Shown: one piece after another, positions 1 through 61,243 of the stretch
Layout of the letters: every line of letters begins with the position of its first letter
Numbering within the stretch: position 1 is the first letter of the stretch
Source of the DNA: a virus
Taxonomy: Duplodnaviria > Caudoviricetes
IMG/VR virus record: IMGVR_UViG_3300036850_000032
Location: 1-61,243 of that record
Length of the DNA: 61,243 nucleotides
Strand: one strand, 5' to 3'
Notes under the pieces: model-generated
The model's database searches: none
Seen by the model: only the letters and a program-made list of their open reading frames with translations
What the model was told of the DNA's origin: nothing
Translations under genes and position numbers: made by a program

Positions 1-99
1 AACTTGGTCTCGCCAGCGGTGCGGGAACAGATGCAGAAGGATCAGGCGGCCGTGCGACGCTTGGTCTCGACGCCACTTCAGAAGACAGGAACACACTGA
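1..99 (+). CDS. probable C-terminal end of the giant protein starting at 55057 (partial)
   Basis: Frame 1 is open from base 1 (NLVSPAVREQMQK...TGTH*) and ends in a TGATG overlap with the ATG at 99, a coupling pattern used throughout this genome. Confidence 0.55.
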   Translation, partial: NLVSPAVREQMQKDQAAVRRLVSTPLQKTGTH

Positions 100-1253
100 T
101 GCCTGGCACGGTCATGCCCAACCCGAAATTCTTCGCGGTGGATGCGAATGGCTCGCCGTATGCTGGTGGGACACTGACCACGTATGCCGCTGGCGGAACG
201 ACACCGCTCGCTACCTTCAGCGATGTGGGATTGGCCACGCCGAACGCCAACCCGGTTGTATTGGATGCCGCCGGACGGGCCACAGTGTTCTTGTCGCCTG
301 CCGCGTATCGTTTCGTTCTGAAGGACTCAGGTGGCGTTCAGATTTGGGACCAAGACAACATCAACGCCACACCGCCGTTCAACGTCGATGTCGATGTCGT
401 GGCCCTGGCCGGTGTCGCCATCGCGGCCGGCGAAGCTGTGTATCTATCAGATGGGAGCGGCGGCCTCACGGCGGGCCGCTGGTATCTCGCTGACTCCGAC
501 AATCCGTACAGCTCGATTCAAGCCGTGCTGGTGGGCATGGCCCCTGCGGCGATTGCGAGTGGGGCCTTGGGCTCCGTCCGCATCCTCGGCCGCATCACGG
601 GACTCACAGGGCTGACCGCTGGGGCCACGTATTACGCCAGTGCCACGGCCGGTGCGATTACCACCACGCGCCCCGTCAACGCGATGATCATGGGCGTCGC
701 GGACTACACCACCACCGCACTGGTGCTGCGCCCGCGGCAAGTGGCGGATGTCGTCCTCGATCGTGATGTTAGCACCACGACGCAAGCGGCGGCAGGCCCG
801 ACCACGCACTACACCTACTCGGTCCCGGGTGGGACGCTCGGCACGCTGGGCACACTGCGGTTCCGCGCGATTCTTGATTTCCTCAACAACACCGGCGTTG
901 ATCGGACCGTCCGTGTCGAAGTCCTGTACGGCGCGACCACGATTTTTGACTCCACGGCCGTAGCCGTCACGACAAGTGCGAGTCGGCGTGGCGTCAAGGT
1001 GGAGGTGGATTTGAGTGCCAACAACGCCACGAATGCGCAGGTGGCCTCAAGTCGGATGGAGATCTATGAGCCCGCCACGGCTTCTGGAGTGGCGGTGGCG
1101 ACGGCCGCGCTCTCGTGGACCTTGCCTGCCGTCCACAACGCTGTTGCTGAAGATTCGACCGCAGCTAAGACGCTGCTGATGCGTTGCACGCTCAGCACCA
1201 CTGACGCCAATCTGGTGGTGCGCACCTTTACCGCCACCTTGGAGTTGCTCTAA
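99..1253 (+). CDS. tail fibre/tailspike-like protein with P22-type head-binding N-terminal domain
   Basis: N-terminus FFAVDANGSPYAGGTL..YAAG.TTP.ATFSD..NANPVVLDAAGRA resembles podovirus tailspike attachment domains; Ala/Thr/Gly-rich beta-type remainder; follows the ejection genes. Confidence 0.75.
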   Translation: MPGTVMPNPKFFAVDANGSPYAGGTLTTYAAGGTTPLATFSDVGLATPNANPVVLDAAGRATVFLSPAAYRFVLKDSGGVQIWDQDNINATPPFNVDVDVVALAGVAIAAGEAVYLSDGSGGLTAGRWYLADSDNPYSSIQAVLVGMAPAAIASGALGSVRILGRITGLTGLTAGATYYASATAGAITTTRPVNAMIMGVADYTTTALVLRPRQVADVVLDRDVSTTTQAAAGPTTHYTYSVPGGTLGTLGTLRFRAILDFLNNTGVDRTVRVEVLYGATTIFDSTAVAVTTSASRRGVKVEVDLSANNATNAQVASSRMEIYEPATASGVAVATAALSWTLPAVHNAVAEDSTAAKTLLMRCTLSTTDANLVVRTFTATLELL

Positions 1254-1573
1254 TGCTGTGGGTCTACCGCACCACCGATAGCGTGTTCCTCCGCGACCGC
1301 GGCACTGAGGATCTGAAGCCAGATGAGGCCGAAGTGGAATTGGACTCGGTGCCGGATGTTGTGCGCGAACGGTTTGAGGCTACGGCTCCGAACAAGCGCC
1401 GACTCGCCATCGCAACAGAGGCGGCGTCGGTGACCGATGTTCAGCGAGACAGCGAGATTGACAACATGAAAGCCTTTCAGGCACTCGCACGGGCCACGCA
1501 CGAACTGAAGACCAATGCGTGGACGCTGGCGCAATTCGGCGCACGCATCAAGCAGATTTACCGGGGCTTGTAG
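1253..1573 (+). CDS. hypothetical protein, possible tail fibre accessory/chaperone
   Basis: TAATG coupling to the tail fibre gene; 106 aa. Confidence 0.55.
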   Translation: MLWVYRTTDSVFLRDRGTEDLKPDEAEVELDSVPDVVRERFEATAPNKRRLAIATEAASVTDVQRDSEIDNMKAFQALARATHELKTNAWTLAQFGARIKQIYRGL

Positions 1574-1773
1574 TGGAAGACGTTGAGACGCTGAAATGGT
1601 TTGTGTCGCTGGGGGTCGGGGGCATCCTCGCGGGCATGATGTTTTTCTTCTATCGCAAGGACGCCGCGCAGTGGCAGGCGGCCTGGAGAGGACAAAGCGA
1701 AATGCTGGTCCAGGTCGTGAAGGAAAACACGGCAGCAGTGACCGCCCTGATCGAAAAACTGGAAGATAAATGA
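1573..1773 (+). CDS. holin-like small membrane protein (BhlA/UviB-like layout)
   Basis: GTG overlaps the upstream TAG; one TM segment (WFVSLGVGGILAGMMFFFY) followed by a coiled-coil. Confidence 0.55.
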   Translation: MEDVETLKWFVSLGVGGILAGMMFFFYRKDAAQWQAAWRGQSEMLVQVVKENTAAVTALIEKLEDK

Positions 1774-2024
1774 CGCGCGTTCTCCTCATCTCACTGTTCT
1801 GGGGCGGGTTCGGGTTCTTGATCGCCGTGGCCATGTGGGCCGTGGTCACCATCACGCGGATGCGGGCCGAGCAGGCGGCAGCAATCGGCATGCTGCGCGT
1901 GCTCGCGGCGAGGGCAGGACTACAGGAAGCGTTAGAAAAGGTGCAGACGAGCAAGGACGCGGCGCACCGAGCGATCAATGACGTGGGCGGCGCGCCGCCA
2001 CCAAATGAGTCAAAAGGGGGCTGA
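1770..2024 (+). CDS. small membrane protein of lysis cassette
   Basis: N-terminal hydrophobic segment then a helical tail; overlaps the upstream stop. Confidence 0.6.
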   Translation: MTRVLLISLFWGGFGFLIAVAMWAVVTITRMRAEQAAAIGMLRVLAARAGLQEALEKVQTSKDAAHRAINDVGGAPPPNESKGG

Positions 2025-2027
2025 CCA

Positions 2028-2207
2028 ATGGACCTCATAGTTTTGGTGTTGGTTCTCGTCGCGGTGGGCTTTGTCGTGTATCTCCTGACGACAAAGATCC
2101 CGATGCCGCCGTACTGGGCTACGGCGATTCAACTCGTGGCACTGCTTTTGATGCTGCTGTTTCTGCTCCGACAACTGGGCGTCTCGTTACCCAATCTGTT
2201 GCGCTGA
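2028..2207 (+). CDS. two-TM small membrane protein (59 aa), holin candidate; not in ORF track
   Basis: Translated by hand: MDLIVLVLVLVAVGFVVYLLTTKIPMPPYWATAIQLVALLLMLLFLLRQLGVSLPNLLR; purine-rich RBS upstream. Confidence 0.7.
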   Translation: MDLIVLVLVLVAVGFVVYLLTTKIPMPPYWATAIQLVALLLMLLFLLRQLGVSLPNLLR

Positions 2208-2219
2208 AACGGTGGTGTT

Positions 2220-2618
2220 ATGGCAATTCCGACTCTTGCGGCCGTCTTACCCAAGGAGGACTCTCCGGGGGACATGCCACACCCCCGGCCACGGAAAGGC
2301 TGGGATATGTCGCCCGCACTGAAAGAGCCGTCACTGACAGATGCATCGAAACTGAGCTTCCCCCTGCAGCTCGTCATCATGATCGCCTCGGCCCTCGGGG
2401 CAGTCTGGGCGAGTCAATATGGCCTGCGGTCGGATGTGCGGGACATCCTCACCCGCATGGAAGCCACGGCGAAGATCGCCGAGATTCAGACCAAGGCGCA
2501 GGAAGACCGGATGACCTCGCTCAACAATGACATCAATGAGATGAAGCGCCGACTGGAGCTCCAGCAGATGCAGTACCAGCAACTCCGCGAAACCGTGTTG
2601 GAAGTGAAAAGGAGATAA
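2220..2618 (+). CDS. membrane-anchored coiled-coil protein (holin/spanin-like); true start may be downstream
   Basis: TM segment LQLVIMIASALGAVWA followed by a long heptad-rich helix. Confidence 0.55.
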   Translation: MAIPTLAAVLPKEDSPGDMPHPRPRKGWDMSPALKEPSLTDASKLSFPLQLVIMIASALGAVWASQYGLRSDVRDILTRMEATAKIAEIQTKAQEDRMTSLNNDINEMKRRLELQQMQYQQLRETVLEVKRR

Positions 2619-2621
2619 CCG

Positions 2622-2834
2622 ATGGGCGATCCGGAACTCAATTGTTTATTGGCGGTGTGTTGTGAGCCTGCGCAGCAAGAAGCCACGCTGGCGAAGGAAC
2701 TGGTGAAGGCGGGCGCGTGTGACAAGGAGTACGCCCCGAAGGCCGCCGCGTGGCTGCTGGCGCAGTTCGATCTCGCGCCGAAGGGGACGCTCCGGCCGTT
2801 CGTGGAAGTCATCACCCGATTGGCGCGGGGATGA
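2622..2834 (+). CDS. hypothetical protein
   Basis: AGGAG RBS upstream; coupled to next gene. Confidence 0.6.
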   Translation: MGDPELNCLLAVCCEPAQQEATLAKELVKAGACDKEYAPKAAAWLLAQFDLAPKGTLRPFVEVITRLARG

Positions 2835-3310
2835 CACTCGACGGGTTCCTGACGATCGACGGCGAGCGCAAGGCGGTCACGCTGGAGATCCCAGCGCTGA
2901 ACCCGCAGGAGGGCGAGCCGGTGATCGCGCTGCCGCAGGCCGACATCATCGCCCACCTGAACGAACTCACGTTTCGACAGCATCCCGATTTCGTCGATCC
3001 GGCGGGCATTGGGTTTGTTGGGAACGGGCTCAGCTACGGGCACCTGTCGGGGAGTCAGGCGCGCGCAGATGGCGGGCGGGAGATGTCCACGTTGATGCAG
3101 TTCAAGAAGGATGAGCGCACGCGGAATGATCCGCACCGCCACGGCGGCGAGATCACGATTCACTGCCGCGATGGCGACATCGAACAGCGTGGGCGCGAGG
3201 ATGGGATGCGGCTCTCGGCGTTATTCCGACCCGGCTATCTCTACGCGAAGCGCATCGTCGTGGATGAAATTGTCGCGGCCCGAGCCTGGCTGCGCGGAGT
3301 GGAAGTGTAA
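2831..3310 (+). CDS. hypothetical protein
   Basis: ATGA overlap start (MTLDGFLTIDGERK...). Confidence 0.55.
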   Translation: MTLDGFLTIDGERKAVTLEIPALNPQEGEPVIALPQADIIAHLNELTFRQHPDFVDPAGIGFVGNGLSYGHLSGSQARADGGREMSTLMQFKKDERTRNDPHRHGGEITIHCRDGDIEQRGREDGMRLSALFRPGYLYAKRIVVDEIVAARAWLRGVEV

Positions 3311-3319
3311 AGGAACCCC

Positions 3320-4978
3320 ATGAGCTACTTTCCAACGTCCGCCCTTCAACGCTCTGAGCTCGCTGATGCTGCTGCCGCGGCCGTCCCGAACCGTCTCGCC
3401 ATCGCGGAACAGACGAACCGAGAACACCCGAGATTGCTGCGATGGAACACGCCGGCCGCTTGCGCGGAGTATCTCCAGCGCACCCGCGCGGCGATGCCAC
3501 CGGCCGACCGTTTCGGGTTCCTGACAAAGAGCGACGGCGAGGCTGGATACACGCTGCCGAACGGCCATCGGATCGCGCTCGACGTGCTCGCGTTGCCGGA
3601 TGGCAATCGTATCGACATCATCAGCGGCAGCAACAATCACCCGCTACCGGCCGGGCCGTCGTGGCAGGTGATTCCGCCGGAGCACTGGCGGCCGTCCAAC
3701 GTCTACATCGACGGCTCGGCATGGCCGATCTTTGACAGCGGCACGCCTGGTGGTGCTCAGCCAGCGAAGCCGCTCGTCTGCGGGATGGGCGCGTTCCCGC
3801 TGCTGCGCGCGTTGGCAGAGTGGGGCGACGAGATGCAGACAAACGCACGCTTTATCCGCGAACGGCTCCCCGTGAAAGTGTGGCGATGCTTCCTCGACGT
3901 CGAAGGGATCTCGCACATCCGCGGCACTATGCCGGACCCGTGGCGCGACGCTGGGATCGACGGACGCGCGTCGAACTGGAGCGATCGATTCAAGGCCGCG
4001 CTCGACTTCGCCGGCAATGCGGGCGAGCAACTCTGGTGCTGCGTCTACGGCGGGCGCAATCATTTCCCCGAAGCGCACAGCCGGCGCGTGTTTCACGATC
4101 GCATCGTGCAGGCGGCACAAGGGCGCTGGTCGGCGATCTGGGGCTTCGAGATGATGAACGAGTACCTGGTGAATCGCTGGGAACTGCGCGAGGTCCAGGA
4201 CGCCGGCGCCGACCTCCGCAGCAAGATCCCTGCTGGTACCAGACTCGCGCTCAGCTCGCCATGCTTGGCACACGCGCTCACGCCCGATGATCGCGAAGCG
4301 ACGAACGAAGAGATGGCAGCGGCCGTGAACGACGTTGCCGGGCACGGTGCCAGCGTACTCACGATTCACAAAATGCGAGACGCGCGATCCAAGTGGGCCG
4401 ACGCGTTCGCCTACAACGGCTACCGGCCCGATCTGCCGAAGATTGACGGCGAGCCCTTCGGCGATGGAGCTAGCGCGGGCGGCGACACGAGCGACCCGCG
4501 CCTCATCGCGGCGGATGCGCAGCGCACGAGAGATGCTGGCTACGCGCTGCGCATCGAGCACCCAGCATCGTTTTGCATTTGGATGGCGCGCATTCCGTCT
4601 GAGTACGGCCTGCGTCAGTACCGCTTCATCAAAGATGTGCCGCACATCGAAGAGACGTTCCGCCTGCTGCAGACCGTGTACGGCGGCGGCACCGTTCAAC
4701 CCGGCCAGCCAGGAGTACCCGAAATGCCACTACCAGATCGCGGCGACGTGATGCGCGCCATCGATTGGCTGCACGACTTCTACAAAGCGCCCGAAGGCTT
4801 GAAGCGCCCCGATGGCCTGTGGAAGAACGGCCGCCCAGACACCGAAGGGATCGGCGCTTGGGGCTTCGATGTCTACCTCCGCGAGCGCCAGAAAGGCAAG
4901 ACGCACGACGACGCGATCGCGGAAGTCAGACGGCAGATCGAAGCGTCTGACGAATGGAAGCGGAAGCACGCGGCATGA
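3320..4978 (+). CDS. candidate endolysin: N-terminal domain + TIM-barrel glycoside-hydrolase-like domain + C-terminal helical domain
   Basis: Lies in the lysis cassette; WGFEMMNE resembles the clan GH-A (GH5-like) acid/base motif, with a later IDGEP; Pro/Gly linkers separate the domains. Confidence 0.5.
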   Translation: MSYFPTSALQRSELADAAAAAVPNRLAIAEQTNREHPRLLRWNTPAACAEYLQRTRAAMPPADRFGFLTKSDGEAGYTLPNGHRIALDVLALPDGNRIDIISGSNNHPLPAGPSWQVIPPEHWRPSNVYIDGSAWPIFDSGTPGGAQPAKPLVCGMGAFPLLRALAEWGDEMQTNARFIRERLPVKVWRCFLDVEGISHIRGTMPDPWRDAGIDGRASNWSDRFKAALDFAGNAGEQLWCCVYGGRNHFPEAHSRRVFHDRIVQAAQGRWSAIWGFEMMNEYLVNRWELREVQDAGADLRSKIPAGTRLALSSPCLAHALTPDDREATNEEMAAAVNDVAGHGASVLTIHKMRDARSKWADAFAYNGYRPDLPKIDGEPFGDGASAGGDTSDPRLIAADAQRTRDAGYALRIEHPASFCIWMARIPSEYGLRQYRFIKDVPHIEETFRLLQTVYGGGTVQPGQPGVPEMPLPDRGDVMRAIDWLHDFYKAPEGLKRPDGLWKNGRPDTEGIGAWGFDVYLRERQKGKTHDDAIAEVRRQIEASDEWKRKHAA

Positions 4979-5184
4979 AAGGCACCCTGCGGATCTTCGC
5001 GAACGCCAGCGGTGCGGTTCTGTACTGGCACACCGAAGGCGTGGACTACGGCCCACGGGCGAAGACAACCGTCGCGCTGTTTCGCGCACGGCCTTGTCAA
5101 TCGGCGCGTGAGTGTCAACGCCTCGCTGGGCTGCTCAAGACCGCGATGGAGCAGGGCAACGATCCTGCGCTGCCTGCCGCATGA
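4975..5184 (+). CDS. hypothetical protein
   Basis: ATGA overlap with upstream gene. Confidence 0.5.
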   Translation: MKGTLRIFANASGAVLYWHTEGVDYGPRAKTTVALFRARPCQSARECQRLAGLLKTAMEQGNDPALPAA

Positions 5185-5366
5185 ACGGCGAACCGTCCGC
5201 CTGCCCGTACTGCGACACCTCCGCCCGTCCAGAAGAGGTGCAGGTGGCGCGCAAGCGGAAGGACCGCCGGTTTTGGTTCTGCAATACGTGCGGCCATGCG
5301 TGGTCCACCCGATCTGAAGGCGAGCCCGATCGCGCTGGGGAATCACCGTCACCCAACCGACGATGA
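5181..5366 (+). CDS. small zinc-ribbon protein
   Basis: CPYC...CNTC motifs; ATGA overlap. Confidence 0.55.
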   Translation: MNGEPSACPYCDTSARPEEVQVARKRKDRRFWFCNTCGHAWSTRSEGEPDRAGESPSPNRR

Positions 5367-5392
5367 TGCGGTGGTCGGGTTCGTCTTCAGGA

Positions 5393-5420
5393 TGGCGGAG
5401 AGCGCGCGATTCGAACACGA
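5393..5420 (-). mobile_element. putative attP core = 3' end of a tRNA (Ser-like)
   Basis: Minus strand reads TCGTG-TTCGAAT-CGCGC-GCTCTCC-G-CCA (T-loop, acceptor 3' strand, discriminator G, CCA), ~150 bp downstream of the integrase. Confidence 0.75.
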
Positions 5421-5571
5421 TTCGCTCCGTCGTTCACTCCACAAATTCCACGCTAAACCTGTAACAGCCGCTCTCGCAACACGTTACCGTCAATAGCCAC
5501 AAGCTCCAGGAGTCGGCGCCACTCCCGACGTGTGCAGTCCGTCAAGCGCGTTCTAACAAGCGCAACTCACT

Positions 5572-6897
5572 CTACGCATTAGACTTGCGGCCTTTCATCT
5601 GTGCTACTGGTCTGATCCGCCGCGCCTTCCGGACGAGCCGATTCTGCCCTTTGGTGAGCCGTGTAGACGAATGAAGTCGCTCCGGGGTTCGCTCCGCTCC
5701 AGACAGTCGCTCCGCACGCCGCACACGGGGAGCCTTCGCAATCACCACGGAGGCGATGTCCACGGCCTGTGAAAGCTGCTCAGCCGCGAGGCGTTGATCG
5801 TCGGCCTCAAGGTGCGTGTAGCCGCGCGTGGTGGCAAAGTCGCCGTGGCCCATGAGCTGCTGATGAAGCAGGGGCGACACACCCAGCCGTGCAAGTAGGG
5901 TAGACATCGAATGCCGTAGCGTGTGGAACGTCACCCCGTGATCGACATCGCGGCCCCACGTCAGCCCCGCCTCAAGCGCGGCGGCTTTCACGGCGCAATC
6001 GATCGTCTTGACGGGGCCATTCCGGTAGAGCACCACACGATGGCTGGCGATCTCAGGATGGCGCTGATAGGCGTCTCGGAGGATCATGTCGAGCTGCGTC
6101 GAGATCGGAGCTACCAAGGGCTCGCCGCGCGCGTCGGTCTTGTGCGCTTGCACCGTGATCACCCGCCGGGCGAAATCGACATCAGACCAGTTCAGCGCCA
6201 GAATATTCGCCAGCCGAAGCTTCGGCGCTAAGGCCGCAATCGCCATCGCCAGCTTGGCATGATACGACGCGTGCGACAGCCACGCCAACAACTGCGGGCC
6301 GGTCACCGTCGCCGTCCGGCGCTTCCACCGCGTCCGGGGCCGATACGAGAACGGGTTGATGCCGACGCCTGACGCTAGATGGCGGTATTCGGGGTGCTGC
6401 GCCAGCCAGTAGAGGCGCGAGAGGGTGTTGAGGTAGTGATTGCGGGTCGACTTCGCCACCCCACGTAGCTGGATCCACGCTTCGAAGTCGCGCAGCCAGG
6501 CCGGATGCTCGATCGGATCGGTGAGCCGGAGATCGTGGTAGGGGCAGGGGTACTCTGGTGTGGGTTCCTCGGGCACCTCGGGACGCGCGCCGAAGAAGCG
6601 GAGAACCACGCGGAGGGTCAGTTCAATGGCCTCGGGGCGCTTTAGGAGCCCGAGGCGTGCCTGTTCCTGCACGAAGGCCATGTAGACGCCAGCCCATTCC
6701 GAGAAGCGTGGCGCGGGCGGCAGGGCTGTGGGATCGAGCTCCAGGCCAGCGGCGCGGCGCGTCAGACTGCGGCGCAGGATGGCCTCGGCGTCCAGGGCGT
6801 CCCGCTTCGTTTCGAAGGCCCGCTTGGACTGGTAGCGGGTTTTGTCGTAGAAGAAGCTCCAGCGCCAGCCCCGCATCTTGTCGAAGTACGCGCCCAT
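5572..6897 (-). CDS. int: tyrosine recombinase/integrase
   Basis: Catalytic residues: KLRLANI (R), HKT (K), HTLRH, MGH, TTRGY (Y); arm-binding-like N-terminus; start revised to ATG 6897 (TGATG overlap). Confidence 0.93.
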   Translation of the reverse strand: MGAYFDKMRGWRWSFFYDKTRYQSKRAFETKRDALDAEAILRRSLTRRAAGLELDPTALPPAPRFSEWAGVYMAFVQEQARLGLLKRPEAIELTLRVVLRFFGARPEVPEEPTPEYPCPYHDLRLTDPIEHPAWLRDFEAWIQLRGVAKSTRNHYLNTLSRLYWLAQHPEYRHLASGVGINPFSYRPRTRWKRRTATVTGPQLLAWLSHASYHAKLAMAIAALAPKLRLANILALNWSDVDFARRVITVQAHKTDARGEPLVAPISTQLDMILRDAYQRHPEIASHRVVLYRNGPVKTIDCAVKAAALEAGLTWGRDVDHGVTFHTLRHSMSTLLARLGVSPLLHQQLMGHGDFATTRGYTHLEADDQRLAAEQLSQAVDIASVVIAKAPRVRRAERLSGAERTPERLHSSTRLTKGQNRLVRKARRIRPVAQMKGRKSNA

Positions 6898-7343
6898 CAG
6901 AAGAGGAACTTGAAAATGTTCCCGTCTGAGTCTTTCGCGATGCCAAAGCCGTGGCGTGTCCCGGCACCCGTGACGAACTCCAGTTGGACGGTACGGCCGG
7001 TGGCGCACGTGGCTAGCCCTTGGCCCGGATTCTGGCTACCGCCGGGCGACACCGTGAGCGCGGACAGGTAAATGGCGCCGTATTCAGACATCAGACTGCC
7101 GCTCGTGTAGCCGACACCGGAGCCCGCGGCCGACGCCCAGCGGCCGACACACGCATCGGCAGGAGGCAGGGTAAAGGTCAGCTTGCCTGAGCCGCCGAAC
7201 ATGACGCCATCGGCCTTGACGTTGATGACCGGCGCGGGGCGGGTGAGACTCATGGGACCTTCAACGGGTATCATGGTGGCATGGAGTGAGCAGCCCGCGA
7301 GCGCGGCCGTGAGGACGATGACGGCGAATAGTCTGCGGGTCAT
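6897..7343 (-). CDS. lipoprotein in immunity/integration region (superinfection-exclusion candidate)
   Basis: MTRRLFAVIVLTAALAG|C lipobox; co-oriented with cI and int. Confidence 0.75.
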   Translation of the reverse strand: MTRRLFAVIVLTAALAGCSLHATMIPVEGPMSLTRPAPVINVKADGVMFGGSGKLTFTLPPADACVGRWASAAGSGVGYTSGSLMSEYGAIYLSALTVSPGGSQNPGQGLATCATGRTVQLEFVTGAGTRHGFGIAKDSDGNIFKFLF

Positions 7344-7639
7344 GGGGTCTGCTCCTGTCAGGTTCACAGAATTTCAAACGGTCACTACGGCTGATAACGT
7401 GTCTCGGATGGACAGCTTGTGGCGGTCGAACGGATGCTTACCATTCTCGATCTTGACTGTTCCGTATGTAGACAATTAGCATGAGTCCGTTTCCGCACGC
7501 TGGGTTGTTTGCCCTCCCCATCACCACCGGCGACATCAGCCGATGATCCTGAGAGGAGCGTCGGTCATGGCGTCGTTGCCCCCGCGTCGTCGAGCCGCAG
7601 ACCTGCTGTTTTCCACGCTCAAGCCATCACAGCAGCGGC

Positions 7640-7999
7640 TCATGCTCCGCCAGATGTGGCGTCTGATTCCGCGTCGGCGTCGATCATCGCCCGGACTTGC
7701 TTCAGCACGTCCCTACGCGCGGATTCGTCAAGTAGCGGCCAGAATTTTGTTAGTCGTCGCATAACAGGGTCCGGTTCCGTGCGAAACAACTCCAGCACGT
7801 TGCGGAACCCCAATGCCCGCGCGACCTTGTCGTACTGCGAGAGGTAGACGTTTTCACCGCGCTCCAGCCGCGACACGAGCGCGTTTTCGATGCCGGCGCG
7901 TTCAGCCACGTCCGTCTGTTTCAGGTTCTGTGCCTGACGCACGGCGCGGACAAACGCCCCCACTCGCACGAACGGCCGCACGCGTTTCGGCTCAGTCAC
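7640..7999 (-). CDS. cI: CI-like XRE HTH repressor (no S24 peptidase domain)
   Basis: VRAVRQAQNLKQTDVAERAGIENALVSRLERGE HTH; divergent from cro-like gene. Confidence 0.85.
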   Translation of the reverse strand: MTEPKRVRPFVRVGAFVRAVRQAQNLKQTDVAERAGIENALVSRLERGENVYLSQYDKVARALGFRNVLELFRTEPDPVMRRLTKFWPLLDESARRDVLKQVRAMIDADAESDATSGGA

Positions 8000-8118
8000 A
8001 GCCCGTATTGTGACGCCAACCGCTAGACCCGTAACACTTTAGGGATACGTGCAATTTTTTTGGGATAGGTCGCATTTTCCCTCTTGACAGATTCGGTGCT
8101 CATCCCAATAATAGCGAC
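8000..8118. promoter_or_regulatory. divergent lysis/lysogeny promoters and operators
   Basis: TTGACA(8084)-N17-AATAAT(8107) rightwards; CACAAT -10 leftwards; GGGAT half-sites at 8042, 8062 and (inverted) 8102-8106. Confidence 0.75.
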
Positions 8119-8355
8119 ATGTCACAAATGAGTCTGGAGCGCGCCCGCAAGCTCCTGAATTGGACGCAAAGCCGACTCGCGCGGGAAGCCCATACCAACA
8201 TTTCCAACATCCGCGACTTGGAGAGCGGCAAGAACAGCCGCCCCGCCTTCGCGCTGGTGATGGATGTGACCAACGCCCTGCGGCGCGGCGGACTCTCGGG
8301 GCTCGCCCCAGAAGACATCTTCGATACGACGAAGCCCGATCAGGTGGCTTCATGA
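8119..8355 (+). CDS. cro: Cro-like XRE HTH regulator
   Basis: LERARKLLNWTQSRLAREAHTNISNIRDLESGK HTH; first gene of the rightward early operon. Confidence 0.85.
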   Translation: MSQMSLERARKLLNWTQSRLAREAHTNISNIRDLESGKNSRPAFALVMDVTNALRRGGLSGLAPEDIFDTTKPDQVAS

Positions 8356-8747
8356 CTCCCCGTCAACTCCCGGTAGCGGGCGATCAGGCGACACATCCGG
8401 CGTCTGTGCCAGTCGATCGTGACGAGGATCTCCTCGATGTCCAGACGGAGTGCGCGGGCATCCCGATCGTCACCGCTACCGCTGAGAGGCTCTCGCTCCG
8501 TCCCCGTGTCCCGACGCTGTTCCGGTTCCCGCTCGCCCTCGGCCGGTTCGAGTACGTGTTCGCGTGCCCCTGTGGCTTCATCAGCCGTGAGCACGACTCG
8601 GCGGCGCGGGCCGCCAAAGAGTTCTGCACCGTTTGTCTCGACACGAAGATGAGCCGGATTCGTCGCCGGCACTACCTCGCGCGCCTTGGTGTGCGGCCGT
8701 CTGAACCCGCGCTGCGATCGACGGAAAGCGTTGTGCGTCATGGGTAG
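8352..8747 (+). CDS. hypothetical Zn-binding protein
   Basis: ATGA overlap; CPCG...CTVC. Confidence 0.5.
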   Translation: MTPRQLPVAGDQATHPASVPVDRDEDLLDVQTECAGIPIVTATAERLSLRPRVPTLFRFPLALGRFEYVFACPCGFISREHDSAARAAKEFCTVCLDTKMSRIRRRHYLARLGVRPSEPALRSTESVVRHG

Positions 8748-9126
8748 CAGTGTCCAACTGAATCTGCCGCCAACGGCAGTAAACAGAGTTGGCGCAACGA
8801 CGCCAACTGCTGCCAACTCAGATAGTGCAACGGTCGATCTCGCGTCCGTCGTGCTGTCGGCCGGCGATCGCCTCGGGCTGGCGGACAAGGATCTGGCTGG
8901 CATTTTCGATTTGTCGGCGCCGGACTTCTCCAGTGCGTTTTCTCCACATCGTCTTGATCGCAATCGGCTGATGAAGATCAAGTTGCCGGACACATTGGCC
9001 CGCGAAGTGGCGCGCGTAATGGGTGAGCGCACGGGGTTGGTGATCGGCGGACCTGATGCTGAGCGTCATGCGGTGGCGGATCTGATGGTGGCAGCGGCTG
9101 GCTATCTGCGTGTGGTGCAACGATGA
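8740..9126 (+). CDS. HTH-like regulator (CII-like position)
   Basis: GLADKDLAGIFDLSAPDFSSAFS is HTH-like; two genes after cro. Confidence 0.5.
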   Translation: MGSSVQLNLPPTAVNRVGATTPTAANSDSATVDLASVVLSAGDRLGLADKDLAGIFDLSAPDFSSAFSPHRLDRNRLMKIKLPDTLAREVARVMGERTGLVIGGPDAERHAVADLMVAAAGYLRVVQR

Positions 9127-10121
9127 AGATCCCGATCGCCTCCATCGCCTTCGATGCAGGAACGCAGATCCGCGAAGCGATCAACGAAGCCGTGGTGGCT
9201 GAGTACGCCGAGCGAATGACCGAAGGCGTCATCTTCCCGCCTGTGGTGCTATTCCACGACGGCAACCAGTACTACATGGCGGACGGGTTCCATCGCGCGC
9301 TCGCCGCGAAGCGGAACGACTTCGGCGACATCGACGCGGACGTGCAGCCTGGCACGAAGACCGATGCGCTGTGGTTCGCGCTCGGGGCGAACAAGGCCAA
9401 CGGACAGCGCCTCACGATCGCCGACAAGAAACACGCGGTCATGTTGGCCTTGCAGACGTGGCCGGATAAGAGCGCCGGCCAAATTGGTGAGCAGGTCGGC
9501 TGCAGTCATTCGTATGTCTCGGCTATCAGAAACGAGGTTTCCATGACTGGAAACCCGGAACACGTGACCGGCAAGGACGGTTCGACGTATCCGGCGTCCA
9601 AGAGTGCTCGCGAGCGGCGTCGTGAAACAGTCGCGAGTCTCTTAGTGCAGGGACAAAGCGTGGCCGAGGTGCGGGCCGCGACTGGCGTCGGTCGTGACGT
9701 GATCTCCGAAGTCAGGCGCGATCTGGGCCTCAGTGGTGTGCCCACGACAAAGGACGCCATCGCGCGACGCCTTGATCGGATGCGAACGATGGCGGCTGAA
9801 GGCTACAGCTCGCGTCAGATTGCCGCCGAAGTCGAATTGTCTGACGACAGATGCCGCGAGCTCCTCCGCCGAGAGGGGATTGACGTACCGGCCGATGCCG
9901 TCATTGGGAAGACGAAGCGCCACGATGCCACCCGCATCATCGAGCGCATCGTGGCCGATGCGGAAAACCTCACCGAAGGCGTGACGCTCATTGACTTCGC
10001 GGACGTGGACCGCGCACAGCTTCCGGCTTGGCTGAAGTCTTTGCAGGATTCACGCGACAAACTCGGCACGTTCATCCGTCGATTGATGAAGGAGCGACAG
10101 AATCATGGCGAAGCAGCCTAG
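9123..10121 (+). CDS. ParB/Srx-domain protein with multiple HTH motifs
   Basis: FPPVVLF...YYMADGFHR motif, N..NG.RLT.ADKK, HTH repeats. Confidence 0.8.
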   Translation: MKIPIASIAFDAGTQIREAINEAVVAEYAERMTEGVIFPPVVLFHDGNQYYMADGFHRALAAKRNDFGDIDADVQPGTKTDALWFALGANKANGQRLTIADKKHAVMLALQTWPDKSAGQIGEQVGCSHSYVSAIRNEVSMTGNPEHVTGKDGSTYPASKSARERRRETVASLLVQGQSVAEVRAATGVGRDVISEVRRDLGLSGVPTTKDAIARRLDRMRTMAAEGYSSRQIAAEVELSDDRCRELLRREGIDVPADAVIGKTKRHDATRIIERIVADAENLTEGVTLIDFADVDRAQLPAWLKSLQDSRDKLGTFIRRLMKERQNHGEAA

Positions 10122-10917
10122 TCGGAAGCCGTCGAAGATCAAGCCTGTGCCGATCGGCCAGATGCGCATTCCGCCCGCGCTGGTCACGCAGCGCGAGTTC
10201 CGCAAGGCCCACGGCGATCGGATCGCGGCCGAACTGGATCTCAACAAGCTTGGGTATCCGATCATCAACCATCGCGACGGCAACTACTGGGTGGTGGATG
10301 GTCAACACCGGGTCTACGCGCTGAAACAGAACGGGTTCGAGAAGGACGTGTTGGACTGCGAAGTCTACGAGGACATGTCCGACTCGGAGATGGCGGAAAT
10401 CTTTCTCGGCCGCGATGCGCGCAAGCCCATTCCGCTCTACGACAAGTTCCACGTGGCGATCACGGCTGGGCGACGCCGCGAGCGGGATATTCAACGCGCC
10501 GTGGAAGCGAACGGCCAGAAGATTAGTCGCGATCAGAGCGATGGCGGCATCAGCGCGGTTGGTGCGCTGGGGACCGTCTACGACCGGAACGGTGAGGTGG
10601 TCCTCGGGCAAGTCATTCGCACCATCAATCTCGGGTTCGGTGGGGATCCGGTGGCCTTTGATCGGGCTGTGATTGAAGGGCTCGGCCTGGTGTTCAACCG
10701 CTACAACGGCCGCACGAACGAAAAACAGCTGGGGGCGAAGCTGTCGGATCTTCGGCATGGCGCGCGCGAATTGCTACGCAAGGCGGAGGCCATCCGTGAG
10801 CGCACCGGCAATCAGAAAAAGCAGTGCATCGCGGCGGCGGTCGTGGACATCTACAACAAGGGCCTCGGCCCGCGAGACTCGCATCGTCTGCCGTCGTGGT
10901 GGAAAGAAGCTGAGTAG
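10105..10917 (+). CDS. ParB-like DGQHR-motif protein (DUF6551-like)
   Basis: YWVVDGQHR motif; AEIFL..D.RKP...DKF. Confidence 0.75.
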   Translation: MAKQPSRKPSKIKPVPIGQMRIPPALVTQREFRKAHGDRIAAELDLNKLGYPIINHRDGNYWVVDGQHRVYALKQNGFEKDVLDCEVYEDMSDSEMAEIFLGRDARKPIPLYDKFHVAITAGRRRERDIQRAVEANGQKISRDQSDGGISAVGALGTVYDRNGEVVLGQVIRTINLGFGGDPVAFDRAVIEGLGLVFNRYNGRTNEKQLGAKLSDLRHGARELLRKAEAIRERTGNQKKQCIAAAVVDIYNKGLGPRDSHRLPSWWKEAE

Positions 10918-10919
10918 TG

Positions 10920-11096
10920 ATGCACAGCCTCTATCTCGCGGCGATCGTCGCCGGCGTGATTGCGTGCGGCGCGGGTGTGCAAGCGGTGCGCTCTCCCTCT
11001 GGCTCTGAAAACCGCTTGTTGGGCGTGGCGTTTGCACTCTGGGGCGTAGTGGCGGTGCTGGTGTTTGCTGGCTTGGGTTGGCGGGTGACGCGATGA
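10920..11096 (+). CDS. small two-TM membrane protein (58 aa); not in ORF track
   Basis: MHSLYLAAIVAGVIACGAG...LLGVAFALWGVVAVLVFAGLGWRVTR; ATGA overlap with xis. Confidence 0.6.
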   Translation: MHSLYLAAIVAGVIACGAGVQAVRSPSGSENRLLGVAFALWGVVAVLVFAGLGWRVTR

Positions 11097-11401
11097 GCCG
11101 CGAACCCTTGTTGACGATCGCCGACGTGATGCGGCAGTTGTCGATCCGCCGGCGCGTCGTCTATGCATTGATTCGCAAGGGTTCGCTGGTGGCCGCCCGT
11201 GTCGGGAAAGAGTGGCGCATCGCCCAAGCGGATGTCGATGGGTATCTCGAGCGCGCACGGGTGTCCTCCCGGCCAGTCGTGCGCGACGTACCCCAGCCCG
11301 GACGGCCGATTCATCACCGGCAGTTGCGAACCAGAGGCGTGGAGTTGAACGTGCCTGGCGCGGATTTCTTTCTGAAGCCACGGCGGCACGGAGCGCACTG
11401 A
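11093..11401 (+). CDS. xis: excisionase-like HTH_17 DNA-binding protein
   Basis: LLTIADVMRQLSI.RR.VYALIRKGSL.AARVGKEWRI..ADV..YL. Confidence 0.75.
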   Translation: MSREPLLTIADVMRQLSIRRRVVYALIRKGSLVAARVGKEWRIAQADVDGYLERARVSSRPVVRDVPQPGRPIHHRQLRTRGVELNVPGADFFLKPRRHGAH

Positions 11402-11622
11402 TGGGCAAACCGATCGGCATCATCCATCACGAACCGCCGCTGACTTCGTGGTGGTGTGTGGCTCCGGCTCAGGGCTTTCTGGCCTATGTGCTTCGGGAGC
11501 AGTGGCCCCGGATGCGGGGGACGATGGCCGCCAACTTCTTGACGGGGTCCGAGTCGGGGGCGTGTGTCAGTCAGTGGCACCGACGCAAGCTGACGGGCAC
11601 GACCGAGATGTTTGAGGAGTAG
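11401..11622 (+). CDS. hypothetical protein
   Basis: TGATG coupling. Confidence 0.5.
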   Translation: MGKPIGIIHHEPPLTSWWCVAPAQGFLAYVLREQWPRMRGTMAANFLTGSESGACVSQWHRRKLTGTTEMFEE

Positions 11623-11625
11623 CGA

Positions 11626-11793
11626 ATGTGTTGCCCGGCCAAGCTCGCAATCGGGGACGACCACGGCGACAACGAGGCCACGATGCACTGTCAGCTTGAA
11701 GACGGCCACGAGGGACCGCACGAGGAGCGTTACGACACGACCGACAGCGACGGTCACGCACAGGTTGTTGTCCAGTGGACGCGCGAGGAGTAA
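11626..11793 (+). CDS. small His/Cys metal-binding protein (55 aa); not in ORF track
   Basis: GAGGAG RBS; MCCPAKLAIGDDHGDNEATMHCQLEDGHEGPH... Confidence 0.55.
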   Translation: MCCPAKLAIGDDHGDNEATMHCQLEDGHEGPHEERYDTTDSDGHAQVVVQWTREE

Positions 11794-11857
11794 ACCGATG
11801 CGGCCCACGTCCCTGCTGTCACAGAGACGTGAGCCTTTCCTGAGGGGAGTGCGACGA

Positions 11858-12187
11858 ATGGACACGCAGATTGTAAACGAGAACGAATCTCCACCGCAAG
11901 CACGCAGTGACGCCGAGCGCGATCTCGAAAAGGTCGCCATCGCCCTGTCCCTGTGCTCGCGTCCCCGCAAGCTCGTCTCCCAGCTGGCCGAAGAGGAGAT
12001 CCGCAGCCTGACGGATCGGGCACGACTGGCGATCAACCTCGGCAGCCAGGAAGCGCTCGACGCGGCCCATGCCGATGTGACGCTGGCGATCTCGAGATTG
12101 CCAGAGGAGAACGACGCCCATGCCGTGGCGGCTCTCGCCATCGCCACGTGGATCACGAGCATGTCGACGCAGAAAGGGGGAGTCTGA
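11858..12187 (+). CDS. hypothetical protein
   Basis: GAGGGGAG RBS; MDTQIVNE... Confidence 0.55.
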   Translation: MDTQIVNENESPPQARSDAERDLEKVAIALSLCSRPRKLVSQLAEEEIRSLTDRARLAINLGSQEALDAAHADVTLAISRLPEENDAHAVAALAIATWITSMSTQKGGV

Positions 12188-12384
12188 TGGCGAAATGCAC
12201 CATCTGCGCTGCCCTGGAGTCGGCGTTCGTGATCTATCCGAGTCACGCCGCTGTTGCCTCTCGCGTGCCACGTCGGGAGATTTGCGGACACTGCGCGGCC
12301 GATCTTGTGGACTCCGGCAAGGCCGAGCGGATTGGCTCGTTCGCGTTCGTCATGCGCGAATCAGCAGAACAGGCGGGTGCTTGA
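12187..12384 (+). CDS. small zinc-finger protein
   Basis: CTIC...CGHC; TGATG coupling. Confidence 0.55.
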   Translation: MAKCTICAALESAFVIYPSHAAVASRVPRREICGHCAADLVDSGKAERIGSFAFVMRESAEQAGA

Positions 12385-12692
12385 TGGCCCTCGCCCACAC
12401 CGATCGCACCGTCGATAACTACACCGACCTGCTAGCGAAGTCAGCCGTACCGACGCATCTCCAAGCGGGACTCGTTCGGTACTTCGTCGGGCACATCGCG
12501 CCCGGCTCGTTCGTGCTGGCAATCCTCCAGAACGATCTCGCGGGCGCCACGAAGGCCGCAGCGGACGAAGAGACGCGGGACGCCATCATCCCGATCGTGG
12601 ATTGGCTCTACCGGGAAGCTCCGCCGGATTCGTGGGGCAGCATCGCCCGCGTGCGTGTGTGGCTTCAACACCGAAAGGATGGCACCTCATGA
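12384..12692 (+). CDS. conserved phage hypothetical protein
   Basis: P.H...GL.RY...HI.PGSF..A.L.NDL...WLY.EAP..SWGS pattern typical of a widespread phage family. Confidence 0.7.
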   Translation: MALAHTDRTVDNYTDLLAKSAVPTHLQAGLVRYFVGHIAPGSFVLAILQNDLAGATKAAADEETRDAIIPIVDWLYREAPPDSWGSIARVRVWLQHRKDGTS

Positions 12693-13510
12693 GCGCCAAG
12701 CAAGGGGCTGTCCTCCCGATGGACGAATCGCCCGTGACCGAGACCGTGACGCTGCAACATGCTACACCGCTCAGCGATGCAACCGGATTGGCGCTCGTGG
12801 TCGAACGGCTCGCCGCGAACCCAGACGTTGACGTGCTCAAGCTCGAAAAGATCATCGAGCTCCAGGAGCGGCTGCTGGCGAGTCAGGCCAAGGCCGCGTT
12901 TGATGCAGCCTTCGCCCTCATGCAGCCGGAGATCCCCGAGATCGACGAGAAGGGACGGCTGATCAATCACAAGACGGACACGCTCCAGAGTATGTACGCG
13001 AAGAACGAGGACATCCAGAAGGTGCTCCGTCCGATTCTGGCGCGGCACGGGTTCTCGCTCAGCTTCCGAACCGAGTGGCTTGACGAGCGGACGGTGGTCG
13101 TATTCGGCATCCTCTCACACCGAGACGGGCACTCGCGTGAATCCACGTTCCGGTCGAAGGCCGACGACAGCGGCAACAAGAACGCGATTCAGGCGCTCGG
13201 CTCGACCATCTCGTACGGCCATCGCTACACCACAACCGACCTCCTGAATATCACCAGCCGCGAACCAGGCAGGGGCGCGGACGATGACGGCGCGAGCAGC
13301 GAGAAATACAAGCAGCCCGCCGCCCCTGAAGGCTACGACGCATGGTGGGCCGTGCTGGAAGGGCTCGCCAAAGACGGCTTCGCGCCGCTGTCGTCCGCGT
13401 GGAACAAGTCCAAGCAGGAGTTCTGCACCTACAACGCGAAGTATGAGAAACACAAATGGGACGCCCTGAAGAATGCCGCGCTCACGGTAGACAAGGCGGC
13501 GAAGAAATGA
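12689..13510 (+). CDS. erf: ERF-family single-strand annealing recombinase
   Basis: YA..EDI...RPILARHG; GSTISYGHRY...LLNI...DDDG ERF signature. Confidence 0.85.
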   Translation: MSAKQGAVLPMDESPVTETVTLQHATPLSDATGLALVVERLAANPDVDVLKLEKIIELQERLLASQAKAAFDAAFALMQPEIPEIDEKGRLINHKTDTLQSMYAKNEDIQKVLRPILARHGFSLSFRTEWLDERTVVVFGILSHRDGHSRESTFRSKADDSGNKNAIQALGSTISYGHRYTTTDLLNITSREPGRGADDDGASSEKYKQPAAPEGYDAWWAVLEGLAKDGFAPLSSAWNKSKQEFCTYNAKYEKHKWDALKNAALTVDKAAKK

Positions 13511-14160
13511 CCTTCATCGAACACGACGTGCCGCAACGATCCGACGCGTGGCGGATGCTCCGGCTTGGCCGCCTGACGGGTTCGCGGGCGCATCACATCC
13601 TCGCCAAAGGCAAAGGGAGCGATGAAGCGGTCGGCCGTCGCAACCTTCGACTGCAGCTCACTCTCGAACGGCTGACGCAGCGTCCGCAGGAGAGCGATTA
13701 CATCAGCCCCGCGATGCAGGCCGGGATTGACCGGGAAGCGGACGCCTTCGCTTGCTATGAGGCGTTCACGCGGAACGTGGCCCTGCGCGCGGGGTTCCTC
13801 GCGCACACCAGCCTGATGGCCGGCTGCAGTCTCGACGGCCACATCGGGAACTTTCAGAAACTCCTGTCGATCAAGTGCCGTCAACCGGCGGCGCATCTCG
13901 AGTTTCTCCGCACCGGGAAGATCCCGGCTGATGCCTTCGCGCAAATTCTGCACGAGTTGTGGCTGACCGGCGCGCAAGAACACGACTATTTCTCGTGGAA
14001 TCCAGATTTCCCAGACGCGCTGCAGTCCAAGGTAGTCACGCTCAAGCGCGTCGAGGCAGACATCGAGGCCTACGGCGCGGCGGCGCGGACGTTTCTGTCC
14101 GAGGTAGACAAGGAAGTCTCGGCCCTCGCTGCGCTCGCAGCAGAAAGCGCGGTGGCGTAA
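13507..14160 (+). CDS. YqaJ/lambda-exonuclease-family protein
   Basis: QRSDAW..LRLG.LTGS; MQAGIDRE..A; GCSLDG...IKC; Q..H.LW.TG. Confidence 0.88.
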   Translation: MTFIEHDVPQRSDAWRMLRLGRLTGSRAHHILAKGKGSDEAVGRRNLRLQLTLERLTQRPQESDYISPAMQAGIDREADAFACYEAFTRNVALRAGFLAHTSLMAGCSLDGHIGNFQKLLSIKCRQPAAHLEFLRTGKIPADAFAQILHELWLTGAQEHDYFSWNPDFPDALQSKVVTLKRVEADIEAYGAAARTFLSEVDKEVSALAALAAESAVA

Positions 14161-14294
14161 TGGGCAAGCCGAGCCAGATCGACCGCGCCATTGAGGACAT
14201 CGAGGGCGAGATTGAAGTCTTGCAAGCCGCCCTTGCTCGCTTGCAACGTCAGAAGGATGAGCAGCAGGCGAAGAAAGTGACGGTGACGCCGTGA
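14160..14294 (+). CDS. small coiled-coil protein
   Basis: TAATG coupling; MGKPSQIDRAIEDIEGEIEVLQAAL... Confidence 0.55.
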   Translation: MGKPSQIDRAIEDIEGEIEVLQAALARLQRQKDEQQAKKVTVTP

Positions 14295-14551
14295 GCACCC
14301 CTGAACCTCGCTACAACCCTGATAACGACGGCCCGCGAGAAACCGAACAGCTCCGGCGCTGCGACGACAATTTTAGCTCCGACTGCCGCGATGACGGGCA
14401 GTACCAAGTGTGGGACCGTGAGACGAACCTGTTCCTGAATCTCTGCCTGCCCTGCCGGCGAGCCTACGAGAACCGCGAGTTCAATCACGATCAGCGCTTC
14501 CCTCACACCGAAGGGGGCGTGGTGTACCACGAACAGCAGGTACGACGATGA
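14291..14551 (+). CDS. hypothetical protein (Cys motifs)
   Basis: GTGA overlap; CLPC. Confidence 0.5.
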   Translation: MSTPEPRYNPDNDGPRETEQLRRCDDNFSSDCRDDGQYQVWDRETNLFLNLCLPCRRAYENREFNHDQRFPHTEGGVVYHEQQVRR

Positions 14552-14742
14552 TGGTTGACCGCTTCAAGCTGGATCGGGCACTGGAACGTGTGCAGCGCGC
14601 GCTGGCCGTTGCCAAGGACTTTGCGGGCGAACAGCAGCGCGGCGAACTCTCCAAGCTGGTCGTGCGAGAGATGGAAGAGGGCGAGAAGGCCGCCCGTCAA
14701 TTGCACTACTACGCCCTCGGGTTCGACACAGAGATCGGATAG
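14548..14742 (+). CDS. hypothetical helical protein
   Basis: Coupled start, 64 aa. Confidence 0.5.
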   Translation: MMVDRFKLDRALERVQRALAVAKDFAGEQQRGELSKLVVREMEEGEKAARQLHYYALGFDTEIG

Positions 14743-14746
14743 GCAC

Positions 14747-15208
14747 ATGGCTGTCTCCCGCACCTTCCGTGTCGTGATGCAGGACGGCAAGTTCCACCTG
14801 ACCGCCCCGAAGGCCTACGCCGAGTTCTGCGCCCGCATCGGCGACGGGGAAGAGCGGGACATGGTGATCAAGACGGCGGCGCAACGGCAGGGGACGCAAT
14901 CCCTACGGTACCTCAGAGGTGTGGTGATTCCAGATATTGCAGAAGCCTGCGGGTACAACCCAGAAGACCCGGACGAGTGTCAGGACGTGTACGACGGTGT
15001 CATGTGGCGACTATTCAGATTGCCAGACGGGAAGTTCGGCCAGCCTCGCCGTGAAAGCTGCAGCAAGGACTCCATGTCACAAGAGCGCATCACTGAAGTG
15101 ATCGACAAAATCATCGTGTGGGCCGAAACGACCATCACGGGATGCTCCATTCGTCGGCCAGAAGATGTTGAGATGGACCAGATTCGTGACCACGAGTTCG
15201 CGGCATGA
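14747..15208 (+). CDS. NinB/Orf-like recombination accessory protein
   Basis: R...Q.LRYL.GVV...IAE..GY and MS.E.I.E.ID.I..WA resemble the NinB-like layout. Confidence 0.55.
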   Translation: MAVSRTFRVVMQDGKFHLTAPKAYAEFCARIGDGEERDMVIKTAAQRQGTQSLRYLRGVVIPDIAEACGYNPEDPDECQDVYDGVMWRLFRLPDGKFGQPRRESCSKDSMSQERITEVIDKIIVWAETTITGCSIRRPEDVEMDQIRDHEFAA

Positions 15209-15471
15209 CGTGGAACATGCGCAGCGAATCGTTCGAAGCGGGTGCGCGGCGACGTTTCTGGGCACGTGTCCAGAAGTCTGAAGACGGATGCTGGCTTTGG
15301 ACTGGCCTCAAGGACAAGGACGGCTACGGTGTGTTCGCCTACAAGTATCGGAATCACCGACCGCATCGTCTGGCATTCCAATGGGAACACGGGCCGATCG
15401 TCGGCATCGTACGTCACTCGTGCGATACACCAGCCCGTATGAGCGAACAGACGAAAGAAAAGAACGACTAG
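15205..15471 (+). pseudogene. truncated HNH endonuclease
   Basis: FWARV.K..DGCWLWTG...DGYG.F...HRLAF...GPI..VRHSCDTPA, then diverges before the CVNPxHL catalytic half. Confidence 0.7.
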
Positions 15472-15547
15472 TGGTCGTGACCATCACCGAAGTGCCCTAC
15501 CCGATGACACAGAGCCGGAGTGATTGCGGAGCAAACGGAACCATCTG

Positions 15548-15733
15548 ATGACCAAGACGTTCTGCGATCGCTGCGGGAAAGAGGGGAAGGTGGACAGCAT
15601 CCGCATGCCCAAGATCGGGCCGGCTGCCTCGGGGTGGGTCTACGCCGCAGTTGAACTGTGTAGCGAGTGCTGCCATGACATCGCGTATTACCTGGCTCAG
15701 GCGCCGCCAGAGAAGAAAGGCGACGGTCGCTGA
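15548..15733 (+). CDS. small zinc-finger protein
   Basis: CDRCG...ELCSEC. Confidence 0.6.
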   Translation: MTKTFCDRCGKEGKVDSIRMPKIGPAASGWVYAAVELCSECCHDIAYYLAQAPPEKKGDGR

Positions 15734-16185
15734 TGTTCTGCCCATGTCCGAAACCGCCGCCTCGCGTGAAGGTGCCGAAGGTTGGCCCGACCGCCCGCAG
15801 ACGGGCGCAGAAAGCCCGTGTGGTGACGCTGGCGGAACGCGCAGTGAAGAGCCTAGTCAAGGATATGGACGGCCGGAGATGCCGCTGGCCGGACTGCGAG
15901 GTGCCGCCGTTGTCATTCTGGGGTCAACTCCAAGCGGCGCATTACAAAGCCGAAGGGATGGGCGGCGATCCGAACCTCGTGCGCTGCACGGTGGACAACA
16001 TGCTGGCCGCATGTCGCTGGCATCACAGGGGGCCGAGAGGGTTGCATTCAGGGCTCGCGAAGATGGAGCCGTTGACCGAGCTCGGGACACGCGGGCCGGT
16101 GCAGTTCTCAGTAATGGAGCGTGGTGAGGGTGGCCGATGGAGCGTTATTGGCGTGACGAGTCCGCCGAAGGAGTGGAGCGAATGA
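15733..16185 (+). CDS. HNH-like Zn-binding nuclease (NinG/Ref-like)
   Basis: V..MDG.RC..PDC...AAH...GMGG...N....C..HH. Confidence 0.6.
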   Translation: MFCPCPKPPPRVKVPKVGPTARRRAQKARVVTLAERAVKSLVKDMDGRRCRWPDCEVPPLSFWGQLQAAHYKAEGMGGDPNLVRCTVDNMLAACRWHHRGPRGLHSGLAKMEPLTELGTRGPVQFSVMERGEGGRWSVIGVTSPPKEWSE

Positions 16186-16445
16186 ATCGTTGGCGCGTCA
16201 AGGCGTCCCGCACGACACCGACGTGGTATCACGCCTGCGAAGTGTCGTTCGTTGACGCAGCCGACGCGCACGAGGCGAAGGCACTGATCGAAGGGCGCAG
16301 CGAACCCGGTAACCAGTTCCGTGCCTGGGCGATCACGCCGGCCACGCCGGAGATGGAAGCGGCGCATCAGGCTTGGCTCGATCGGTGCGCGCGATGGATT
16401 GTTGCCGCGAGGACAGCCTCTGCGCATCGGGGGATCATCCCGTGA
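16182..16445 (+). CDS. hypothetical protein
   Basis: ATGA overlap, GGAG RBS. Confidence 0.5.
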   Translation: MNRWRVKASRTTPTWYHACEVSFVDAADAHEAKALIEGRSEPGNQFRAWAITPATPEMEAAHQAWLDRCARWIVAARTASAHRGIIP

Positions 16446-17068
16446 TTGTGCTGGTGTCTGGCGCGAGCCGGTATCCGCGGAGCGAGGAGGTCGGACACCT
16501 CATCATGCCGCGACAAGGGAACCGTGCCGATGCGCTCGACCTGCAGCCTGGCCGATGGGCGATGGATAACGGCGCGTTTGGCGGCGGGTTCGATCCGGGG
16601 TCGTTCGTAGACATGTTGCAGGACTTCTACGGTTTCCCTGGGTGTTTGTTCGTGACAGCACCAGACGTGATTTACAAGAGCGGCATCGGAAACGCAGCTG
16701 AGACGCGCAAACGGTGGCCGTTCTGGTCGCGCCTGATTCGCGGGCTTGGGTTTCCGCCGGCGTTTGTGGCACAGGACGGGCTCCAGTTGCATCAGGTGCC
16801 GTGGGATGAAATGGGCGCGCTCTTTATCGGCGGGAGCACCGAATACAAGGAAGGCCGAGACGCGCAGAATTTGTGCTCCTACGCCAAGGCGATCGGGATC
16901 TGGGTGCATTGGGGCCGCGTCAACGGACGCACGCGCTACACGAAAGCCAAAGAGCGCGGCGCGGACTCGATCGACGGCACAGGGTTCTCGATCGCACCGG
17001 ACATCAACATCCCACTTGTAGCCGAGTGGGAGCGTGATCGAGTAGCGCAACCTGGGCTCGCGCTATGA
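16442..17068 (+). CDS. TGT/DpdA-like TIM-barrel protein (possible DNA base-exchange enzyme)
   Basis: WAMDNGAF, APDV, AFVAQDG, LFIGGS, WVH.GRVN, GADSIDGT motifs parallel the tRNA-guanine transglycosylase fold. Confidence 0.6.
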   Translation: MIVLVSGASRYPRSEEVGHLIMPRQGNRADALDLQPGRWAMDNGAFGGGFDPGSFVDMLQDFYGFPGCLFVTAPDVIYKSGIGNAAETRKRWPFWSRLIRGLGFPPAFVAQDGLQLHQVPWDEMGALFIGGSTEYKEGRDAQNLCSYAKAIGIWVHWGRVNGRTRYTKAKERGADSIDGTGFSIAPDINIPLVAEWERDRVAQPGLAL

Positions 17069-17273
17069 CCACGTTTGTGCTCGTCTGCGGCTGTCGCGCG
17101 GTGCCCTCGGGACATCCCGCAGGACGGTGGCGGCAACAGGGTGTTGTCGGGGAAGTGGGATCTTCCCGCGAGCACAATTCAGAACGACGACGATGAGGGG
17201 TAGCGACCGTCACCGATGTGTCCTACCCAGTGACACAGAGCCTGAGTCATCTTGGAGCGAACGGAGTCACCGA

Positions 17274-17960
17274 ATGACGATCGGTACAAAGAGTGTTCTC
17301 TACGGCGCGCACTGTTTCTTCCTGCATCCGTGGTTCGTCGCTGCGGCATGGTGGCAGCTGTACGGCTTCCCGTGGGACCCGCGCCTCTGGGTCGCGTTCT
17401 TCGTGCATGACCTCGGCTACATCGGGAAGCCGAACATGGACGGGCCGGAGGGCGAGACGCATCCGCTGCTCGGCGCTCGGATCATGGGTCGGCTGTTCGA
17501 TCGACTTCGAAACGGCGGACGCCCCATTCGCGGCGTTCCACAGGATCTCTCTCAGTGGTTCGTCATAAGGGACGGCGAGTGGCTGGGTCGCTGGGCTCGA
17601 TTCTCCCTGCTGCATTCCCGGTACTACGCGAAGACGCTCGGCCTGCAACCGTCGCGACTCTGCATCGCTGACAAGCTCGCGATTGCGCTGACGCCGGCGT
17701 GGCTCTACCTGCCGATGGTGCGCGCGACCGGAGAGATCCACGAGTACATGGCGCACGCGCACTATCGATCGAAGGGCAACGAAGCCCTGAGCGCCGACGA
17801 ACGTGCGCGTGTCACCTCCGGGCGTGAGCGCGATTGGTATACAGGCGTGCAGTCGTACTGCCGGCGCTGGGCGACGGAACACGCCGACGGCAAGCGCGAC
17901 ACCTGGACGTCCGATGCTCGACAGCGAGCAAAGGTCAACTCGGACGGCGTTTGGAAGTAA
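17274..17960 (+). CDS. HD-domain-like phosphohydrolase
   Basis: H...H, VHDLGY, H, LLHSR, CIADKLA metal-ligand pattern. Confidence 0.6.
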   Translation: MTIGTKSVLYGAHCFFLHPWFVAAAWWQLYGFPWDPRLWVAFFVHDLGYIGKPNMDGPEGETHPLLGARIMGRLFDRLRNGGRPIRGVPQDLSQWFVIRDGEWLGRWARFSLLHSRYYAKTLGLQPSRLCIADKLAIALTPAWLYLPMVRATGEIHEYMAHAHYRSKGNEALSADERARVTSGRERDWYTGVQSYCRRWATEHADGKRDTWTSDARQRAKVNSDGVWK

Positions 17961-18003
17961 GCGAAGAAAGTCAGCAAAAATGATTGATTCGCAGGCGGAC
18001 ACG

Positions 18004-18090
18004 AGTGGTAGAATCGGAGCGAGTCGAGGCCGACAGGGTTGTGACCCCCTGCCGACCTCTAACCAGCACGCAGTAGGAGCTGCGCACATG
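18004..18090 (+). promoter_or_regulatory. extended -10 promoter and structured two-hairpin leader
   Basis: TGG-TAGAAT; hairpin GAGGCCGACAGGG...CCCTGCCGACCTC; hairpin CGCAG-TAGGAG-CTGCG around the RBS. Confidence 0.55.
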
Positions 18091-18423
18091 GCTGAGAATC
18101 AATCTAGTCTACCCCAATCCCGACAATCTAGCCCCGCTGAATTTTCGCCTGCGAGCCGCTATGCCGTAGGTCGCCAGCCCTGCGCGAACTTCACGCCGAA
18201 GGACGAACTGTTCCCCGGCAGCGGCAACGTCCACGAGTGCCTTGCACCGTTCGGCGCTCCGATTGAGGAGCGATGCGCCGTGACGCGCGGGGGCCTCGTG
18301 TCGTTCTGCACCAACTGTAATCGTGATCACCATCAGGACGGATACGAGAACTGCGACGGTTACTGGTCGAGGCCGTTGCGACCCATCGCGAAACCCGAAG
18401 CTAAGCCCAAGGTGCGCCGATGA
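18088..18423 (+). CDS. hypothetical Cys/His-rich protein
   Basis: AGGAG RBS; CTNCNRDHH. Confidence 0.55.
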   Translation: MAENQSSLPQSRQSSPAEFSPASRYAVGRQPCANFTPKDELFPGSGNVHECLAPFGAPIEERCAVTRGGLVSFCTNCNRDHHQDGYENCDGYWSRPLRPIAKPEAKPKVRR

Positions 18424-18463
18424 GCGCCACCCCTCGCCCGTGGACAACCGAGGGTCGCGAACC

Positions 18464-18664
18464 ATGACCTTACAACGCATCTTGCGCGTGACGCAATCGC
18501 CCATGAACGCCGAGCGATGGTGCTTTGACTTGGTGTGCGGCCACGAGGCGTGGGTCACCAGTAAGCGGCGACCACAGACGATGCGGACGTGGCGCAATAG
18601 TGAGGGCGAGAAAATGATCAGCCCGCGCTCAATGCCGTGCCCGAAGTGCAAGAGTGAACCATGA
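18464..18664 (+). CDS. small zinc-ribbon protein
   Basis: LVCGH...CPKC; ATGA overlap with the replication gene. Confidence 0.55.
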   Translation: MTLQRILRVTQSPMNAERWCFDLVCGHEAWVTSKRRPQTMRTWRNSEGEKMISPRSMPCPKCKSEP

Positions 18665-19452
18665 CCTGGGTCAAGTTCGACGACGGCTTCCCTGAGCACC
18701 CCAAGGTACTCGGCCTGTCCGATACCGCGTTCAGTCTCCACGTCCGTGCGATCTGCTACGCCGCCCGCAACCTGACCGATGGAATCATTCCCCGCGTCTG
18801 GCTCAAGGGCGCGAAGGCCGCGATCCTCCTAGCCGTCCAGCAGCTGATCGAAGCCCGACTGTGGACCGAACACCCAGACGGATGGGAAGTGCATGACTAC
18901 CTCCAGTACCAGCCGAGCCGCGCGAAAGTCGAACAGCAGCGCGAGCAAAACAATACGCGCGTGAAACGGCACCGTAACGCATTACAGCCGCGAGACTGTA
19001 ATGGTAGTGAAACAACACCCCGTCCCGTCCCGTCCCGTCCCGAAGATCCAATCAACAGATCGGATCTTACGGGCGCTCTACCGGTAACACCGCCTGCGCG
19101 CGCGACTTCCGCCGCCGGCATGTCACCACTCGCATGGGGAAATAAGCACTCCGATCATATAAGCGGTTTCTGTGATTGGATGTGTTTTCCTTCGGATTTG
19201 GCTGGGCAATTTGCATCACGGTTCAATCCGAGCGATCCGGACGCTGGGCTAGTGGATGTGCGCGACTGGGCCAAGTCTGTCCGGCGCTCGTGGGAAGAAA
19301 GCGGACGGGTTCCTGCCGGCACGAAGTGGTACGACTGGTGGAACGACCGCTGGACTGAGGCGCACGGCGACGGAAAACCCGTCACGGATGGCGCGGCCGG
19401 CAAGCAACGGCGGACGCGTGAAGCCCTCACCCGCTTCGTGGAGCACGGCTGA
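18661..19452 (+). CDS. phage replication initiation protein
   Basis: MTWVKFDDGF.EHPKV..LSD.AF.L.V..ICY...N.TDG; WEVHDY..YQ; central repeat-rich linker. Confidence 0.75.
   Translation: MTWVKFDDGFPEHPKVLGLSDTAFSLHVRAICYAARNLTDGIIPRVWLKGAKAAILLAVQQLIEARLWTEHPDGWEVHDYLQYQPSRAKVEQQREQNNTRVKRHRNALQPRDCNGSETTPRPVPSRPEDPINRSDLTGALPVTPPARATSAAGMSPLAWGNKHSDHISGFCDWMCFPSDLAGQFASRFNPSDPDAGLVDVRDWAKSVRRSWEESGRVPAGTKWYDWWNDRWTEAHGDGKPVTDGAAGKQRRTREALTRFVEHG
18961..19042. repeat. putative replication origin inside the initiator gene
   Basis: Perfect IR CATTACAG/CTGTAATG (18980-19003) flanked by two GTGAAAC; (CGTCC)x4 at 19021-19042. Confidence 0.45.
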
Positions 19453-19943
19453 TGGAACAACTTAAGAGCATCGCGGATCGTGTCCTGGCGGGACATGTGG
19501 AGCCGCGCCCGAGCACGTCACGGGAAGCCCGCCAGCAGTTTGCGAAGGCGCTCGATCACCTCGCTGCGGCCTACCGTCACGAGATGGTTGATGAGGCCGT
19601 GGCGGTCTACTGGCACGCGCTGAAAGACATCCCGCTTGAGATTCGCGCGGAAGGGATGAGCCGGTGCGCGGCCACGTTGAAGTTTTTTCCGACCGTGGCC
19701 GAGCTCCGGACAGCCTGCTGTGACGTGGTCGATGAGCGGCGGAAGCGCGCGGCCGTGACCGCGAAGGTGATTCAGGAAGGGTGCCTGGTGTGCCTCGGGA
19801 CGGGCTGGCAGAACGTCACCGTCAACGGCGAACTGAAGGCGGCGCGCTGCGATTGCTTCAAGCGTGCGCTCAAGTTGGTGCAGGACGCAGGGCAGGCGAT
19901 TCAACGGCCAGCCCTCGTGGAGCATCAGGAAGATCCGCTGTGA
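19452..19943 (+). CDS. helicase loader/inhibitor-like protein with Zn finger
   Basis: YW..L.D...KFFPTVAELR motif; C..C.GTGW...RCDC; follows the initiator. Confidence 0.65.
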   Translation: MEQLKSIADRVLAGHVEPRPSTSREARQQFAKALDHLAAAYRHEMVDEAVAVYWHALKDIPLEIRAEGMSRCAATLKFFPTVAELRTACCDVVDERRKRAAVTAKVIQEGCLVCLGTGWQNVTVNGELKAARCDCFKRALKLVQDAGQAIQRPALVEHQEDPL

Positions 19944-19971
19944 TTCTCGATCAGCGAAGGGCAGGGAGCGA

Positions 19972-20184
19972 ATGACTCAACGCGAAGAAGGCTTGCTATG
20001 TGCTGCGAGGCAAGCCCGTCGCCGAGCGGAGGAATACCGCGAGTTCGGCAACAAGAAAAACCGCAGACGCATCGGAAGCGGCGATTGGCAGTTCAAGATC
20101 GCTGAGGAGTTAGACAATCTCGCGGCTTGGTGTGAGTGCGAAGCGAATACCTACACGGGCGCGAGTCTGGTGGTGATGCCATGA
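19972..20184 (+). CDS. hypothetical protein
   Basis: GGGAG RBS. Confidence 0.5.
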   Translation: MTQREEGLLCAARQARRRAEEYREFGNKKNRRRIGSGDWQFKIAEELDNLAAWCECEANTYTGASLVVMP

Positions 20185-20381
20185 AACCCGGTGACACCTC
20201 GCATGCCGCGATGGTCCGTTTGACGGACACCGAGTATGCCGAATTGCAGCGCTTGAAAGATCACTATCGGATCTCGCAACCCCGGGTGATGCGCATGGCC
20301 TTGTCGAAGTTGGCACGGAGATCCCGAGTCCTGGGCGATCGTGGGAGCTGGATAGGTACGAACGAGGGGCCGAGCAAATGA
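20181..20381 (+). CDS. ribbon-helix-helix-like regulator
   Basis: AAMVRLTDTEYAELQRL...SQPRVMRMAL. Confidence 0.55.
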   Translation: MKPGDTSHAAMVRLTDTEYAELQRLKDHYRISQPRVMRMALSKLARRSRVLGDRGSWIGTNEGPSK

Positions 20382-20917
20382 CTGAACCACGACAGAAGCC
20401 GGGCCGCTCGAAGCAGAACTACGTGACCCCGGACAACTTCATCAACGCGGTAAAAGCGCGACTCGGTATCACGCGGTTCGCGCATGACTTCGCGGCCGAC
20501 GCGACTAACCGGAAGGCGTTGACGCACTTTGATGAGGAAACCGACGCGCTGAGCGTGCCTCGATGGGAACTGTCGTTGGAACTAGGTGGCTGTCCCGTGA
20601 GTGGTCAGAACTGGGGCTGGTTGAATCCTCCATTCTCCAACATCGGCCCGTGGGCGAAGCGCTGCCGTGAGACAAGGAACGCCGGCGGATCGATCGCGTT
20701 CCTCGTGCCGGCCGCCGTGGGATCGAACTGGTTCCGTGATCACGTGGACGGACACGCGCTCGTGTTGTTGTTGAACGGTCGCATTCACTTCATGCCGGAT
20801 CGGCCGAATTGGGGCTATCCGAAGGACTGCATTCTGGCGCTGTTTTCGCCGCTGATTGCGCCTGGATACGAAGTCTGGACGTGGAAGAACACTGCCAAGC
20901 GGAGGACAGCCGCATGA
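20378..20917 (+). CDS. phage DNA N6-adenine methyltransferase (Dam-like)
   Basis: Y.TP, F..DFAA...N, WLNPPFS, FLVPA...NWF, GRIHF. Confidence 0.85.
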   Translation: MTEPRQKPGRSKQNYVTPDNFINAVKARLGITRFAHDFAADATNRKALTHFDEETDALSVPRWELSLELGGCPVSGQNWGWLNPPFSNIGPWAKRCRETRNAGGSIAFLVPAAVGSNWFRDHVDGHALVLLLNGRIHFMPDRPNWGYPKDCILALFSPLIAPGYEVWTWKNTAKRRTAA

Positions 20918-21207
20918 CAAACGATCAGCACGCAGCCATCTTAGACGCCCTCGCCCGCGATGAACGCGCGGATCAGGACGCCTCCGAAGACGACGCGCCT
21001 GAGTATGCGGCCGAGTGTGGGGAGAAAGCCGCCGCCTGCGAGGCTGGAGCTGCCGCCCTCAGGCGAGGGACGTGCCTCTGGACAGAGGATTCCTCGGGTG
21101 AGTACTGGACAAGCGAATGCGGCCAGACGTGGACCTTTTCGAACGATGGATCGCCCAGCGAGAACGGCATGACGTTCTGTTTTGGCTGCGGGAAGGAACT
21201 GGCATGA
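20914..21207 (+). CDS. hypothetical protein with C-terminal Zn ribbon
   Basis: C.W..D...W.SECG...FCFGCG. Confidence 0.6.
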   Translation: MTNDQHAAILDALARDERADQDASEDDAPEYAAECGEKAAACEAGAAALRRGTCLWTEDSSGEYWTSECGQTWTFSNDGSPSENGMTFCFGCGKELA

Positions 21208-21554
21208 GCCGTCCTCGCTCCGGCCATCACAAGTATGGGGCGGTCGCCACGACGGTTGACGGCATCCGATTCGCCAGCAAGAAGGAGAGCCTGCGCTACC
21301 TTGAATTGAAGCTGCTGGAGAAGGCCGGGGAGATTAAAGGGCTCGTGCTACAGATGCCGTATGACCTCCACGCATTCGGGGCGACATCGCCGCGCGACAA
21401 GCTGCTGGGGCGCTACATCGCTGACTTCTCCTACGTCAACACGCGCACGGGGCGTCATGTCGTGGAAGACGTGAAAGGCTTCAGGACGCCCCTGTATCGC
21501 TGGAAAAAGAAGCATGTCGAGGCTCAGTATGGCATCGAAATCGTCGAAATCTGA
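21204..21554 (+). CDS. DUF1064-family PD-(D/E)XK nuclease (resolvase-like)
   Basis: KYGA..T.VDGI.F.SK.E..RY..L; Y.ADF.Y...VVEDVKG..T..Y..KKK. Confidence 0.85.
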   Translation: MSRPRSGHHKYGAVATTVDGIRFASKKESLRYLELKLLEKAGEIKGLVLQMPYDLHAFGATSPRDKLLGRYIADFSYVNTRTGRHVVEDVKGFRTPLYRWKKKHVEAQYGIEIVEI

Positions 21555-21590
21555 AGCGGGCGCCAGGGCCTTGGCAGAGGAGTTGATCGG

Positions 21591-22175
21591 ATGACGCCGT
21601 TGGCGTTTTCAGCGTACTTGGTGACTTGTGAGACTACCGGCAAACGGTACATCGGTATCACGTCCGGAGATGTCGCACGACGTTGGAAGGACCACATTTA
21701 CTACTCTCGTCGCCGAAGGTCGCGAGCCTCAGCCCTTTCTGATGCCATCAGGAAGTACGGCCCAGAAGTGTTCTCTGTGTTGGAGGTCTGCGCGGCTCGG
21801 TCGCTCCAGGATGCCGTTGCGGTTGAGCGCATTCTCATTCAGCAATTCGGCACGTTCGCTCCTGTCGGTTACAACCTCACGCTCGGCGGTGAAGGGCGAT
21901 TTGGCTACAGGCCATCGCCTGAATCAGTAGAGCAGAGCGCAGCGAAGCACCGTGGGCGTCCATGCCATCCAAATACTCGGTTAGCTGGAAGGCGCACGCA
22001 TTTAGGGAAACAGAAGACGCTCCCGCATCGGGAGCGGATCGCCGCTGCAAAGAGAGGCGTTCATCGAAGCGAGGCGACCAAGGCGAAACTGCGTGCGTAT
22101 TGGGCCGCGCGTCGTGACCGAAACGAGTTCACGACATCACAGCCCTACGAACACCACGCCCGGAGAACTGCATGA
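21591..22175 (+). CDS. GIY-YIG homing endonuclease with NUMOD3-like repeats
   Basis: AYLVT...GKRYIGIT...RW..H; AIRKYG..F; GYN.T.GGEG; basic C-terminal repeats. Confidence 0.8.
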   Translation: MTPLAFSAYLVTCETTGKRYIGITSGDVARRWKDHIYYSRRRRSRASALSDAIRKYGPEVFSVLEVCAARSLQDAVAVERILIQQFGTFAPVGYNLTLGGEGRFGYRPSPESVEQSAAKHRGRPCHPNTRLAGRRTHLGKQKTLPHRERIAAAKRGVHRSEATKAKLRAYWAARRDRNEFTTSQPYEHHARRTA

Positions 22176-23011
22176 AACCACTGGCGGTGGATTTGTGCGC
22201 GGGCCTTGGCGGCTGGACAGATGGGCTACTCGCAGAAGGATGGGATGTCGTCGGGTTTGATATTGAACGCCATCAGTACGGAGATGCGCACTATCCGGCC
22301 CAACTGGTGCTGCAGGACATCCGCACGATCGACGGTCGGCAATTCCTTGGAAAAGTTTCGCTCATCGTGGCTTCGCCCCCCTGTCAAAAGTACTCGTACA
22401 TGGCGATGCCGTGGACTCGCGCGAAAGACTTGGCGCGCTGGTATCGAGATCCAGAACACCCGGAGCGCATCGTTGAATTGAATGAGCTATTTGACACCTG
22501 CTTCCGCATTGCAAGAGAGGCCAACTGTCCAATCGTCCTCGAGAACGTGCGTGGAGCTCAACCTTGGGTTGGCCGGGCACGCTGGATGTACGGATCGTTC
22601 TACCTCTGGGGCGATGTGCCGGCACTGATGCCGATCACGCGGAAACACGTCAAGGTGCCGACGATGGGCGCTGGCTGGTATCCGCCCGACCACCCGAAAC
22701 ACGTTCGCGGCCTTGCCTTCAACGGGCACGCCGATAGAAACCTGCGCGCCACGAAGAACGAAGGCGGCTCGTGGTTCGCCATCGCGCACAACACCACGAG
22801 CGGACACGGGCAGAATCCAGACGGGCGGAAAGCGCCAAGCGGAACGCAATGGTTCAATGACGGGCCGCGCACGCCCGATAGCCTCGCCAGCATGGGCGGC
22901 AAATCGACCGCCCGCAAGGCCGCCTCCGCACACATCGCGAAGATTCCGTTGGCACTCGCCAGACACATCGCCCGCGCCTGGTATCCGGTATGCGAGGCTC
23001 ATGCCGGCTGA
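22172..23011 (+). CDS. C5-cytosine DNA methyltransferase
   Basis: DLCAGLGG (motif I), SPPCQ (IV), LENV (VI). Confidence 0.8.
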   Translation: MKPLAVDLCAGLGGWTDGLLAEGWDVVGFDIERHQYGDAHYPAQLVLQDIRTIDGRQFLGKVSLIVASPPCQKYSYMAMPWTRAKDLARWYRDPEHPERIVELNELFDTCFRIAREANCPIVLENVRGAQPWVGRARWMYGSFYLWGDVPALMPITRKHVKVPTMGAGWYPPDHPKHVRGLAFNGHADRNLRATKNEGGSWFAIAHNTTSGHGQNPDGRKAPSGTQWFNDGPRTPDSLASMGGKSTARKAASAHIAKIPLALARHIARAWYPVCEAHAG

Positions 23012-23189
23012 TGACTCTCCGGCGTCCCAGGCCCAAGCGGACAAGCGAGCGGCCGAGGATCGTGCGCATCTCCGCGCTGCGGAAAAGCTGATGGTGAAAC
23101 TCTTAGATGGCGATCATCCCGTGAAGGTGAGAAAAGCCGTGTATGACTGGTTAGCCGCACAGGCGGCACGAGAGGACGGGAGAACGTAG
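23001..23189 (+). CDS. hypothetical protein
   Basis: Helical 62-aa ORF between the MTase and next gene. Confidence 0.45.
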   Translation: MPADDSPASQAQADKRAAEDRAHLRAAEKLMVKLLDGDHPVKVRKAVYDWLAAQAAREDGRT

Positions 23190-24623
23190 ATGACGACGAA
23201 GGACGACGATCTGGAATCCTGCGGAGACACCGAAGTCCCTGAGGCCGATGCGGAGGCGTTACAACTCTCTTCGCTGATTGAACGGATCGCGCGCGAGCGC
23301 GATAGAGCTCGGCGTCGTGCCAGCGAATTTAGAGCCCAAAACGAGCCCACGCACGCGTTCGGATGCGATTCTATTGCCGTCGTGCTGTCGGCCATTCTTG
23401 CCGATGCTGAATCAGCGAAGGCTCTCCAATCCGCCTCCGTGGCGGTGAATCAGAGCCGGGAGACTGTCACGACCCCAAGTCTTCCGCCGTCTTCTCCTCT
23501 CGCCCTACAGGCGGTCCCCGGTGACTCGTGGGCAGGCGTCGAGTTGATTGCGCGCGAGCGTCAGCGACAGATCGCCGTCGAAGGCTGGACTCCGGAACAC
23601 GATGACAGCCAAGAAGGCGCCGAGTTGTTGCAGGCGGCGGTCTGGTACCTCGACAACGGTGCCGAGTATGACTTCGGGCTGAGTGTGCCGCCGTGGCCGT
23701 GGGAGCGATCGGCATGGAAGCCGAGCGACGATCGCGTGGATCAACTCGCGAAGGCTGGCGCGCTCATTGCCGCCGAGATCGATCGCATTCAACGGCGGGA
23801 CACCCCCACAGGAGGATCAGATGAACCGCACACAAGCCCGGAAACGGAAGTCGCGGGCACGACCGAACGGGCAGAGGCATCCCACGAAATCGCTCCGCTG
23901 GTGCCGGCGGTGCCGGAAGTGGATCCCCGAGGACGAGTGGTGACGTGCCCTCGCCGATGCTCGGTGACGACGGATCGAAATGTGTGCGCGGCGGAATCAG
24001 GGCTGAGCATTACCGTGTGCTGCTGCGACTGCCACGCGGTATCGTCCTCATCCCCTGTGACGGCCGAGACGTTGATCAAGCGGCTGCGTGCCAACGCTGA
24101 ATTGCTGGAGCAAGCCTACCCGAACCTTGTTGAAGAAGCCGCAGACGCCCTCGCCTCCCTCACCCACGAGCGCCAGGAGGCCGAGACGCAGCACAAGGCG
24201 ACGCTCATCGGCTACGAGCAGGAAGCGGATCGCCTGACGGCTGAGGCTCTCGCCCTCCGTCAGCAACTCGCCGAGCGTGACGCGCAGATCGACCGGCTGT
24301 TGGCGAGGGTTGCGGGTGCTGAGCACTGCTACCGCGAGACTGCCGATCGCCTGGATACCCTCCAAGCCGAACAGTGTCGATTCTTCAACGCGAGAGAAGA
24401 CGAGTCTATTGCCGAGGCCGCTACAAGACGGTTTATGGAAGTCTCAAAGACGACTCGCGCAACCGCCATCGCCCACACGATCGATCAGGTGCTCCAGATC
24501 GTGCGGAAGCGGCACATCCCCGGTCATTCAGTTGTCACCCCGGTACTGCACACGATCGAGCAGGAAGTCGCCGCCCTCCGTCCCCAGACAGGAGAGACGA
24601 CGAACGAGAAGGACAAGGGGTGA
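23190..24623 (+). CDS. mosaic phage protein containing a conserved ER.RQ..EGW..EHDD...WPW...WKP...KAGALI.AEI domain and coiled-coil
   Basis: A widespread phage domain is recognisable in the middle, flanked by apparently fused modules. Confidence 0.65.
   Translation: MTTKDDDLESCGDTEVPEADAEALQLSSLIERIARERDRARRRASEFRAQNEPTHAFGCDSIAVVLSAILADAESAKALQSASVAVNQSRETVTTPSLPPSSPLALQAVPGDSWAGVELIARERQRQIAVEGWTPEHDDSQEGAELLQAAVWYLDNGAEYDFGLSVPPWPWERSAWKPSDDRVDQLAKAGALIAAEIDRIQRRDTPTGGSDEPHTSPETEVAGTTERAEASHEIAPLVPAVPEVDPRGRVVTCPRRCSVTTDRNVCAAESGLSITVCCCDCHAVSSSSPVTAETLIKRLRANAELLEQAYPNLVEEAADALASLTHERQEAETQHKATLIGYEQEADRLTAEALALRQQLAERDAQIDRLLARVAGAEHCYRETADRLDTLQAEQCRFFNAREDESIAEAATRRFMEVSKTTRATAIAHTIDQVLQIVRKRHIPGHSVVTPVLHTIEQEVAALRPQTGETTNEKDKG
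23821..23943 (+). CDS. nested out-of-frame small basic CxxC protein (40 aa)
   Basis: AGGAGG at 23810-23815 then ATG; MNRTQARKRKSRARPNGQRHPTKSLRWCRRCRKWIPEDEW. Confidence 0.4.
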   Translation: MNRTQARKRKSRARPNGQRHPTKSLRWCRRCRKWIPEDEW

Positions 24624-24654
24624 CCAGCGCCTCACGGTATACTGAGCCAGAACC

Positions 24655-25200
24655 ATGTCAGACAAGCCGCTGACGCCGAAACAGGCGCGTTTCGTGGCCG
24701 AATACCTCATTGACCTGAACGCGACCCAAGCCGCGATCCGTTCCGGGTACAGCGCGAAGACCGCGGCTGAGCAAGCTTCCCGCTTGTTAACCAATGTCAA
24801 GATTGCCGAAGCGGTCGCCATAGGCCAAGGCGCTGCGCTCAGAGCCGCTGGTGTGACCGCTGAGCGGGTCATGCTGGAGGCTGCACGTCTGGCCTTTTCC
24901 GACGTGCGCGGCCTTTTTGACGCGGAGACAGGCCGACTACTGGATGTGTCCGCGCTGAGTGAGGATATGGCGCGGGCGGTGGCCTCCGTTGAGGTGTTGC
25001 GCGAGAAGTCCACCCGGCGCGTCGGCGAGGATACCGAGACAGACACTCAAGAACAAGTGATGAAAATCCGCGTGTGGGACAAGCCGCGCAGTCTGGAGCT
25101 GCTCGCGCGGTGCCTCGGAATGCTGAAGGATAGGGTGGAGCACGGCGGCTCAATCGCGTTCATCAAGAAAATCGAGCATGTCCACGAGCCCGGCGCCTAG
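24655..25200 (+). CDS. terS: terminase small subunit
   Basis: LTPKQARFV.EYLIDLNATQAAIR.GYS.KTA...ASRLL; IA/LAFSD; K...DK..LELL. Confidence 0.93.
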   Translation: MSDKPLTPKQARFVAEYLIDLNATQAAIRSGYSAKTAAEQASRLLTNVKIAEAVAIGQGAALRAAGVTAERVMLEAARLAFSDVRGLFDAETGRLLDVSALSEDMARAVASVEVLREKSTRRVGEDTETDTQEQVMKIRVWDKPRSLELLARCLGMLKDRVEHGGSIAFIKKIEHVHEPGA

Positions 25201-26608
25201 CGATACCTGTCGCATGATTTGGCGCGGGAAGCACTCTGGCGCCCTCCTTGATACCACCACGCGCGAACTTGACATCGAAGGCGCCGTGCGCGCCGGCAAG
25301 ACTACCGTCTGCCTCTGGCGTGAACTGAACGCGTGTCTGGAACATCCTAGTATCTACGGTCTCCTAGCGCGGTGGACAGACACCGGCGTGTATGGGCTGG
25401 TGCTCCCCATCTGGCGCCGCATCTGCGAACAAGCTGGCGTCGCACTGAAGTGGCATCCCGATGAGGAGTACGACGAGCTGCCCAATGGTAGCCGCATGTA
25501 TGTGCGCGGGTTGAAAAGCCAGGACGCCACGCTGCGCTACAGCAAGTTCCGCGGGCTGACGCTCTCGAGAGTGTACGTGGATCAGGCTGAGGAAGTGCCG
25601 CAGGACGTGTATCTTGAACTGGCCGCGCGTCTCAGCCAAGCCGGATTCCCCCATCAGATCACGATTTCGCCGCAGTCGGTCGCGAATGACCACTGGATTG
25701 CCAAGGAGTTTCCCGAGGATAACCGCTTCCTGCCGCATCGCCGACTGCTGCAGTTGTCCGTGTACGACAACGCGCACAACCTTAGTGACGAGGTCATTCC
25801 GGCCCTGAAACGGCTGTATCCGCCTGAGCATCCTCAACATCGGACGCTGCTGCTGGGCTTGCGTGGGCTCAACGTCATCGGGGAGCCGGTCTACAAGGGC
25901 GCGTTTGTGCGGGCGATCCACGAGGCGACGGCTGAGTATGATCCGTCGCTGGCGCTCGAAATGGCCTTGGACTTCGGCAAGCACCACCCCTGCGCGGTGT
26001 TCCGCCAAGTGTCAAGCCTCGGCCAAGTGCGGTATCTGGGCGGGATTCTGGGCCAACAGCTGTATCTAGATGACTTTCTCGACATCGTGTTGCAGTATCG
26101 GGCGCAGTGGTTCCCGCAGCCGGTGGAACTCCGGGAGTGTATGGATCCGGCTGGGGCTGCGGACACCTCCCACGGGACGGATGGCGCGATTGTGACGCTG
26201 CGCAAGCGCGGGATGAAGCCGGTCTATGTGGAGGGGGCCAACTCGCCCGCGGTCCGCTTGGCGATGGTGGAACGGCTGGCAAGCCTGATGCGGAAGCGGG
26301 CCGCCAACCGGCAGGAGGCCCTGATCGTGAGCAATTCTGAGCGCTGGCTGAGGATTTCGGAGCAAGCGACGTTGGTGGATCGGTTCGTGGCGGATGCGTT
26401 CGAGGCGGGCTACGTCTGGGATCAGCACATGGTCTCAGTGGGGTCAAAGCAGATGCGCAAGCCGAAGAAGGACGGCTGGTATGAGCACGGGATGAACTGC
26501 TGCGAGTACCTGGAGTGCAACTTTGGCTCCGCGCCGCCGGTCAAGGAGCCCCCGAAGCGGGAGAAGCGGCCCCCGTTACAGGCGGGCCGTCAAGGGTGGA
26601 TGGCCTAA
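25178..26608 (+). CDS. terL: terminase large subunit
   Basis: Walker A GAVRAGKT, Walker B VYVDQAEE, nuclease LDFG..HP, DPAG; follows terS. Confidence 0.9.
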   Translation: MSTSPAPSDTCRMIWRGKHSGALLDTTTRELDIEGAVRAGKTTVCLWRELNACLEHPSIYGLLARWTDTGVYGLVLPIWRRICEQAGVALKWHPDEEYDELPNGSRMYVRGLKSQDATLRYSKFRGLTLSRVYVDQAEEVPQDVYLELAARLSQAGFPHQITISPQSVANDHWIAKEFPEDNRFLPHRRLLQLSVYDNAHNLSDEVIPALKRLYPPEHPQHRTLLLGLRGLNVIGEPVYKGAFVRAIHEATAEYDPSLALEMALDFGKHHPCAVFRQVSSLGQVRYLGGILGQQLYLDDFLDIVLQYRAQWFPQPVELRECMDPAGAADTSHGTDGAIVTLRKRGMKPVYVEGANSPAVRLAMVERLASLMRKRAANRQEALIVSNSERWLRISEQATLVDRFVADAFEAGYVWDQHMVSVGSKQMRKPKKDGWYEHGMNCCEYLECNFGSAPPVKEPPKREKRPPLQAGRQGWMA

Positions 26609-26613
26609 CCCCT

Positions 26614-26886
26614 ATGTCAGACATCACATTAACGGACACATCAGACAGCACCTCCGACACTGCAGCCGACGTGGATCGCCTGCTGACGGCGTCCCGCGGG
26701 GCGCATGAGCGCGCGAAGTCGGCACGCCATCACAAGCGCCCGGATGCGCTAGCCCTACTCATAGAAGCGCGCGATCTGCGGGTGCAGGCGCACCAGCTTG
26801 ATCCAGAGCACACGTCCCCGGCCTGGGCGTTGGAGGAGACGAGCCACGCGGCCTATATGGCGTTCTATCAGCAGAAGGTGCCGTGA
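26614..26886 (+). CDS. hypothetical protein
   Basis: ORF directly after terL. Confidence 0.55.
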   Translation: MSDITLTDTSDSTSDTAADVDRLLTASRGAHERAKSARHHKRPDALALLIEARDLRVQAHQLDPEHTSPAWALEETSHAAYMAFYQQKVP

Positions 26887-26888
26887 GC

Positions 26889-26918
26889 TTGTGGCTGTGA
26901 TTGTGGTATTGTGTGGGA
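26889..26918 (+). promoter_or_regulatory. extended -10 promoter with tandem 6-bp repeats
   Basis: TTGTGG-CTGTGA-TTGTGG then TATTGT (26907-26912) 6 nt before GTG 26919. Confidence 0.5.
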
Positions 26919-27164
26919 GTGGCGAAATCGGAGCCCACACACGAGTCCGTCTCGGTTCGACTCCCGCGTGGGTTGTGGGCGCGGGTACGGAGGCGGTCGT
27001 TTGATGAGCGCGTGCCGGCGTCGGTGCTCGTCGGGTTGGCAGTTGAGCGATGGCTGGCGAGCGTCGAGCAGTCGCCCGCGCGTCGAGCGCCCGTTGATGC
27101 TCAGGTGAAGGTTCGGCAGACGACCATGGAACCGGGCGGCTACACCTACGAGCCGGAAATCTGA
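26919..27164 (+). CDS. ribbon-helix-helix regulator
   Basis: ESVSVRLPRGLWARVRR.SFDE..PAS.LV..AVE.WL. Confidence 0.65.
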   Translation: MAKSEPTHESVSVRLPRGLWARVRRRSFDERVPASVLVGLAVERWLASVEQSPARRAPVDAQVKVRQTTMEPGGYTYEPEI

Positions 27165-27610
27165 TGGCTGGCCGCGGTTGGAAGCGGGTCGACGTAGAAA
27201 CCGCCAACTACGGTGGCCTTTATGCCATCTGTGAGGGGAGACGCGTAGTTTACATTGGGCAATCGTCGATGCTTTCACGGCGGCTGGCCGCGCACGCCTA
27301 CTTTCGAGCTACGAGTCGCGATGTCCGATGGGTGAAAGCGTGCGTGGTCGAGGACCGTGGAGAGCGAGAGGTGGCCGAGGAACGTCTCATCAGGAGACTG
27401 TGCCCACCACTAAACCTCGCCCTTAACGCGCGTCGGCGGCAACAACATGACGATCCAGAAACGAGCCGATTCGCTGCTGAAGTGACGAAGCAACAAGCCC
27501 TCCGGATCGACCCGGCCCTATGGCGTCGTGCTCGCATGAAGGCGATCATGGACGGGCACTCCATGAACACCGTGGTGCAGGAGTTGCTGATGATGTGGTT
27601 GGACGAGTGA
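27164..27610 (+). CDS. GIY-YIG nuclease fused to C-terminal RHH domain
   Basis: GLYAI...VVYIGQS..L.RRL..H...E..LI..L.P.LN; LRIDPALWRRA...A..DG.SMN.VV.ELL..W. Confidence 0.7.
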   Translation: MAGRGWKRVDVETANYGGLYAICEGRRVVYIGQSSMLSRRLAAHAYFRATSRDVRWVKACVVEDRGEREVAEERLIRRLCPPLNLALNARRRQQHDDPETSRFAAEVTKQQALRIDPALWRRARMKAIMDGHSMNTVVQELLMMWLDE

Positions 27611-27638
27611 CTGTGAACTGTCGGCGGTTTCGGGAGGC

Positions 27639-27902
27639 GTGATGGGCATGATCCTCGCTGGCGGTCCTGATTCGCGCTGCACCTATGGGCTCCACGTCTA
27701 CGTGCCGCATGACGTGACATGCGAGTGTGGGGCGGAGCCTACGCCAATGGGCCGTCGTCAAGGGCTGGTGAGCCATCCAGAGCGGGGTCCGATGTTGGAA
27801 GAGGCCGCCGTGTCCGAGCGCGCGATGCTCAACTACGATCTGGAGTATCGACGGGCGATGGCACGATACGACGCCTTTGTCGCCTCCACAAAGGACGAGT
27901 AA
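27639..27902 (+). CDS. hypothetical protein
   Basis: GGAGG RBS; CECG. Confidence 0.5.
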   Translation: MMGMILAGGPDSRCTYGLHVYVPHDVTCECGAEPTPMGRRQGLVSHPERGPMLEEAAVSERAMLNYDLEYRRAMARYDAFVASTKDE

Positions 27903-27907
27903 TCCTC

Positions 27908-28315
27908 ATGGCGGAGACCTTCGATCAACAACTCGCCCGGTTGCGTTCGCTCGCTGCCATCGAACTGGATGACGATCCGATGGACCCTATCGGCGTGGCG
28001 GATCAAGCTGCCCTCGCGGAACTGCTCCGCCGCTGGGATGCGATCCATGCGCCCAAAGTACCGCGTCCGTGGACGGCTGACGAGATGCGCGTGGCTGAGT
28101 GCGATGCGCGCCGGATCCTCTCGCAGTACCCGCCGACGATAGATGGTGCGTCTCAGGCAACGAGTTCAGCTGAGTGGCGCCAGCATCCCGTGTTGCAAGG
28201 CAAGGCAGCCATCATGAATACGATGAACGAGAAGGCCGTCGAGTTCTGCGCGCTGGTCGATCTGGTGACGGCCCCAGCTTCATTCCCGGCGTATATTGCG
28301 ATCGATCCGCGTTGA
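27908..28315 (+). CDS. protein sharing a domain with ejection protein 50152-51288
   Basis: ARRILSQYPPTIDGASQATSSAEW vs AGRILSRYPATSQGVRQAMQDPEW, 13/24 identical. Confidence 0.65.
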   Translation: MAETFDQQLARLRSLAAIELDDDPMDPIGVADQAALAELLRRWDAIHAPKVPRPWTADEMRVAECDARRILSQYPPTIDGASQATSSAEWRQHPVLQGKAAIMNTMNEKAVEFCALVDLVTAPASFPAYIAIDPR

Positions 28316-28340
28316 CACCGGCACCAGTACACCCTAGCAT
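28312..28340 (+). promoter_or_regulatory. sigma70-like promoter
   Basis: TTGACA-N17-TAGCAT. Confidence 0.6.
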
Positions 28341-28357
28341 GAGGGAGATTCCAGACC

Positions 28358-28609
28358 ATGAAAGTCTTGCGCTTGTTGATCGTCTTGCGCTGGTGGTTGC
28401 CACTGGTATTCATGCTCGGTGTCCTGTGTAGTCTTGGCGCGTGTCACACCAATTACGATCCTGATCAGCATCCTGACGGGGTGTACGCACATAACATCGT
28501 CATTCGTGACGTGCAGGGCGAGTGTTGGCGTGTACTTGTTCTGTCGAGCAAACATACCTATCTGGAACATCTCAAGCCCGAAGCGTGCGAACGGCGGACC
28601 GAGCGATGA
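28358..28609 (+). CDS. putative lipoprotein
   Basis: Basic N-terminus, hydrophobic core, SLGA|C lipobox; GGGAG RBS. Confidence 0.6.
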   Translation: MKVLRLLIVLRWWLPLVFMLGVLCSLGACHTNYDPDQHPDGVYAHNIVIRDVQGECWRVLVLSSKHTYLEHLKPEACERRTER

Positions 28610-28649
28610 ACAGGCGATCGTTTCTGCCAGCAGCATAAGGGAGCATCCC

Positions 28650-28919
28650 GTGAACAAAACGTGGAGCGATGTGGAAGAGGCAGCGATGGGGCGCCCCTGG
28701 ACTGACGCCCCGTTTTTGACGCTCGCCTCGCCTTATCGTGCGCTGTTTCATCAGGCGGTAACGATGGTCGAACTCGGCCAGATGACACGCGAAGAGGCGC
28801 TGATTGCCCTCTCGCTCGCGCTGCTGGATGGTAACGAGCGCCAGCACGCGGAACTAGTTGACGCCTACAACCGCCGTCCGCCCGCGCCGATCATTCTACA
28901 GGGGATCTCCCATGAATAG
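28650..28919 (+). CDS. hypothetical protein
   Basis: AAGGGAG RBS, GTG start. Confidence 0.5.
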   Translation: MNKTWSDVEEAAMGRPWTDAPFLTLASPYRALFHQAVTMVELGQMTREEALIALSLALLDGNERQHAELVDAYNRRPPAPIILQGISHE

Positions 28920-29232
28920 GCGATCATTTCTCCTGTCGGTGGCGGCGGTACCCCTCGCGACCGTGAGCGTGCGGCAGTCGGTGCGTCCGCGCTCAGCCTC
29001 GCGGCGCATCATTGACGGCGTCACGGCCGACGAGCGGAAGGCGCACGCGATGCGGGTGCTCGTCCATTACCCGGCGACGTTAGCGGGTCTCCGTGCAGCG
29101 TTTCACTCAAAGGAATGGGGCTCTGATCCTTGGCTGCGCGATGCGTGGCTGGATGGACGGCGCGGTATTCTGACGTGGCCAGACGGCTTCGCGGCCGATC
29201 TGCTGATGCCGTGGGGTCAGGACGCGCAGTGA
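28912..29232 (+). CDS. Tat-signal protein, paralogue of an ejection-protein domain
   Basis: MNRRSFLLSVAAVPLA twin-arginine motif; 18/41 identities to 50686-50808. Confidence 0.7.
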   Translation: MNRRSFLLSVAAVPLATVSVRQSVRPRSASRRIIDGVTADERKAHAMRVLVHYPATLAGLRAAFHSKEWGSDPWLRDAWLDGRRGILTWPDGFAADLLMPWGQDAQ

Positions 29233-29552
29233 CTCCTGAAGTCCGCGCTGCGCTCGGTGTCACGGCGCTTGCCATCCTCGCCCGCTATGCCCCTCCCCCA
29301 CTAGATGTGCAGGAGTTCCGCCGCCGTGCCGCCTTGGAAGGCGATCAGCGAGTCGCCGCCAAGCGGAACTACGAACTGAATCAGAGCGTGCTACAGGCCA
29401 TGAACGATCCGGAGTGGAAGCGGCATCCGGTCCTGCAGCGGGCGTTTTTCGATGCGGCGAACGCGCGGATCCAGGTGGATGACTGGTCGTTGGAGGTGAT
29501 TGCGTGGGCGGATCGGCTGGCGGCCATCGGACAGGAGCCAGTGAAGTCGTGA
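29229..29552 (+). CDS. third member of the ejection-domain paralogue family
   Basis: ILARY...VLQAMNDPEWKRHPVLQRAFF vs ILSRY...VRQAMQDPEWLADADLSRATF. Confidence 0.6.
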   Translation: MTPEVRAALGVTALAILARYAPPPLDVQEFRRRAALEGDQRVAAKRNYELNQSVLQAMNDPEWKRHPVLQRAFFDAANARIQVDDWSLEVIAWADRLAAIGQEPVKS

Positions 29553-29803
29553 GTGCTCCCAAGTCCAGTGGTCGCACGGTTGACGATTACGAGTGGCTGC
29601 ACCTTGCGGCCCTCATGATGCGCGACGGACGCACGCAGGCAAACCTGAATGAACTGGAGGCGCGTCGTTACAGGCAGTGCAGAATAGCCGAAGACGCCGA
29701 CGTGCAACGAATCCTCCATGTCCCGGACGCGCGATGCCCTTTGCAAGAGCCGCACTTCCCGCACGAATGCGGACGGCGTTTTGATCTGGGTGGGTTCAAG
29801 TGA
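29549..29803 (+). CDS. hypothetical protein
   Basis: GTGA overlap; C...H..H.C. Confidence 0.45.
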   Translation: MSAPKSSGRTVDDYEWLHLAALMMRDGRTQANLNELEARRYRQCRIAEDADVQRILHVPDARCPLQEPHFPHECGRRFDLGGFK

Positions 29804-30024
29804 GCGTCTGTCCACGGTGCGGGGCCGATCGACCCGCGAAGTGTCCGGCCTTTTTCCAAGTTCACAGAGACAACGGCACGGGAACTGAGTACGTGTGCAG
29901 TTTGCCGGAAGATCATTCATGGCCGCATCGGGCACTGCACGCGAAGACAGGCGCGGTCGTGGCATCATGGGGATTTACGCCAGGCAACGCAGTGAATGGG
30001 ACGGTGGCCGCGATTCATGGCTAA
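29800..30024 (+). CDS. small Cys/His protein
   Basis: CPRC...C...H..PH. Confidence 0.5.
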   Translation: MSVCPRCGADRPAKCPAFFQVHRDNGTGTEYVCSLPEDHSWPHRALHAKTGAVVASWGFTPGNAVNGTVAAIHG

Positions 30025-30508
30025 CCTCTCCATCCCCCCTGACTTCCAGACGTTTGCCCAGCAGCTGGCGGCGCGTTCTTCGGACGGGATCGAGCAGTTC
30101 CGTCAGCATATCCTGTCCGATGATCTGCTGCTCTGTGAAGTCGTCGCCGGCGGGAAGTTTACCTGGATGCGTGAGTTTTTCAACTACACGCGGGCCAACG
30201 GGTTCGTTGCCCCGACCGACGTGGGCGAGCAGTTGTACGTCCACTTCTGCGAGCAGGTCCGGCGCCGCTTCAATGCCGGCGAGACGGATCCCAAGAAGGT
30301 GGCTGGGATGGTGCTGGACAAGGCCGAGGTGAAGACACCTCTGACGGAACTGGAGAAGGATCGGAGCTGGAAGATCGAGACGGAAGCCTCAGAGGACGGG
30401 TTCCGCTCGCGGTATGGTCCAGCGGGCGATCCCAATGCGGAACTGGACAAGGTAATGGACCGGGGGCGAACGGTGGCGCCGATCGTGGTGAAGACAGACA
30501 AGGAGTAG
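30017..30508 (+). CDS. hypothetical protein
   Basis: 163-aa ORF with phage-like composition. Confidence 0.6.
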   Translation: MANLSIPPDFQTFAQQLAARSSDGIEQFRQHILSDDLLLCEVVAGGKFTWMREFFNYTRANGFVAPTDVGEQLYVHFCEQVRRRFNAGETDPKKVAGMVLDKAEVKTPLTELEKDRSWKIETEASEDGFRSRYGPAGDPNAELDKVMDRGRTVAPIVVKTDKE

Positions 30509-30512
30509 CGCC

Positions 30513-30782
30513 GTGGCAGTGGATGAGATCATCGAGATTGACGAAGACGGCAAGGTTCACGGCAACGACCTTGAGCACGAGGTAGCCAGCGTTTTGAATC
30601 GGTTCAGCGCGGAGAACCCATCGAACACGCCGGATTGGATTCTCGCGCAGTTTCTGCTCGGCTGTCTGGCGGCGTGGAATCAGGGCATCCAGCAACGTGA
30701 GACGTGGTACGGTCGGGACGCGAGGCCAAGGGGCGGCAGTGGCCTGGCGCCGATGGACCTCGCATCGAAGACACAGGAGTAA
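30513..30782 (+). CDS. conserved phage hypothetical protein
   Basis: LNR.S.EN.SNTPD.ILA.FL..CL pattern; AAGGAG RBS. Confidence 0.7.
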   Translation: MAVDEIIEIDEDGKVHGNDLEHEVASVLNRFSAENPSNTPDWILAQFLLGCLAAWNQGIQQRETWYGRDARPRGGSGLAPMDLASKTQE

Positions 30783-30787
30783 CCCCG

Positions 30788-30973
30788 ATGGACATGCGCA
30801 CAGGTGAGACGTACCCCTCGTTGAAGGAGGCACTGGAGGCCGGAGTGCCGGAGTCAGACATCGCGCTCGTGGAGCAGGAACCCGGCAAACCGCCGCGCGT
30901 GACGTTCCCGAAGCATCAGCCGTTCAAGTCCTTCAAGAACCGCGTCGTGACAGGAGAGCAGCATGGCGATTGA
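30788..30973 (+). CDS. hypothetical protein
   Basis: AGGAG RBS; MDMRTGETY. Confidence 0.6.
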   Translation: MDMRTGETYPSLKEALEAGVPESDIALVEQEPGKPPRVTFPKHQPFKSFKNRVVTGEQHGD

Positions 30974-31211
30974 CATGGGCGGCATCAAACGCGCCCCGAT
31001 GGATCTTCCCCCTCATCCGCGAGCGGACAAGGTGACGATCACCCCGGCACAGGGCGGCGGGTTTGCGGTGGAGTGCCAGCGGGACGGCGGCGTGGAAACG
31101 TCGGTGCTACCGGACTTCAACGCCACGCTGGACTACGTTGCTTCGGAGCTTGGGGGAGGGGAACAGGCCCAGCCCGAGATGTCGATGGGGCCACCTGAGG
31201 AGATGGCCTAG
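30963..31211 (+). CDS. small acidic hypothetical protein
   Basis: AGGAG RBS. Confidence 0.6.
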   Translation: MAIDMGGIKRAPMDLPPHPRADKVTITPAQGGGFAVECQRDGGVETSVLPDFNATLDYVASELGGGEQAQPEMSMGPPEEMA

Positions 31212-31214
31212 CTT

Positions 31215-31490
31215 GTGGCGAAACACAACTTGGCGCTTGGGGCGCCAAACTGTCACAACATCGTGCCGGGTGACGATGTGGCACCATTCGACTCGCGTCC
31301 AACCTGCCGGCTGACTATTGAGTGCTCGGATGGTACCGTCGCGTGGGCCGACATGACGATCCCCGAGGAACTCCGGGACTTGGATGGCGACATGTACCGA
31401 GAGCGGTATCTGGTGCCTGCCGCAGGTGCTGCGTGGTCAATGATGCGGAAGCACTTGCGGGACCACTATCGATTCAAGCTCCAGAATTGA
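31215..31490 (+). CDS. hypothetical protein with coat spine-helix-like segment
   Basis: EELRDLDGDMYRERYLVPA vs coat EETTQVDDYRSRYIQPG. Confidence 0.5.
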   Translation: MAKHNLALGAPNCHNIVPGDDVAPFDSRPTCRLTIECSDGTVAWADMTIPEELRDLDGDMYRERYLVPAAGAAWSMMRKHLRDHYRFKLQN

Positions 31491-31516
31491 CAGGCACAAG
31501 TACACGCGCGTAGGAT
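31487..31516 (+). promoter_or_regulatory. sigma70-like promoter
   Basis: TTGACA-N18-TAGGAT; spacer shares GGCACnAGTACAC with the promoter at 28312. Confidence 0.55.
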
Positions 31517-31790
31517 GAGAGCCGAGCCCTTGAACGAACCGACACGTACAGCCGTCCCGTGCGATTGCGGATCATGGCCGCACCGTTTTGGTTGCGCGTT
31601 CCTCAAGTGGTGCGTGGCTGAGCGCAAGGCCGGGTTCTGTTCTCGGTGCCACAAGGCGCTCATCAGCGAGCGCGACGGACACATCGTCTACTGCCCCACC
31701 GGATGCTCTCACGAGATGAGCGGCGAGGCCGCCCTTGACTTCATGGACGCGACCGGATCCGGTTGGATCCGAAAGCTGGTCACTCCGTGA
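31515..31790 (+). CDS. Cys-rich Zn-binding protein
   Basis: CDC..H..C, CSRC, C..GC. Confidence 0.5.
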   Translation: MRAEPLNEPTRTAVPCDCGSWPHRFGCAFLKWCVAERKAGFCSRCHKALISERDGHIVYCPTGCSHEMSGEAALDFMDATGSGWIRKLVTP

Positions 31791-31999
31791 CGCCTCCTGA
31801 CGCCTTCACCCGCTGGGCGCAGTCGAACGCCATCCCGCAGGAATATTGGCATCTCTGCCGGCAAGCGTGGGAGGCTGGCGTTCGCCATCGGCATCTCAAC
31901 GCGCCTTTCACCATTGCCGATGCGACGGGCTGGTCAGAGACCGATGCGATCGCCACCACGGGATGCAAGGCGACCGTCTCCAGTCGATTGGACACATGA
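31787..31999 (+). CDS. hypothetical protein
   Basis: GTGA overlap. Confidence 0.45.
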   Translation: MTPPDAFTRWAQSNAIPQEYWHLCRQAWEAGVRHRHLNAPFTIADATGWSETDAIATTGCKATVSSRLDT

Positions 32000-32271
32000 C
32001 TGTGGGCTACGCCGCTCGCACCAACCTGCGCAGTCCTGACGGCAAAGACACCGCCGCCGCGTACGCCGCTCAGTTACAGTCCACCGTCCGCCAGCTCAAG
32101 ACACCCCGGCAGTATCAGCGCTTTCTGGATACCTTCCCCGCTGAGACACGAGACGATGTCCGGCAACTCACCAAAGCCTATTGCGAGTGGGATCTCGACG
32201 CCATCAGGGCAGAGGACGCATTGATCGCACGGGCGGCGACGGTGGCGGCGCGGACAGCAGGTGGCACATGA
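31996..32271 (+). CDS. hypothetical protein
   Basis: ATGA overlap. Confidence 0.55.
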   Translation: MTVGYAARTNLRSPDGKDTAAAYAAQLQSTVRQLKTPRQYQRFLDTFPAETRDDVRQLTKAYCEWDLDAIRAEDALIARAATVAARTAGGT

Positions 32272-32462
32272 CGATCGAAGTAGCACTCGCGAGCGGTTCA
32301 GTTGAAGCCTTCACGGCCGACGCGCCCATTCGCGTGGATGTGGATGAAGGCCGCGCGCTCATCATCAGCTACTCGCACGGGGAAGTCATTGCCGTGTTCG
32401 CGCCGGGCGTGTGGAGTTCGGCCAAGAAGCAACCGGATCGCGTGAGGACGCTGGACGAATGA
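32268..32462 (+). CDS. small beta-rich hypothetical protein
   Basis: ATGA overlap; VIAVFAPGVW. Confidence 0.55.
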   Translation: MTIEVALASGSVEAFTADAPIRVDVDEGRALIISYSHGEVIAVFAPGVWSSAKKQPDRVRTLDE

Positions 32463-32614
32463 CACTCCCCGCGAAGCCACCGAAGCGCAACCCAAACGAT
32501 ACCACCTTCCGCAACCTGAATGCCTTGAAGGTGCGGGTGGCGAAGTTGGAAAAGCTCGTGGCGTATCTGGCGAGTTGTCACGAGCCGAAGAAGGTCGGCG
32601 CGAAGCAGACGTAA
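32459..32614 (+). CDS. small basic coiled-coil protein
   Basis: ATGA overlap; RNPNDTTFRNLNALKVRVAKLE. Confidence 0.55.
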   Translation: MTLPAKPPKRNPNDTTFRNLNALKVRVAKLEKLVAYLASCHEPKKVGAKQT

Positions 32615-32625
32615 CAGAGTTTCGA

Positions 32626-32765
32626 TCCTCTCAGTGACGCGGACTAATTACCCGCGCTAAAGGCACTCCCGAGCCGCACTGAGGAGGAACAACGGGACAC
32701 GACAGCACGGGGCTGTGTGACGACTCTGCGATGACAGAGGCGCTTACACAGCCCCTTTTGTTTTG
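32626..32765 (+). ncRNA. structured intergenic RNA/leader ending in a terminator-like hairpin
   Basis: Multi-stem TCCTCTCAGTG...CACTGAGGAGGA enclosing CGCGG-ACTAATTAC-CCGCG; long stem GGGGCTGTGT...ACACAGCCCC followed by TTTTGTTTT. Confidence 0.5.
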
Positions 32766-32787
32766 TCCCGACTTTTTGGAGGCCGAC

Positions 32788-33354
32788 ATGATCAAGAGAC
32801 GGTCGTTTCTGACGGCGCTGACGGGTCTGTTCGTGGTGCCCGCTGTTCTCAAAGGCAGCACGCCACGCGTGGATCCATCAGTCGTCGTGGATCGAGTGCC
32901 GGTGACGCCCCTGCCACCCGCAGGATGGCCGCAGCGTGCGGTCAGATGGTTCACGGACGAACTCGGCCGACAACTTGCCGATATGCGCCCACAGTTGGAC
33001 CCCGCGCTGGATCGCACCCTGCCGTACACGCCAAGTGAAGCGGTGCAGATCAATATCGCTGCTCGCGATGGCGCTCGAACAGGCCCCGCCTTGGGGCCGT
33101 CTGCGATGGGCAACCAGCGACTGACGCCGTGGTCCACCGAAGACGACATTCGTTACGCCGCGCGCCATGTCGCGGAGGCGTGTCGGCGCGAGGGATTGAC
33201 GCGGTTCGGCCATCTTCCGCTTCCCTCCGGCATGTATGCGGTGGAGCGGTGTTCCTCACAATCGCTCGGCGTGTCGGTCAGGCTGTGCGTGAACTACGAC
33301 ATTTCCGCTGACATGCAGGCCCTGCGTTTCGACGTGTTAGGAGCACGCGGGTAA
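32788..33354 (+). CDS. Tat-signal truncated paralogue of the major capsid protein
   Basis: GGAGG RBS; MIKRRSFLTALTGLFVVPA; C-terminal 42 aa 22/42 identical to the coat C-terminus. Confidence 0.75.
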   Translation: MIKRRSFLTALTGLFVVPAVLKGSTPRVDPSVVVDRVPVTPLPPAGWPQRAVRWFTDELGRQLADMRPQLDPALDRTLPYTPSEAVQINIAARDGARTGPALGPSAMGNQRLTPWSTEDDIRYAARHVAEACRREGLTRFGHLPLPSGMYAVERCSSQSLGVSVRLCVNYDISADMQALRFDVLGARG

Positions 33355-33355
33355 G

Positions 33356-35755
33356 GTGGCTGAAGGCGCTGATCTCGACATCCGCCCCGCCCGTTCGGTG
33401 CAACTCGTCACCGCTGGCCGGGACGTGTCTCCCGAGGATCAGCGAGACAGCAAAGCCGCCGAAGCGGAGCGCCTCCGCAAGCAAAAGCTTGTGGAGGAAG
33501 GCATCCGCCGCTGGAAAGCCTGCTCGGAAGCCGAAGCCAAGCAACGCCAGCGCGAGAAAGAGGATCTGGAGTTTGCCCGCGCGCTCCCCGAAGATCAGTG
33601 GCCCGAGGAACTGCTCAGAACCCGTGCCGGCGGGACGATCAACGGCATCGTGACGGCGGCGCGTCCCTGCCTCGTCATTCCCAAACTCAATGCCCCAGTT
33701 GATCAGACGGTCAACGAAGCGCGCAATGCCCGACTGAGTATCCGGGTCAAGCCCAAGGGGCAATTCTCGAACAAGAAGGGCGCCCAACTCCGCCAGGAGA
33801 TGATCCGTGCGATCGAGGTGGACAGCAACGCCACCCAGCCGCGGCTGTGGGCACTCAACCGAGCCGCCATCTGCGGCCGGGGCTGGTATCGCGTCGTGAA
33901 GGAGTACGCCGCCGATGGCGACTTCCTGATCGATCTCGTCACGAAGGGCATTCCGAATCAAGGCTCGGTCTACTGCGATCCCTTCGCGAATGAACCAGAC
34001 AAGTCCGATGCCGAGTTCATGTTTGTGACCTCGGACTTCGCGCCAGCCGAATACAAGCGGCGGTTTCCGAAGAGTGAACTGGCGGAGTCAAGCGCCGATG
34101 GCGACCTGTTCTCCACGACGGCGGATCTGCCTTTGGATTGGGTGAACGAGAAGCATTTCCGGGTGGCGGAGTACTTCTACGTTGAGCACAAGGATCGCAT
34201 CCTGATCGAAACCCCGCTAGAGCTCGGCGGCAAGCATCGTTTCGCGGATGAACTCCCGCCCGAGTTGCAAGCGGCCATCCCGAAGGGCATCAAGACGCGT
34301 ACCGTCGACCATCGCACCGTCCGCTGGTGCCTGATGAACGCCGTCGAGATCCTCGAGGAAGAGCAGTGGGAAGGCCGGACGATCCCGATCATCCCCGTGG
34401 TCGGCTCTGTCTCCAATGTGGAAGGCGAGTGGGTCTACAAAGGCATCGTCAGCAACGCCAAGGATGCCCAGCGCTCGTACAACTACGGCCGTTCAGCGCA
34501 AGTCGAGAGTGTCGGACTCGCCCCGCGCGCGCCGTGGGTCATTGCCGAGGGGCAAGTGAAGGGCTACGAGGACGTGTGGGAGCAGGCGAATACCTACGGC
34601 GGCAATTACCTGCCGTATGTGCCCACGAGTCTGGAAGGCCAGCCCGTTCCCCCGCCGCAACGCAATACCGTCGAGCCTGCTATCCAGGCGATCACTTTGA
34701 TGGTGCGCGAGGCGGACAACGACATCAAGGCCACGACAGGCCGGTACGATCCCAGTCTCGGCAATCTCGATCCGAACGCCCGTTCGGGCAAAGCCCTCAA
34801 GGAACTAAAACAGCAGGGCGAGCTCGGCTCCAGTCACTTCCTGGACAACCTCGCCAACGTGTCGATGCGGCGGGAAGCCCTGATCTATCTGGAGATGCTC
34901 TATCCGGTCTATGGCACGACACCGGGCCGGATCGCGCGGTTGCTCGGCGAGGAAGAGGAAGACGCCCGCGAAGTGATGCTCGGCAAGCCATTCGTGCCCG
35001 ATGAGGACGGCCGTCCAGTCGAAGCGCCGGCGGATCATCCCGCCGCCCAGCGCTACGAGCTGGACGAAGACGGCGAATACGCCGTGGTGGTGAGTGTCGG
35101 CAAGTCCTCGCAGACGCAGCGGGAAGACAACGCGGAACTGCTCAAGTCCATCTTTGAAGCGGCTCCGCAAGTCGCCGAGGCTGGCGCGGACATCTTCGTG
35201 GAGCAGTTGGAAGGCCCGGTCGCGGAACGGCTCGCTAAGCGCTTACGGAAGCTCAATCCGGCCCTCGCCGATGAGGACGAGAGCGGAGCGAAGCCGCCGG
35301 TCGATCCCGCGATGCAGCAACAACTCCAGCAGCTGCAGCAGGCGAATCAGCAGTTGGAAACCTCGCTGAAGCAAACCGTCGAGGAACTGAAGACGCAGAA
35401 GGCAGCCGCGGACGCTGAGGCCCAAGTCAAGCGCGAGGAGATTCAGGCCAAGGCCCAAGCCGCGCAGGCGGAGCAGGCCGCGAAGCAGCAGACCGCGCAG
35501 ATGGAACTGGAAGCCAAACAGCGTCAGTTTGAGGCGGAACTCGCGGCGAAGCGCGAGATGTTTGCAATGGAGCTGGCGAGCAAGAAGGAACTGGCGCTGC
35601 TGGAGATGGAGAACGATCTTCGCAAGGCGCAGATCGCATCGGATGCGAAGGCGCAGCAGTTGGAGATGCAGGCACAGGCCGCGCGCGAGTCACAGGTGCG
35701 GGATCAGGCGTTTCAGGCAGTGAGTGAGAAGCCGGAGATGGGAGCAGGCGCGTGA
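33356..35755 (+). CDS. P22-like portal protein
   Basis: RPCL.I.KL, CG.GW.RV, V..DP....D.SDA, VAEYF, G.V...KD.QR.YNY, SGKAL...QQG...F.DNL, long C-terminal helical barrel. Confidence 0.92.
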   Translation: MAEGADLDIRPARSVQLVTAGRDVSPEDQRDSKAAEAERLRKQKLVEEGIRRWKACSEAEAKQRQREKEDLEFARALPEDQWPEELLRTRAGGTINGIVTAARPCLVIPKLNAPVDQTVNEARNARLSIRVKPKGQFSNKKGAQLRQEMIRAIEVDSNATQPRLWALNRAAICGRGWYRVVKEYAADGDFLIDLVTKGIPNQGSVYCDPFANEPDKSDAEFMFVTSDFAPAEYKRRFPKSELAESSADGDLFSTTADLPLDWVNEKHFRVAEYFYVEHKDRILIETPLELGGKHRFADELPPELQAAIPKGIKTRTVDHRTVRWCLMNAVEILEEEQWEGRTIPIIPVVGSVSNVEGEWVYKGIVSNAKDAQRSYNYGRSAQVESVGLAPRAPWVIAEGQVKGYEDVWEQANTYGGNYLPYVPTSLEGQPVPPPQRNTVEPAIQAITLMVREADNDIKATTGRYDPSLGNLDPNARSGKALKELKQQGELGSSHFLDNLANVSMRREALIYLEMLYPVYGTTPGRIARLLGEEEEDAREVMLGKPFVPDEDGRPVEAPADHPAAQRYELDEDGEYAVVVSVGKSSQTQREDNAELLKSIFEAAPQVAEAGADIFVEQLEGPVAERLAKRLRKLNPALADEDESGAKPPVDPAMQQQLQQLQQANQQLETSLKQTVEELKTQKAAADAEAQVKREEIQAKAQAAQAEQAAKQQTAQMELEAKQRQFEAELAAKREMFAMELASKKELALLEMENDLRKAQIASDAKAQQLEMQAQAARESQVRDQAFQAVSEKPEMGAGA

Positions 35756-36054
35756 CGGCTCGCAATGGCATTCAGATATTAGCCGAGTGGGCCGAACAGC
35801 AAGACGCCCAAGGGAATGACATTGGGAAACAAGCCGTGATTGATAGCTTGGCGGCTGCGGCAACCGCGATGGAGATTGTACTCCGTTTGGCTGCTGGGGA
35901 AGTCCTCACGAATTCGCGCCATTTCGATGGTATGTGCGTCTTTTGCGGTGTTCAACGCCAGCCGTACGGACGGCCGCCATTTCCGCATACCAACGATTGC
36001 ATTTGGCTCAAAGCTCGCGCGCTCATCATGCAATCAGAAGAAGCGAAGGCATAA
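35752..36054 (+). CDS. hypothetical Zn-binding protein inserted between portal and scaffold
   Basis: CVFC...H..DC; visibly more AT-rich than its neighbours. Confidence 0.55.
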   Translation: MTARNGIQILAEWAEQQDAQGNDIGKQAVIDSLAAAATAMEIVLRLAAGEVLTNSRHFDGMCVFCGVQRQPYGRPPFPHTNDCIWLKARALIMQSEEAKA

Positions 36055-37209
36055 ATGGCAGGTATCGAATCCAATTCCACCGTCCTCCCCCCGATCACCT
36101 CGGGCACCGCGGATAGCTGGTCCTTTGACTCGGCGAGTATCAGCGATCAATCCGAACCGCTCGGCACCGTGACGGAGCCGGAGCCCGGCGATCAGCCCGC
36201 GCCCGATGACGCCGAACTGGCCACCGAACCTGCCGCGCCTGCTGCACCGAAGGTGGAAGCGAAGCCTGAGGCCCCGGCACAGCCCAGTAAGAAGCGTCAG
36301 ACGATCACTGAGCGGACAAACGTCCTCAAGGCGGAACTGGCGCAAACACTGCGCGAGCGGGCACAGGCGCGTGAGGAACTCGCCGATCTGCAACGCCAGC
36401 GTGACGCCCTCCGCGGCGAAGTCGGACGCCAACCGGCACCGCCACGACAGGAGCCAGCCCGCTCGGCACCGCCGCCTGCGTCCACGCTCGGCCCGAAACC
36501 GGAGTGGGACAAATTCGAGGCTGACGGCAAGTCATGGAAGGAATACGAGGACGCCAAAGATGCGTGGCTGGAAGCCAAGGCCGAGGAAAAGGCCACGGCC
36601 CGCATCAAGAGCGAGATCGCGTCGATCGAAGATCGCCGTCTCTCTGACGCCCAGCGCGCCCGAGAGGCGGAGATCGCGCAGAGGTACGCCGCGAAGATGG
36701 ACGCGGTCCACGCCAAGTACCCCGACTTCGCGGCGCAAGTGGATGCGAATCTGGCCGGCGTGCAAACCTCTGGCTTCATGAAAGCCATTCTTGTGCATCA
36801 CGCACAGGGTGGCGAAGTGTTGTATCATTGGGCGCGGCATCCGCATCAAGCCGAAATCATCGCGACCTTCCGGCCCACGAGGCCGATCATGGACGCGGTG
36901 GCGACGGCCGAGGATCCGATTCCGCTCTTATCTCACTTTGCCGAGCATCGGGCAGAGTTCGAGGCGCTGACACAGATGCCTCCGGCCAGACAACTCCTCG
37001 AGTTGGGCCGCCTCCAACAGCGACTTGAGGGTGCCTCGCGCACGTCCGACCCGCCCTCACGGTCATCGGTGAAATCTCCGGCACCTCCCTTCCGGGCGAT
37101 GGGCGGTACGGCTGCGGCGGTCAGCGACAGCTCCGAGACCACAGGCGATGACTTCGCGGATTGGGTCCGCGCAGAGAATCGCCGGCAAGCGCAGAGAGCA
37201 GGTCGTTAA
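36055..37209 (+). CDS. scaffolding protein
   Basis: Between portal and coat; acidic/Pro-rich N-terminus, coiled-coil, KYPDF, G.EVLY.., ELGRL. Confidence 0.8.
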   Translation: MAGIESNSTVLPPITSGTADSWSFDSASISDQSEPLGTVTEPEPGDQPAPDDAELATEPAAPAAPKVEAKPEAPAQPSKKRQTITERTNVLKAELAQTLRERAQAREELADLQRQRDALRGEVGRQPAPPRQEPARSAPPPASTLGPKPEWDKFEADGKSWKEYEDAKDAWLEAKAEEKATARIKSEIASIEDRRLSDAQRAREAEIAQRYAAKMDAVHAKYPDFAAQVDANLAGVQTSGFMKAILVHHAQGGEVLYHWARHPHQAEIIATFRPTRPIMDAVATAEDPIPLLSHFAEHRAEFEALTQMPPARQLLELGRLQQRLEGASRTSDPPSRSSVKSPAPPFRAMGGTAAAVSDSSETTGDDFADWVRAENRRQAQRAGR

Positions 37210-37229
37210 GCCGTCACACCCGGTGACGC

Positions 37230-38624
37230 ATGAGACATCATGCCTATGATTCCGATCCTCCGCGTTCTCGACTCGCACTGATTACCTGGCTCGCTCTCGC
37301 GGTCTGCGTGACGGCGGCGAGTCTGGTCCTCAGTCACTACACGTCGGACTGGTCCGGCGTGCTCGCGCTCAATACCCTCATCACCCCGACGTGGGTCATG
37401 CGTGAAGTCGGCCGGCTGCTCGTCAACAATCTGAAGTTCTCCGCGAACGTCAGCCGCAGTTACGACAGCCAATACAAGCGCATGGGCGCGAAGGTGGGCA
37501 ACACGGTCAATGCCCGTCTCCCCTTCCGGCCGCGCGTCTCCAAGTCGCAGGCGATCAACATCCAGTCGGTGGCGGATCAGATCGTCCCGATCACCCTCAC
37601 CGATCAGGCCAACACCGCCGTGGACTTCTCCACGATGGAAGAGACCACGCAGGTCGATGACTACCGGAGTCGCTACATCCAGCCCGGCGTTGAGTCCCTC
37701 GTCAACACGATGGATGCCGATGGCCTCAACCGGATGTATAAGGCGACGTTCTGGACGGTCGGCACACCCGGCACCGTGCCAGGCTCCACCGGCACCAACC
37801 CGCAAGCCGCCTATCTCACCTATCTGCAAGCGGGCGTGAAGCTCTCGAACAGCGCGGTTCCGCCGGATGGACGCATTGCCGTGTTGAACCCCAACATGCA
37901 CGCGTACCTCGCGGCTGGCGGCCTGACGATCTTCAACCCGCAGGCGCAGATGAGCAAGGTGTATCGCTCAGGGCAGTTCAGCGGGCATGCGCTGGGCTTC
38001 TCGGCGTGGTACGAAGATCAGAACGTGTTCCCGCACGTCATCGGGACGGCGACGGGCACGCCGCTCATCAACGGGGCGTCGCAGACCGGCTCCAGCATCA
38101 TCACCGATGGCTGGACGGCGAGCGTCACGATCCTGCTGCAGGGCGATGTCATCCAGTTCGCGGGCGTCAACGCCGTGAACCCGATGTCCTACCAGAGCAC
38201 GGGGCAGTTACAGGATTTCGTGGTCACGGCGGATGTCACCTCGGACGGATCGGGCAATGCGACCATCCCGGTCTACCCCGCGCTCACCACGAGTGGGCAG
38301 CTCCAGACCGTGACCGGTTCGCCCGCGAACAACGCCGCGATCACCGTGTTCGGGACGGCGCAAGCGGGTCTCGCGGCGCAGGCGGGCATCACCACGCCGC
38401 AAGCGCTGATGTATCACCCCGACGCGTATGCGCTGGTCATGGCGGATCTCGTGCTGCCGAAGGGCTTGTGGATGAGCGAGCGGATCTCCAGTGAGGAACT
38501 GGCGGTCTCGGTGCGCTTCCTCAAGCAATACGACATCATGACCGACCTGTCGGCGGCGCGCGTCGATGTGCTCTACGGCTGGAAGGCCGTGAGACCAGAG
38601 ATGGGGGCCAGGCTCGCAGCCTGA
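37230..38624 (+). CDS. P22-like major capsid (coat) protein with N-terminal hydrophobic extension
   Basis: NTLITP.W..RE...L.NNL.F...V.R.YD, G.KVG.T...R.P, DD...RYI.P, I-domain GDVI.FAGV.AVNP, QYDI..D....R.DVLYG...VRPE. Confidence 0.93.
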   Translation: MRHHAYDSDPPRSRLALITWLALAVCVTAASLVLSHYTSDWSGVLALNTLITPTWVMREVGRLLVNNLKFSANVSRSYDSQYKRMGAKVGNTVNARLPFRPRVSKSQAINIQSVADQIVPITLTDQANTAVDFSTMEETTQVDDYRSRYIQPGVESLVNTMDADGLNRMYKATFWTVGTPGTVPGSTGTNPQAAYLTYLQAGVKLSNSAVPPDGRIAVLNPNMHAYLAAGGLTIFNPQAQMSKVYRSGQFSGHALGFSAWYEDQNVFPHVIGTATGTPLINGASQTGSSIITDGWTASVTILLQGDVIQFAGVNAVNPMSYQSTGQLQDFVVTADVTSDGSGNATIPVYPALTTSGQLQTVTGSPANNAAITVFGTAQAGLAAQAGITTPQALMYHPDAYALVMADLVLPKGLWMSERISSEELAVSVRFLKQYDIMTDLSAARVDVLYGWKAVRPEMGARLAA

Positions 38625-38637
38625 GAAAGAGGACATC

Positions 38638-39465
38638 ATGAGTCTCACCTATCTCAACTCCACGACGATCACCAATGCCATCGCTGCCGATACGCAGCGA
38701 TTCCTCGTCGCCAGTACGACCAACATCACGGTTGGCGGGTTTCTGGTGGCGAACAAAGAATGCATGCTCGTGCAGGCGATCCCGGTCAGTGGGACCGTGG
38801 AGGTCATGCGCGGCGTGAACGGGAGCGTCGCGGCGGCCTACCCGGCACTCCAGACCGTCTGGATCGGGACCGGATCGTCGATCGGCGTGCCCAATGCCGA
38901 TGGCGAGGTCCAGCTCGTGGCCACCCCGTCCACGGGCCTCCCTGGCTACAAGCTGCCGCTCGGTACGCGCATCCGTCTGGCGGGCAGTGAGTACGTGTTG
39001 TGCGACTTCAGCGCGACCATGTACAGCCGGCAGCCCTGCACGATCGATGAGGGGACGTGGTTGGCCACGCCCATCGCGACCACGGGCCGGGGTCGGATCG
39101 GCGTCGTGGCGGAGCCCGAAGGCGGCACGTCCGATCAGTGGGGCTGGGTCCAGATCTATGGCCGCTGCCTCATGCAGATCGGGATGTCGGGCGTGTCGCC
39201 GTCGGATGCGGCGAACGGCCCGACCACGCTCAGCACGTCCGTGCAAACGCGGTTCGCCCTGCCCACGTCACTCACCACCCCGGCCGCGCTGGGCTGGGTC
39301 TCGGATCCCTCGTCTGGTGGGTACATCGTGCAAGGGATGTGGGTCGCGACCGATGCCTCGCCCGGCGATGTGTCGGCCGTGACGAGTGCGGCGAGTCACA
39401 CCGGATCGCAGATCGCGGTGTTTCTCAACTACCCCAGCCTCAAGTTCGAGGTGGAGGCGACGTAA
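38638..39465 (+). CDS. probable head decoration/cement protein
   Basis: Strong AAAGAGGA RBS directly after coat; beta-rich, WGWVQIYG motif. Confidence 0.55.
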   Translation: MSLTYLNSTTITNAIAADTQRFLVASTTNITVGGFLVANKECMLVQAIPVSGTVEVMRGVNGSVAAAYPALQTVWIGTGSSIGVPNADGEVQLVATPSTGLPGYKLPLGTRIRLAGSEYVLCDFSATMYSRQPCTIDEGTWLATPIATTGRGRIGVVAEPEGGTSDQWGWVQIYGRCLMQIGMSGVSPSDAANGPTTLSTSVQTRFALPTSLTTPAALGWVSDPSSGGYIVQGMWVATDASPGDVSAVTSAASHTGSQIAVFLNYPSLKFEVEAT

Positions 39466-39470
39466 GCCTG

Positions 39471-40289
39471 ATGGCGGCGATCATGTTTCTGTCGGGCCAA
39501 GGACACGGGGGGGCGGCACACCGCCGCCCTCCCTATTTCCGTGGCACAAAGAAGCTCGGCCTCATCGGCAGCACGACCAACAACCAACATGCGCCGTGGC
39601 ATGACACGAGTTGGATGCTGGTCTCACACACCTGTAGCCGACCGGACTGCAAGCGTGAGCCAGATTGGTACTTTGACCTGCATCGGCGTGAGTGCTTCAC
39701 GCAGCGAAAGCGCTGGAATCTGAACTATCACCAGTGGCTCAAGACGCTGCAAACGCCGATCTTTATGCAGGAGGAGTGGAAAGAGATCCCGATGTCTGTG
39801 CGGTATCCGCTCGAGCGGGTGCAGGCGGAGTACGGCACCTCTGTTCATGCAGGGAACGTGTTCACCAATCACGTCTCCTACATGTTTCCGTTGGCGATGG
39901 CGGAGGGGATCGAGACGATTGGTTTGTTCGGCTGTCAGTACTCGGCCGCGGATGATCGCGGGCCGCAGCGCGACACGTTGCTGTATTGGATGGGGCGCTT
40001 TGAGCAATGGGGCGGCCGTCTCGTGATCCCGTCCCCGAATACGCTGCTGGCCGTCCCGCGGGGCTTGTACGGCTACGAGAGTCACGACGAGCACGGCAAG
40101 CTGGTACCGGAATACACCGCCGTCAAAGCCCCCGCCGCTTCCGCTCCTGTGGAGCCGTCACAGACCTTACGCGAGCGCGGCGCCGTGGTGATTGACATGG
40201 ATCGGGTGGAGGGTCGCCCGCCCCTGACACCGCCGCCGAATGGAGAGCCCATCGCATGGGATCGATCTGGACTGACACGGCACGCGTAA
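39471..40289 (+). CDS. glycosyltransferase-like protein (GT29/MAF-like fold)
   Basis: IGS...APW.D..W; WYFDLH; YP; FTN.VSYM..LA..EG.E.IGLFG..Y...QR....YW.G. Confidence 0.55.
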   Translation: MAAIMFLSGQGHGGAAHRRPPYFRGTKKLGLIGSTTNNQHAPWHDTSWMLVSHTCSRPDCKREPDWYFDLHRRECFTQRKRWNLNYHQWLKTLQTPIFMQEEWKEIPMSVRYPLERVQAEYGTSVHAGNVFTNHVSYMFPLAMAEGIETIGLFGCQYSAADDRGPQRDTLLYWMGRFEQWGGRLVIPSPNTLLAVPRGLYGYESHDEHGKLVPEYTAVKAPAASAPVEPSQTLRERGAVVIDMDRVEGRPPLTPPPNGEPIAWDRSGLTRHA

Positions 40290-40585
40290 TCGCGCGGATC
40301 TTCAGCCTGACGCGATGGGCGCGGGACTTACGCATGGCGCTCTATCGCGGGCAACCGATTCGCCTGAGACGCGGGCGACTGATCGTGAGGCCGCGTGCAT
40401 CCCGTTGAAGCGGCGACGTGGCGGACCTGTGCGGCCTATCTGACGGCCTTACTCGAGGAGTACGGCCCGATGCCGGCGACGGCCTTGCGGAGAGCCGCAA
40501 AGGAATGCCGACAGATGGCTGACACGCAGGGCGATCCGCGCTGTCGGGTGCGGGAGATGCTCGCGACACGTGACGAGGTAGCCGT

Positions 40586-40921
40586 ATGACGAGACAAATG
40601 CTTTCTCTAATCGCCGGACTACTGGTGCTCACGGTGCCGCTGACTGCTCAGCGCGTACAGACGTACGAGCAGCTCACCGTGTCCAGCACGGCGGTGCTGA
40701 TCTCGGCCGCCACGTTGAGCAAGATGAACGCTGGACAAGGCGTCTTGCAGGGCGCCGAGATTCGCTACCGCTGCGACGGCACGGCCCCCACTACTACCGT
40801 GGGCACACCACTCCAGGTGGGCAGCACGATTACCTTCGGGAACGTCATCGATGCGCGGGCCTGTCAATTCATCAGGACGACTGGGACCGACGGCGTGCTC
40901 AATCTGAATTTCTGGCAGTAA
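40586..40921 (+). CDS. small beta-rich structural-type protein with Sec signal peptide
   Basis: MTRQMLSLIAGLLVLTVPLTA|Q; IRYR.DGTAPT...G..L..G motif. Confidence 0.7.
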   Translation: MTRQMLSLIAGLLVLTVPLTAQRVQTYEQLTVSSTAVLISAATLSKMNAGQGVLQGAEIRYRCDGTAPTTTVGTPLQVGSTITFGNVIDARACQFIRTTGTDGVLNLNFWQ

Positions 40922-40925
40922 GACC

Positions 40926-41600
40926 ATGACCACACACCTTCGGTCAATCGCGGCACTGTGCGTCGCGCTGCTTGCGATGTTCGCGATTGGATTGCCAGCG
41001 CAGGTCTCACAGACGCCTGGGCCGTTTGTGCTCGGGAGTGGTGCATTTACCCCTCAACTGTTTGGGCCAGTGGTCGGGAACTGCACCACGCCCGCGTACA
41101 GCTTTGCCGGCGATGGGAACACGGGCTACGGCGCGTCCAGTACTGAGACGTTGGTGCTGTGTACCGCTGGCACTGAGCGGATCCAGATTTCCAACAACAT
41201 CATCATCCTCGGATCTGGTGCGGCGTCGGCCTCGATTCGCTTTAACAACGCCCCCACGCTTGGATTCGGGACCTCCGTCTTCATGTCTGGCACGGCGCCG
41301 ACGATCAGCTCCGGCTTCGGCACCTCTCCGTCCGTCGTGGCGAACAACGGGACTGCCGCCTTCACGATCAACGTCGGGACCGGCGGCACGGCCTCTACTG
41401 GCGTGATTGGATTGCCTGCAGCCACCACGGGGTGGCATGTGCAGTGCCAGAACACAAGCACCAATACCGCGACCGTCTTCATCACGAAACAAACCGGCGC
41501 GACCACCACCACCGCCACCATCGGCAACTACGATGCGGCCGGCGCGGCAGCCGCTTGGGTGGCCTCCAACGTCCTCTTGTGCTCGGCGACGGGGTACTGA
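40926..41600 (+). CDS. fibre-like protein with Sec signal peptide
   Basis: MTTHLRSIAALCVALLAMFAIGLPA|Q; P.YSF.GD.NTG fibre repeat; Thr/Gly/Ala-rich. Confidence 0.7.
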   Translation: MTTHLRSIAALCVALLAMFAIGLPAQVSQTPGPFVLGSGAFTPQLFGPVVGNCTTPAYSFAGDGNTGYGASSTETLVLCTAGTERIQISNNIIILGSGAASASIRFNNAPTLGFGTSVFMSGTAPTISSGFGTSPSVVANNGTAAFTINVGTGGTASTGVIGLPAATTGWHVQCQNTSTNTATVFITKQTGATTTTATIGNYDAAGAAAAWVASNVLLCSATGY

Positions 41601-41604
41601 GGCG

Positions 41605-42684
41605 ATGCGTATCGTGACGGTTCCTGTGCTTCTCCTCCTCAGCGTCGCCACAATGGGACAGATCCGGCGTGGCGACGGCAGTTTGGAAACCCCCATTTTG
41701 CCGGCGGACTGTTTCGGCACGGGCAAGGCGCTCACGATCGAGGCAGGACTATTCGGCTGCAACACGATTGAGGGCGGCTCTGGCGCTCCGGCCGATGCCA
41801 CCTATTTGACGCAGACCGCACACGCCGGCCTGAGTGCCGAACAAGCCCTCTCCGCGCTCGCGACGGGGCTGCTGAAAGTCACCAACGGCACGGGTGTCCT
41901 CTCCACCGCCAGCGCGCCAGCGGACTACGTGGCGACCGGCGATAGCCGACTCTCGGATGCGCGCACACCGCTCGGCCATGCCGCGACACACATCTCCAGC
42001 GGCAGCGATCCCATCAACGGCGCGACGACGGCCGTCCGCGGAACGGTCGAACTCGCCACCGATGGGGAGAGTGCGGCGAACCTCGTGCCACAGGCCAATG
42101 ATGCACGGCTGAGTAATGCCCGCACGCCCACGGCGCACGAAACGACGCATCGCAGCGGCGGCAGTGACGCGCTCTCGGTGCTCACCCTGTCCGGCTATCC
42201 GGGCGGCACGACGAACTTTCTTCGGGCTGACGGCGCCTTTGCCGCACCTCCCGGCGGTGGAGGCGGCGCTACCAAACTGATCGTCACCGCGGATCGCCAG
42301 AACACCACCACCACCTTTGCCGACGTAACGGACCTGACGTTGGCGGTGAGTGCCACGACGCGCTACGTGTTTGAATGCGTTCTGACGAGCACGACAGCCG
42401 TGTCGACGACGGCCATGCAAGTCTCCGTGAATGGCCCGACGCAGACCAGTCTTCGCTACACGGTCGAGACTGCCACGACCGCGTCGGCGACCCACCGCGC
42501 CACGCAAACGGCCTATGACACAGTCACGAATCCGGCGACGGGTGCCGCAGCCGTGCCCCTGCCGGTGTATCTGCGAGGGCAGATTCTCACCAATGGATCC
42601 GGCACGCTCGCCGTACGGTTTCGGTCGGAGGTGTCGGCGTCAGCCGTCAACATCCTCGCCGGTAGCTATTGTCTCGTGCAGTGA
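41605..42684 (+). CDS. fibre-like protein with Sec signal peptide and internal repeats
   Basis: MRIVTVPVLLLLSVATMG|Q; two copies of D.RLS.ARTP..H..TH.SG.D (fibre shaft repeat). Confidence 0.7.
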   Translation: MRIVTVPVLLLLSVATMGQIRRGDGSLETPILPADCFGTGKALTIEAGLFGCNTIEGGSGAPADATYLTQTAHAGLSAEQALSALATGLLKVTNGTGVLSTASAPADYVATGDSRLSDARTPLGHAATHISSGSDPINGATTAVRGTVELATDGESAANLVPQANDARLSNARTPTAHETTHRSGGSDALSVLTLSGYPGGTTNFLRADGAFAAPPGGGGGATKLIVTADRQNTTTTFADVTDLTLAVSATTRYVFECVLTSTTAVSTTAMQVSVNGPTQTSLRYTVETATTASATHRATQTAYDTVTNPATGAAAVPLPVYLRGQILTNGSGTLAVRFRSEVSASAVNILAGSYCLVQ

Positions 42685-42696
42685 GGGTTGCTGATG

Positions 42697-43374
42697 TCAC
42701 CCCTCCATCGGCAGACGGCGACGACAAACGAGCACGAACTGGTACGCGAACAGCGTTGGCCAGAGACGTGTGATCTGGTGATGCAGCCAGTGCAGTGCGG
42801 CCAAGCGTCCGCCCCTCCCTGTCGCCGGCCACAGCAGCGGCAGCGGGACCGGTGTGGGCTGCACCGTGAGCACGATCAGGCCGGCATCTGTCATCAATTG
42901 GCGTGCCGTGCGACGCGTGAAAAAGCGGAGATGCGTGCGATCGAGAATCCCGCGATCCGTGTAGTCGAATCGCCCGCACAGCATCTGCAGGCGAATCCAG
43001 AGATGCGCCACATTGGGCACCGACACGAGCACGTAGCCGAACGAGCGCACCAGCGGCACCAGTCGTGTCAGCGTGGCCAGCGGATCGGGCAGATGCTCCA
43101 GCACGTCCCCAATCACGATCGCGTCGAACGCGGACAGTCCGGACAGATCTACCGTCTGCACGTCGCCGATGATCAGGCGGTCGCAGCTCGTCGCGTCGGC
43201 CACGGTTGCATCACATTCGATCGCGGTCACCGAGCACCCGTGCGCGCGCATGGCGCGACTCAGGTAGCCGCTCGCTGGACCGATCTCCAGCACCGTCTTC
43301 GATCGCACGTTGGCGATCCAATCGAGGATCTGGGCGTGAGAGCTGTAGTGGTCTGTGTCCTTGTAGGTGTACAT
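42697..43374 (-). CDS. class I SAM-dependent methyltransferase (glycan-cluster type), antisense to structural operon
   Basis: VLEIGPASG, FDAIV.GDVLEHL.DP, SVPN.AH, GILD.THLRFFT. Confidence 0.85.
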   Translation of the reverse strand: MYTYKDTDHYSSHAQILDWIANVRSKTVLEIGPASGYLSRAMRAHGCSVTAIECDATVADATSCDRLIIGDVQTVDLSGLSAFDAIVIGDVLEHLPDPLATLTRLVPLVRSFGYVLVSVPNVAHLWIRLQMLCGRFDYTDRGILDRTHLRFFTRRTARQLMTDAGLIVLTVQPTPVPLPLLWPATGRGGRLAALHWLHHQITRLWPTLFAYQFVLVCRRRLPMEG

Positions 43375-43395
43375 CCGCACGGCAGAGGGTAGCCC

Positions 43396-43503
43396 ATGAA
43401 CGCACGATTTGCCCAATTTATCGGACTCATGCTCCTGGCGGCGGTCTCGCTCGGTGCGCAGGAGCGCCTGGCGGGTACTCTCACGGGTAGTCCGCAGGAT
43501 TGA
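43396..43503 (+). pseudogene. signal-peptide-only remnant (35 aa); not in ORF track
   Basis: GAGGGT RBS; MNARFAQFIGLMLLAAVSLGA|QERLAGTLTGSPQD*. Confidence 0.5.
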
Positions 43504-43893
43504 ATGCCACGCGACCGCTTTTCGCGTGAGGCGACCGCGAAGCACGCGGAAGACGTGGCCCATGAGATGTGGGAGACGGCACAGGCGGAGGACGAGAAGG
43601 ATCAGCGCGGCCTGTATCGAAAGGTGGGACTCCCGGCGATGTTAGCCGGCATCGGATTGGACCTCGCGAGCACGCATCACGTGATGAGTCGTGGCGGACA
43701 CGAAGCCAATCCAGTCTACGGGAAGGATGCGAGCTTCGGGAAAGTGGCCGCGATCAACGCAGGGATTGCGGCAGGGATCGCGCTGGCCTTGGATCGGGTG
43801 GCGAAGAAACACCCGAAGGCGGCAACGGCAGCAGCGGCCAGTATCGGTGGTGTGAGGGGCGCAGTGGCCGCCCGGAATTGGTCACAGGAGTAA
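43504..43893 (+). CDS. membrane protein (DUF5658-like)
   Basis: LD..ST......GG.EANP motif with hydrophobic helices. Confidence 0.6.
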   Translation: MPRDRFSREATAKHAEDVAHEMWETAQAEDEKDQRGLYRKVGLPAMLAGIGLDLASTHHVMSRGGHEANPVYGKDASFGKVAAINAGIAAGIALALDRVAKKHPKAATAAAASIGGVRGAVAARNWSQE

Positions 43894-43898
43894 CCCAT

Positions 43899-44333
43899 AT
43901 GGCAGTTCTTGAGTATCCGTCGTGGCTCTATCACAAGGAACGCAAGCCACAGCTCGTCACCAGTCCCAGCCTCGGCGCGCGCATGCTCGCGGCTGGCTGG
44001 AGCGATACCCCAGCCACCTTCCAGACGCCTGAGCAGAAAGAGGCGGACCTCGATCCGCTCGGTCTGGGATCGGATGAATCGCTGGCGAAGGCTGACGCCG
44101 CTAAGCTCGAAGCGGAAGCGGAAGCGGAACGCGCAGCGCAACTGCACGGCACGTCGGCCGCAGTCATCATTGAATCGCTGGAGACGGTGGATGACTTGGA
44201 ACAACTAGAGAGAATCAGGGCGAGGGAGCAGAGCAACCCGGCACACGAGGGGGGCCGAAAAGGGGTGCTGGCCGCACTCGACAAGCGACTCAACGCGATT
44301 ATCGGTGAGCAGGTCGCGAAGGCCGGCGGATGA
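43899..44333 (+). CDS. hypothetical head-region protein
   Basis: AGGAG RBS; EYP.WLYH...GW.D.P; C-terminal E..GRKGVL.AL motif. Confidence 0.65.
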   Translation: MAVLEYPSWLYHKERKPQLVTSPSLGARMLAAGWSDTPATFQTPEQKEADLDPLGLGSDESLAKADAAKLEAEAEAERAAQLHGTSAAVIIESLETVDDLEQLERIRAREQSNPAHEGGRKGVLAALDKRLNAIIGEQVAKAGG

Positions 44334-44955
44334 GACGGACAGGCGCCGTCAGCGCCTTTTCAAGAGGCCAATGATATCTGAACAGTCGGTTGTGCAAGCA
44401 ACCTCTCGGCAGGCCGTACTCACGGCTCCATGCTTCTACGCTCAGTGTTCGTCCGTCAAACGTCATCAGTTGATTGGCGCGCGTGTTGTTCGCTTGCTCC
44501 GTGCGCGATGCCCAGACGCAATTCTCGGCCGAGTAGCCTTGGTCGTTGTCGCGGCGCTCCAGTGTCAGGCCGTCTGGGCATGGTCCCATATCAGCCAAGA
44601 ATTGCTCAAAACTGTCTGCCCATTCCGGACAGACGGTGATGCCTCTGCCTCCGTATCGGTGGTAGTTCCTGATCTTCGGATTACTGCAACGGGCTTTCAT
44701 GTTGCTCCAGCGCGTGTACTCCCTCGACTGAGAGTTTCCGTGCTTCGTGCTCCTGACGCGTGCAACATCATCGCGGTGGCAACCGCACGATCGCGTGTGG
44801 CCAGATCGAAGATTTGGAAGCCTGACGGTGATGACCGTACCGCAGATGCAGCGGCAGCTCACGAGTCGCTCCCGCTCTCCTGGCGCACGTCCTGCCTCGC
44901 CGAGAATAGTCAGGCGTCCGAATGTGTCGCCGGGGGTAATCTCGATGGCACGCAT
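44299..44955 (-). CDS. HNH-type homing endonuclease
   Basis: G..FGRLT, CRC.CG, SCGC, W.NMK.RC.NP, YGGRGI.VC.EW, TLER.DN..GY..ENC.WA...QANN. Confidence 0.85.
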   Translation of the reverse strand: MRAIEITPGDTFGRLTILGEAGRAPGERERLVSCRCICGTVITVRLPNLRSGHTRSCGCHRDDVARVRSTKHGNSQSREYTRWSNMKARCSNPKIRNYHRYGGRGITVCPEWADSFEQFLADMGPCPDGLTLERRDNDQGYSAENCVWASRTEQANNTRANQLMTFDGRTLSVEAWSREYGLPRGCLHNRLFRYHWPLEKALTAPVRLIRRPSRPAHR

Positions 44956-45050
44956 TGCGACCTCCCTAGGGTCGTTGTGAATAGGGGCGCGGCCAGTGTT
45001 TCTGCACTGTCGCGTCCCGTCATTATAACGCCACGTCTGCACGGTGCCGC

Positions 45051-45797
45051 ATGACAGCAGATGACATTTCTACGCGGGCGTTGCGGCTGATTTCAGTCTA
45101 TGAGGCCAGCGAAACGCCTCCGAATGCGGATCTGGCTGAAGCCTTCGTTGTGCTCAATGAGTGGGTCGGCGAGCTGGGCACGTTGTCACCGACGATGTAT
45201 TTCCTGCTCCGTACCTTACACGTGTTGGCGAGCGGAACCGCGAGCTACACCATTGGGGCGGGGGGTACCATCAACATCCAGCGACCGACGTTTCTCCCGA
45301 AGGGCAACGCCAAGCTGATCATCGACAACACGGCGGCGGCGACGAGCATTACCGAAGTGCCGTTGGACGTGTTTACCGATCAGGAGTGGAAGGACATCCC
45401 GCAGAAGGGCTTCCAATCCTCGCAATCGCAAGGGATCTGGTACGACCACAACTGGTCCGCGGGGTTGGGCCGGATCTACCCGTGGCCCATTCCGAACGTC
45501 GCCACCACCACACTGGTGCTCTACACCATGCAAGCGCTCGCGGCCTTCGCGGATCGGAACACGACAGATTACACGTTCCCGCCGGGGTATGCGCGGGCGA
45601 TCCGCTACAACCTCGCGGTGGAGCTCGGGCCGATCTTCGAGCGGGACGTGCCGCCGCAGGTGGAACGCATCGCGATCAAGTCTCTCGCGGACATCCAGCG
45701 TGCGAACTTCCGCAAGACCTCGGCGGGGATGGATCCGGCGTTGTCCTGGAACTGGCGCGGCTCGGCCTATGCGATTCGCAGTGACACATTCAGATAA
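45051..45797 (+). CDS. head completion / P22 gp4-like adaptor
   Basis: D...RAL.LI.V...E.P...LN.W; FPPGY..A..YNLA.EL.P. Confidence 0.7.
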   Translation: MTADDISTRALRLISVYEASETPPNADLAEAFVVLNEWVGELGTLSPTMYFLLRTLHVLASGTASYTIGAGGTINIQRPTFLPKGNAKLIIDNTAAATSITEVPLDVFTDQEWKDIPQKGFQSSQSQGIWYDHNWSAGLGRIYPWPIPNVATTTLVLYTMQALAAFADRNTTDYTFPPGYARAIRYNLAVELGPIFERDVPPQVERIAIKSLADIQRANFRKTSAGMDPALSWNWRGSAYAIRSDTFR

Positions 45798-47278
45798 TGG
45801 CCCGCTACCCCGCGTTTGTCGGCGGCTCCTACGTCTCGCAAAGTCCGATTGCGGATCAGCAGAGAACCGTCTGTTTTTACGTTGAGCGCTTGGAAGTTGA
45901 AGGTGGCAAGGCGCGCATGGTGCTGTACCCGTCGCCAGGCGTCGAAGCCTTCACGGCTGAGTTTGAACTCGCCCCAGCTCGAGGAAGCTTTTACCAGAAC
46001 GGCCGCTGTTTCTTCGTCATTCGCGATCGGCTCGTAGAAGTGTTTGACGATGGCACTCTGAACGGACTCGGCTCGGCCGGTCAGATGGTGCTGGATGGCT
46101 ACCCGGTGACCATGTCCGCCAATGGGGACGGCGGTGGCGAGTTGTTCATTACCACGGGCAACAACGGCTACATCTTCGATCTCCTCCTCAACTCCCTGGC
46201 GATTGTGCGCACCGGAGCGACGACTCAGGGCGGGATGCTCGACGGCTATTTCATCGCGCTCGACGCCGCGACATCCACGTTCTTTCTCTCGGATTTGCTG
46301 GATGGGACGACGTGGGATCCGACGCAGTTCGCGCAACGCACGATCGCCCCGGATGCGTGGGTCGCGATGACGGTGATGGACACGGCGCGGCAGTTGTGGC
46401 TGTTCGGGGATGAGACCTCGGAAGTCTGGTACAACGCCGGCACGTTCCCGTTTCCGTTCGCCCCGCATCCCTCGGGATTGATTCCGTTCGGCATCGCCGC
46501 GCGGTCCTCGCCGAAGAACGTCGGCGGTGCGCTGATGTGGCTGTCTCGCACGAAGGGCGGGAGTGGGCAAGTCATCAGAGCAGACGGGTTGAATGCGCGC
46601 GTGGTGAGCACCTACCCGATGGCGGTCGCGTTTGAGCGGTATCTGAGCACCTACGGACAGATGGCGCTGGATGATGCGGTCGGTGATGCGTTCGAATGGA
46701 TGGGGCACTGGTTCTACGTGCTGACCTTCCCCACGGCGAATGGGACATGGGTCTATGACCGCTCAACGGAAACATGGGTGGAGTGGCTGACGTGGATCGC
46801 GAATGAGAACCGCTACACCGGCTGGCGTCCGCTGTTTCATGTCAATGCGTTCGGTCAGCACTTGGTGGGCGATCGGCTGAGCGGGACCGTGTATCGGCTG
46901 GACGCCACGATCGGCACCGATGTCGCGGGCTTGCCGATTCGTCGGGTGCGCCGTGCCCCGGCACTCTCAATGGAAGGGCAGCGGATTTTCTACTCCAGTT
47001 TGGAGCTGTGCTTGGAGCCGGGCCTCGGCCTGAACAGCGGGCAGGGCTCGGATCCGCAGGTGATTCTCTATTTTTCTGATGATGGCGGAAAGACCTGGAA
47101 ATCGGCAGGCCAGCGCTCAGCCGGTCGCATGGGTGAGTATCAAACACGTGTGATTTGGAACCGGCTGGGCAGTTCAAGGGACCGCGTTTTCGAGGCAGTT
47201 GTTACCGACCCGATCCCCTGGCGCTACATTGACTGCTTTCTGACCGCGAAGCCTGGAATGTCTCGGAGAGTGGCCTAG
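45797..47278 (+). CDS. P22 gp10-like tail hub (packaged DNA stabilisation) protein
   Basis: DGYFI, LWLFG..T.EVWYN.G, GH.FYVLTFP, DPQV.L..SDDGG.TW, G..GEY.TRV.W.RLG.SRDRVF. Confidence 0.88.
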   Translation: MARYPAFVGGSYVSQSPIADQQRTVCFYVERLEVEGGKARMVLYPSPGVEAFTAEFELAPARGSFYQNGRCFFVIRDRLVEVFDDGTLNGLGSAGQMVLDGYPVTMSANGDGGGELFITTGNNGYIFDLLLNSLAIVRTGATTQGGMLDGYFIALDAATSTFFLSDLLDGTTWDPTQFAQRTIAPDAWVAMTVMDTARQLWLFGDETSEVWYNAGTFPFPFAPHPSGLIPFGIAARSSPKNVGGALMWLSRTKGGSGQVIRADGLNARVVSTYPMAVAFERYLSTYGQMALDDAVGDAFEWMGHWFYVLTFPTANGTWVYDRSTETWVEWLTWIANENRYTGWRPLFHVNAFGQHLVGDRLSGTVYRLDATIGTDVAGLPIRRVRRAPALSMEGQRIFYSSLELCLEPGLGLNSGQGSDPQVILYFSDDGGKTWKSAGQRSAGRMGEYQTRVIWNRLGSSRDRVFEAVVTDPIPWRYIDCFLTAKPGMSRRVA

Positions 47279-47967
47279 ATATGCTTCCAATTGCGTCGTT
47301 GTCTGATTGCGTCGATCGTGCTCTTATGCACGTCGTAACGAGCCGCCACAACGTGCGCTGGCCAGCGACTCGCGCGGATCGCGAGCACATCTGCCGTCGC
47401 CAGCTTGGCATGATTGTTTCGTTCTCCGCGAGCCTTCAGGCCGGTCTTGGCCGCGTGTTGATGGTTTTGTTGCGGAGTGACGTACTCAAGGTTATCGAGT
47501 CGGTTGTTCTGCTTGTTGCCGTCTTTGTGGTTGACTTGATGGCCGGCTGGTTCTGGGCCAAGAAAGGCCAGAGCAACCAAACGATGAATACGCACGACTT
47601 TCGACTGGCTGTGTTTCGACAATTCAAGGGCGCTATACCCTCTCCTGAGATGAGGTTTGAGCGTTGGCCTCGGCAGGTAGCGGCATGCACGGCGAACGTT
47701 GCCAGCATCCGACACTTCATACAGATGTTCGTACCCAGCGATAGGGGCTGGACGCCACTGTTCAGGTGTGTCTGGGACAACCGGCACATCGTTCGGATCA
47801 TCGATGTGTTTCCAAGAGCGACGAGAGCGAATGCACCAAATGGCCGCGATTCCCACGCTGTAACGTTCGGCCAATATCTTCTGTGGTTCGGGGCTGCGGC
47901 GAATGGCTCTGATATCTTGTTCCGTCAACTTCGAAGTACCTACTTGGCTGCCTTGAGCGTGTTTCAC
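47275..47967 (-). CDS. NUMOD4-HNH homing endonuclease with duplicated HTH-like domain
   Basis: EQWRP...GYE..YEVSD.G.VR (NUMOD4); HRLVA.AF, VNHKDG.K.NN...NLEY (HNH). Confidence 0.88.
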   Translation of the reverse strand: MKHAQGSQVGTSKLTEQDIRAIRRSPEPQKILAERYSVGIAAIWCIRSRRSWKHIDDPNDVPVVPDTPEQWRPAPIAGYEHLYEVSDAGNVRRACRYLPRPTLKPHLRRGYSALELSKHSQSKVVRIHRLVALAFLGPEPAGHQVNHKDGNKQNNRLDNLEYVTPQQNHQHAAKTGLKARGERNNHAKLATADVLAIRASRWPAHVVAARYDVHKSTIDAIRQRRNWKHI

Positions 47968-48009
47968 ACCACAAAGTTTAACCTCACCAACATTGAGGCA
48001 CAAGCTTAA

Positions 48010-48507
48010 ATGGCAACAACCACGCTCAATGCCTGGGTGCCGTTTGTGAACGTGCGGGATGCCTTACTGGATCCCGTCACGAAGCTCGTGGAAGCCCGCT
48101 GGCAGGAGTGGTTTCTGGCGCTGTGGAACTGCGTCAACAACGCCTCGCAGCAACAGAAGCGCGTCACGCTGACGGCGCAAGGCGCGAGCATCGCCGCGAC
48201 CGCGATCCCGCTGGCGAAGATTGATGAGCGCATCTATCACGTCAGTGTCTTTGCACGGGTGACCCGCGCTGGCAGCGTGTCGAGCAGTCTGGCGATCTCC
48301 ATTCGCGGGATTGATGGCGGGGTGACCTATGACCGCGTGATTGGCACGGTCACGACGAATACGACAGCGTCGATCTTATCGGCCGTGGTACCGATGAAGA
48401 CCGACAAAGACGGACCCATAAGTTACTTGACCACATATGCCGATGGCGGTGGGGCCACTTCCATGCAGTACTCACTCGACATCATCGCCGAGGCGTTACC
48501 CTCATGA
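48010..48507 (+). CDS. tail-associated structural protein
   Basis: Follows gp10-like gene; L.DP.T..V...W..WF..L N-terminal motif. Confidence 0.55.
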   Translation: MATTTLNAWVPFVNVRDALLDPVTKLVEARWQEWFLALWNCVNNASQQQKRVTLTAQGASIAATAIPLAKIDERIYHVSVFARVTRAGSVSSSLAISIRGIDGGVTYDRVIGTVTTNTTASILSAVVPMKTDKDGPISYLTTYADGGGATSMQYSLDIIAEALPS

Positions 48508-49298
48508 CCGCCACTCTTGATCGTCCGATCGTCTCTCCGCGCCGCGTCTACACGTTGCCGCCGCTCTCGATCGGTATCGGTCGGACGATGGATGCTGCGC
48601 ACCTGAACCGTGTCGCGAATCATCCTGCGGTGCGGCCGTGGCTTGGCGGAGATGGCGTGCTGGATCTGACGGCGCTGATCACGAACCCCGACAACATCGC
48701 GGTGGTCTCAGAGCATGGCGGGTTTATCGGGGTGGCGCAAGCCTACGGCCGCTATGAGGTGCATTCGCTGTTCACGCCAGATCGTCCGGGCGCGGAGACG
48801 ATGCAGGCCATGCGCGCGGGCCTTGATTTCATGTTCACGGCGACGGACTGTCTGGAGTTGGTCACGAAGGTTCCGCAGGACAACCGTGCCGCAGCAGCGC
48901 TCGCGCTCAGGGCTGGATTTGAGCAGCGGTGGACAGCTCCGCTGAAGTGGACGGATGGACAGATGGTGACGGCGGACTTTCTCGGGCTAACGCTGGAGCG
49001 GTGGGCCTTGCGCTCGCCGCAGACGCCAGTGCTGGGGGAGTGGTTCCATCATGCGGTCGCGTGTCCTGAACATCCAGACGATCCCGTGCATGACCGTATC
49101 GTCGGTGCCACGGCATGGATGCTGAGCGCCGGCAATTTACGCAAGGCGGTGGAGTTCTACAACGGCTGGGCGCGGCTCTCTGGGTACACGCCCGTGATCG
49201 TCCTGCGTGATCAGCCGATTGTGCTGGATGTGGACCGCGTGATCCTCGAATGTCGCGCGACCGAGATGGAGGTGTTGTCATGCCCGCAGGAGCAGTAA
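48504..49298 (+). CDS. GNAT-like acetyltransferase (P22 gp14/DUF2824-like)
   Basis: N.VANHP.V.PW, YEVH..F, .T.VP..N.AA..LA..AGF. Confidence 0.7.
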   Translation: MTATLDRPIVSPRRVYTLPPLSIGIGRTMDAAHLNRVANHPAVRPWLGGDGVLDLTALITNPDNIAVVSEHGGFIGVAQAYGRYEVHSLFTPDRPGAETMQAMRAGLDFMFTATDCLELVTKVPQDNRAAAALALRAGFEQRWTAPLKWTDGQMVTADFLGLTLERWALRSPQTPVLGEWFHHAVACPEHPDDPVHDRIVGATAWMLSAGNLRKAVEFYNGWARLSGYTPVIVLRDQPIVLDVDRVILECRATEMEVLSCPQEQ

Positions 49299-50152
49299 TC
49301 GCCGCCGCTATCACCGCAGGCGCAGGCACAGCAACCGCCGTCCACGGGCGCCGAGCGCAGACACGTGCGGGCCGTCAAGCCGCGAAGTACACCGAAGCCG
49401 CCGCGAGCCAGGCCACGCGGATCGAACAGGATGCCGAAACCCGCCGCCGCGAAGAGTACGAGCGCGAAACCGCCGAGGAACAGCGCCGCCATGAAGCCGA
49501 GCAAGCGCAACTCATGGAAGATCGGCGACTCGCGCAGGAGGACCGTCTCCGCGCCCAGCGGCTCGAGGAAGAGGATCGCCGCCTGCGTGATGAGGATCGC
49601 CGCATTGCCGAAGAGGAACGGCAGCGCAACATCGCGATCTGGAATGAACGCGAAGCCCGTCTGGCTCCGTATCGACAAGCCGGTGCAGGGGCACTCTCGG
49701 AACTGCAGCGGCTCGCGGGACAGAGCGGCGGCGCGGCACCTAGTGCTGGCCCGCGGCCGATGCCAGAAGGCTGGACGCCAGACGCAAGCGCCCAGACGAG
49801 TGCCGCGCCGCCCGTGTCGGATCTGCCGACGACCGCCAGCCGGGCCTCGCTGGAGTCCTATACCAGCAGCTTGCCGGTGACACGCGATCGATCGCTGGCG
49901 CAGGAGATGGGCGAACCAGAGCCGCCGATGGACGAACCGATGAGTGGTGCCCTGTCGCAGATGCGGCAACCGGCGGAAGACGTGAACTACCTGCTCGACA
50001 ACCCGTCCACGATGTCCCCGGAGGCGTATCGGCGCTTGGTGCAGGCCCAGGGTGGGGAAGGCGATCCTGATGCGATGCCCCTGTCCATGATGCGCCAGCC
50101 GGTCTGGGCGAATCGTCGCCGGCCATATCGCCGATCGGAGGCGAGAGCCTGA
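49280..50152 (+). CDS. ejection protein (P22 gp7-like)
   Basis: GGAGG RBS; Ala/Gly-rich N-terminus, coiled-coil, LAPY.QAG.GAL..L. Confidence 0.7.
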   Translation: MPAGAVIAAAITAGAGTATAVHGRRAQTRAGRQAAKYTEAAASQATRIEQDAETRRREEYERETAEEQRRHEAEQAQLMEDRRLAQEDRLRAQRLEEEDRRLRDEDRRIAEEERQRNIAIWNEREARLAPYRQAGAGALSELQRLAGQSGGAAPSAGPRPMPEGWTPDASAQTSAAPPVSDLPTTASRASLESYTSSLPVTRDRSLAQEMGEPEPPMDEPMSGALSQMRQPAEDVNYLLDNPSTMSPEAYRRLVQAQGGEGDPDAMPLSMMRQPVWANRRRPYRRSEARA

Positions 50153-51288
50153 TGGCGTGGCGTGACGAACTCTACAACCCGTATCGCGAAAGCGTGCAGC
50201 GTCTGCGGCTGCCGAGTCGTCCGTCGACGCTGGCCAACTGGCGCGATCCGACGCAATTCAGGACACTGATTTCAGACGAGGGGAACTCGCCGCCTGGAAC
50301 CACCCCGCCGCCGCCGACCACGCCGCCTGGGAACACGACTCCTCCGCCCAACCCGCCGAACCGCAACGACCCGAGCACCTCGCGGAATGCCCCTCGCCTG
50401 ATTCAAGAAGGCGATCGGTGGATTCTAACCGAGCATGGGAATCGGCGTGTCCTGCAGCCCGACGAAGTGCCCGGCGCGCAAGCGTACGTGGATGATTTCT
50501 GGCGACAGTTCCCGACCGGATTCCAACCAGGTCAAGGCCCGCAGACCAACGAAGGGTATGGGCCGCCCGGAGAAAACACGCCACCGCAAGGCGGGCGCCG
50601 TGTAGGACTGACGGGGCGTGAGCAGTTCGATCCCACGGCTGGCTTCGATTTGGACAACTTCAATGATCTGACCAATCAGAATTTGAAGTACCGCGCCGGC
50701 CGTATCTTGTCGCGGTATCCGGCCACTTCACAAGGTGTTCGTCAAGCCATGCAAGATCCCGAGTGGCTGGCGGATGCGGATCTGTCGCGGGCCACGTTTA
50801 ACGGCCGCGATCGTATTCACTTCCACGGGGCGCTCAGTGACGGAGAGTCAGGCGTTCCGGTCAATGAAGTCGATGTCCTCCGCTCCAATCAAGAAGATGG
50901 CAGCTCAGTTGGCCTCTGGTGGGGCGATCAGGATGCGATGGGCTATGGGAGCGGCGCACCGCCCACGACACCGACGACACCGACAACACCGACGACCGGC
51001 GGCGGTACGCGCGTGCTTCCGGATGGCACGATCGAACGTCCGGCTCAAACCATCCCAGAAGAGGGCACGCCGTTCCCCGGCGGCGGGAATCGGCCAATGG
51101 GCAATCTGTCAGGGATGCGCGATCCCGCCACTGTCTTTGGCGCGCAAGGGGCCTCAGTGGTAGGCAGCAATGCCCCGCAGCAGCCGCAGATTTCTCAAGA
51201 GCCCTATCGCAAGCTCGTCTCGCCGCTTGGGGATGGCCTGATGCCCCTGAATGAGTATGCGTGGCTCGGTCGCCGGAGGACGGCGTAA
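50152..51288 (+). CDS. putative ejection/internal virion protein
   Basis: TGATG-coupled within the ejection cluster; low-complexity ends with a central globular domain. Confidence 0.6.
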   Translation: MAWRDELYNPYRESVQRLRLPSRPSTLANWRDPTQFRTLISDEGNSPPGTTPPPPTTPPGNTTPPPNPPNRNDPSTSRNAPRLIQEGDRWILTEHGNRRVLQPDEVPGAQAYVDDFWRQFPTGFQPGQGPQTNEGYGPPGENTPPQGGRRVGLTGREQFDPTAGFDLDNFNDLTNQNLKYRAGRILSRYPATSQGVRQAMQDPEWLADADLSRATFNGRDRIHFHGALSDGESGVPVNEVDVLRSNQEDGSSVGLWWGDQDAMGYGSGAPPTTPTTPTTPTTGGGTRVLPDGTIERPAQTIPEEGTPFPGGGNRPMGNLSGMRDPATVFGAQGASVVGSNAPQQPQISQEPYRKLVSPLGDGLMPLNEYAWLGRRRTA

Positions 51289-53570
51289 TGGCCTCACCGC
51301 TCGCCACTCCAGGGGCGACACTCAGGCGTCCCTCCACAGGCTATGAGGAGGATGAGTACTACAAGACGCTGCCCGATCAGATCGGCGGTCCGACAGGCAT
51401 CCCGCAGATTGGCCAGATCGCGGGACTGGACGGCACGTCCGCGCCGGGGGTCTCCCTGTGGGGCGATCCGCAACAGATGCGCGGCGGATCGACGAGCGAC
51501 GCTCAGCGATCGGCTGACGGCGGGGGGAGCGGTCAGAATCTCGGACGGCCGCAGACCGGCACCAGTCCGCAGACGACGAACCTGATCGCGGAAGCGGCGC
51601 GGCTGACGGGCAATCCTCCTCCCGAGGAGCAACGTCCGCCCGGCGTTTTTGCGCAAGCCCCACATATCTCCGCTGGTCGGACCGACATTGAAAGCCCTGT
51701 CGGGATGCAGACCGGAGGGACGGTGCAGCCGCACGCGCTCCCCGCGGCCTCTGGTCAGTTTGCGGCGGTTGATCCGGGAGGCGTCTACACGCCAGAGGAC
51801 GCCTTGGCGCTGCTCGAGCAGCGGGCCGGCCGCGCGTTATCACCAGAGGAGCGCACGGCGGCGATTCAGGCCAGTGGATGGAATCAATCTGGCTCCCTCA
51901 CGGGCGCACACATCAACAGCATCCTGCAATGGGGTGCGGGTGCAATGGGCGGGCAGTTTACGCCGTGGGGCGGCAGTGGAGGCCAGCCGCCCCCACCAAC
52001 ACGGCCGCCGAGCCCCACCGGCACCTACACACCGGAAGACGCCGAAGCCCGCGCCCGCGAACGCTTCCGCGGCCGGTTCAATCGTGATCTGACGCCGCAG
52101 GAGTGGACAACGCTCCTCGCACGGGTGCCGGGGTTCCAGCCGGGCCAGCCGATCTCACAGGCGCAACTGGATGAAGCCTTCCGGCTGATCGATGAGTATG
52201 GCGGCACGCTGCCGGGCGGTGGTGGTGGAGGTGGTCCTGTCGCCCCGCCGCCGCGTGCGCCCGTGCCGCCGCCCTCTGCGCCAACGGGTGGGCCACGGGT
52301 GCCCTACGAGCCGTATACGCCCACCCCGCGCACGCCGATTCCGCCAGCGGCACCCTATCAAGCGCCGACTACACCGTGGGGGCCAGCGCTGACCTCGAAC
52401 GTGACGCCTGCGCCGGAATTTCGGGCACCCGAGTATCGTCCGCCCCCGGCGTATCGGGCACCGGATCCGTTCTCGTACGAGGACTACACCGCGCCGGCGC
52501 CGTTTCAGTACGACCCCTATCAGGCGCCAGCGGCGTTTCAATATGCTGACTATCAGGCTCCGGAGAACTTCGCGTTCCGCGAGCATGAGGCCCGGCCCGA
52601 GTTTGTCGCACCGACATGGGATGAGATCCAGAACGACCCCGGCTATCAGTTCCGTTTGCGGGCGGGCACGCAAGCGCGTGAGCAATCCGCTGCGGCCGGA
52701 GGCGTCCTGCGCACGGGCGGCACCTTGAAGGGCTTGGAAGACTACGCACAGGGGCTGGCCAGCCAAGAATACGGCAATGTGTACAACCGCCGAGCCAGCG
52801 AATGGGATCGCGCGAACGCCGCGAACACGGAAGATTACACGCTGGATCGCGACACCGCACGCGGCACATGGGATCGCAATACGGCGCTCGGCCAATCCGC
52901 CTACGACCGGAACCGGGCCGGCGCCGAATCCGCTTGGGATCGGAATACCGGCCTCGGCGAACGGGCCTACGAACGCAATCGGGCTGGCGCCGAACGCGCC
53001 TACGATGTCAACGCCGCCGCAGGACGCTACGCCCACGAAACCAACCGTGCCGGGGCTGAGCGGGATTACGACCGCAACACCGCAACCGGCCGGTATGCCT
53101 ACGAGACCGCCGCCGATCGTGCCGATCGGGAATACGCCGCCGCCTTTCAAGGCGCACAGGCGGAATACGATCCGCGGTTTGCCGGATGGCAGGCACGGAC
53201 GGCGGCGGATCAACGCACGGGCGAGCTCAATTTCGATCGCCAGCATCAGCAGGCCCTCTACGATCGGGATGACGCATGGCGTCAGTACGCGTTTCAGACG
53301 GGCATGGAACAAGATCGCTTGCGGTACAACAACCAAGCCGATTGGGAACGTGAAGTCTTCGGACGGCAGCAGGAAGTGGATCGCGCCCGTTACCTCGGGG
53401 ACGACGCGTACCGCCGCGAGCGCGACGCAAACGATCTAGAGCTTCAGAGGGCCATCAGAGGATCGGACGAAGCGTGGCGAGAATTTGTGAACGCACAAGA
53501 AAACGCCTGGCGGCGGGAAGAGTTAGAGGAGTCTAGGCGCAGATTTTTGATCGAAGTGGGGATGCGCTGA
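51288..53570 (+). CDS. putative ejection protein with 11-aa repeats
   Basis: DPGYQFR...G..A...SAAA.G.L..G.TLK.L..Y.Q.LASQEY.N.YNR motif of P22-like DNA-transfer proteins. Confidence 0.7.
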   Translation: MASPLATPGATLRRPSTGYEEDEYYKTLPDQIGGPTGIPQIGQIAGLDGTSAPGVSLWGDPQQMRGGSTSDAQRSADGGGSGQNLGRPQTGTSPQTTNLIAEAARLTGNPPPEEQRPPGVFAQAPHISAGRTDIESPVGMQTGGTVQPHALPAASGQFAAVDPGGVYTPEDALALLEQRAGRALSPEERTAAIQASGWNQSGSLTGAHINSILQWGAGAMGGQFTPWGGSGGQPPPPTRPPSPTGTYTPEDAEARARERFRGRFNRDLTPQEWTTLLARVPGFQPGQPISQAQLDEAFRLIDEYGGTLPGGGGGGGPVAPPPRAPVPPPSAPTGGPRVPYEPYTPTPRTPIPPAAPYQAPTTPWGPALTSNVTPAPEFRAPEYRPPPAYRAPDPFSYEDYTAPAPFQYDPYQAPAAFQYADYQAPENFAFREHEARPEFVAPTWDEIQNDPGYQFRLRAGTQAREQSAAAGGVLRTGGTLKGLEDYAQGLASQEYGNVYNRRASEWDRANAANTEDYTLDRDTARGTWDRNTALGQSAYDRNRAGAESAWDRNTGLGERAYERNRAGAERAYDVNAAAGRYAHETNRAGAERDYDRNTATGRYAYETAADRADREYAAAFQGAQAEYDPRFAGWQARTAADQRTGELNFDRQHQQALYDRDDAWRQYAFQTGMEQDRLRYNNQADWEREVFGRQQEVDRARYLGDDAYRRERDANDLELQRAIRGSDEAWREFVNAQENAWRREELEESRRRFLIEVGMR
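52800..53130 (+). repeat. degenerate 33-bp (11-aa) coding repeats
   Basis: AYDRNRAGAES / AWDRNTGLGER / AYERNRAGAER / DYDRNTATGRY etc. Confidence 0.75.
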
Positions 53571-55057
53571 TGGCGGCTGGACCTGTGCCATTCGTGCGAC
53601 GGCGGTACGACGATACCGCCCACACCAATCGCCTGAGTGACATGCTCAGATGGCGAGGCGATCAGGCCGCGCAAGCCGCGATCCGTCAAGGCGAGAACTC
53701 CGCGCAGTTGTGGGGCGATGTCGGGAACATCATCGGGCAGACGGCGCAGACGATCAGTCGCGAGCGGGCAGAACGTCCGCAACGGGAACGCGAGCAACGC
53801 GAACAGGAGCGCGCGGATAAGTTGCAAACGGTGCTCTCTGAGGTGGGATCTCTGCCGCCGGAGCAGGCCATTCAGCGCGTGCGCGCGGCTGGATTCGCGG
53901 CGGAAGCCAATACGCTCCAGAAGCAATACGACGATCAAGTGCTTAATCGCCTGCAGCGCGAGAATACCACGCTGGATCTGGCAAGTAAGCGGATCTCGCA
54001 GGCGCGCACGATGTTCGAGGAAATCAACGCGGCACCTGAGGAGGAGCGGCCGGCGATCTATCAGCAGATTGCCCCGCGTGTGCGCGAACTGGTTGGCCCT
54101 GAACTCGGATCACGCGTGAAGGATGAATACGATCCGCAATTCGTTGAACGGGCGATGACGTGGGGGATGTCCACCGTCGAGAAGCTGAACACCCGTCGTG
54201 CGGCGATCGGATTGGTGACTGAGGACACGAAGAACGCCGACGAACGCGACGACAAGGCGCGTCAGGCACTCATTCAATACCTGCCCACGGTTGATACGCA
54301 GGAGGAATTGGATCAAGCCCTGTCGATGGCGAAAGCGCGCGGGGCACGGCCGGAGACGCTCGCGCTGTTCCCGTCGAAGTACTCCCCAGAGGCTATGGCG
54401 CAAGTCAATGAGATCGGCCTGACACCGGAGCAGCGCGCGAAACGCGAGGAAGGCGCGGCGCCAGAGAGTGAACGCGCCTTCATCGAACGGGCCGCGCGTG
54501 AACAGGGGCGGCCGGTCGCCAGTTTCAACAACAACGAGATTGGCCGGCTCAAGGCCCAATTCGCCAGCTTGTCGCGCGCGCCGAAGGATGACGGCGGTAT
54601 CACCCAAGCGCAGCGCATGGCCGCGGAGCGGTGGAAACAGAACGAATTGCAACAGGCAGAGGATGATTTCCGCAAGGCCACAGCTCCGTACACGATCGAC
54701 CCGGATTCGAAGTTACCGATTGCCCAGCCGATGGCGCTTCCACAGGATTTGATCGATCAGCACGAGGCCAGGAAGCGGCGCATCCAGTTATCGTATCTGG
54801 AGCAGATCGGGGACACGTCCACGGGCCGTCCGACTGCGCTGCCGAATCCGCCAGCCGCTCCCACGCCGCCGCCCGTGCGTGCCGCGGCCGAGCCTCCGCC
54901 ATCTGCGCCAGTAGCCCCGGCTGCGCCACTTGGGGCGGCGCCAGCGAATGCAGCCTCTCCGTACACGGTCGGGCAGGTCGTGTCGGTGCGTGGGCAGCGT
55001 GTCCGCATCACGAAGATCAACCCGGACGGCTCGTTTGAAGGCGAGCGCGTGCCCTGA
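53570..55057 (+). CDS. putative ejection protein (gp20-like position)
   Basis: Helical, Gln/Glu/Arg-rich; TGATG coupling at both ends. Confidence 0.6.
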   Translation: MAAGPVPFVRRRYDDTAHTNRLSDMLRWRGDQAAQAAIRQGENSAQLWGDVGNIIGQTAQTISRERAERPQREREQREQERADKLQTVLSEVGSLPPEQAIQRVRAAGFAAEANTLQKQYDDQVLNRLQRENTTLDLASKRISQARTMFEEINAAPEEERPAIYQQIAPRVRELVGPELGSRVKDEYDPQFVERAMTWGMSTVEKLNTRRAAIGLVTEDTKNADERDDKARQALIQYLPTVDTQEELDQALSMAKARGARPETLALFPSKYSPEAMAQVNEIGLTPEQRAKREEGAAPESERAFIERAAREQGRPVASFNNNEIGRLKAQFASLSRAPKDDGGITQAQRMAAERWKQNELQQAEDDFRKATAPYTIDPDSKLPIAQPMALPQDLIDQHEARKRRIQLSYLEQIGDTSTGRPTALPNPPAAPTPPPVRAAAEPPPSAPVAPAAPLGAAPANAASPYTVGQVVSVRGQRVRITKINPDGSFEGERVP

Positions 55058-58000
55058 TGCCGCAGACGTTTCGCTTTACCGCCAGTGAGATCGACCCGCC
55101 GGCCCCGCCGCCCAGCTCGCGGTTTGTGTTCCGTGCCGAAGACATCGACGTGTATGATCCGCTGGATGATCCGTTTGCCATTCGGGCGCGTGATCCCGAT
55201 CCTGTTCCTCGCCCTATATCTCCTCCTCGTGTAACCCCGCCGCCGATGCGGATGGTGTCCTCGCACCGTCCGCCAGGAGCTGCCGGGAACGACCTTCAAT
55301 CGGCACTCCGACAGGTCTTGCCGGCGATGGCGGTCTCGCACGAGACGCAGCCTGAACCCGATCCGGCTGCCGCGTTCTCACGCGCCACTGGGATCAGCGC
55401 ACAACCACAGCGCAGCGTGTTGGACATTGCTGCAAATGCCCCACGGGCCGCTGCTGCTGGCCTCGTACGTGGGAATCAGGCGGTATGGGGAGGATTGCGA
55501 GCCGCGGCAGATGTCCTCGGGTTGGACTCCGTTGCCGAGTGGGCACGCGCGGCCGGTCAAGGCGCGACCGAGCTTGCGGAAACAGTGAGAGGCCCGCAGA
55601 CGGGCGCCAGCCCCACGGAGCAGGCGGTGCTCGGCGGCTTCGAGTCCATCGGGGCGTCTGCGCTGCCTCTGGCGGCTGGTGTGGTCAGTGGTCAGCCGTC
55701 AGTGGCCCTCGGCATGATGGGCGCGCAGACGGGCGGAGAAGCCTACCAGCAGGCGCGCAATGCCAAGGTCAACACGCCGGAGGCGCTCGCGTTTGCCGTG
55801 TCGCAGGGCGCGGTGGAAGTTGCCACCGAGCGGATTCCTGCCGGCCGATTGCTCGGCGATCTGGCGAAGCGGACAGGATTGCTCAAGACCATCATCCGGC
55901 AGGCCACCGCCGAGATTCCGAGTGAGCAGATCGCCACGGCTCTGCAAGACCTGAACGAGTGGGCCACGTTACAGCCGGACAAGCCGCTGTCCGCGTATCT
56001 CGAGGAACGCCCCTCTGCCGCCGCACAGACGCTCATCTCCACGCTGGTGGCGACGATTGGGCAGACGGCTGCATCGGCTGGTGTGGAACGTGTGACACGT
56101 CCACGCGAGCGTGTGCAGCCTTCCTCTCCGGCGGCGATAGTGCCTGCGCCCATCGTGGAGTCGCGTCCTTCGCCCGTGGCTCCGATTGCGCCGCCTGTTG
56201 CCGCCGGACCTTCGACTGTCGCGCGCCTCACCGATGCGGCTCCTGTTGTGGAACCTGCCCCACCGTTGGGCGTGGTGTCATTCACGGCGGATCAGATTGA
56301 TCAGCCGATCGTGGCGCCGTCGATCGTGGAACGGGCGCAGCAGATGCGAGCGGAAGATCCCACCATCGACGCCAGAGCGCGTGAGATGGCGGAACGTGCG
56401 CGAGCGGCGAAGGTGTCGGTGGTGGAGCCAGAAGGCGCGCAACTTATCGCAGCGATCGAAGACTTGTCGGCCGAACTTGATCAGCCGTATGGCGATCGTG
56501 ATGTCCTAGCCGGACTGCTGGATACCGACCCGGAGGACTTCTCGGCGTCCGATGTGCAGCTGCTGCGCGAGGTGTTGGCCGACCTACAGGACCAACAGGC
56601 CAAGCGTGGCGTGTTACGACAACTCAGTCCACAGGAGGAACCCCGTGCCCTTGAAACCCGGCAAGAGTCAGAAAGTCGTGAGCCAGAATATTCGGGAACT
56701 GAAAGCGAGCGGCAGGCCGCAGAAGCAGGCCGTGGCGATCGCCTTGAGCAACGCCCGTCAGCACCCGTCGCCGAAGAAACGCCGGTAGCGCGGGCCGTTA
56801 TTCAATCCGAGATTGACCGTCTCACAGAAGAGAATGCGCGTCTCGCCAAAGGACCGCCACCACTGCGGCCCAAGAAGCGCACCGCTACGCCTGTCGTGGA
56901 ACGCTCGCCCTCGGTGGATGAGTCACGAATCACCCCGTCAGAGCCGCCGAGTATCGCGGGCCTGATCGAGCTGAAAGAGGCTGAAGTCACCAGCGGCGCG
57001 CTGGCGGAGACGCCAGCATCGGCCGCCGCCGAAGTCCGCGCCGAAGTTGGCCGCGTCGTGGATCTCCGTGGCGTCAAAAGCGCCGCCGATGTGCAACGCC
57101 GTGTTGTCGCGACGCTGACCGAGGAATTGGAGCACGCGAAGGTTGGCGCCCCAGTGTTGGAAGTACGCCCGCAAAAGGCGTACGGCGGACGGGAGTTTAC
57201 CGTGTTTGCCGATGGTGAGCCGCTGGTGATGGTGGATCGCTACGGCCACATGAAAGCCTCCTACGGGGTGGATGACGACCGCGTCAAGGCGCTGAGTGGT
57301 GCGCCTGTTGCGCTCGGTCGGACGGGCGACAAAGCCTCGCTGGGGCAGATCGATCGCGCGAAGGACATGTCAAAGCCAGAGTTATACCGCTATGCGCAAG
57401 CGGAAATCTCGCGACGGCTGGGACAGCAGCGCGGCACCGTCACGGTACAGATTCCAGGCGATGGCACCTTCACGATCAATCGGACGCCGGAGGCCGTCTC
57501 AGAAGTCTTGCGGCGGATTACGAAAGCCGGTGTGTCGCCGTGGAAGGGGTTGAAGGGTGAAGGGCCTCCCCCGCTTAGGAAGTCGATTCCAGGTGTGACT
57601 CCGATCACGGATGTCGTAGCAACTCCGGAGCCAGTGAGCACAGAACCGACAGTCCGCAATCCTGGCTTTATCCCGCGCGGCGAGGTGCGCGTGGTTGAAC
57701 CGAAGCCACAGAAGATCGCCACAGAGCCGACCGGAGGACCGCCCGGCGTCTCGCTCAACGACATTCCGATGGACTTGGCGATCCGTGCCCACTCCGGCAC
57801 CTCGCATACGCCGGAGGTGCGCGCCAAGAGCGAACAAGAGGGCTATGTCTCCCACATGACCCACGTCTGGAACGAGATACAAAAGCTTGCGAAGACTGAT
57901 GAGCAGAAAGCCATCGCACGCGCGGAGTTTGCCCGCTACCGCTCCGGGTATCTCGAACGGAACCGCGCCTACATGAGCGCGCGCAGTGGCGTCGTCAGCG

Positions 58001-61000
58001 CGTACATCGCCGGGCCGAGCAAGTTTCCCAGCCGGCAGATGGAGAAGCGGAACAACGCCGTAGACAAGCGCCGGAACGAGTTCGTGGAGTGGGAACAGCG
58101 CGCGCTCCGTGCGATGCGAGAAGCCATCGAGCCAAGTGTGGCCCGAAGCATTTCCTCGGATCGCTCCGATGCCGTCGAAGCCTTACAGGCAAAGATTGAC
58201 GCAGCAAAGAAGCAACAGGAGTTGATGCGCACCGTCAACGCCATCGTGCGCACGAAAGCGACCGACGCGGAGAAGATCGCGAAGATTACCGCTGCGACAG
58301 GTTTCAAAGAGGCCACCGCCGCGAAGCTCCTTGAGCCTGATTTCATGGGTCGCAAGGGCTTCCCAGACTACGAACTGACGAACAACGCCGCCAACATCCG
58401 GCGCATGGAAGCGCGCATCGGCGAGGTGTCCGCGCAGAAGGCCAAGCCCGAAGGCGAAGCAATGTTTGACGGGGGACGTGTCGAGGAAAACGCCAGCCTG
58501 AACCGCATCCAGATTTTCTTCGACAGCAAACCTGATGAAGCCACGCGCGACAAACTGAAGGCTAACGGCTTTCACTGGTCGCCGCGTGAAGGAGCGTGGC
58601 AGCGGCAGCGCAACGACGCAGGACGAGAGGCCGTTCGGAAGGTGCTCGGCGTCACGCTCGGCGAGCGAGTGGCATCAGGCGAACCTGAGGGGGCCGTTGC
58701 CAAACTCCAAGCCGTCGAAGATGCCGCCAAAGCCCGCATCAAGGACCGAGGCACATTCAAAGGCAGCCGTCTCACCGCCGGTCTACCTGTCGACGACATC
58801 GCCGATCTGGTCATCATCGGTGCCGCCCGGATCGCGAAGGGCACGGTGCAGTTCGCGCAGTGGTCTGCTGAGATGGTGCGCGACTTCGGCGACGCCATTC
58901 GTCCGCACCTCCAAACCATCTACGACCGCGCCAAGGTGAAAGCCGCCGAGTTCGGCCCGCGTCCGATCCTGGCCGACACTGGCCGGGACATCCCCGATCA
59001 GCAGCGGTTGCCGAAGGACCGCGTCCTCGCGTTCCCCAGCCTGCAGAAGATGCCGGAGGCGATCCGCGGCGACATCGCGGACATGCTGGAGCGCTACAAC
59101 GGTTTCGAGACACAGCGGCGCGGCGTGCAACCGATTGCCCGCACGCAGGAGATTGCGAAGGATCTGTGGCTCCCGCTCGAAACGCTGAAGCCTGGCACCG
59201 CGCTCAACGCGGAGGAACTGGAAGCCTACAAGACCGCCCTCGCCACGGCACTGACCGAACGGCAGAAGGTGCTGGAGAAGATCAAGGACGGCACGGCCAC
59301 CGATTGGGATCGGCTCCAGTTCTCGCATCTGACAGACGTGGCGACGATCCTGACTGCGAGTTACCGCGGGGCGAAGGCGGAAGCCGGACGCGCGCTCAAC
59401 ATCCTGCGGGTGAAGGCGCGCGTGCTGGACTTGCAGGAATCGCGGTTCCTCGAAGCCGCCTTGAAGGCGCCCGGTTTCCAGAGCGACATCAGCGCGGTCG
59501 CGAAAGCCGCAACTGAGGCCGAAGGCGATCCGCTCGCCCAGCTCAGGCTGCTCCGCAAGCGTGCGGCTGGGAACTGGTTTGATCTGGTGCAAGCCGCGTA
59601 CTACACGAATCTGCTCTCCGGGCTCAAGACGCATCTGCGCAACGCGATCGGTAACAGCTTCAACACGTTTGCCAACACGATCGCGCCTATCGGTGGAGCG
59701 GCGGCGGACATCGTGCGCGCGACAGCCACGGGCCAGCCGCGAACCGTCTTCATCGGGGAGATCCGCGAGAACTTGGCTGGCGGATTCATCGGGCTCGATC
59801 GCGGGATGAAGAATGCCGCGTTCACGTTCCGGGAAGGGTTTCGGCCGAGCACCGTCGAATCAGCCGCAGGAGGCGTGTTCGATACCCCTCGCGTCGAATT
59901 ACCCGGAGGGGTCTGGACGAACTGGCCGAGCCGCGCCTTGGAAGCGGCCGACGAGTTCTTCCGCGCCATTGCCTATCAGCAGGAATTGCACGCCGGCGCC
60001 TACGCCGACGCTCGAGGAGAAGGACTCCGCAAGCCTGATGAGATTCACGCACGCATGGCCGAACTGATGACGGCTGTGGACGGGGAGGACGGGAAGACGT
60101 TCGCCGAGCTCCGCGATCGGGCGCAGACCTTCGCGGCCCGAGCGGTGTTTCAGGAAGAGCCGGGGCCGATCGTCAACTGGCTGCTGAAAGCCAAGGCGCC
60201 AACCTCGCCCATCCCGTTGAGAGCCGCGGCGTTGTTCGTCTCGCCGTTCATCAAGACCCCCTCAGCCATTCTTAGGCAGGGCGCGGAGTGGTCTCCGGTG
60301 GGCTTTGTCATGAAGGGCGCCAAACAAGGCGGACGGGAAGGCGCACAGGCTCTTGGACGGGCGGGACTGGGAACTGGGTTCATTCTCGGCCCGCTGGCAT
60401 GGTTCGCCGCGAATGGGCTGCTGACGGGCGCTCCGCCTGATGACGAAGGCGAGCGGGAGGAGTTCTACGCACAAGGCAAGCTCGGCAACGCCATCAAGAT
60501 CGGCGAGTACTGGGTCCGCTACACGCTGTTCCAGCCGTATTCGGTGTCGATGGCGGCGGTGGCAAATGCGTGGCAGCAGTTTCAAGAGTCGAAACAGGAC
60601 GAGACGGCGGTGGCCGAAGCGTTTGCTGGTGCGGTGGCCGGTGCTGGCGCGTCGTTATTGGATCAGTCGTTCCTCGCCGGACTCGGCACGGTGATTGATG
60701 CAGTCAACGATCCGCAACGGTACGCGGGCCAGTGGCTCAGCCTGTTCGTGCAGGGCCTTGTCCCCTACAGCGGGGCGATGCGGAACATTACGCAAGCGAT
60801 CGATCCGGTGGTGCGGAAACCATCCGGTGTGGCCGAGAGTGTGCAGGCGATCATTCCGTGGATGTCTTCGTCACTCCAGCCCAAACGGACACGGTTCGGC
60901 GAGGCGGTCACACGGCCCGGATCGGCCGTACAACGCGGATTCATCGTGCCAGAAGTGTCGAAGGCCGTGAGTGATGACGTGACGACGATCCTCGCACGGT

Positions 61001-61243
61001 TGCAGATCCAGCCGACAACCCCGCGGGCACGCTTCACCGTGAACGGCAAGCCCGTCGAGTTGACACGGGAGCAGCAGGACATCGTGACCGAAGCGATTGG
61101 CCGCGAACGGAAAGCCACCATTGAACGCGTCATCTCGTCGCCATTCTTCAAGGGTTTGAAGGATGAGTCGCAGCGGGCAGGATTGGAGCGGGCGATCAAC
61201 AGTGTCACGGATCGTGTCCGGCCGAACGTGATCCGTACACTAG
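55057..61243 (+). CDS. giant internal virion / large polyvalent protein (>2060 aa, runs off end; not in ORF track)
   Basis: Frame 1 from ATG 55057 appears stop-free to the window end; DUF3560-like domain (~57760-58650: GFP.YELTNN.ANIRR, R.QIFFD.KP, GF.WSP..GAWQR) and LPD38-like C-terminal region (PFIKTP, G.LTG..P, IKIG). Confidence 0.8.
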   Translation, partial: MPQTFRFTASEIDPPAPPPSSRFVFRAEDIDVYDPLDDPFAIRARDPDPVPRPISPPRVTPPPMRMVSSHRPPGAAGNDLQSALRQVLPAMAVSHETQPEPDPAAAFSRATGISAQPQRSVLDIAANAPRAAAAGLVRGNQAVWGGLRAAADVLGLDSVAEWARAAGQGATELAETVRGPQTGASPTEQAVLGGFESIGASALPLAAGVVSGQPSVALGMMGAQTGGEAYQQARNAKVNTPEALAFAVSQGAVEVATERIPAGRLLGDLAKRTGLLKTIIRQATAEIPSEQIATALQDLNEWATLQPDKPLSAYLEERPSAAAQTLISTLVATIGQTAASAGVERVTRPRERVQPSSPAAIVPAPIVESRPSPVAPIAPPVAAGPSTVARLTDAAPVVEPAPPLGVVSFTADQIDQPIVAPSIVERAQQMRAEDPTIDARAREMAERARAAKVSVVEPEGAQLIAAIEDLSAELDQPYGDRDVLAGLLDTDPEDFSASDVQLLREVLADLQDQQAKRGVLRQLSPQEEPRALETRQESESREPEYSGTESERQAAEAGRGDRLEQRPSAPVAEETPVARAVIQSEIDRLTEENARLAKGPPPLRPKKRTATPVVERSPSVDESRITPSEPPSIAGLIELKEAEVTSGALAETPASAAAEVRAEVGRVVDLRGVKSAADVQRRVVATLTEELEHAKVGAPVLEVRPQKAYGGREFTVFADGEPLVMVDRYGHMKASYGVDDDRVKALSGAPVALGRTGDKASLGQIDRAKDMSKPELYRYAQAEISRRLGQQRGTVTVQIPGDGTFTINRTPEAVSEVLRRITKAGVSPWKGLKGEGPPPLRKSIPGVTPITDVVATPEPVSTEPTVRNPGFIPRGEVRVVEPKPQKIATEPTGGPPGVSLNDIPMDLAIRAHSGTSHTPEVRAKSEQEGYVSHMTHVWNEIQKLAKTDEQKAIARAEFARYRSGYLERNRAYMSARSGVVSAYIAGPSKFPSRQMEKRNNAVDKRRNEFVEWEQRALRAMREAIEPSVARSISSDRSDAVEALQAKIDAAKKQQELMRTVNAIVRTKATDAEKIAKITAATGFKEATAAKLLEPDFMGRKGFPDYELTNNAANIRRMEARIGEVSAQKAKPEGEAMFDGGRVEENASLNRIQIFFDSKPDEATRDKLKANGFHWSPREGAWQRQRNDAGREAVRKVLGVTLGERVASGEPEGAVAKLQAVEDAAKARIKDRGTFKGSRLTAGLPVDDIADLVIIGAARIAKGTVQFAQWSAEMVRDFGDAIRPHLQTIYDRAKVKAAEFGPRPILADTGRDIPDQQRLPKDRVLAFPSLQKMPEAIRGDIADMLERYNGFETQRRGVQPIARTQEIAKDLWLPLETLKPGTALNAEELEAYKTALATALTERQKVLEKIKDGTATDWDRLQFSHLTDVATILTASYRGAKAEAGRALNILRVKARVLDLQESRFLEAALKAPGFQSDISAVAKAATEAEGDPLAQLRLLRKRAAGNWFDLVQAAYYTNLLSGLKTHLRNAIGNSFNTFANTIAPIGGAAADIVRATATGQPRTVFIGEIRENLAGGFIGLDRGMKNAAFTFREGFRPSTVESAAGGVFDTPRVELPGGVWTNWPSRALEAADEFFRAIAYQQELHAGAYADARGEGLRKPDEIHARMAELMTAVDGEDGKTFAELRDRAQTFAARAVFQEEPGPIVNWLLKAKAPTSPIPLRAAALFVSPFIKTPSAILRQGAEWSPVGFVMKGAKQGGREGAQALGRAGLGTGFILGPLAWFAANGLLTGAPPDDEGEREEFYAQGKLGNAIKIGEYWVRYTLFQPYSVSMAAVANAWQQFQESKQDETAVAEAFAGAVAGAGASLLDQSFLAGLGTVIDAVNDPQRYAGQWLSLFVQGLVPYSGAMRNITQAIDPVVRKPSGVAESVQAIIPWMSSSLQPKRTRFGEAVTRPGSAVQRGFIVPEVSKAVSDDVTTILARLQIQPTTPRARFTVNGKPVELTREQQDIVTEAIGRERKATIERVISSPFFKGLKDESQRAGLERAINSVTDRVRPNVIRTL
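56645..56788 (+). CDS. nested small basic phage protein (47 aa) in +1 frame
   Basis: AGGAGG at 56633-56638, GTG 56645; MPLKPGKSQKVVSQNIRELKASGRPQKQAVAIALSNARQHPSPKKRR matches a common small phage protein pattern. Confidence 0.75.
   Translation: MPLKPGKSQKVVSQNIRELKASGRPQKQAVAIALSNARQHPSPKKRR

Follow-up and report, generated by a model that had tools for sequence, protein, structure and literature searches.

Can a giant phage gene carry a second, complete gene out of frame within its own coding sequence and, if so, how did that gene get there? The question is raised by a 47-aa open reading frame (ORF) inside a giant virion-protein gene of an uncultured virus (IMG/VR record IMGVR_UViG_3300036850_000032), analyzed here as a window of 61,243 nucleotides. 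Judged from the sequence, the stretch probably encodes two proteins. The best explanation, which we consider likely, is that an intact gene of the phrog_2423 family was inserted in a linker of the giant gene, that two products result and that the nested frame is under selection.

Read directly from the plus strand, the small ORF runs from GTG at 56645-56647 to TAG at 56786-56788, and a 6-nt spacer (AACCCC, 56639-56644) separates the GTG at 56645 from AGGAGG at 56633-56638 (Table 1). It lies in the host +1 frame ((56645-55057) mod 3 = 1), across host codons about 530-578. The longer ORF is uninterrupted and the small one lies wholly inside it in another frame, which makes them a nested same-strand overlapping pair. 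The preliminary description had quoted this motif, spacer, GTG and +1-frame peptide, within a host frame said to stay open as a low-complexity linker. Direct reading reproduces the peptide, with the GTG-encoded V taken as M; all 2062 host codons are free of stops, the small ORF is truly nested, and the host reading of the shared bases is an E/R/S/Q-rich run. AGGAGG alone occurs at chance level in the window (25 matches observed, 24.9 expected); none of the 24 other gene starts compared in the window has an upstream motif as strong as the one before the nested gene. The initiation region (-30 to +30) folds at an MFE of -8.1 kcal/mol; 407 windows along the host ORF average -17.9 (sd 4.6), and just 1.2% of them are as weakly folded. 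The nested gene is the one phrog_2423-family copy in this virus record.

Table 1 Features of the nested locus (positions in the window).
Feature	Position	Strand	Basis or remark
Host gene, giant internal-virion / polyvalent-like protein ORF	55057..61242	+	Stop-free for at least 2062 codons; 3' end beyond the window
Weakly structured translation-initiation region	56615..56674	+	MFE compared with host-ORF windows
Shine-Dalgarno (SD) motif AGGAGG	56633..56638	+	6 nt 5' of the nested start codon; read directly
Nested gene, 47-aa phrog_2423-family protein, predicted two helices and basic tail	56645..56788	+	Profile match, invariant columns, codon usage
Host-frame reading of the nested bases, low-complexity acidic linker, residues about 530-578	56645..56788	+	Translation, codon-position GC

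The peptide matches the phrog_2423 profile with an E value of 3.6e-17 (63.1 bits), residues 2-45 falling on profile positions 2-45 of 52, and because this match runs end to end the ORF is far beyond chance. The preliminary description had assigned the peptide to a widespread family of small basic phage proteins that are usually free-standing near packaging genes, and the searches bear this out. Short relatives of 25-83 aa number 836 at E ≤ 0.001, the best of them 84-87% identical, tblastn with the peptide returned 138 phage records, and a gene-neighborhood survey agrees that family members are mostly free-standing, often in head or packaging modules. All 15 invariant columns of a 44-sequence alignment are kept (P2, L3, K4, G6, N15, I16, E18, L19, G23, Q26, Q28, A29, V30, A31 and A33), and the nested GTG aligns with family residue M1; among 190 family copies examined, 180 start with ATG and 7 with GTG. 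The peptide tail (...PKKRR) fits the family trait of an 'MPL' start and a basic C-terminal tail in a protein of roughly 40-60 aa. Pfam DUF6496 (PF20106) is a distant likeness, not membership, as it reaches 17.2 bits (E 0.0069; gathering cut-off 24 bits) over residues 25-40 only; a literature search for DUF6496 found no paper mentioning the name. An AlphaFold2 model of the peptide (pLDDT 86.7) has helices at 9-22 and 26-39. Foldseek found no PDB structure matching this hairpin at E ≤ 0.001, and no functional clue came from a profile search of PDB sequences (designed helical repeats only) or from the ESM Atlas (DUF6496 and hypothetical-protein clusters only).

Codon usage changes frame at the same place. 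A classifier of reading frame, trained on codon usage in the genes of the window and applied in 96-nt windows, chooses the +1 frame over 56641-56784 (two windows), and the host frame in every window of the immediate flanks (56209-56688 and 56737 onward), where the host frame leads by 9-26 log units just upstream (56209-56688) and by about 5-23 downstream. The classifier also leaves the host frame in a few upstream P/A-rich low-complexity stretches (55153-55296, 55441-55536 and 56113-56256). At its own codon positions 1/2/3 the nested gene has a GC content of 0.58/0.46/0.81; at the host codon positions of 56641-56784 the values are 0.81/0.60/0.48, the reverse of the normal coding pattern. The host frame would be open across the insert because host codon position 1 falls on the GC-rich third positions of the small gene. 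Upstream of the GTG, the +1 frame translates to a Cys/Trp/Arg-rich sequence of non-coding look.

The surrounding gene closes the structural module, 3' of the portal, scaffold, major head and ejection-protein genes. Host-frame PHROG matches flank the nested gene on both sides (phrog_9880 at aa 189-346 and phrog_19458 at aa 975-1198), and aa 1765-1921 match phrog_6651, 'internal virion protein'. The preliminary description had called the giant protein polyvalent, a label that we could not establish: a Pfam search of the protein gave no family above cut-off and no LPD or effector domain, and LPD22 and GGDEF are carried only by its relative at locus L017. A search for relatives of the giant gene gave 19 loci in viral, 8 in metagenome and 4 in genome collections; none exceeds about 50% identity, and the similarity is confined to the N-terminal domain. 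Only one of them, L017 (on the same contig as L227), contains the small gene. A search for close relatives of the window in viral, metagenome and genome collections found none.

These distant relatives bear on how the small gene arrived. A single open frame of at least 2000 codons is present in 19 of 23 host-gene relatives; 3 of the others are cut by contig ends and 1 has a closed frame of 432 codons. Since the giant ORF is already single, at about 2000-2460 codons, in relatives that lack the small gene, the comparison points to insertion into a linker rather than to the fusion of neighboring genes, and we reject, for this host family, an origin in which the genes on either side of the small one became joined through it. 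The small gene is found nowhere in the records of 8 other relatives (6 of them 100% complete), and is thus dispensable for the phage group. The earlier wording of a 'captured' gene fits these data. The locus has no flanking direct repeat or insertion scar, just short repeats at chance level. The nested copy in L017 is degenerate (19 bits, phrog_2423 E 0.0017, several invariant residues lost), which indicates that nested copies can decay. Whether a host-type frame can stay open across the small gene varies with the GC content of the gene: among copies with a GC of at least 0.58 it is open in 48 of 99, compared with 4 of 45 copies at 0.50-0.58 and none of the 46 with a GC under 0.50.

The layout is not confined to this record. 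Same-strand nesting recurs in seven other loci, all GC-rich and always with the small gene in host frame + 1: L037, L104, L125, L144, L161, the fragment L158 and the diverged copy in L017. In the first six, coding-like GC3 is seen on both sides of the nested copy. The hosts fall into at least five ORF groups unrelated by BLAST, namely the window with L017, L037, L125 with L158 and L144, L161, and L104; the L125 host has an ART-PolyVal match just below cut-off. Nested copies elsewhere likewise begin at family residue 1 on a start codon of their own, in most cases preceded by an SD, and end at their own stop. By the same folding measure, the share of windows as weakly folded as the start region is 0/346 at L125, 0.5% at L144, 5.7% at L161, 11% at L037 and 29% at L104, and was 23% at L123, which was later rejected as a nested case. 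L123, L149 and L214 were rejected since the 'host' frame 5' of the small gene has non-coding codon-position GC, and L187 since its small gene stands at the very start of an 893-codon open frame and at another offset. Long open frames in GC-rich DNA can mislead, as L123, L149 and L214 illustrate. We found no description of the present layout in the literature on polyvalent proteins, overlapping or nested genes and internal virion proteins.

Recurrence also allows selection to be read from sequence comparison. Over the first 120 nt, L125 and L158 differ at 17 nucleotides, which leave all 40 amino acids of the nested frame unchanged and alter 13 of the 40 read in the host frame. In 50-aa windows, the host proteins of L125 and L144 are about 8-28% identical, but 52-54% over the nested gene and 58% in the C-terminal window; the differences at nested codon positions 1/2/3 number 10/5/19. 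These comparisons show purifying selection on the nested frame in the L125/L158/L144 lineage. As no close relative of the window was found, we infer selection on its own copy from its intactness and from the other lineages.

Taken together, an intact phrog_2423-family accessory gene would have entered a giant internal-virion gene that already existed, landing in a disordered linker between domains and bringing its own ribosome-binding site, start and stop. By luck the host frame would have been stop-free across the insert, which let the insertion survive. Both frames would then be translated in this phage. Ribosomes on the giant gene would read the insert as roughly 48 added linker residues, and others would start internally at AGGAGG-N6-GTG, on locally unfolded late mRNA, to make a 47-aa two-helix basic protein. 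The frame of the small protein would be under selection, and the host frame need only stay open.

The copy could also be a recent passenger, newly inserted, unexpressed or unneeded, that is intact for lack of time and will decay. Its absence from all 8 other relatives' records would fit, as would the degenerate L017 copy (phrog_2423 E 0.0017), and the window has no close relative by which to measure selection on its copy. However, start, SD, stop and 15/15 invariant residues are intact, the initiation region is unstructured, the copy is the sole one in the record, and another lineage keeps nested copies under strong purifying selection across deep host-gene divergence; we regard a passenger as improbable. 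Recoding would instead join the small domain to the giant protein, by a +1 shift near 56640 (N-terminal 529 aa plus small domain) or by a -1 shift before the TAG (small domain plus C-terminal 1480 aa). Such products would mimic the in-frame fusions of the same domain (Obolenskvirus, L061, L173 and L170), but by-eye inspection of the sequences found a canonical slippery heptamer at neither junction. Each nested copy also begins at family residue 1 on its own start codon, mostly behind an SD, and has its own stop, signals that a separate gene requires and a frameshift product does not; we hold recoding to be very unlikely.

It is hardly credible that the layout is an assembly or annotation artefact, in which two genes flank a free-standing small gene and frame 1 is open by chance or through indel errors. 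Such openness does arise by chance (the 48/99 GC-rich copies), spurious long open frames occur (L123, L149 and L214) and host-frame GC1 exceeds GC3 in parts of the upstream linker. Yet with 2062 stop-free codons anything starting at 55057 must read through, codon usage is strongly host-frame up to 56640 and from 56737, the +1 frame 5' of the GTG looks non-coding (Cys/Trp/Arg-rich), the giant ORF is single in relatives and the layout recurs in independent assemblies. Finally, at 63% GC alternative frames often lack stops (7 kb hold 72 ORFs of 30 aa or more), and the small ORF could be a chance frame unrelated to any gene; the full-length profile match (E 3.6e-17) and the 84-87% identity to database proteins refute this, and we give it practically no weight. 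Insertion of an intact gene into the linker accounts best for the locus.

For the function of the inserted gene, gene context and in-frame fusions suggest that the phrog_2423 protein is a head-associated accessory protein. Family members occur after portal genes, with neighbor counts possibly inflated by one abundant phage clade, and as in-frame fusions on prohead proteases and polyvalent-like proteins. Prohead proteases of Obolenskvirus phages and of L061 carry the domain at the N terminus, as does a polyvalent-like protein of at least 585 aa in L173; in a 451-aa protein of L170 it is C-terminal. Named phages with a free-standing or fused copy include Pseudomonas PA11, Caulobacter phiCbK (gp338), Ralstonia RSB1 (gp47), Burkholderia BCSR129 and Acinetobacter phages like AP22. 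Contexts outside the head module are the tRNA array of phiCbK and the last gene of RSB1, at the genome end; these two fit poorly with the DNA-condensing core peptide that had been proposed. We set aside specific portal binding by inference, the protein being about 65% identical on average across phages with different portal families (phrog_1216 and phrog_156). A tentative proposal, for which we would not claim even odds, is a late-expressed, head-associated accessory protein that may bind a universal target such as DNA. More doubtful is the wider idea that phrog_2423 is a linker-dwelling cassette, an ancient, very strongly conserved gene that repeatedly colonizes disordered linkers of unrelated giant virion or polyvalent genes in GC-rich phages, as one of its own alternative frames, naturally free of stops, permits. 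Its product would be packaged in the head and co-injected, its target being universal, either DNA or some conserved machine of the host, and the nested position would couple its expression with that of the giant protein being injected. If true, this would reverse classical overprinting, with the embedded gene old and the host reading new.

Standard gene callers drop ORFs embedded in longer ORFs, and a family of hundreds to thousands is missed when nested; in this record, the only family copy would stay unannotated. Giant phage genes can apparently take whole foreign genes into their linkers without splicing, and GC content decides feasibility (host-type frame open in 48/99 GC-rich against 0/46 AT-rich copies). 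The locus would offer a clean natural example of constraint on the embedded frame and free drift of the host frame, a polarity opposite to that of textbook overprinting. With its extreme conservation across unrelated phages, portal-gene coupling and prohead-protease fusion, the family is a good target for functional work.

Same-strand embedded genes are familiar from lambda Rz1 inside Rz (+1 frame) and from phiX174 E in D and B in A, where both products come from one late mRNA and the embedded gene is thought to have arisen de novo, overprinting an older host gene. Here, likewise, a small gene lies wholly inside a longer same-strand gene in another frame, but the embedded gene is old and widespread (836 or more relatives) and the host-frame reading would be young and unconstrained. 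The window copy also differs from other phrog_2423 members, most of which are free-standing or N-terminal modules of longer proteins, in being nested out of frame. The internal proteins IPI-III of T4 are small proteins packaged in the head with capsid-targeting sequences. The phrog_2423 protein resembles them in being small and basic and in its apparent link to the prohead core, its module being N-terminal on Obolenskvirus prohead proteases; no relation in sequence or fold is known.

Polyvalent proteins of phages and conjugative elements, as described by Iyer et al. 2017 (PMC5512222), are similar in that the host here, too, is a giant multi-domain protein gene, placed at the end of the virion module. 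They are giant polypeptides with several effector or LPD domains, of which Pfam detects none above threshold in the giant protein of the window; a term search of that paper found no mention of out-of-frame genes within polyvalent genes. A close parallel is the 'ShiLan domain', in which hidden HNH endonuclease genes lie out of frame inside actinophage DNA methylase genes (Arsenault, Gosselin & Gogarten 2025, PMC11855218). This kind of hidden nested gene is thus already in print for HNH genes. The host there is a methylase gene (PMC11855218), here a giant virion-protein gene at which no homing signature or flanking repeat was found. In the methylase genes (PMC11855218), as here, the inserted gene is foreign and complete, has a start of its own (again GTG) and its own stop, and sits out of frame within a phage gene, whose own frame continues across it as a loop or linker with no stop and no splicing. 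The two differ in cargo: the methylase insert codes for a homing endonuclease, an activity that can account for the spread of its gene (PMC11855218), and the insert here for a 47-aa non-enzymatic basic protein.

The nested ORF lies in the +1 frame of the giant gene and covers its codons ~530–578, which translate to an E/R/S/Q-rich stretch. The preliminary description had an AGGAGG, a 6-nt spacer and a GTG opening a 47-aa +1-frame ORF within a host frame that stays open; our reading gives the same elements and the same peptide, and the host frame runs through all 2062 codons without a stop. The nested ORF is an intact and probably functional accessory gene that has been taken up into a linker of the giant virion-protein gene. 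The window spans an entire virus record (61,243 bp; estimated completeness 84%), and a podophage-like structural module, with the giant ORF at its end, fills the right half. PHROG matches flank the nested gene on either side, all in one frame of the giant protein, and a Pfam search of that protein gave no family above threshold.

Features of the nested gene, its host ORF and the structural module of the window
Feature	Position	Strand	Remark
Shine-Dalgarno AGGAGG	56633-56638	+	read in sequence
Spacer AACCCC	56639-56644	+	read in sequence
Nested ORF	56645..56788	+	GTG start 56645, TAG stop 56786-56788; 47 residues on translation
Host ORF	55057..61242	+	ATG start; 2062 codons, stop-free, exits window end
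Portal	33356-35755		structural module
Scaffold	36055-37209		structural module
Major head protein	37230-38624		structural module
Head-closure protein	45797-47278		structural module
Ejection-protein-like genes	49250-53570		just before giant ORF
phrog_9880 match	giant protein aa 189-346		host frame, N-terminal side of nested gene
phrog_19458 match	giant protein aa 975-1198		host frame, C-terminal side of nested gene
phrog_6651 'internal virion protein' match	giant protein aa 1765-1921		host frame, C-terminal side of nested gene

Membership in a family of small phage proteins, proposed in the preliminary description, is borne out by profile and BLAST-type searches: the peptide aligns over its full length with phrog_2423 (E = 3.6e-17), and 836 relatives (25–83 aa, E ≤ 0.001) turn up in a large protein collection, the best 84–87% identical. 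The match to Pfam DUF6496 is weak (17.2 bits, below the 24-bit cut-off), and the term 'DUF6496' was found in no paper of the literature searched. By tblastn, 138 phage records contain it, 79 of them from Acinetobacter, 19 from Caulobacter, 14 from Pseudomonas and the rest from others, and in a 44-sequence alignment with a mean column identity of 65% the window peptide keeps 15/15 invariant columns. AlphaFold2 predicts helices at residues 9–22 and 26–39 and a basic tail (pLDDT 86.7); Foldseek, PDB sequence profiles and the ESM Atlas gave no clue to function. A 46-aa phrog_2423 gene of Pseudomonas phage PA11 (L001, 4001-4140; E = 1.4e-20) is unannotated in its RefSeq record, and its start overlaps the 3′ end of ORF032.

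AGGAGG occurs in the window at chance frequency (25 versus 24.9 expected). The copy at the nested gene is stronger than the motifs 5′ of 24 other gene starts inspected in the window, and its spacing suits the codon aligned with family residue 1. The 60 nt around the start fold at −8.1 kcal/mol against a mean of −17.9 (s.d. 4.6) for 407 host-ORF windows, 1.2% of which fold as weakly. Upstream of the GTG the +1 frame is stop-free for a further 45 codons, with an ATG at 56552, and this extension gives a Cys/Trp/Arg-rich translation with no homology. A codon-usage frame classifier trained on the window's own confident genes favours the host frame by 9–26 log units directly upstream (56209-56688) and by ~5–23 log units from 56737 onward, and nowhere else nearby than in 56641-56736 and 56689-56784 does it favour the +1 frame. 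It also leaves the host frame further upstream, in P/A-rich low-complexity stretches (55153-55296, 55441-55536, 56113-56256). GC at codon positions 1/2/3 of the nested gene is 0.58/0.46/0.81 in its own frame, normal for this genome, and the pattern is reversed in the host frame. Each of the two frames looks coding in its own stretch.

The layout recurs. A family-alignment search of viral loci gave one nested case among 80 (L037, met again as L115), where the small gene lies +1 to a host ORF at least 3424 codons long and has an AAGGAG Shine-Dalgarno, an ATG start and a phrog_2423 E value of 8.7e-19. Scanning for the conserved core as spelt in GC-rich codons yielded 119 loci, 118 with a tblastn match; after filtering by codon-position GC, L104, L125, L144, L161 and the fragment L158 are clear nested cases besides L037. 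L017, which is related to the host gene of the window, contains a diverged nested copy (phrog_2423 E = 0.0017). L123, L149 and L214 were dropped, given that the 'host' frame upstream of the small gene is non-coding. The open frames across the small gene in L123 (118-2892, 925 codons; GC 0.87/0.65/0.45 by codon position) and L149 (7114-8829, 571 codons; 0.92/0.59/0.50) are a warning that very long spurious ORFs exist in such GC-rich phages. The small gene occupies the host +1 frame in every nested case, and BLASTP sorts the host ORFs into mutually unrelated groups: the window with L017, which have the N-terminal domain alone in common; L037; L125, L158 and L144; L161; and L104. The L125 host protein matches ART-PolyVal slightly below threshold, and that of L017 (5122-12510, 2462 aa) carries LPD22 (aa 45-126) and GGDEF diguanylate-cyclase (aa 716-828) domains, suggesting that the virion delivers a cyclic-di-GMP synthase.

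Of the small-gene copies, the host-type frame stays open over 48 of 99 with a GC of at least 0.58, 4 of 45 at 0.50–0.58 and 0 of 46 below 0.50. Stops begin with T and are few at this offset because host codon position 1 is the GC-rich position 3 of the small gene. Base composition is therefore enough to permit the arrangement, which accounts for the constant +1 offset and for the restriction to GC-rich phages, and the host frame need not be specially adapted.

Searches of viral, metagenome and genome collections gave no relative of the window closer than ~50% over one domain. Substitutions were compared by frame in L125 and L158, close relatives with 92.6% nucleotide identity across 1.5 kb: over the nested gene's first 120 nt, 17 nucleotide differences change 0/40 amino acids in the nested frame and 13/40 in the host frame. 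The distant host proteins of L125 and L144 are ~8–28% identical per 50-residue window, compared with 52–54% over the nested gene and 58% in a C-terminal window; their nested peptides agree at 48/57 aligned positions, and differences at nested codon positions 1/2/3 number 10/5/19. Both comparisons argue that selection acts on the nested frame in this lineage. The L158 and L125 contigs part abruptly (~1482-1683 versus ~2060-2300) from within the second half of the nested gene, in what looks like a recombination breakpoint, and the nested peptide is unchanged to codon 40 despite this.

The layout could have arisen by fusion of genes or by capture. Among 23 loci with the window's N-terminal host domain, 19 have a single open frame 2000 codons or more in length; contig ends truncate three, and the remaining one has a closed 432-codon frame. 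L017 alone among these relatives holds a copy of the small gene, a degenerate one, and the small gene was found nowhere in the whole records of eight others (six 100% complete). Relatives without the small gene already have a single giant ORF, so the giant gene was one ORF beforehand, and fusion is rejected as the origin in this host family. Capture, as originally proposed, fits these records: the small gene is an accessory one that entered the linker of an already single-ORF giant gene. No flanking repeats or other insertion scar were found around it.

Free-standing copies had been described as usually near packaging genes, and we find them mostly in late and head modules. In a survey of 79 loci (143 nearest flanking ORFs), which are not independent and whose counts one abundant clade may dominate, the upstream neighbour is the phrog_1216 portal in 20, its stop touching or overlapping the small-gene start in at least seven. 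Among the remaining neighbours are the phrog_156 portal (2 loci), large terminase (4), major head protein (2), scaffold/head-assembly proteins (4) and several tail proteins. The module is also found fused in frame. It supplies the N-terminal ~40 residues of true prohead proteases (DUF2213, phrog_2229/3778) in Acinetobacter Obolenskvirus phages and in L061, stands N-terminally in a polyvalent-like protein (L173, at least 585 aa) and C-terminally in a 451-aa one (L170), and in many contigs precedes an unnamed ~160–280-aa C-terminal domain that PHROGs and Pfam do not recognise. In the Obolenskvirus phages WCHABP1 (Acinetobacter; L235, 3001-4338) and fThrA (L236, 2501-3832) it forms the first ~38 residues of the annotated 'head maturation protease' (DUF2213), encoded directly 5′ of the genes for the minor and major head proteins, and is not marked as a separate domain. 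In the L173 fusion (2-1756, − strand) an ART-PolyVal-like domain has just begun where the contig stops, and the L170 partner (2282-3634) is a DUF7678 protein. The fusions to the unnamed domain (L038, L043, L044, L111, L133, L137; P0125, P0137, P0139) share a conserved '...KLPGPKKD'-like tail.

A DNA-condensing core peptide is a possible role. Two copies count against a strictly head-bound one: that of phiCbK, within an array of tRNA genes, and that of RSB1, the last gene of its genome. The former, the family member of phiCbK-like phages (Caulobacter phage phiCbK gp338; L239, 4001-4159), sits between tRNA-Asp and further tRNA clusters, outside any head module. The protein is very highly conserved even among phages whose structural proteins are unrelated, which suggests a universal target (DNA, for instance, or a conserved machine of the host) and argues against a phage-specific partner.

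Out-of-frame embedded genes are classical in phages, as in Rz1 within Rz and phiX174 E within D, where the embedded gene is thought to be young and overprinted. Out-of-frame nesting as such is already known, and the window holds a variant of that arrangement. Passages of the polyvalent-protein paper matched by term search do not mention out-of-frame genes (PMC5512222). The closest printed case is a hidden out-of-frame HNH endonuclease within actinophage methylase genes, in which the host gene reads through stop-free (PMC11855218); there the cargo is a homing enzyme, whereas in the window it is a phrog_2423 small protein.
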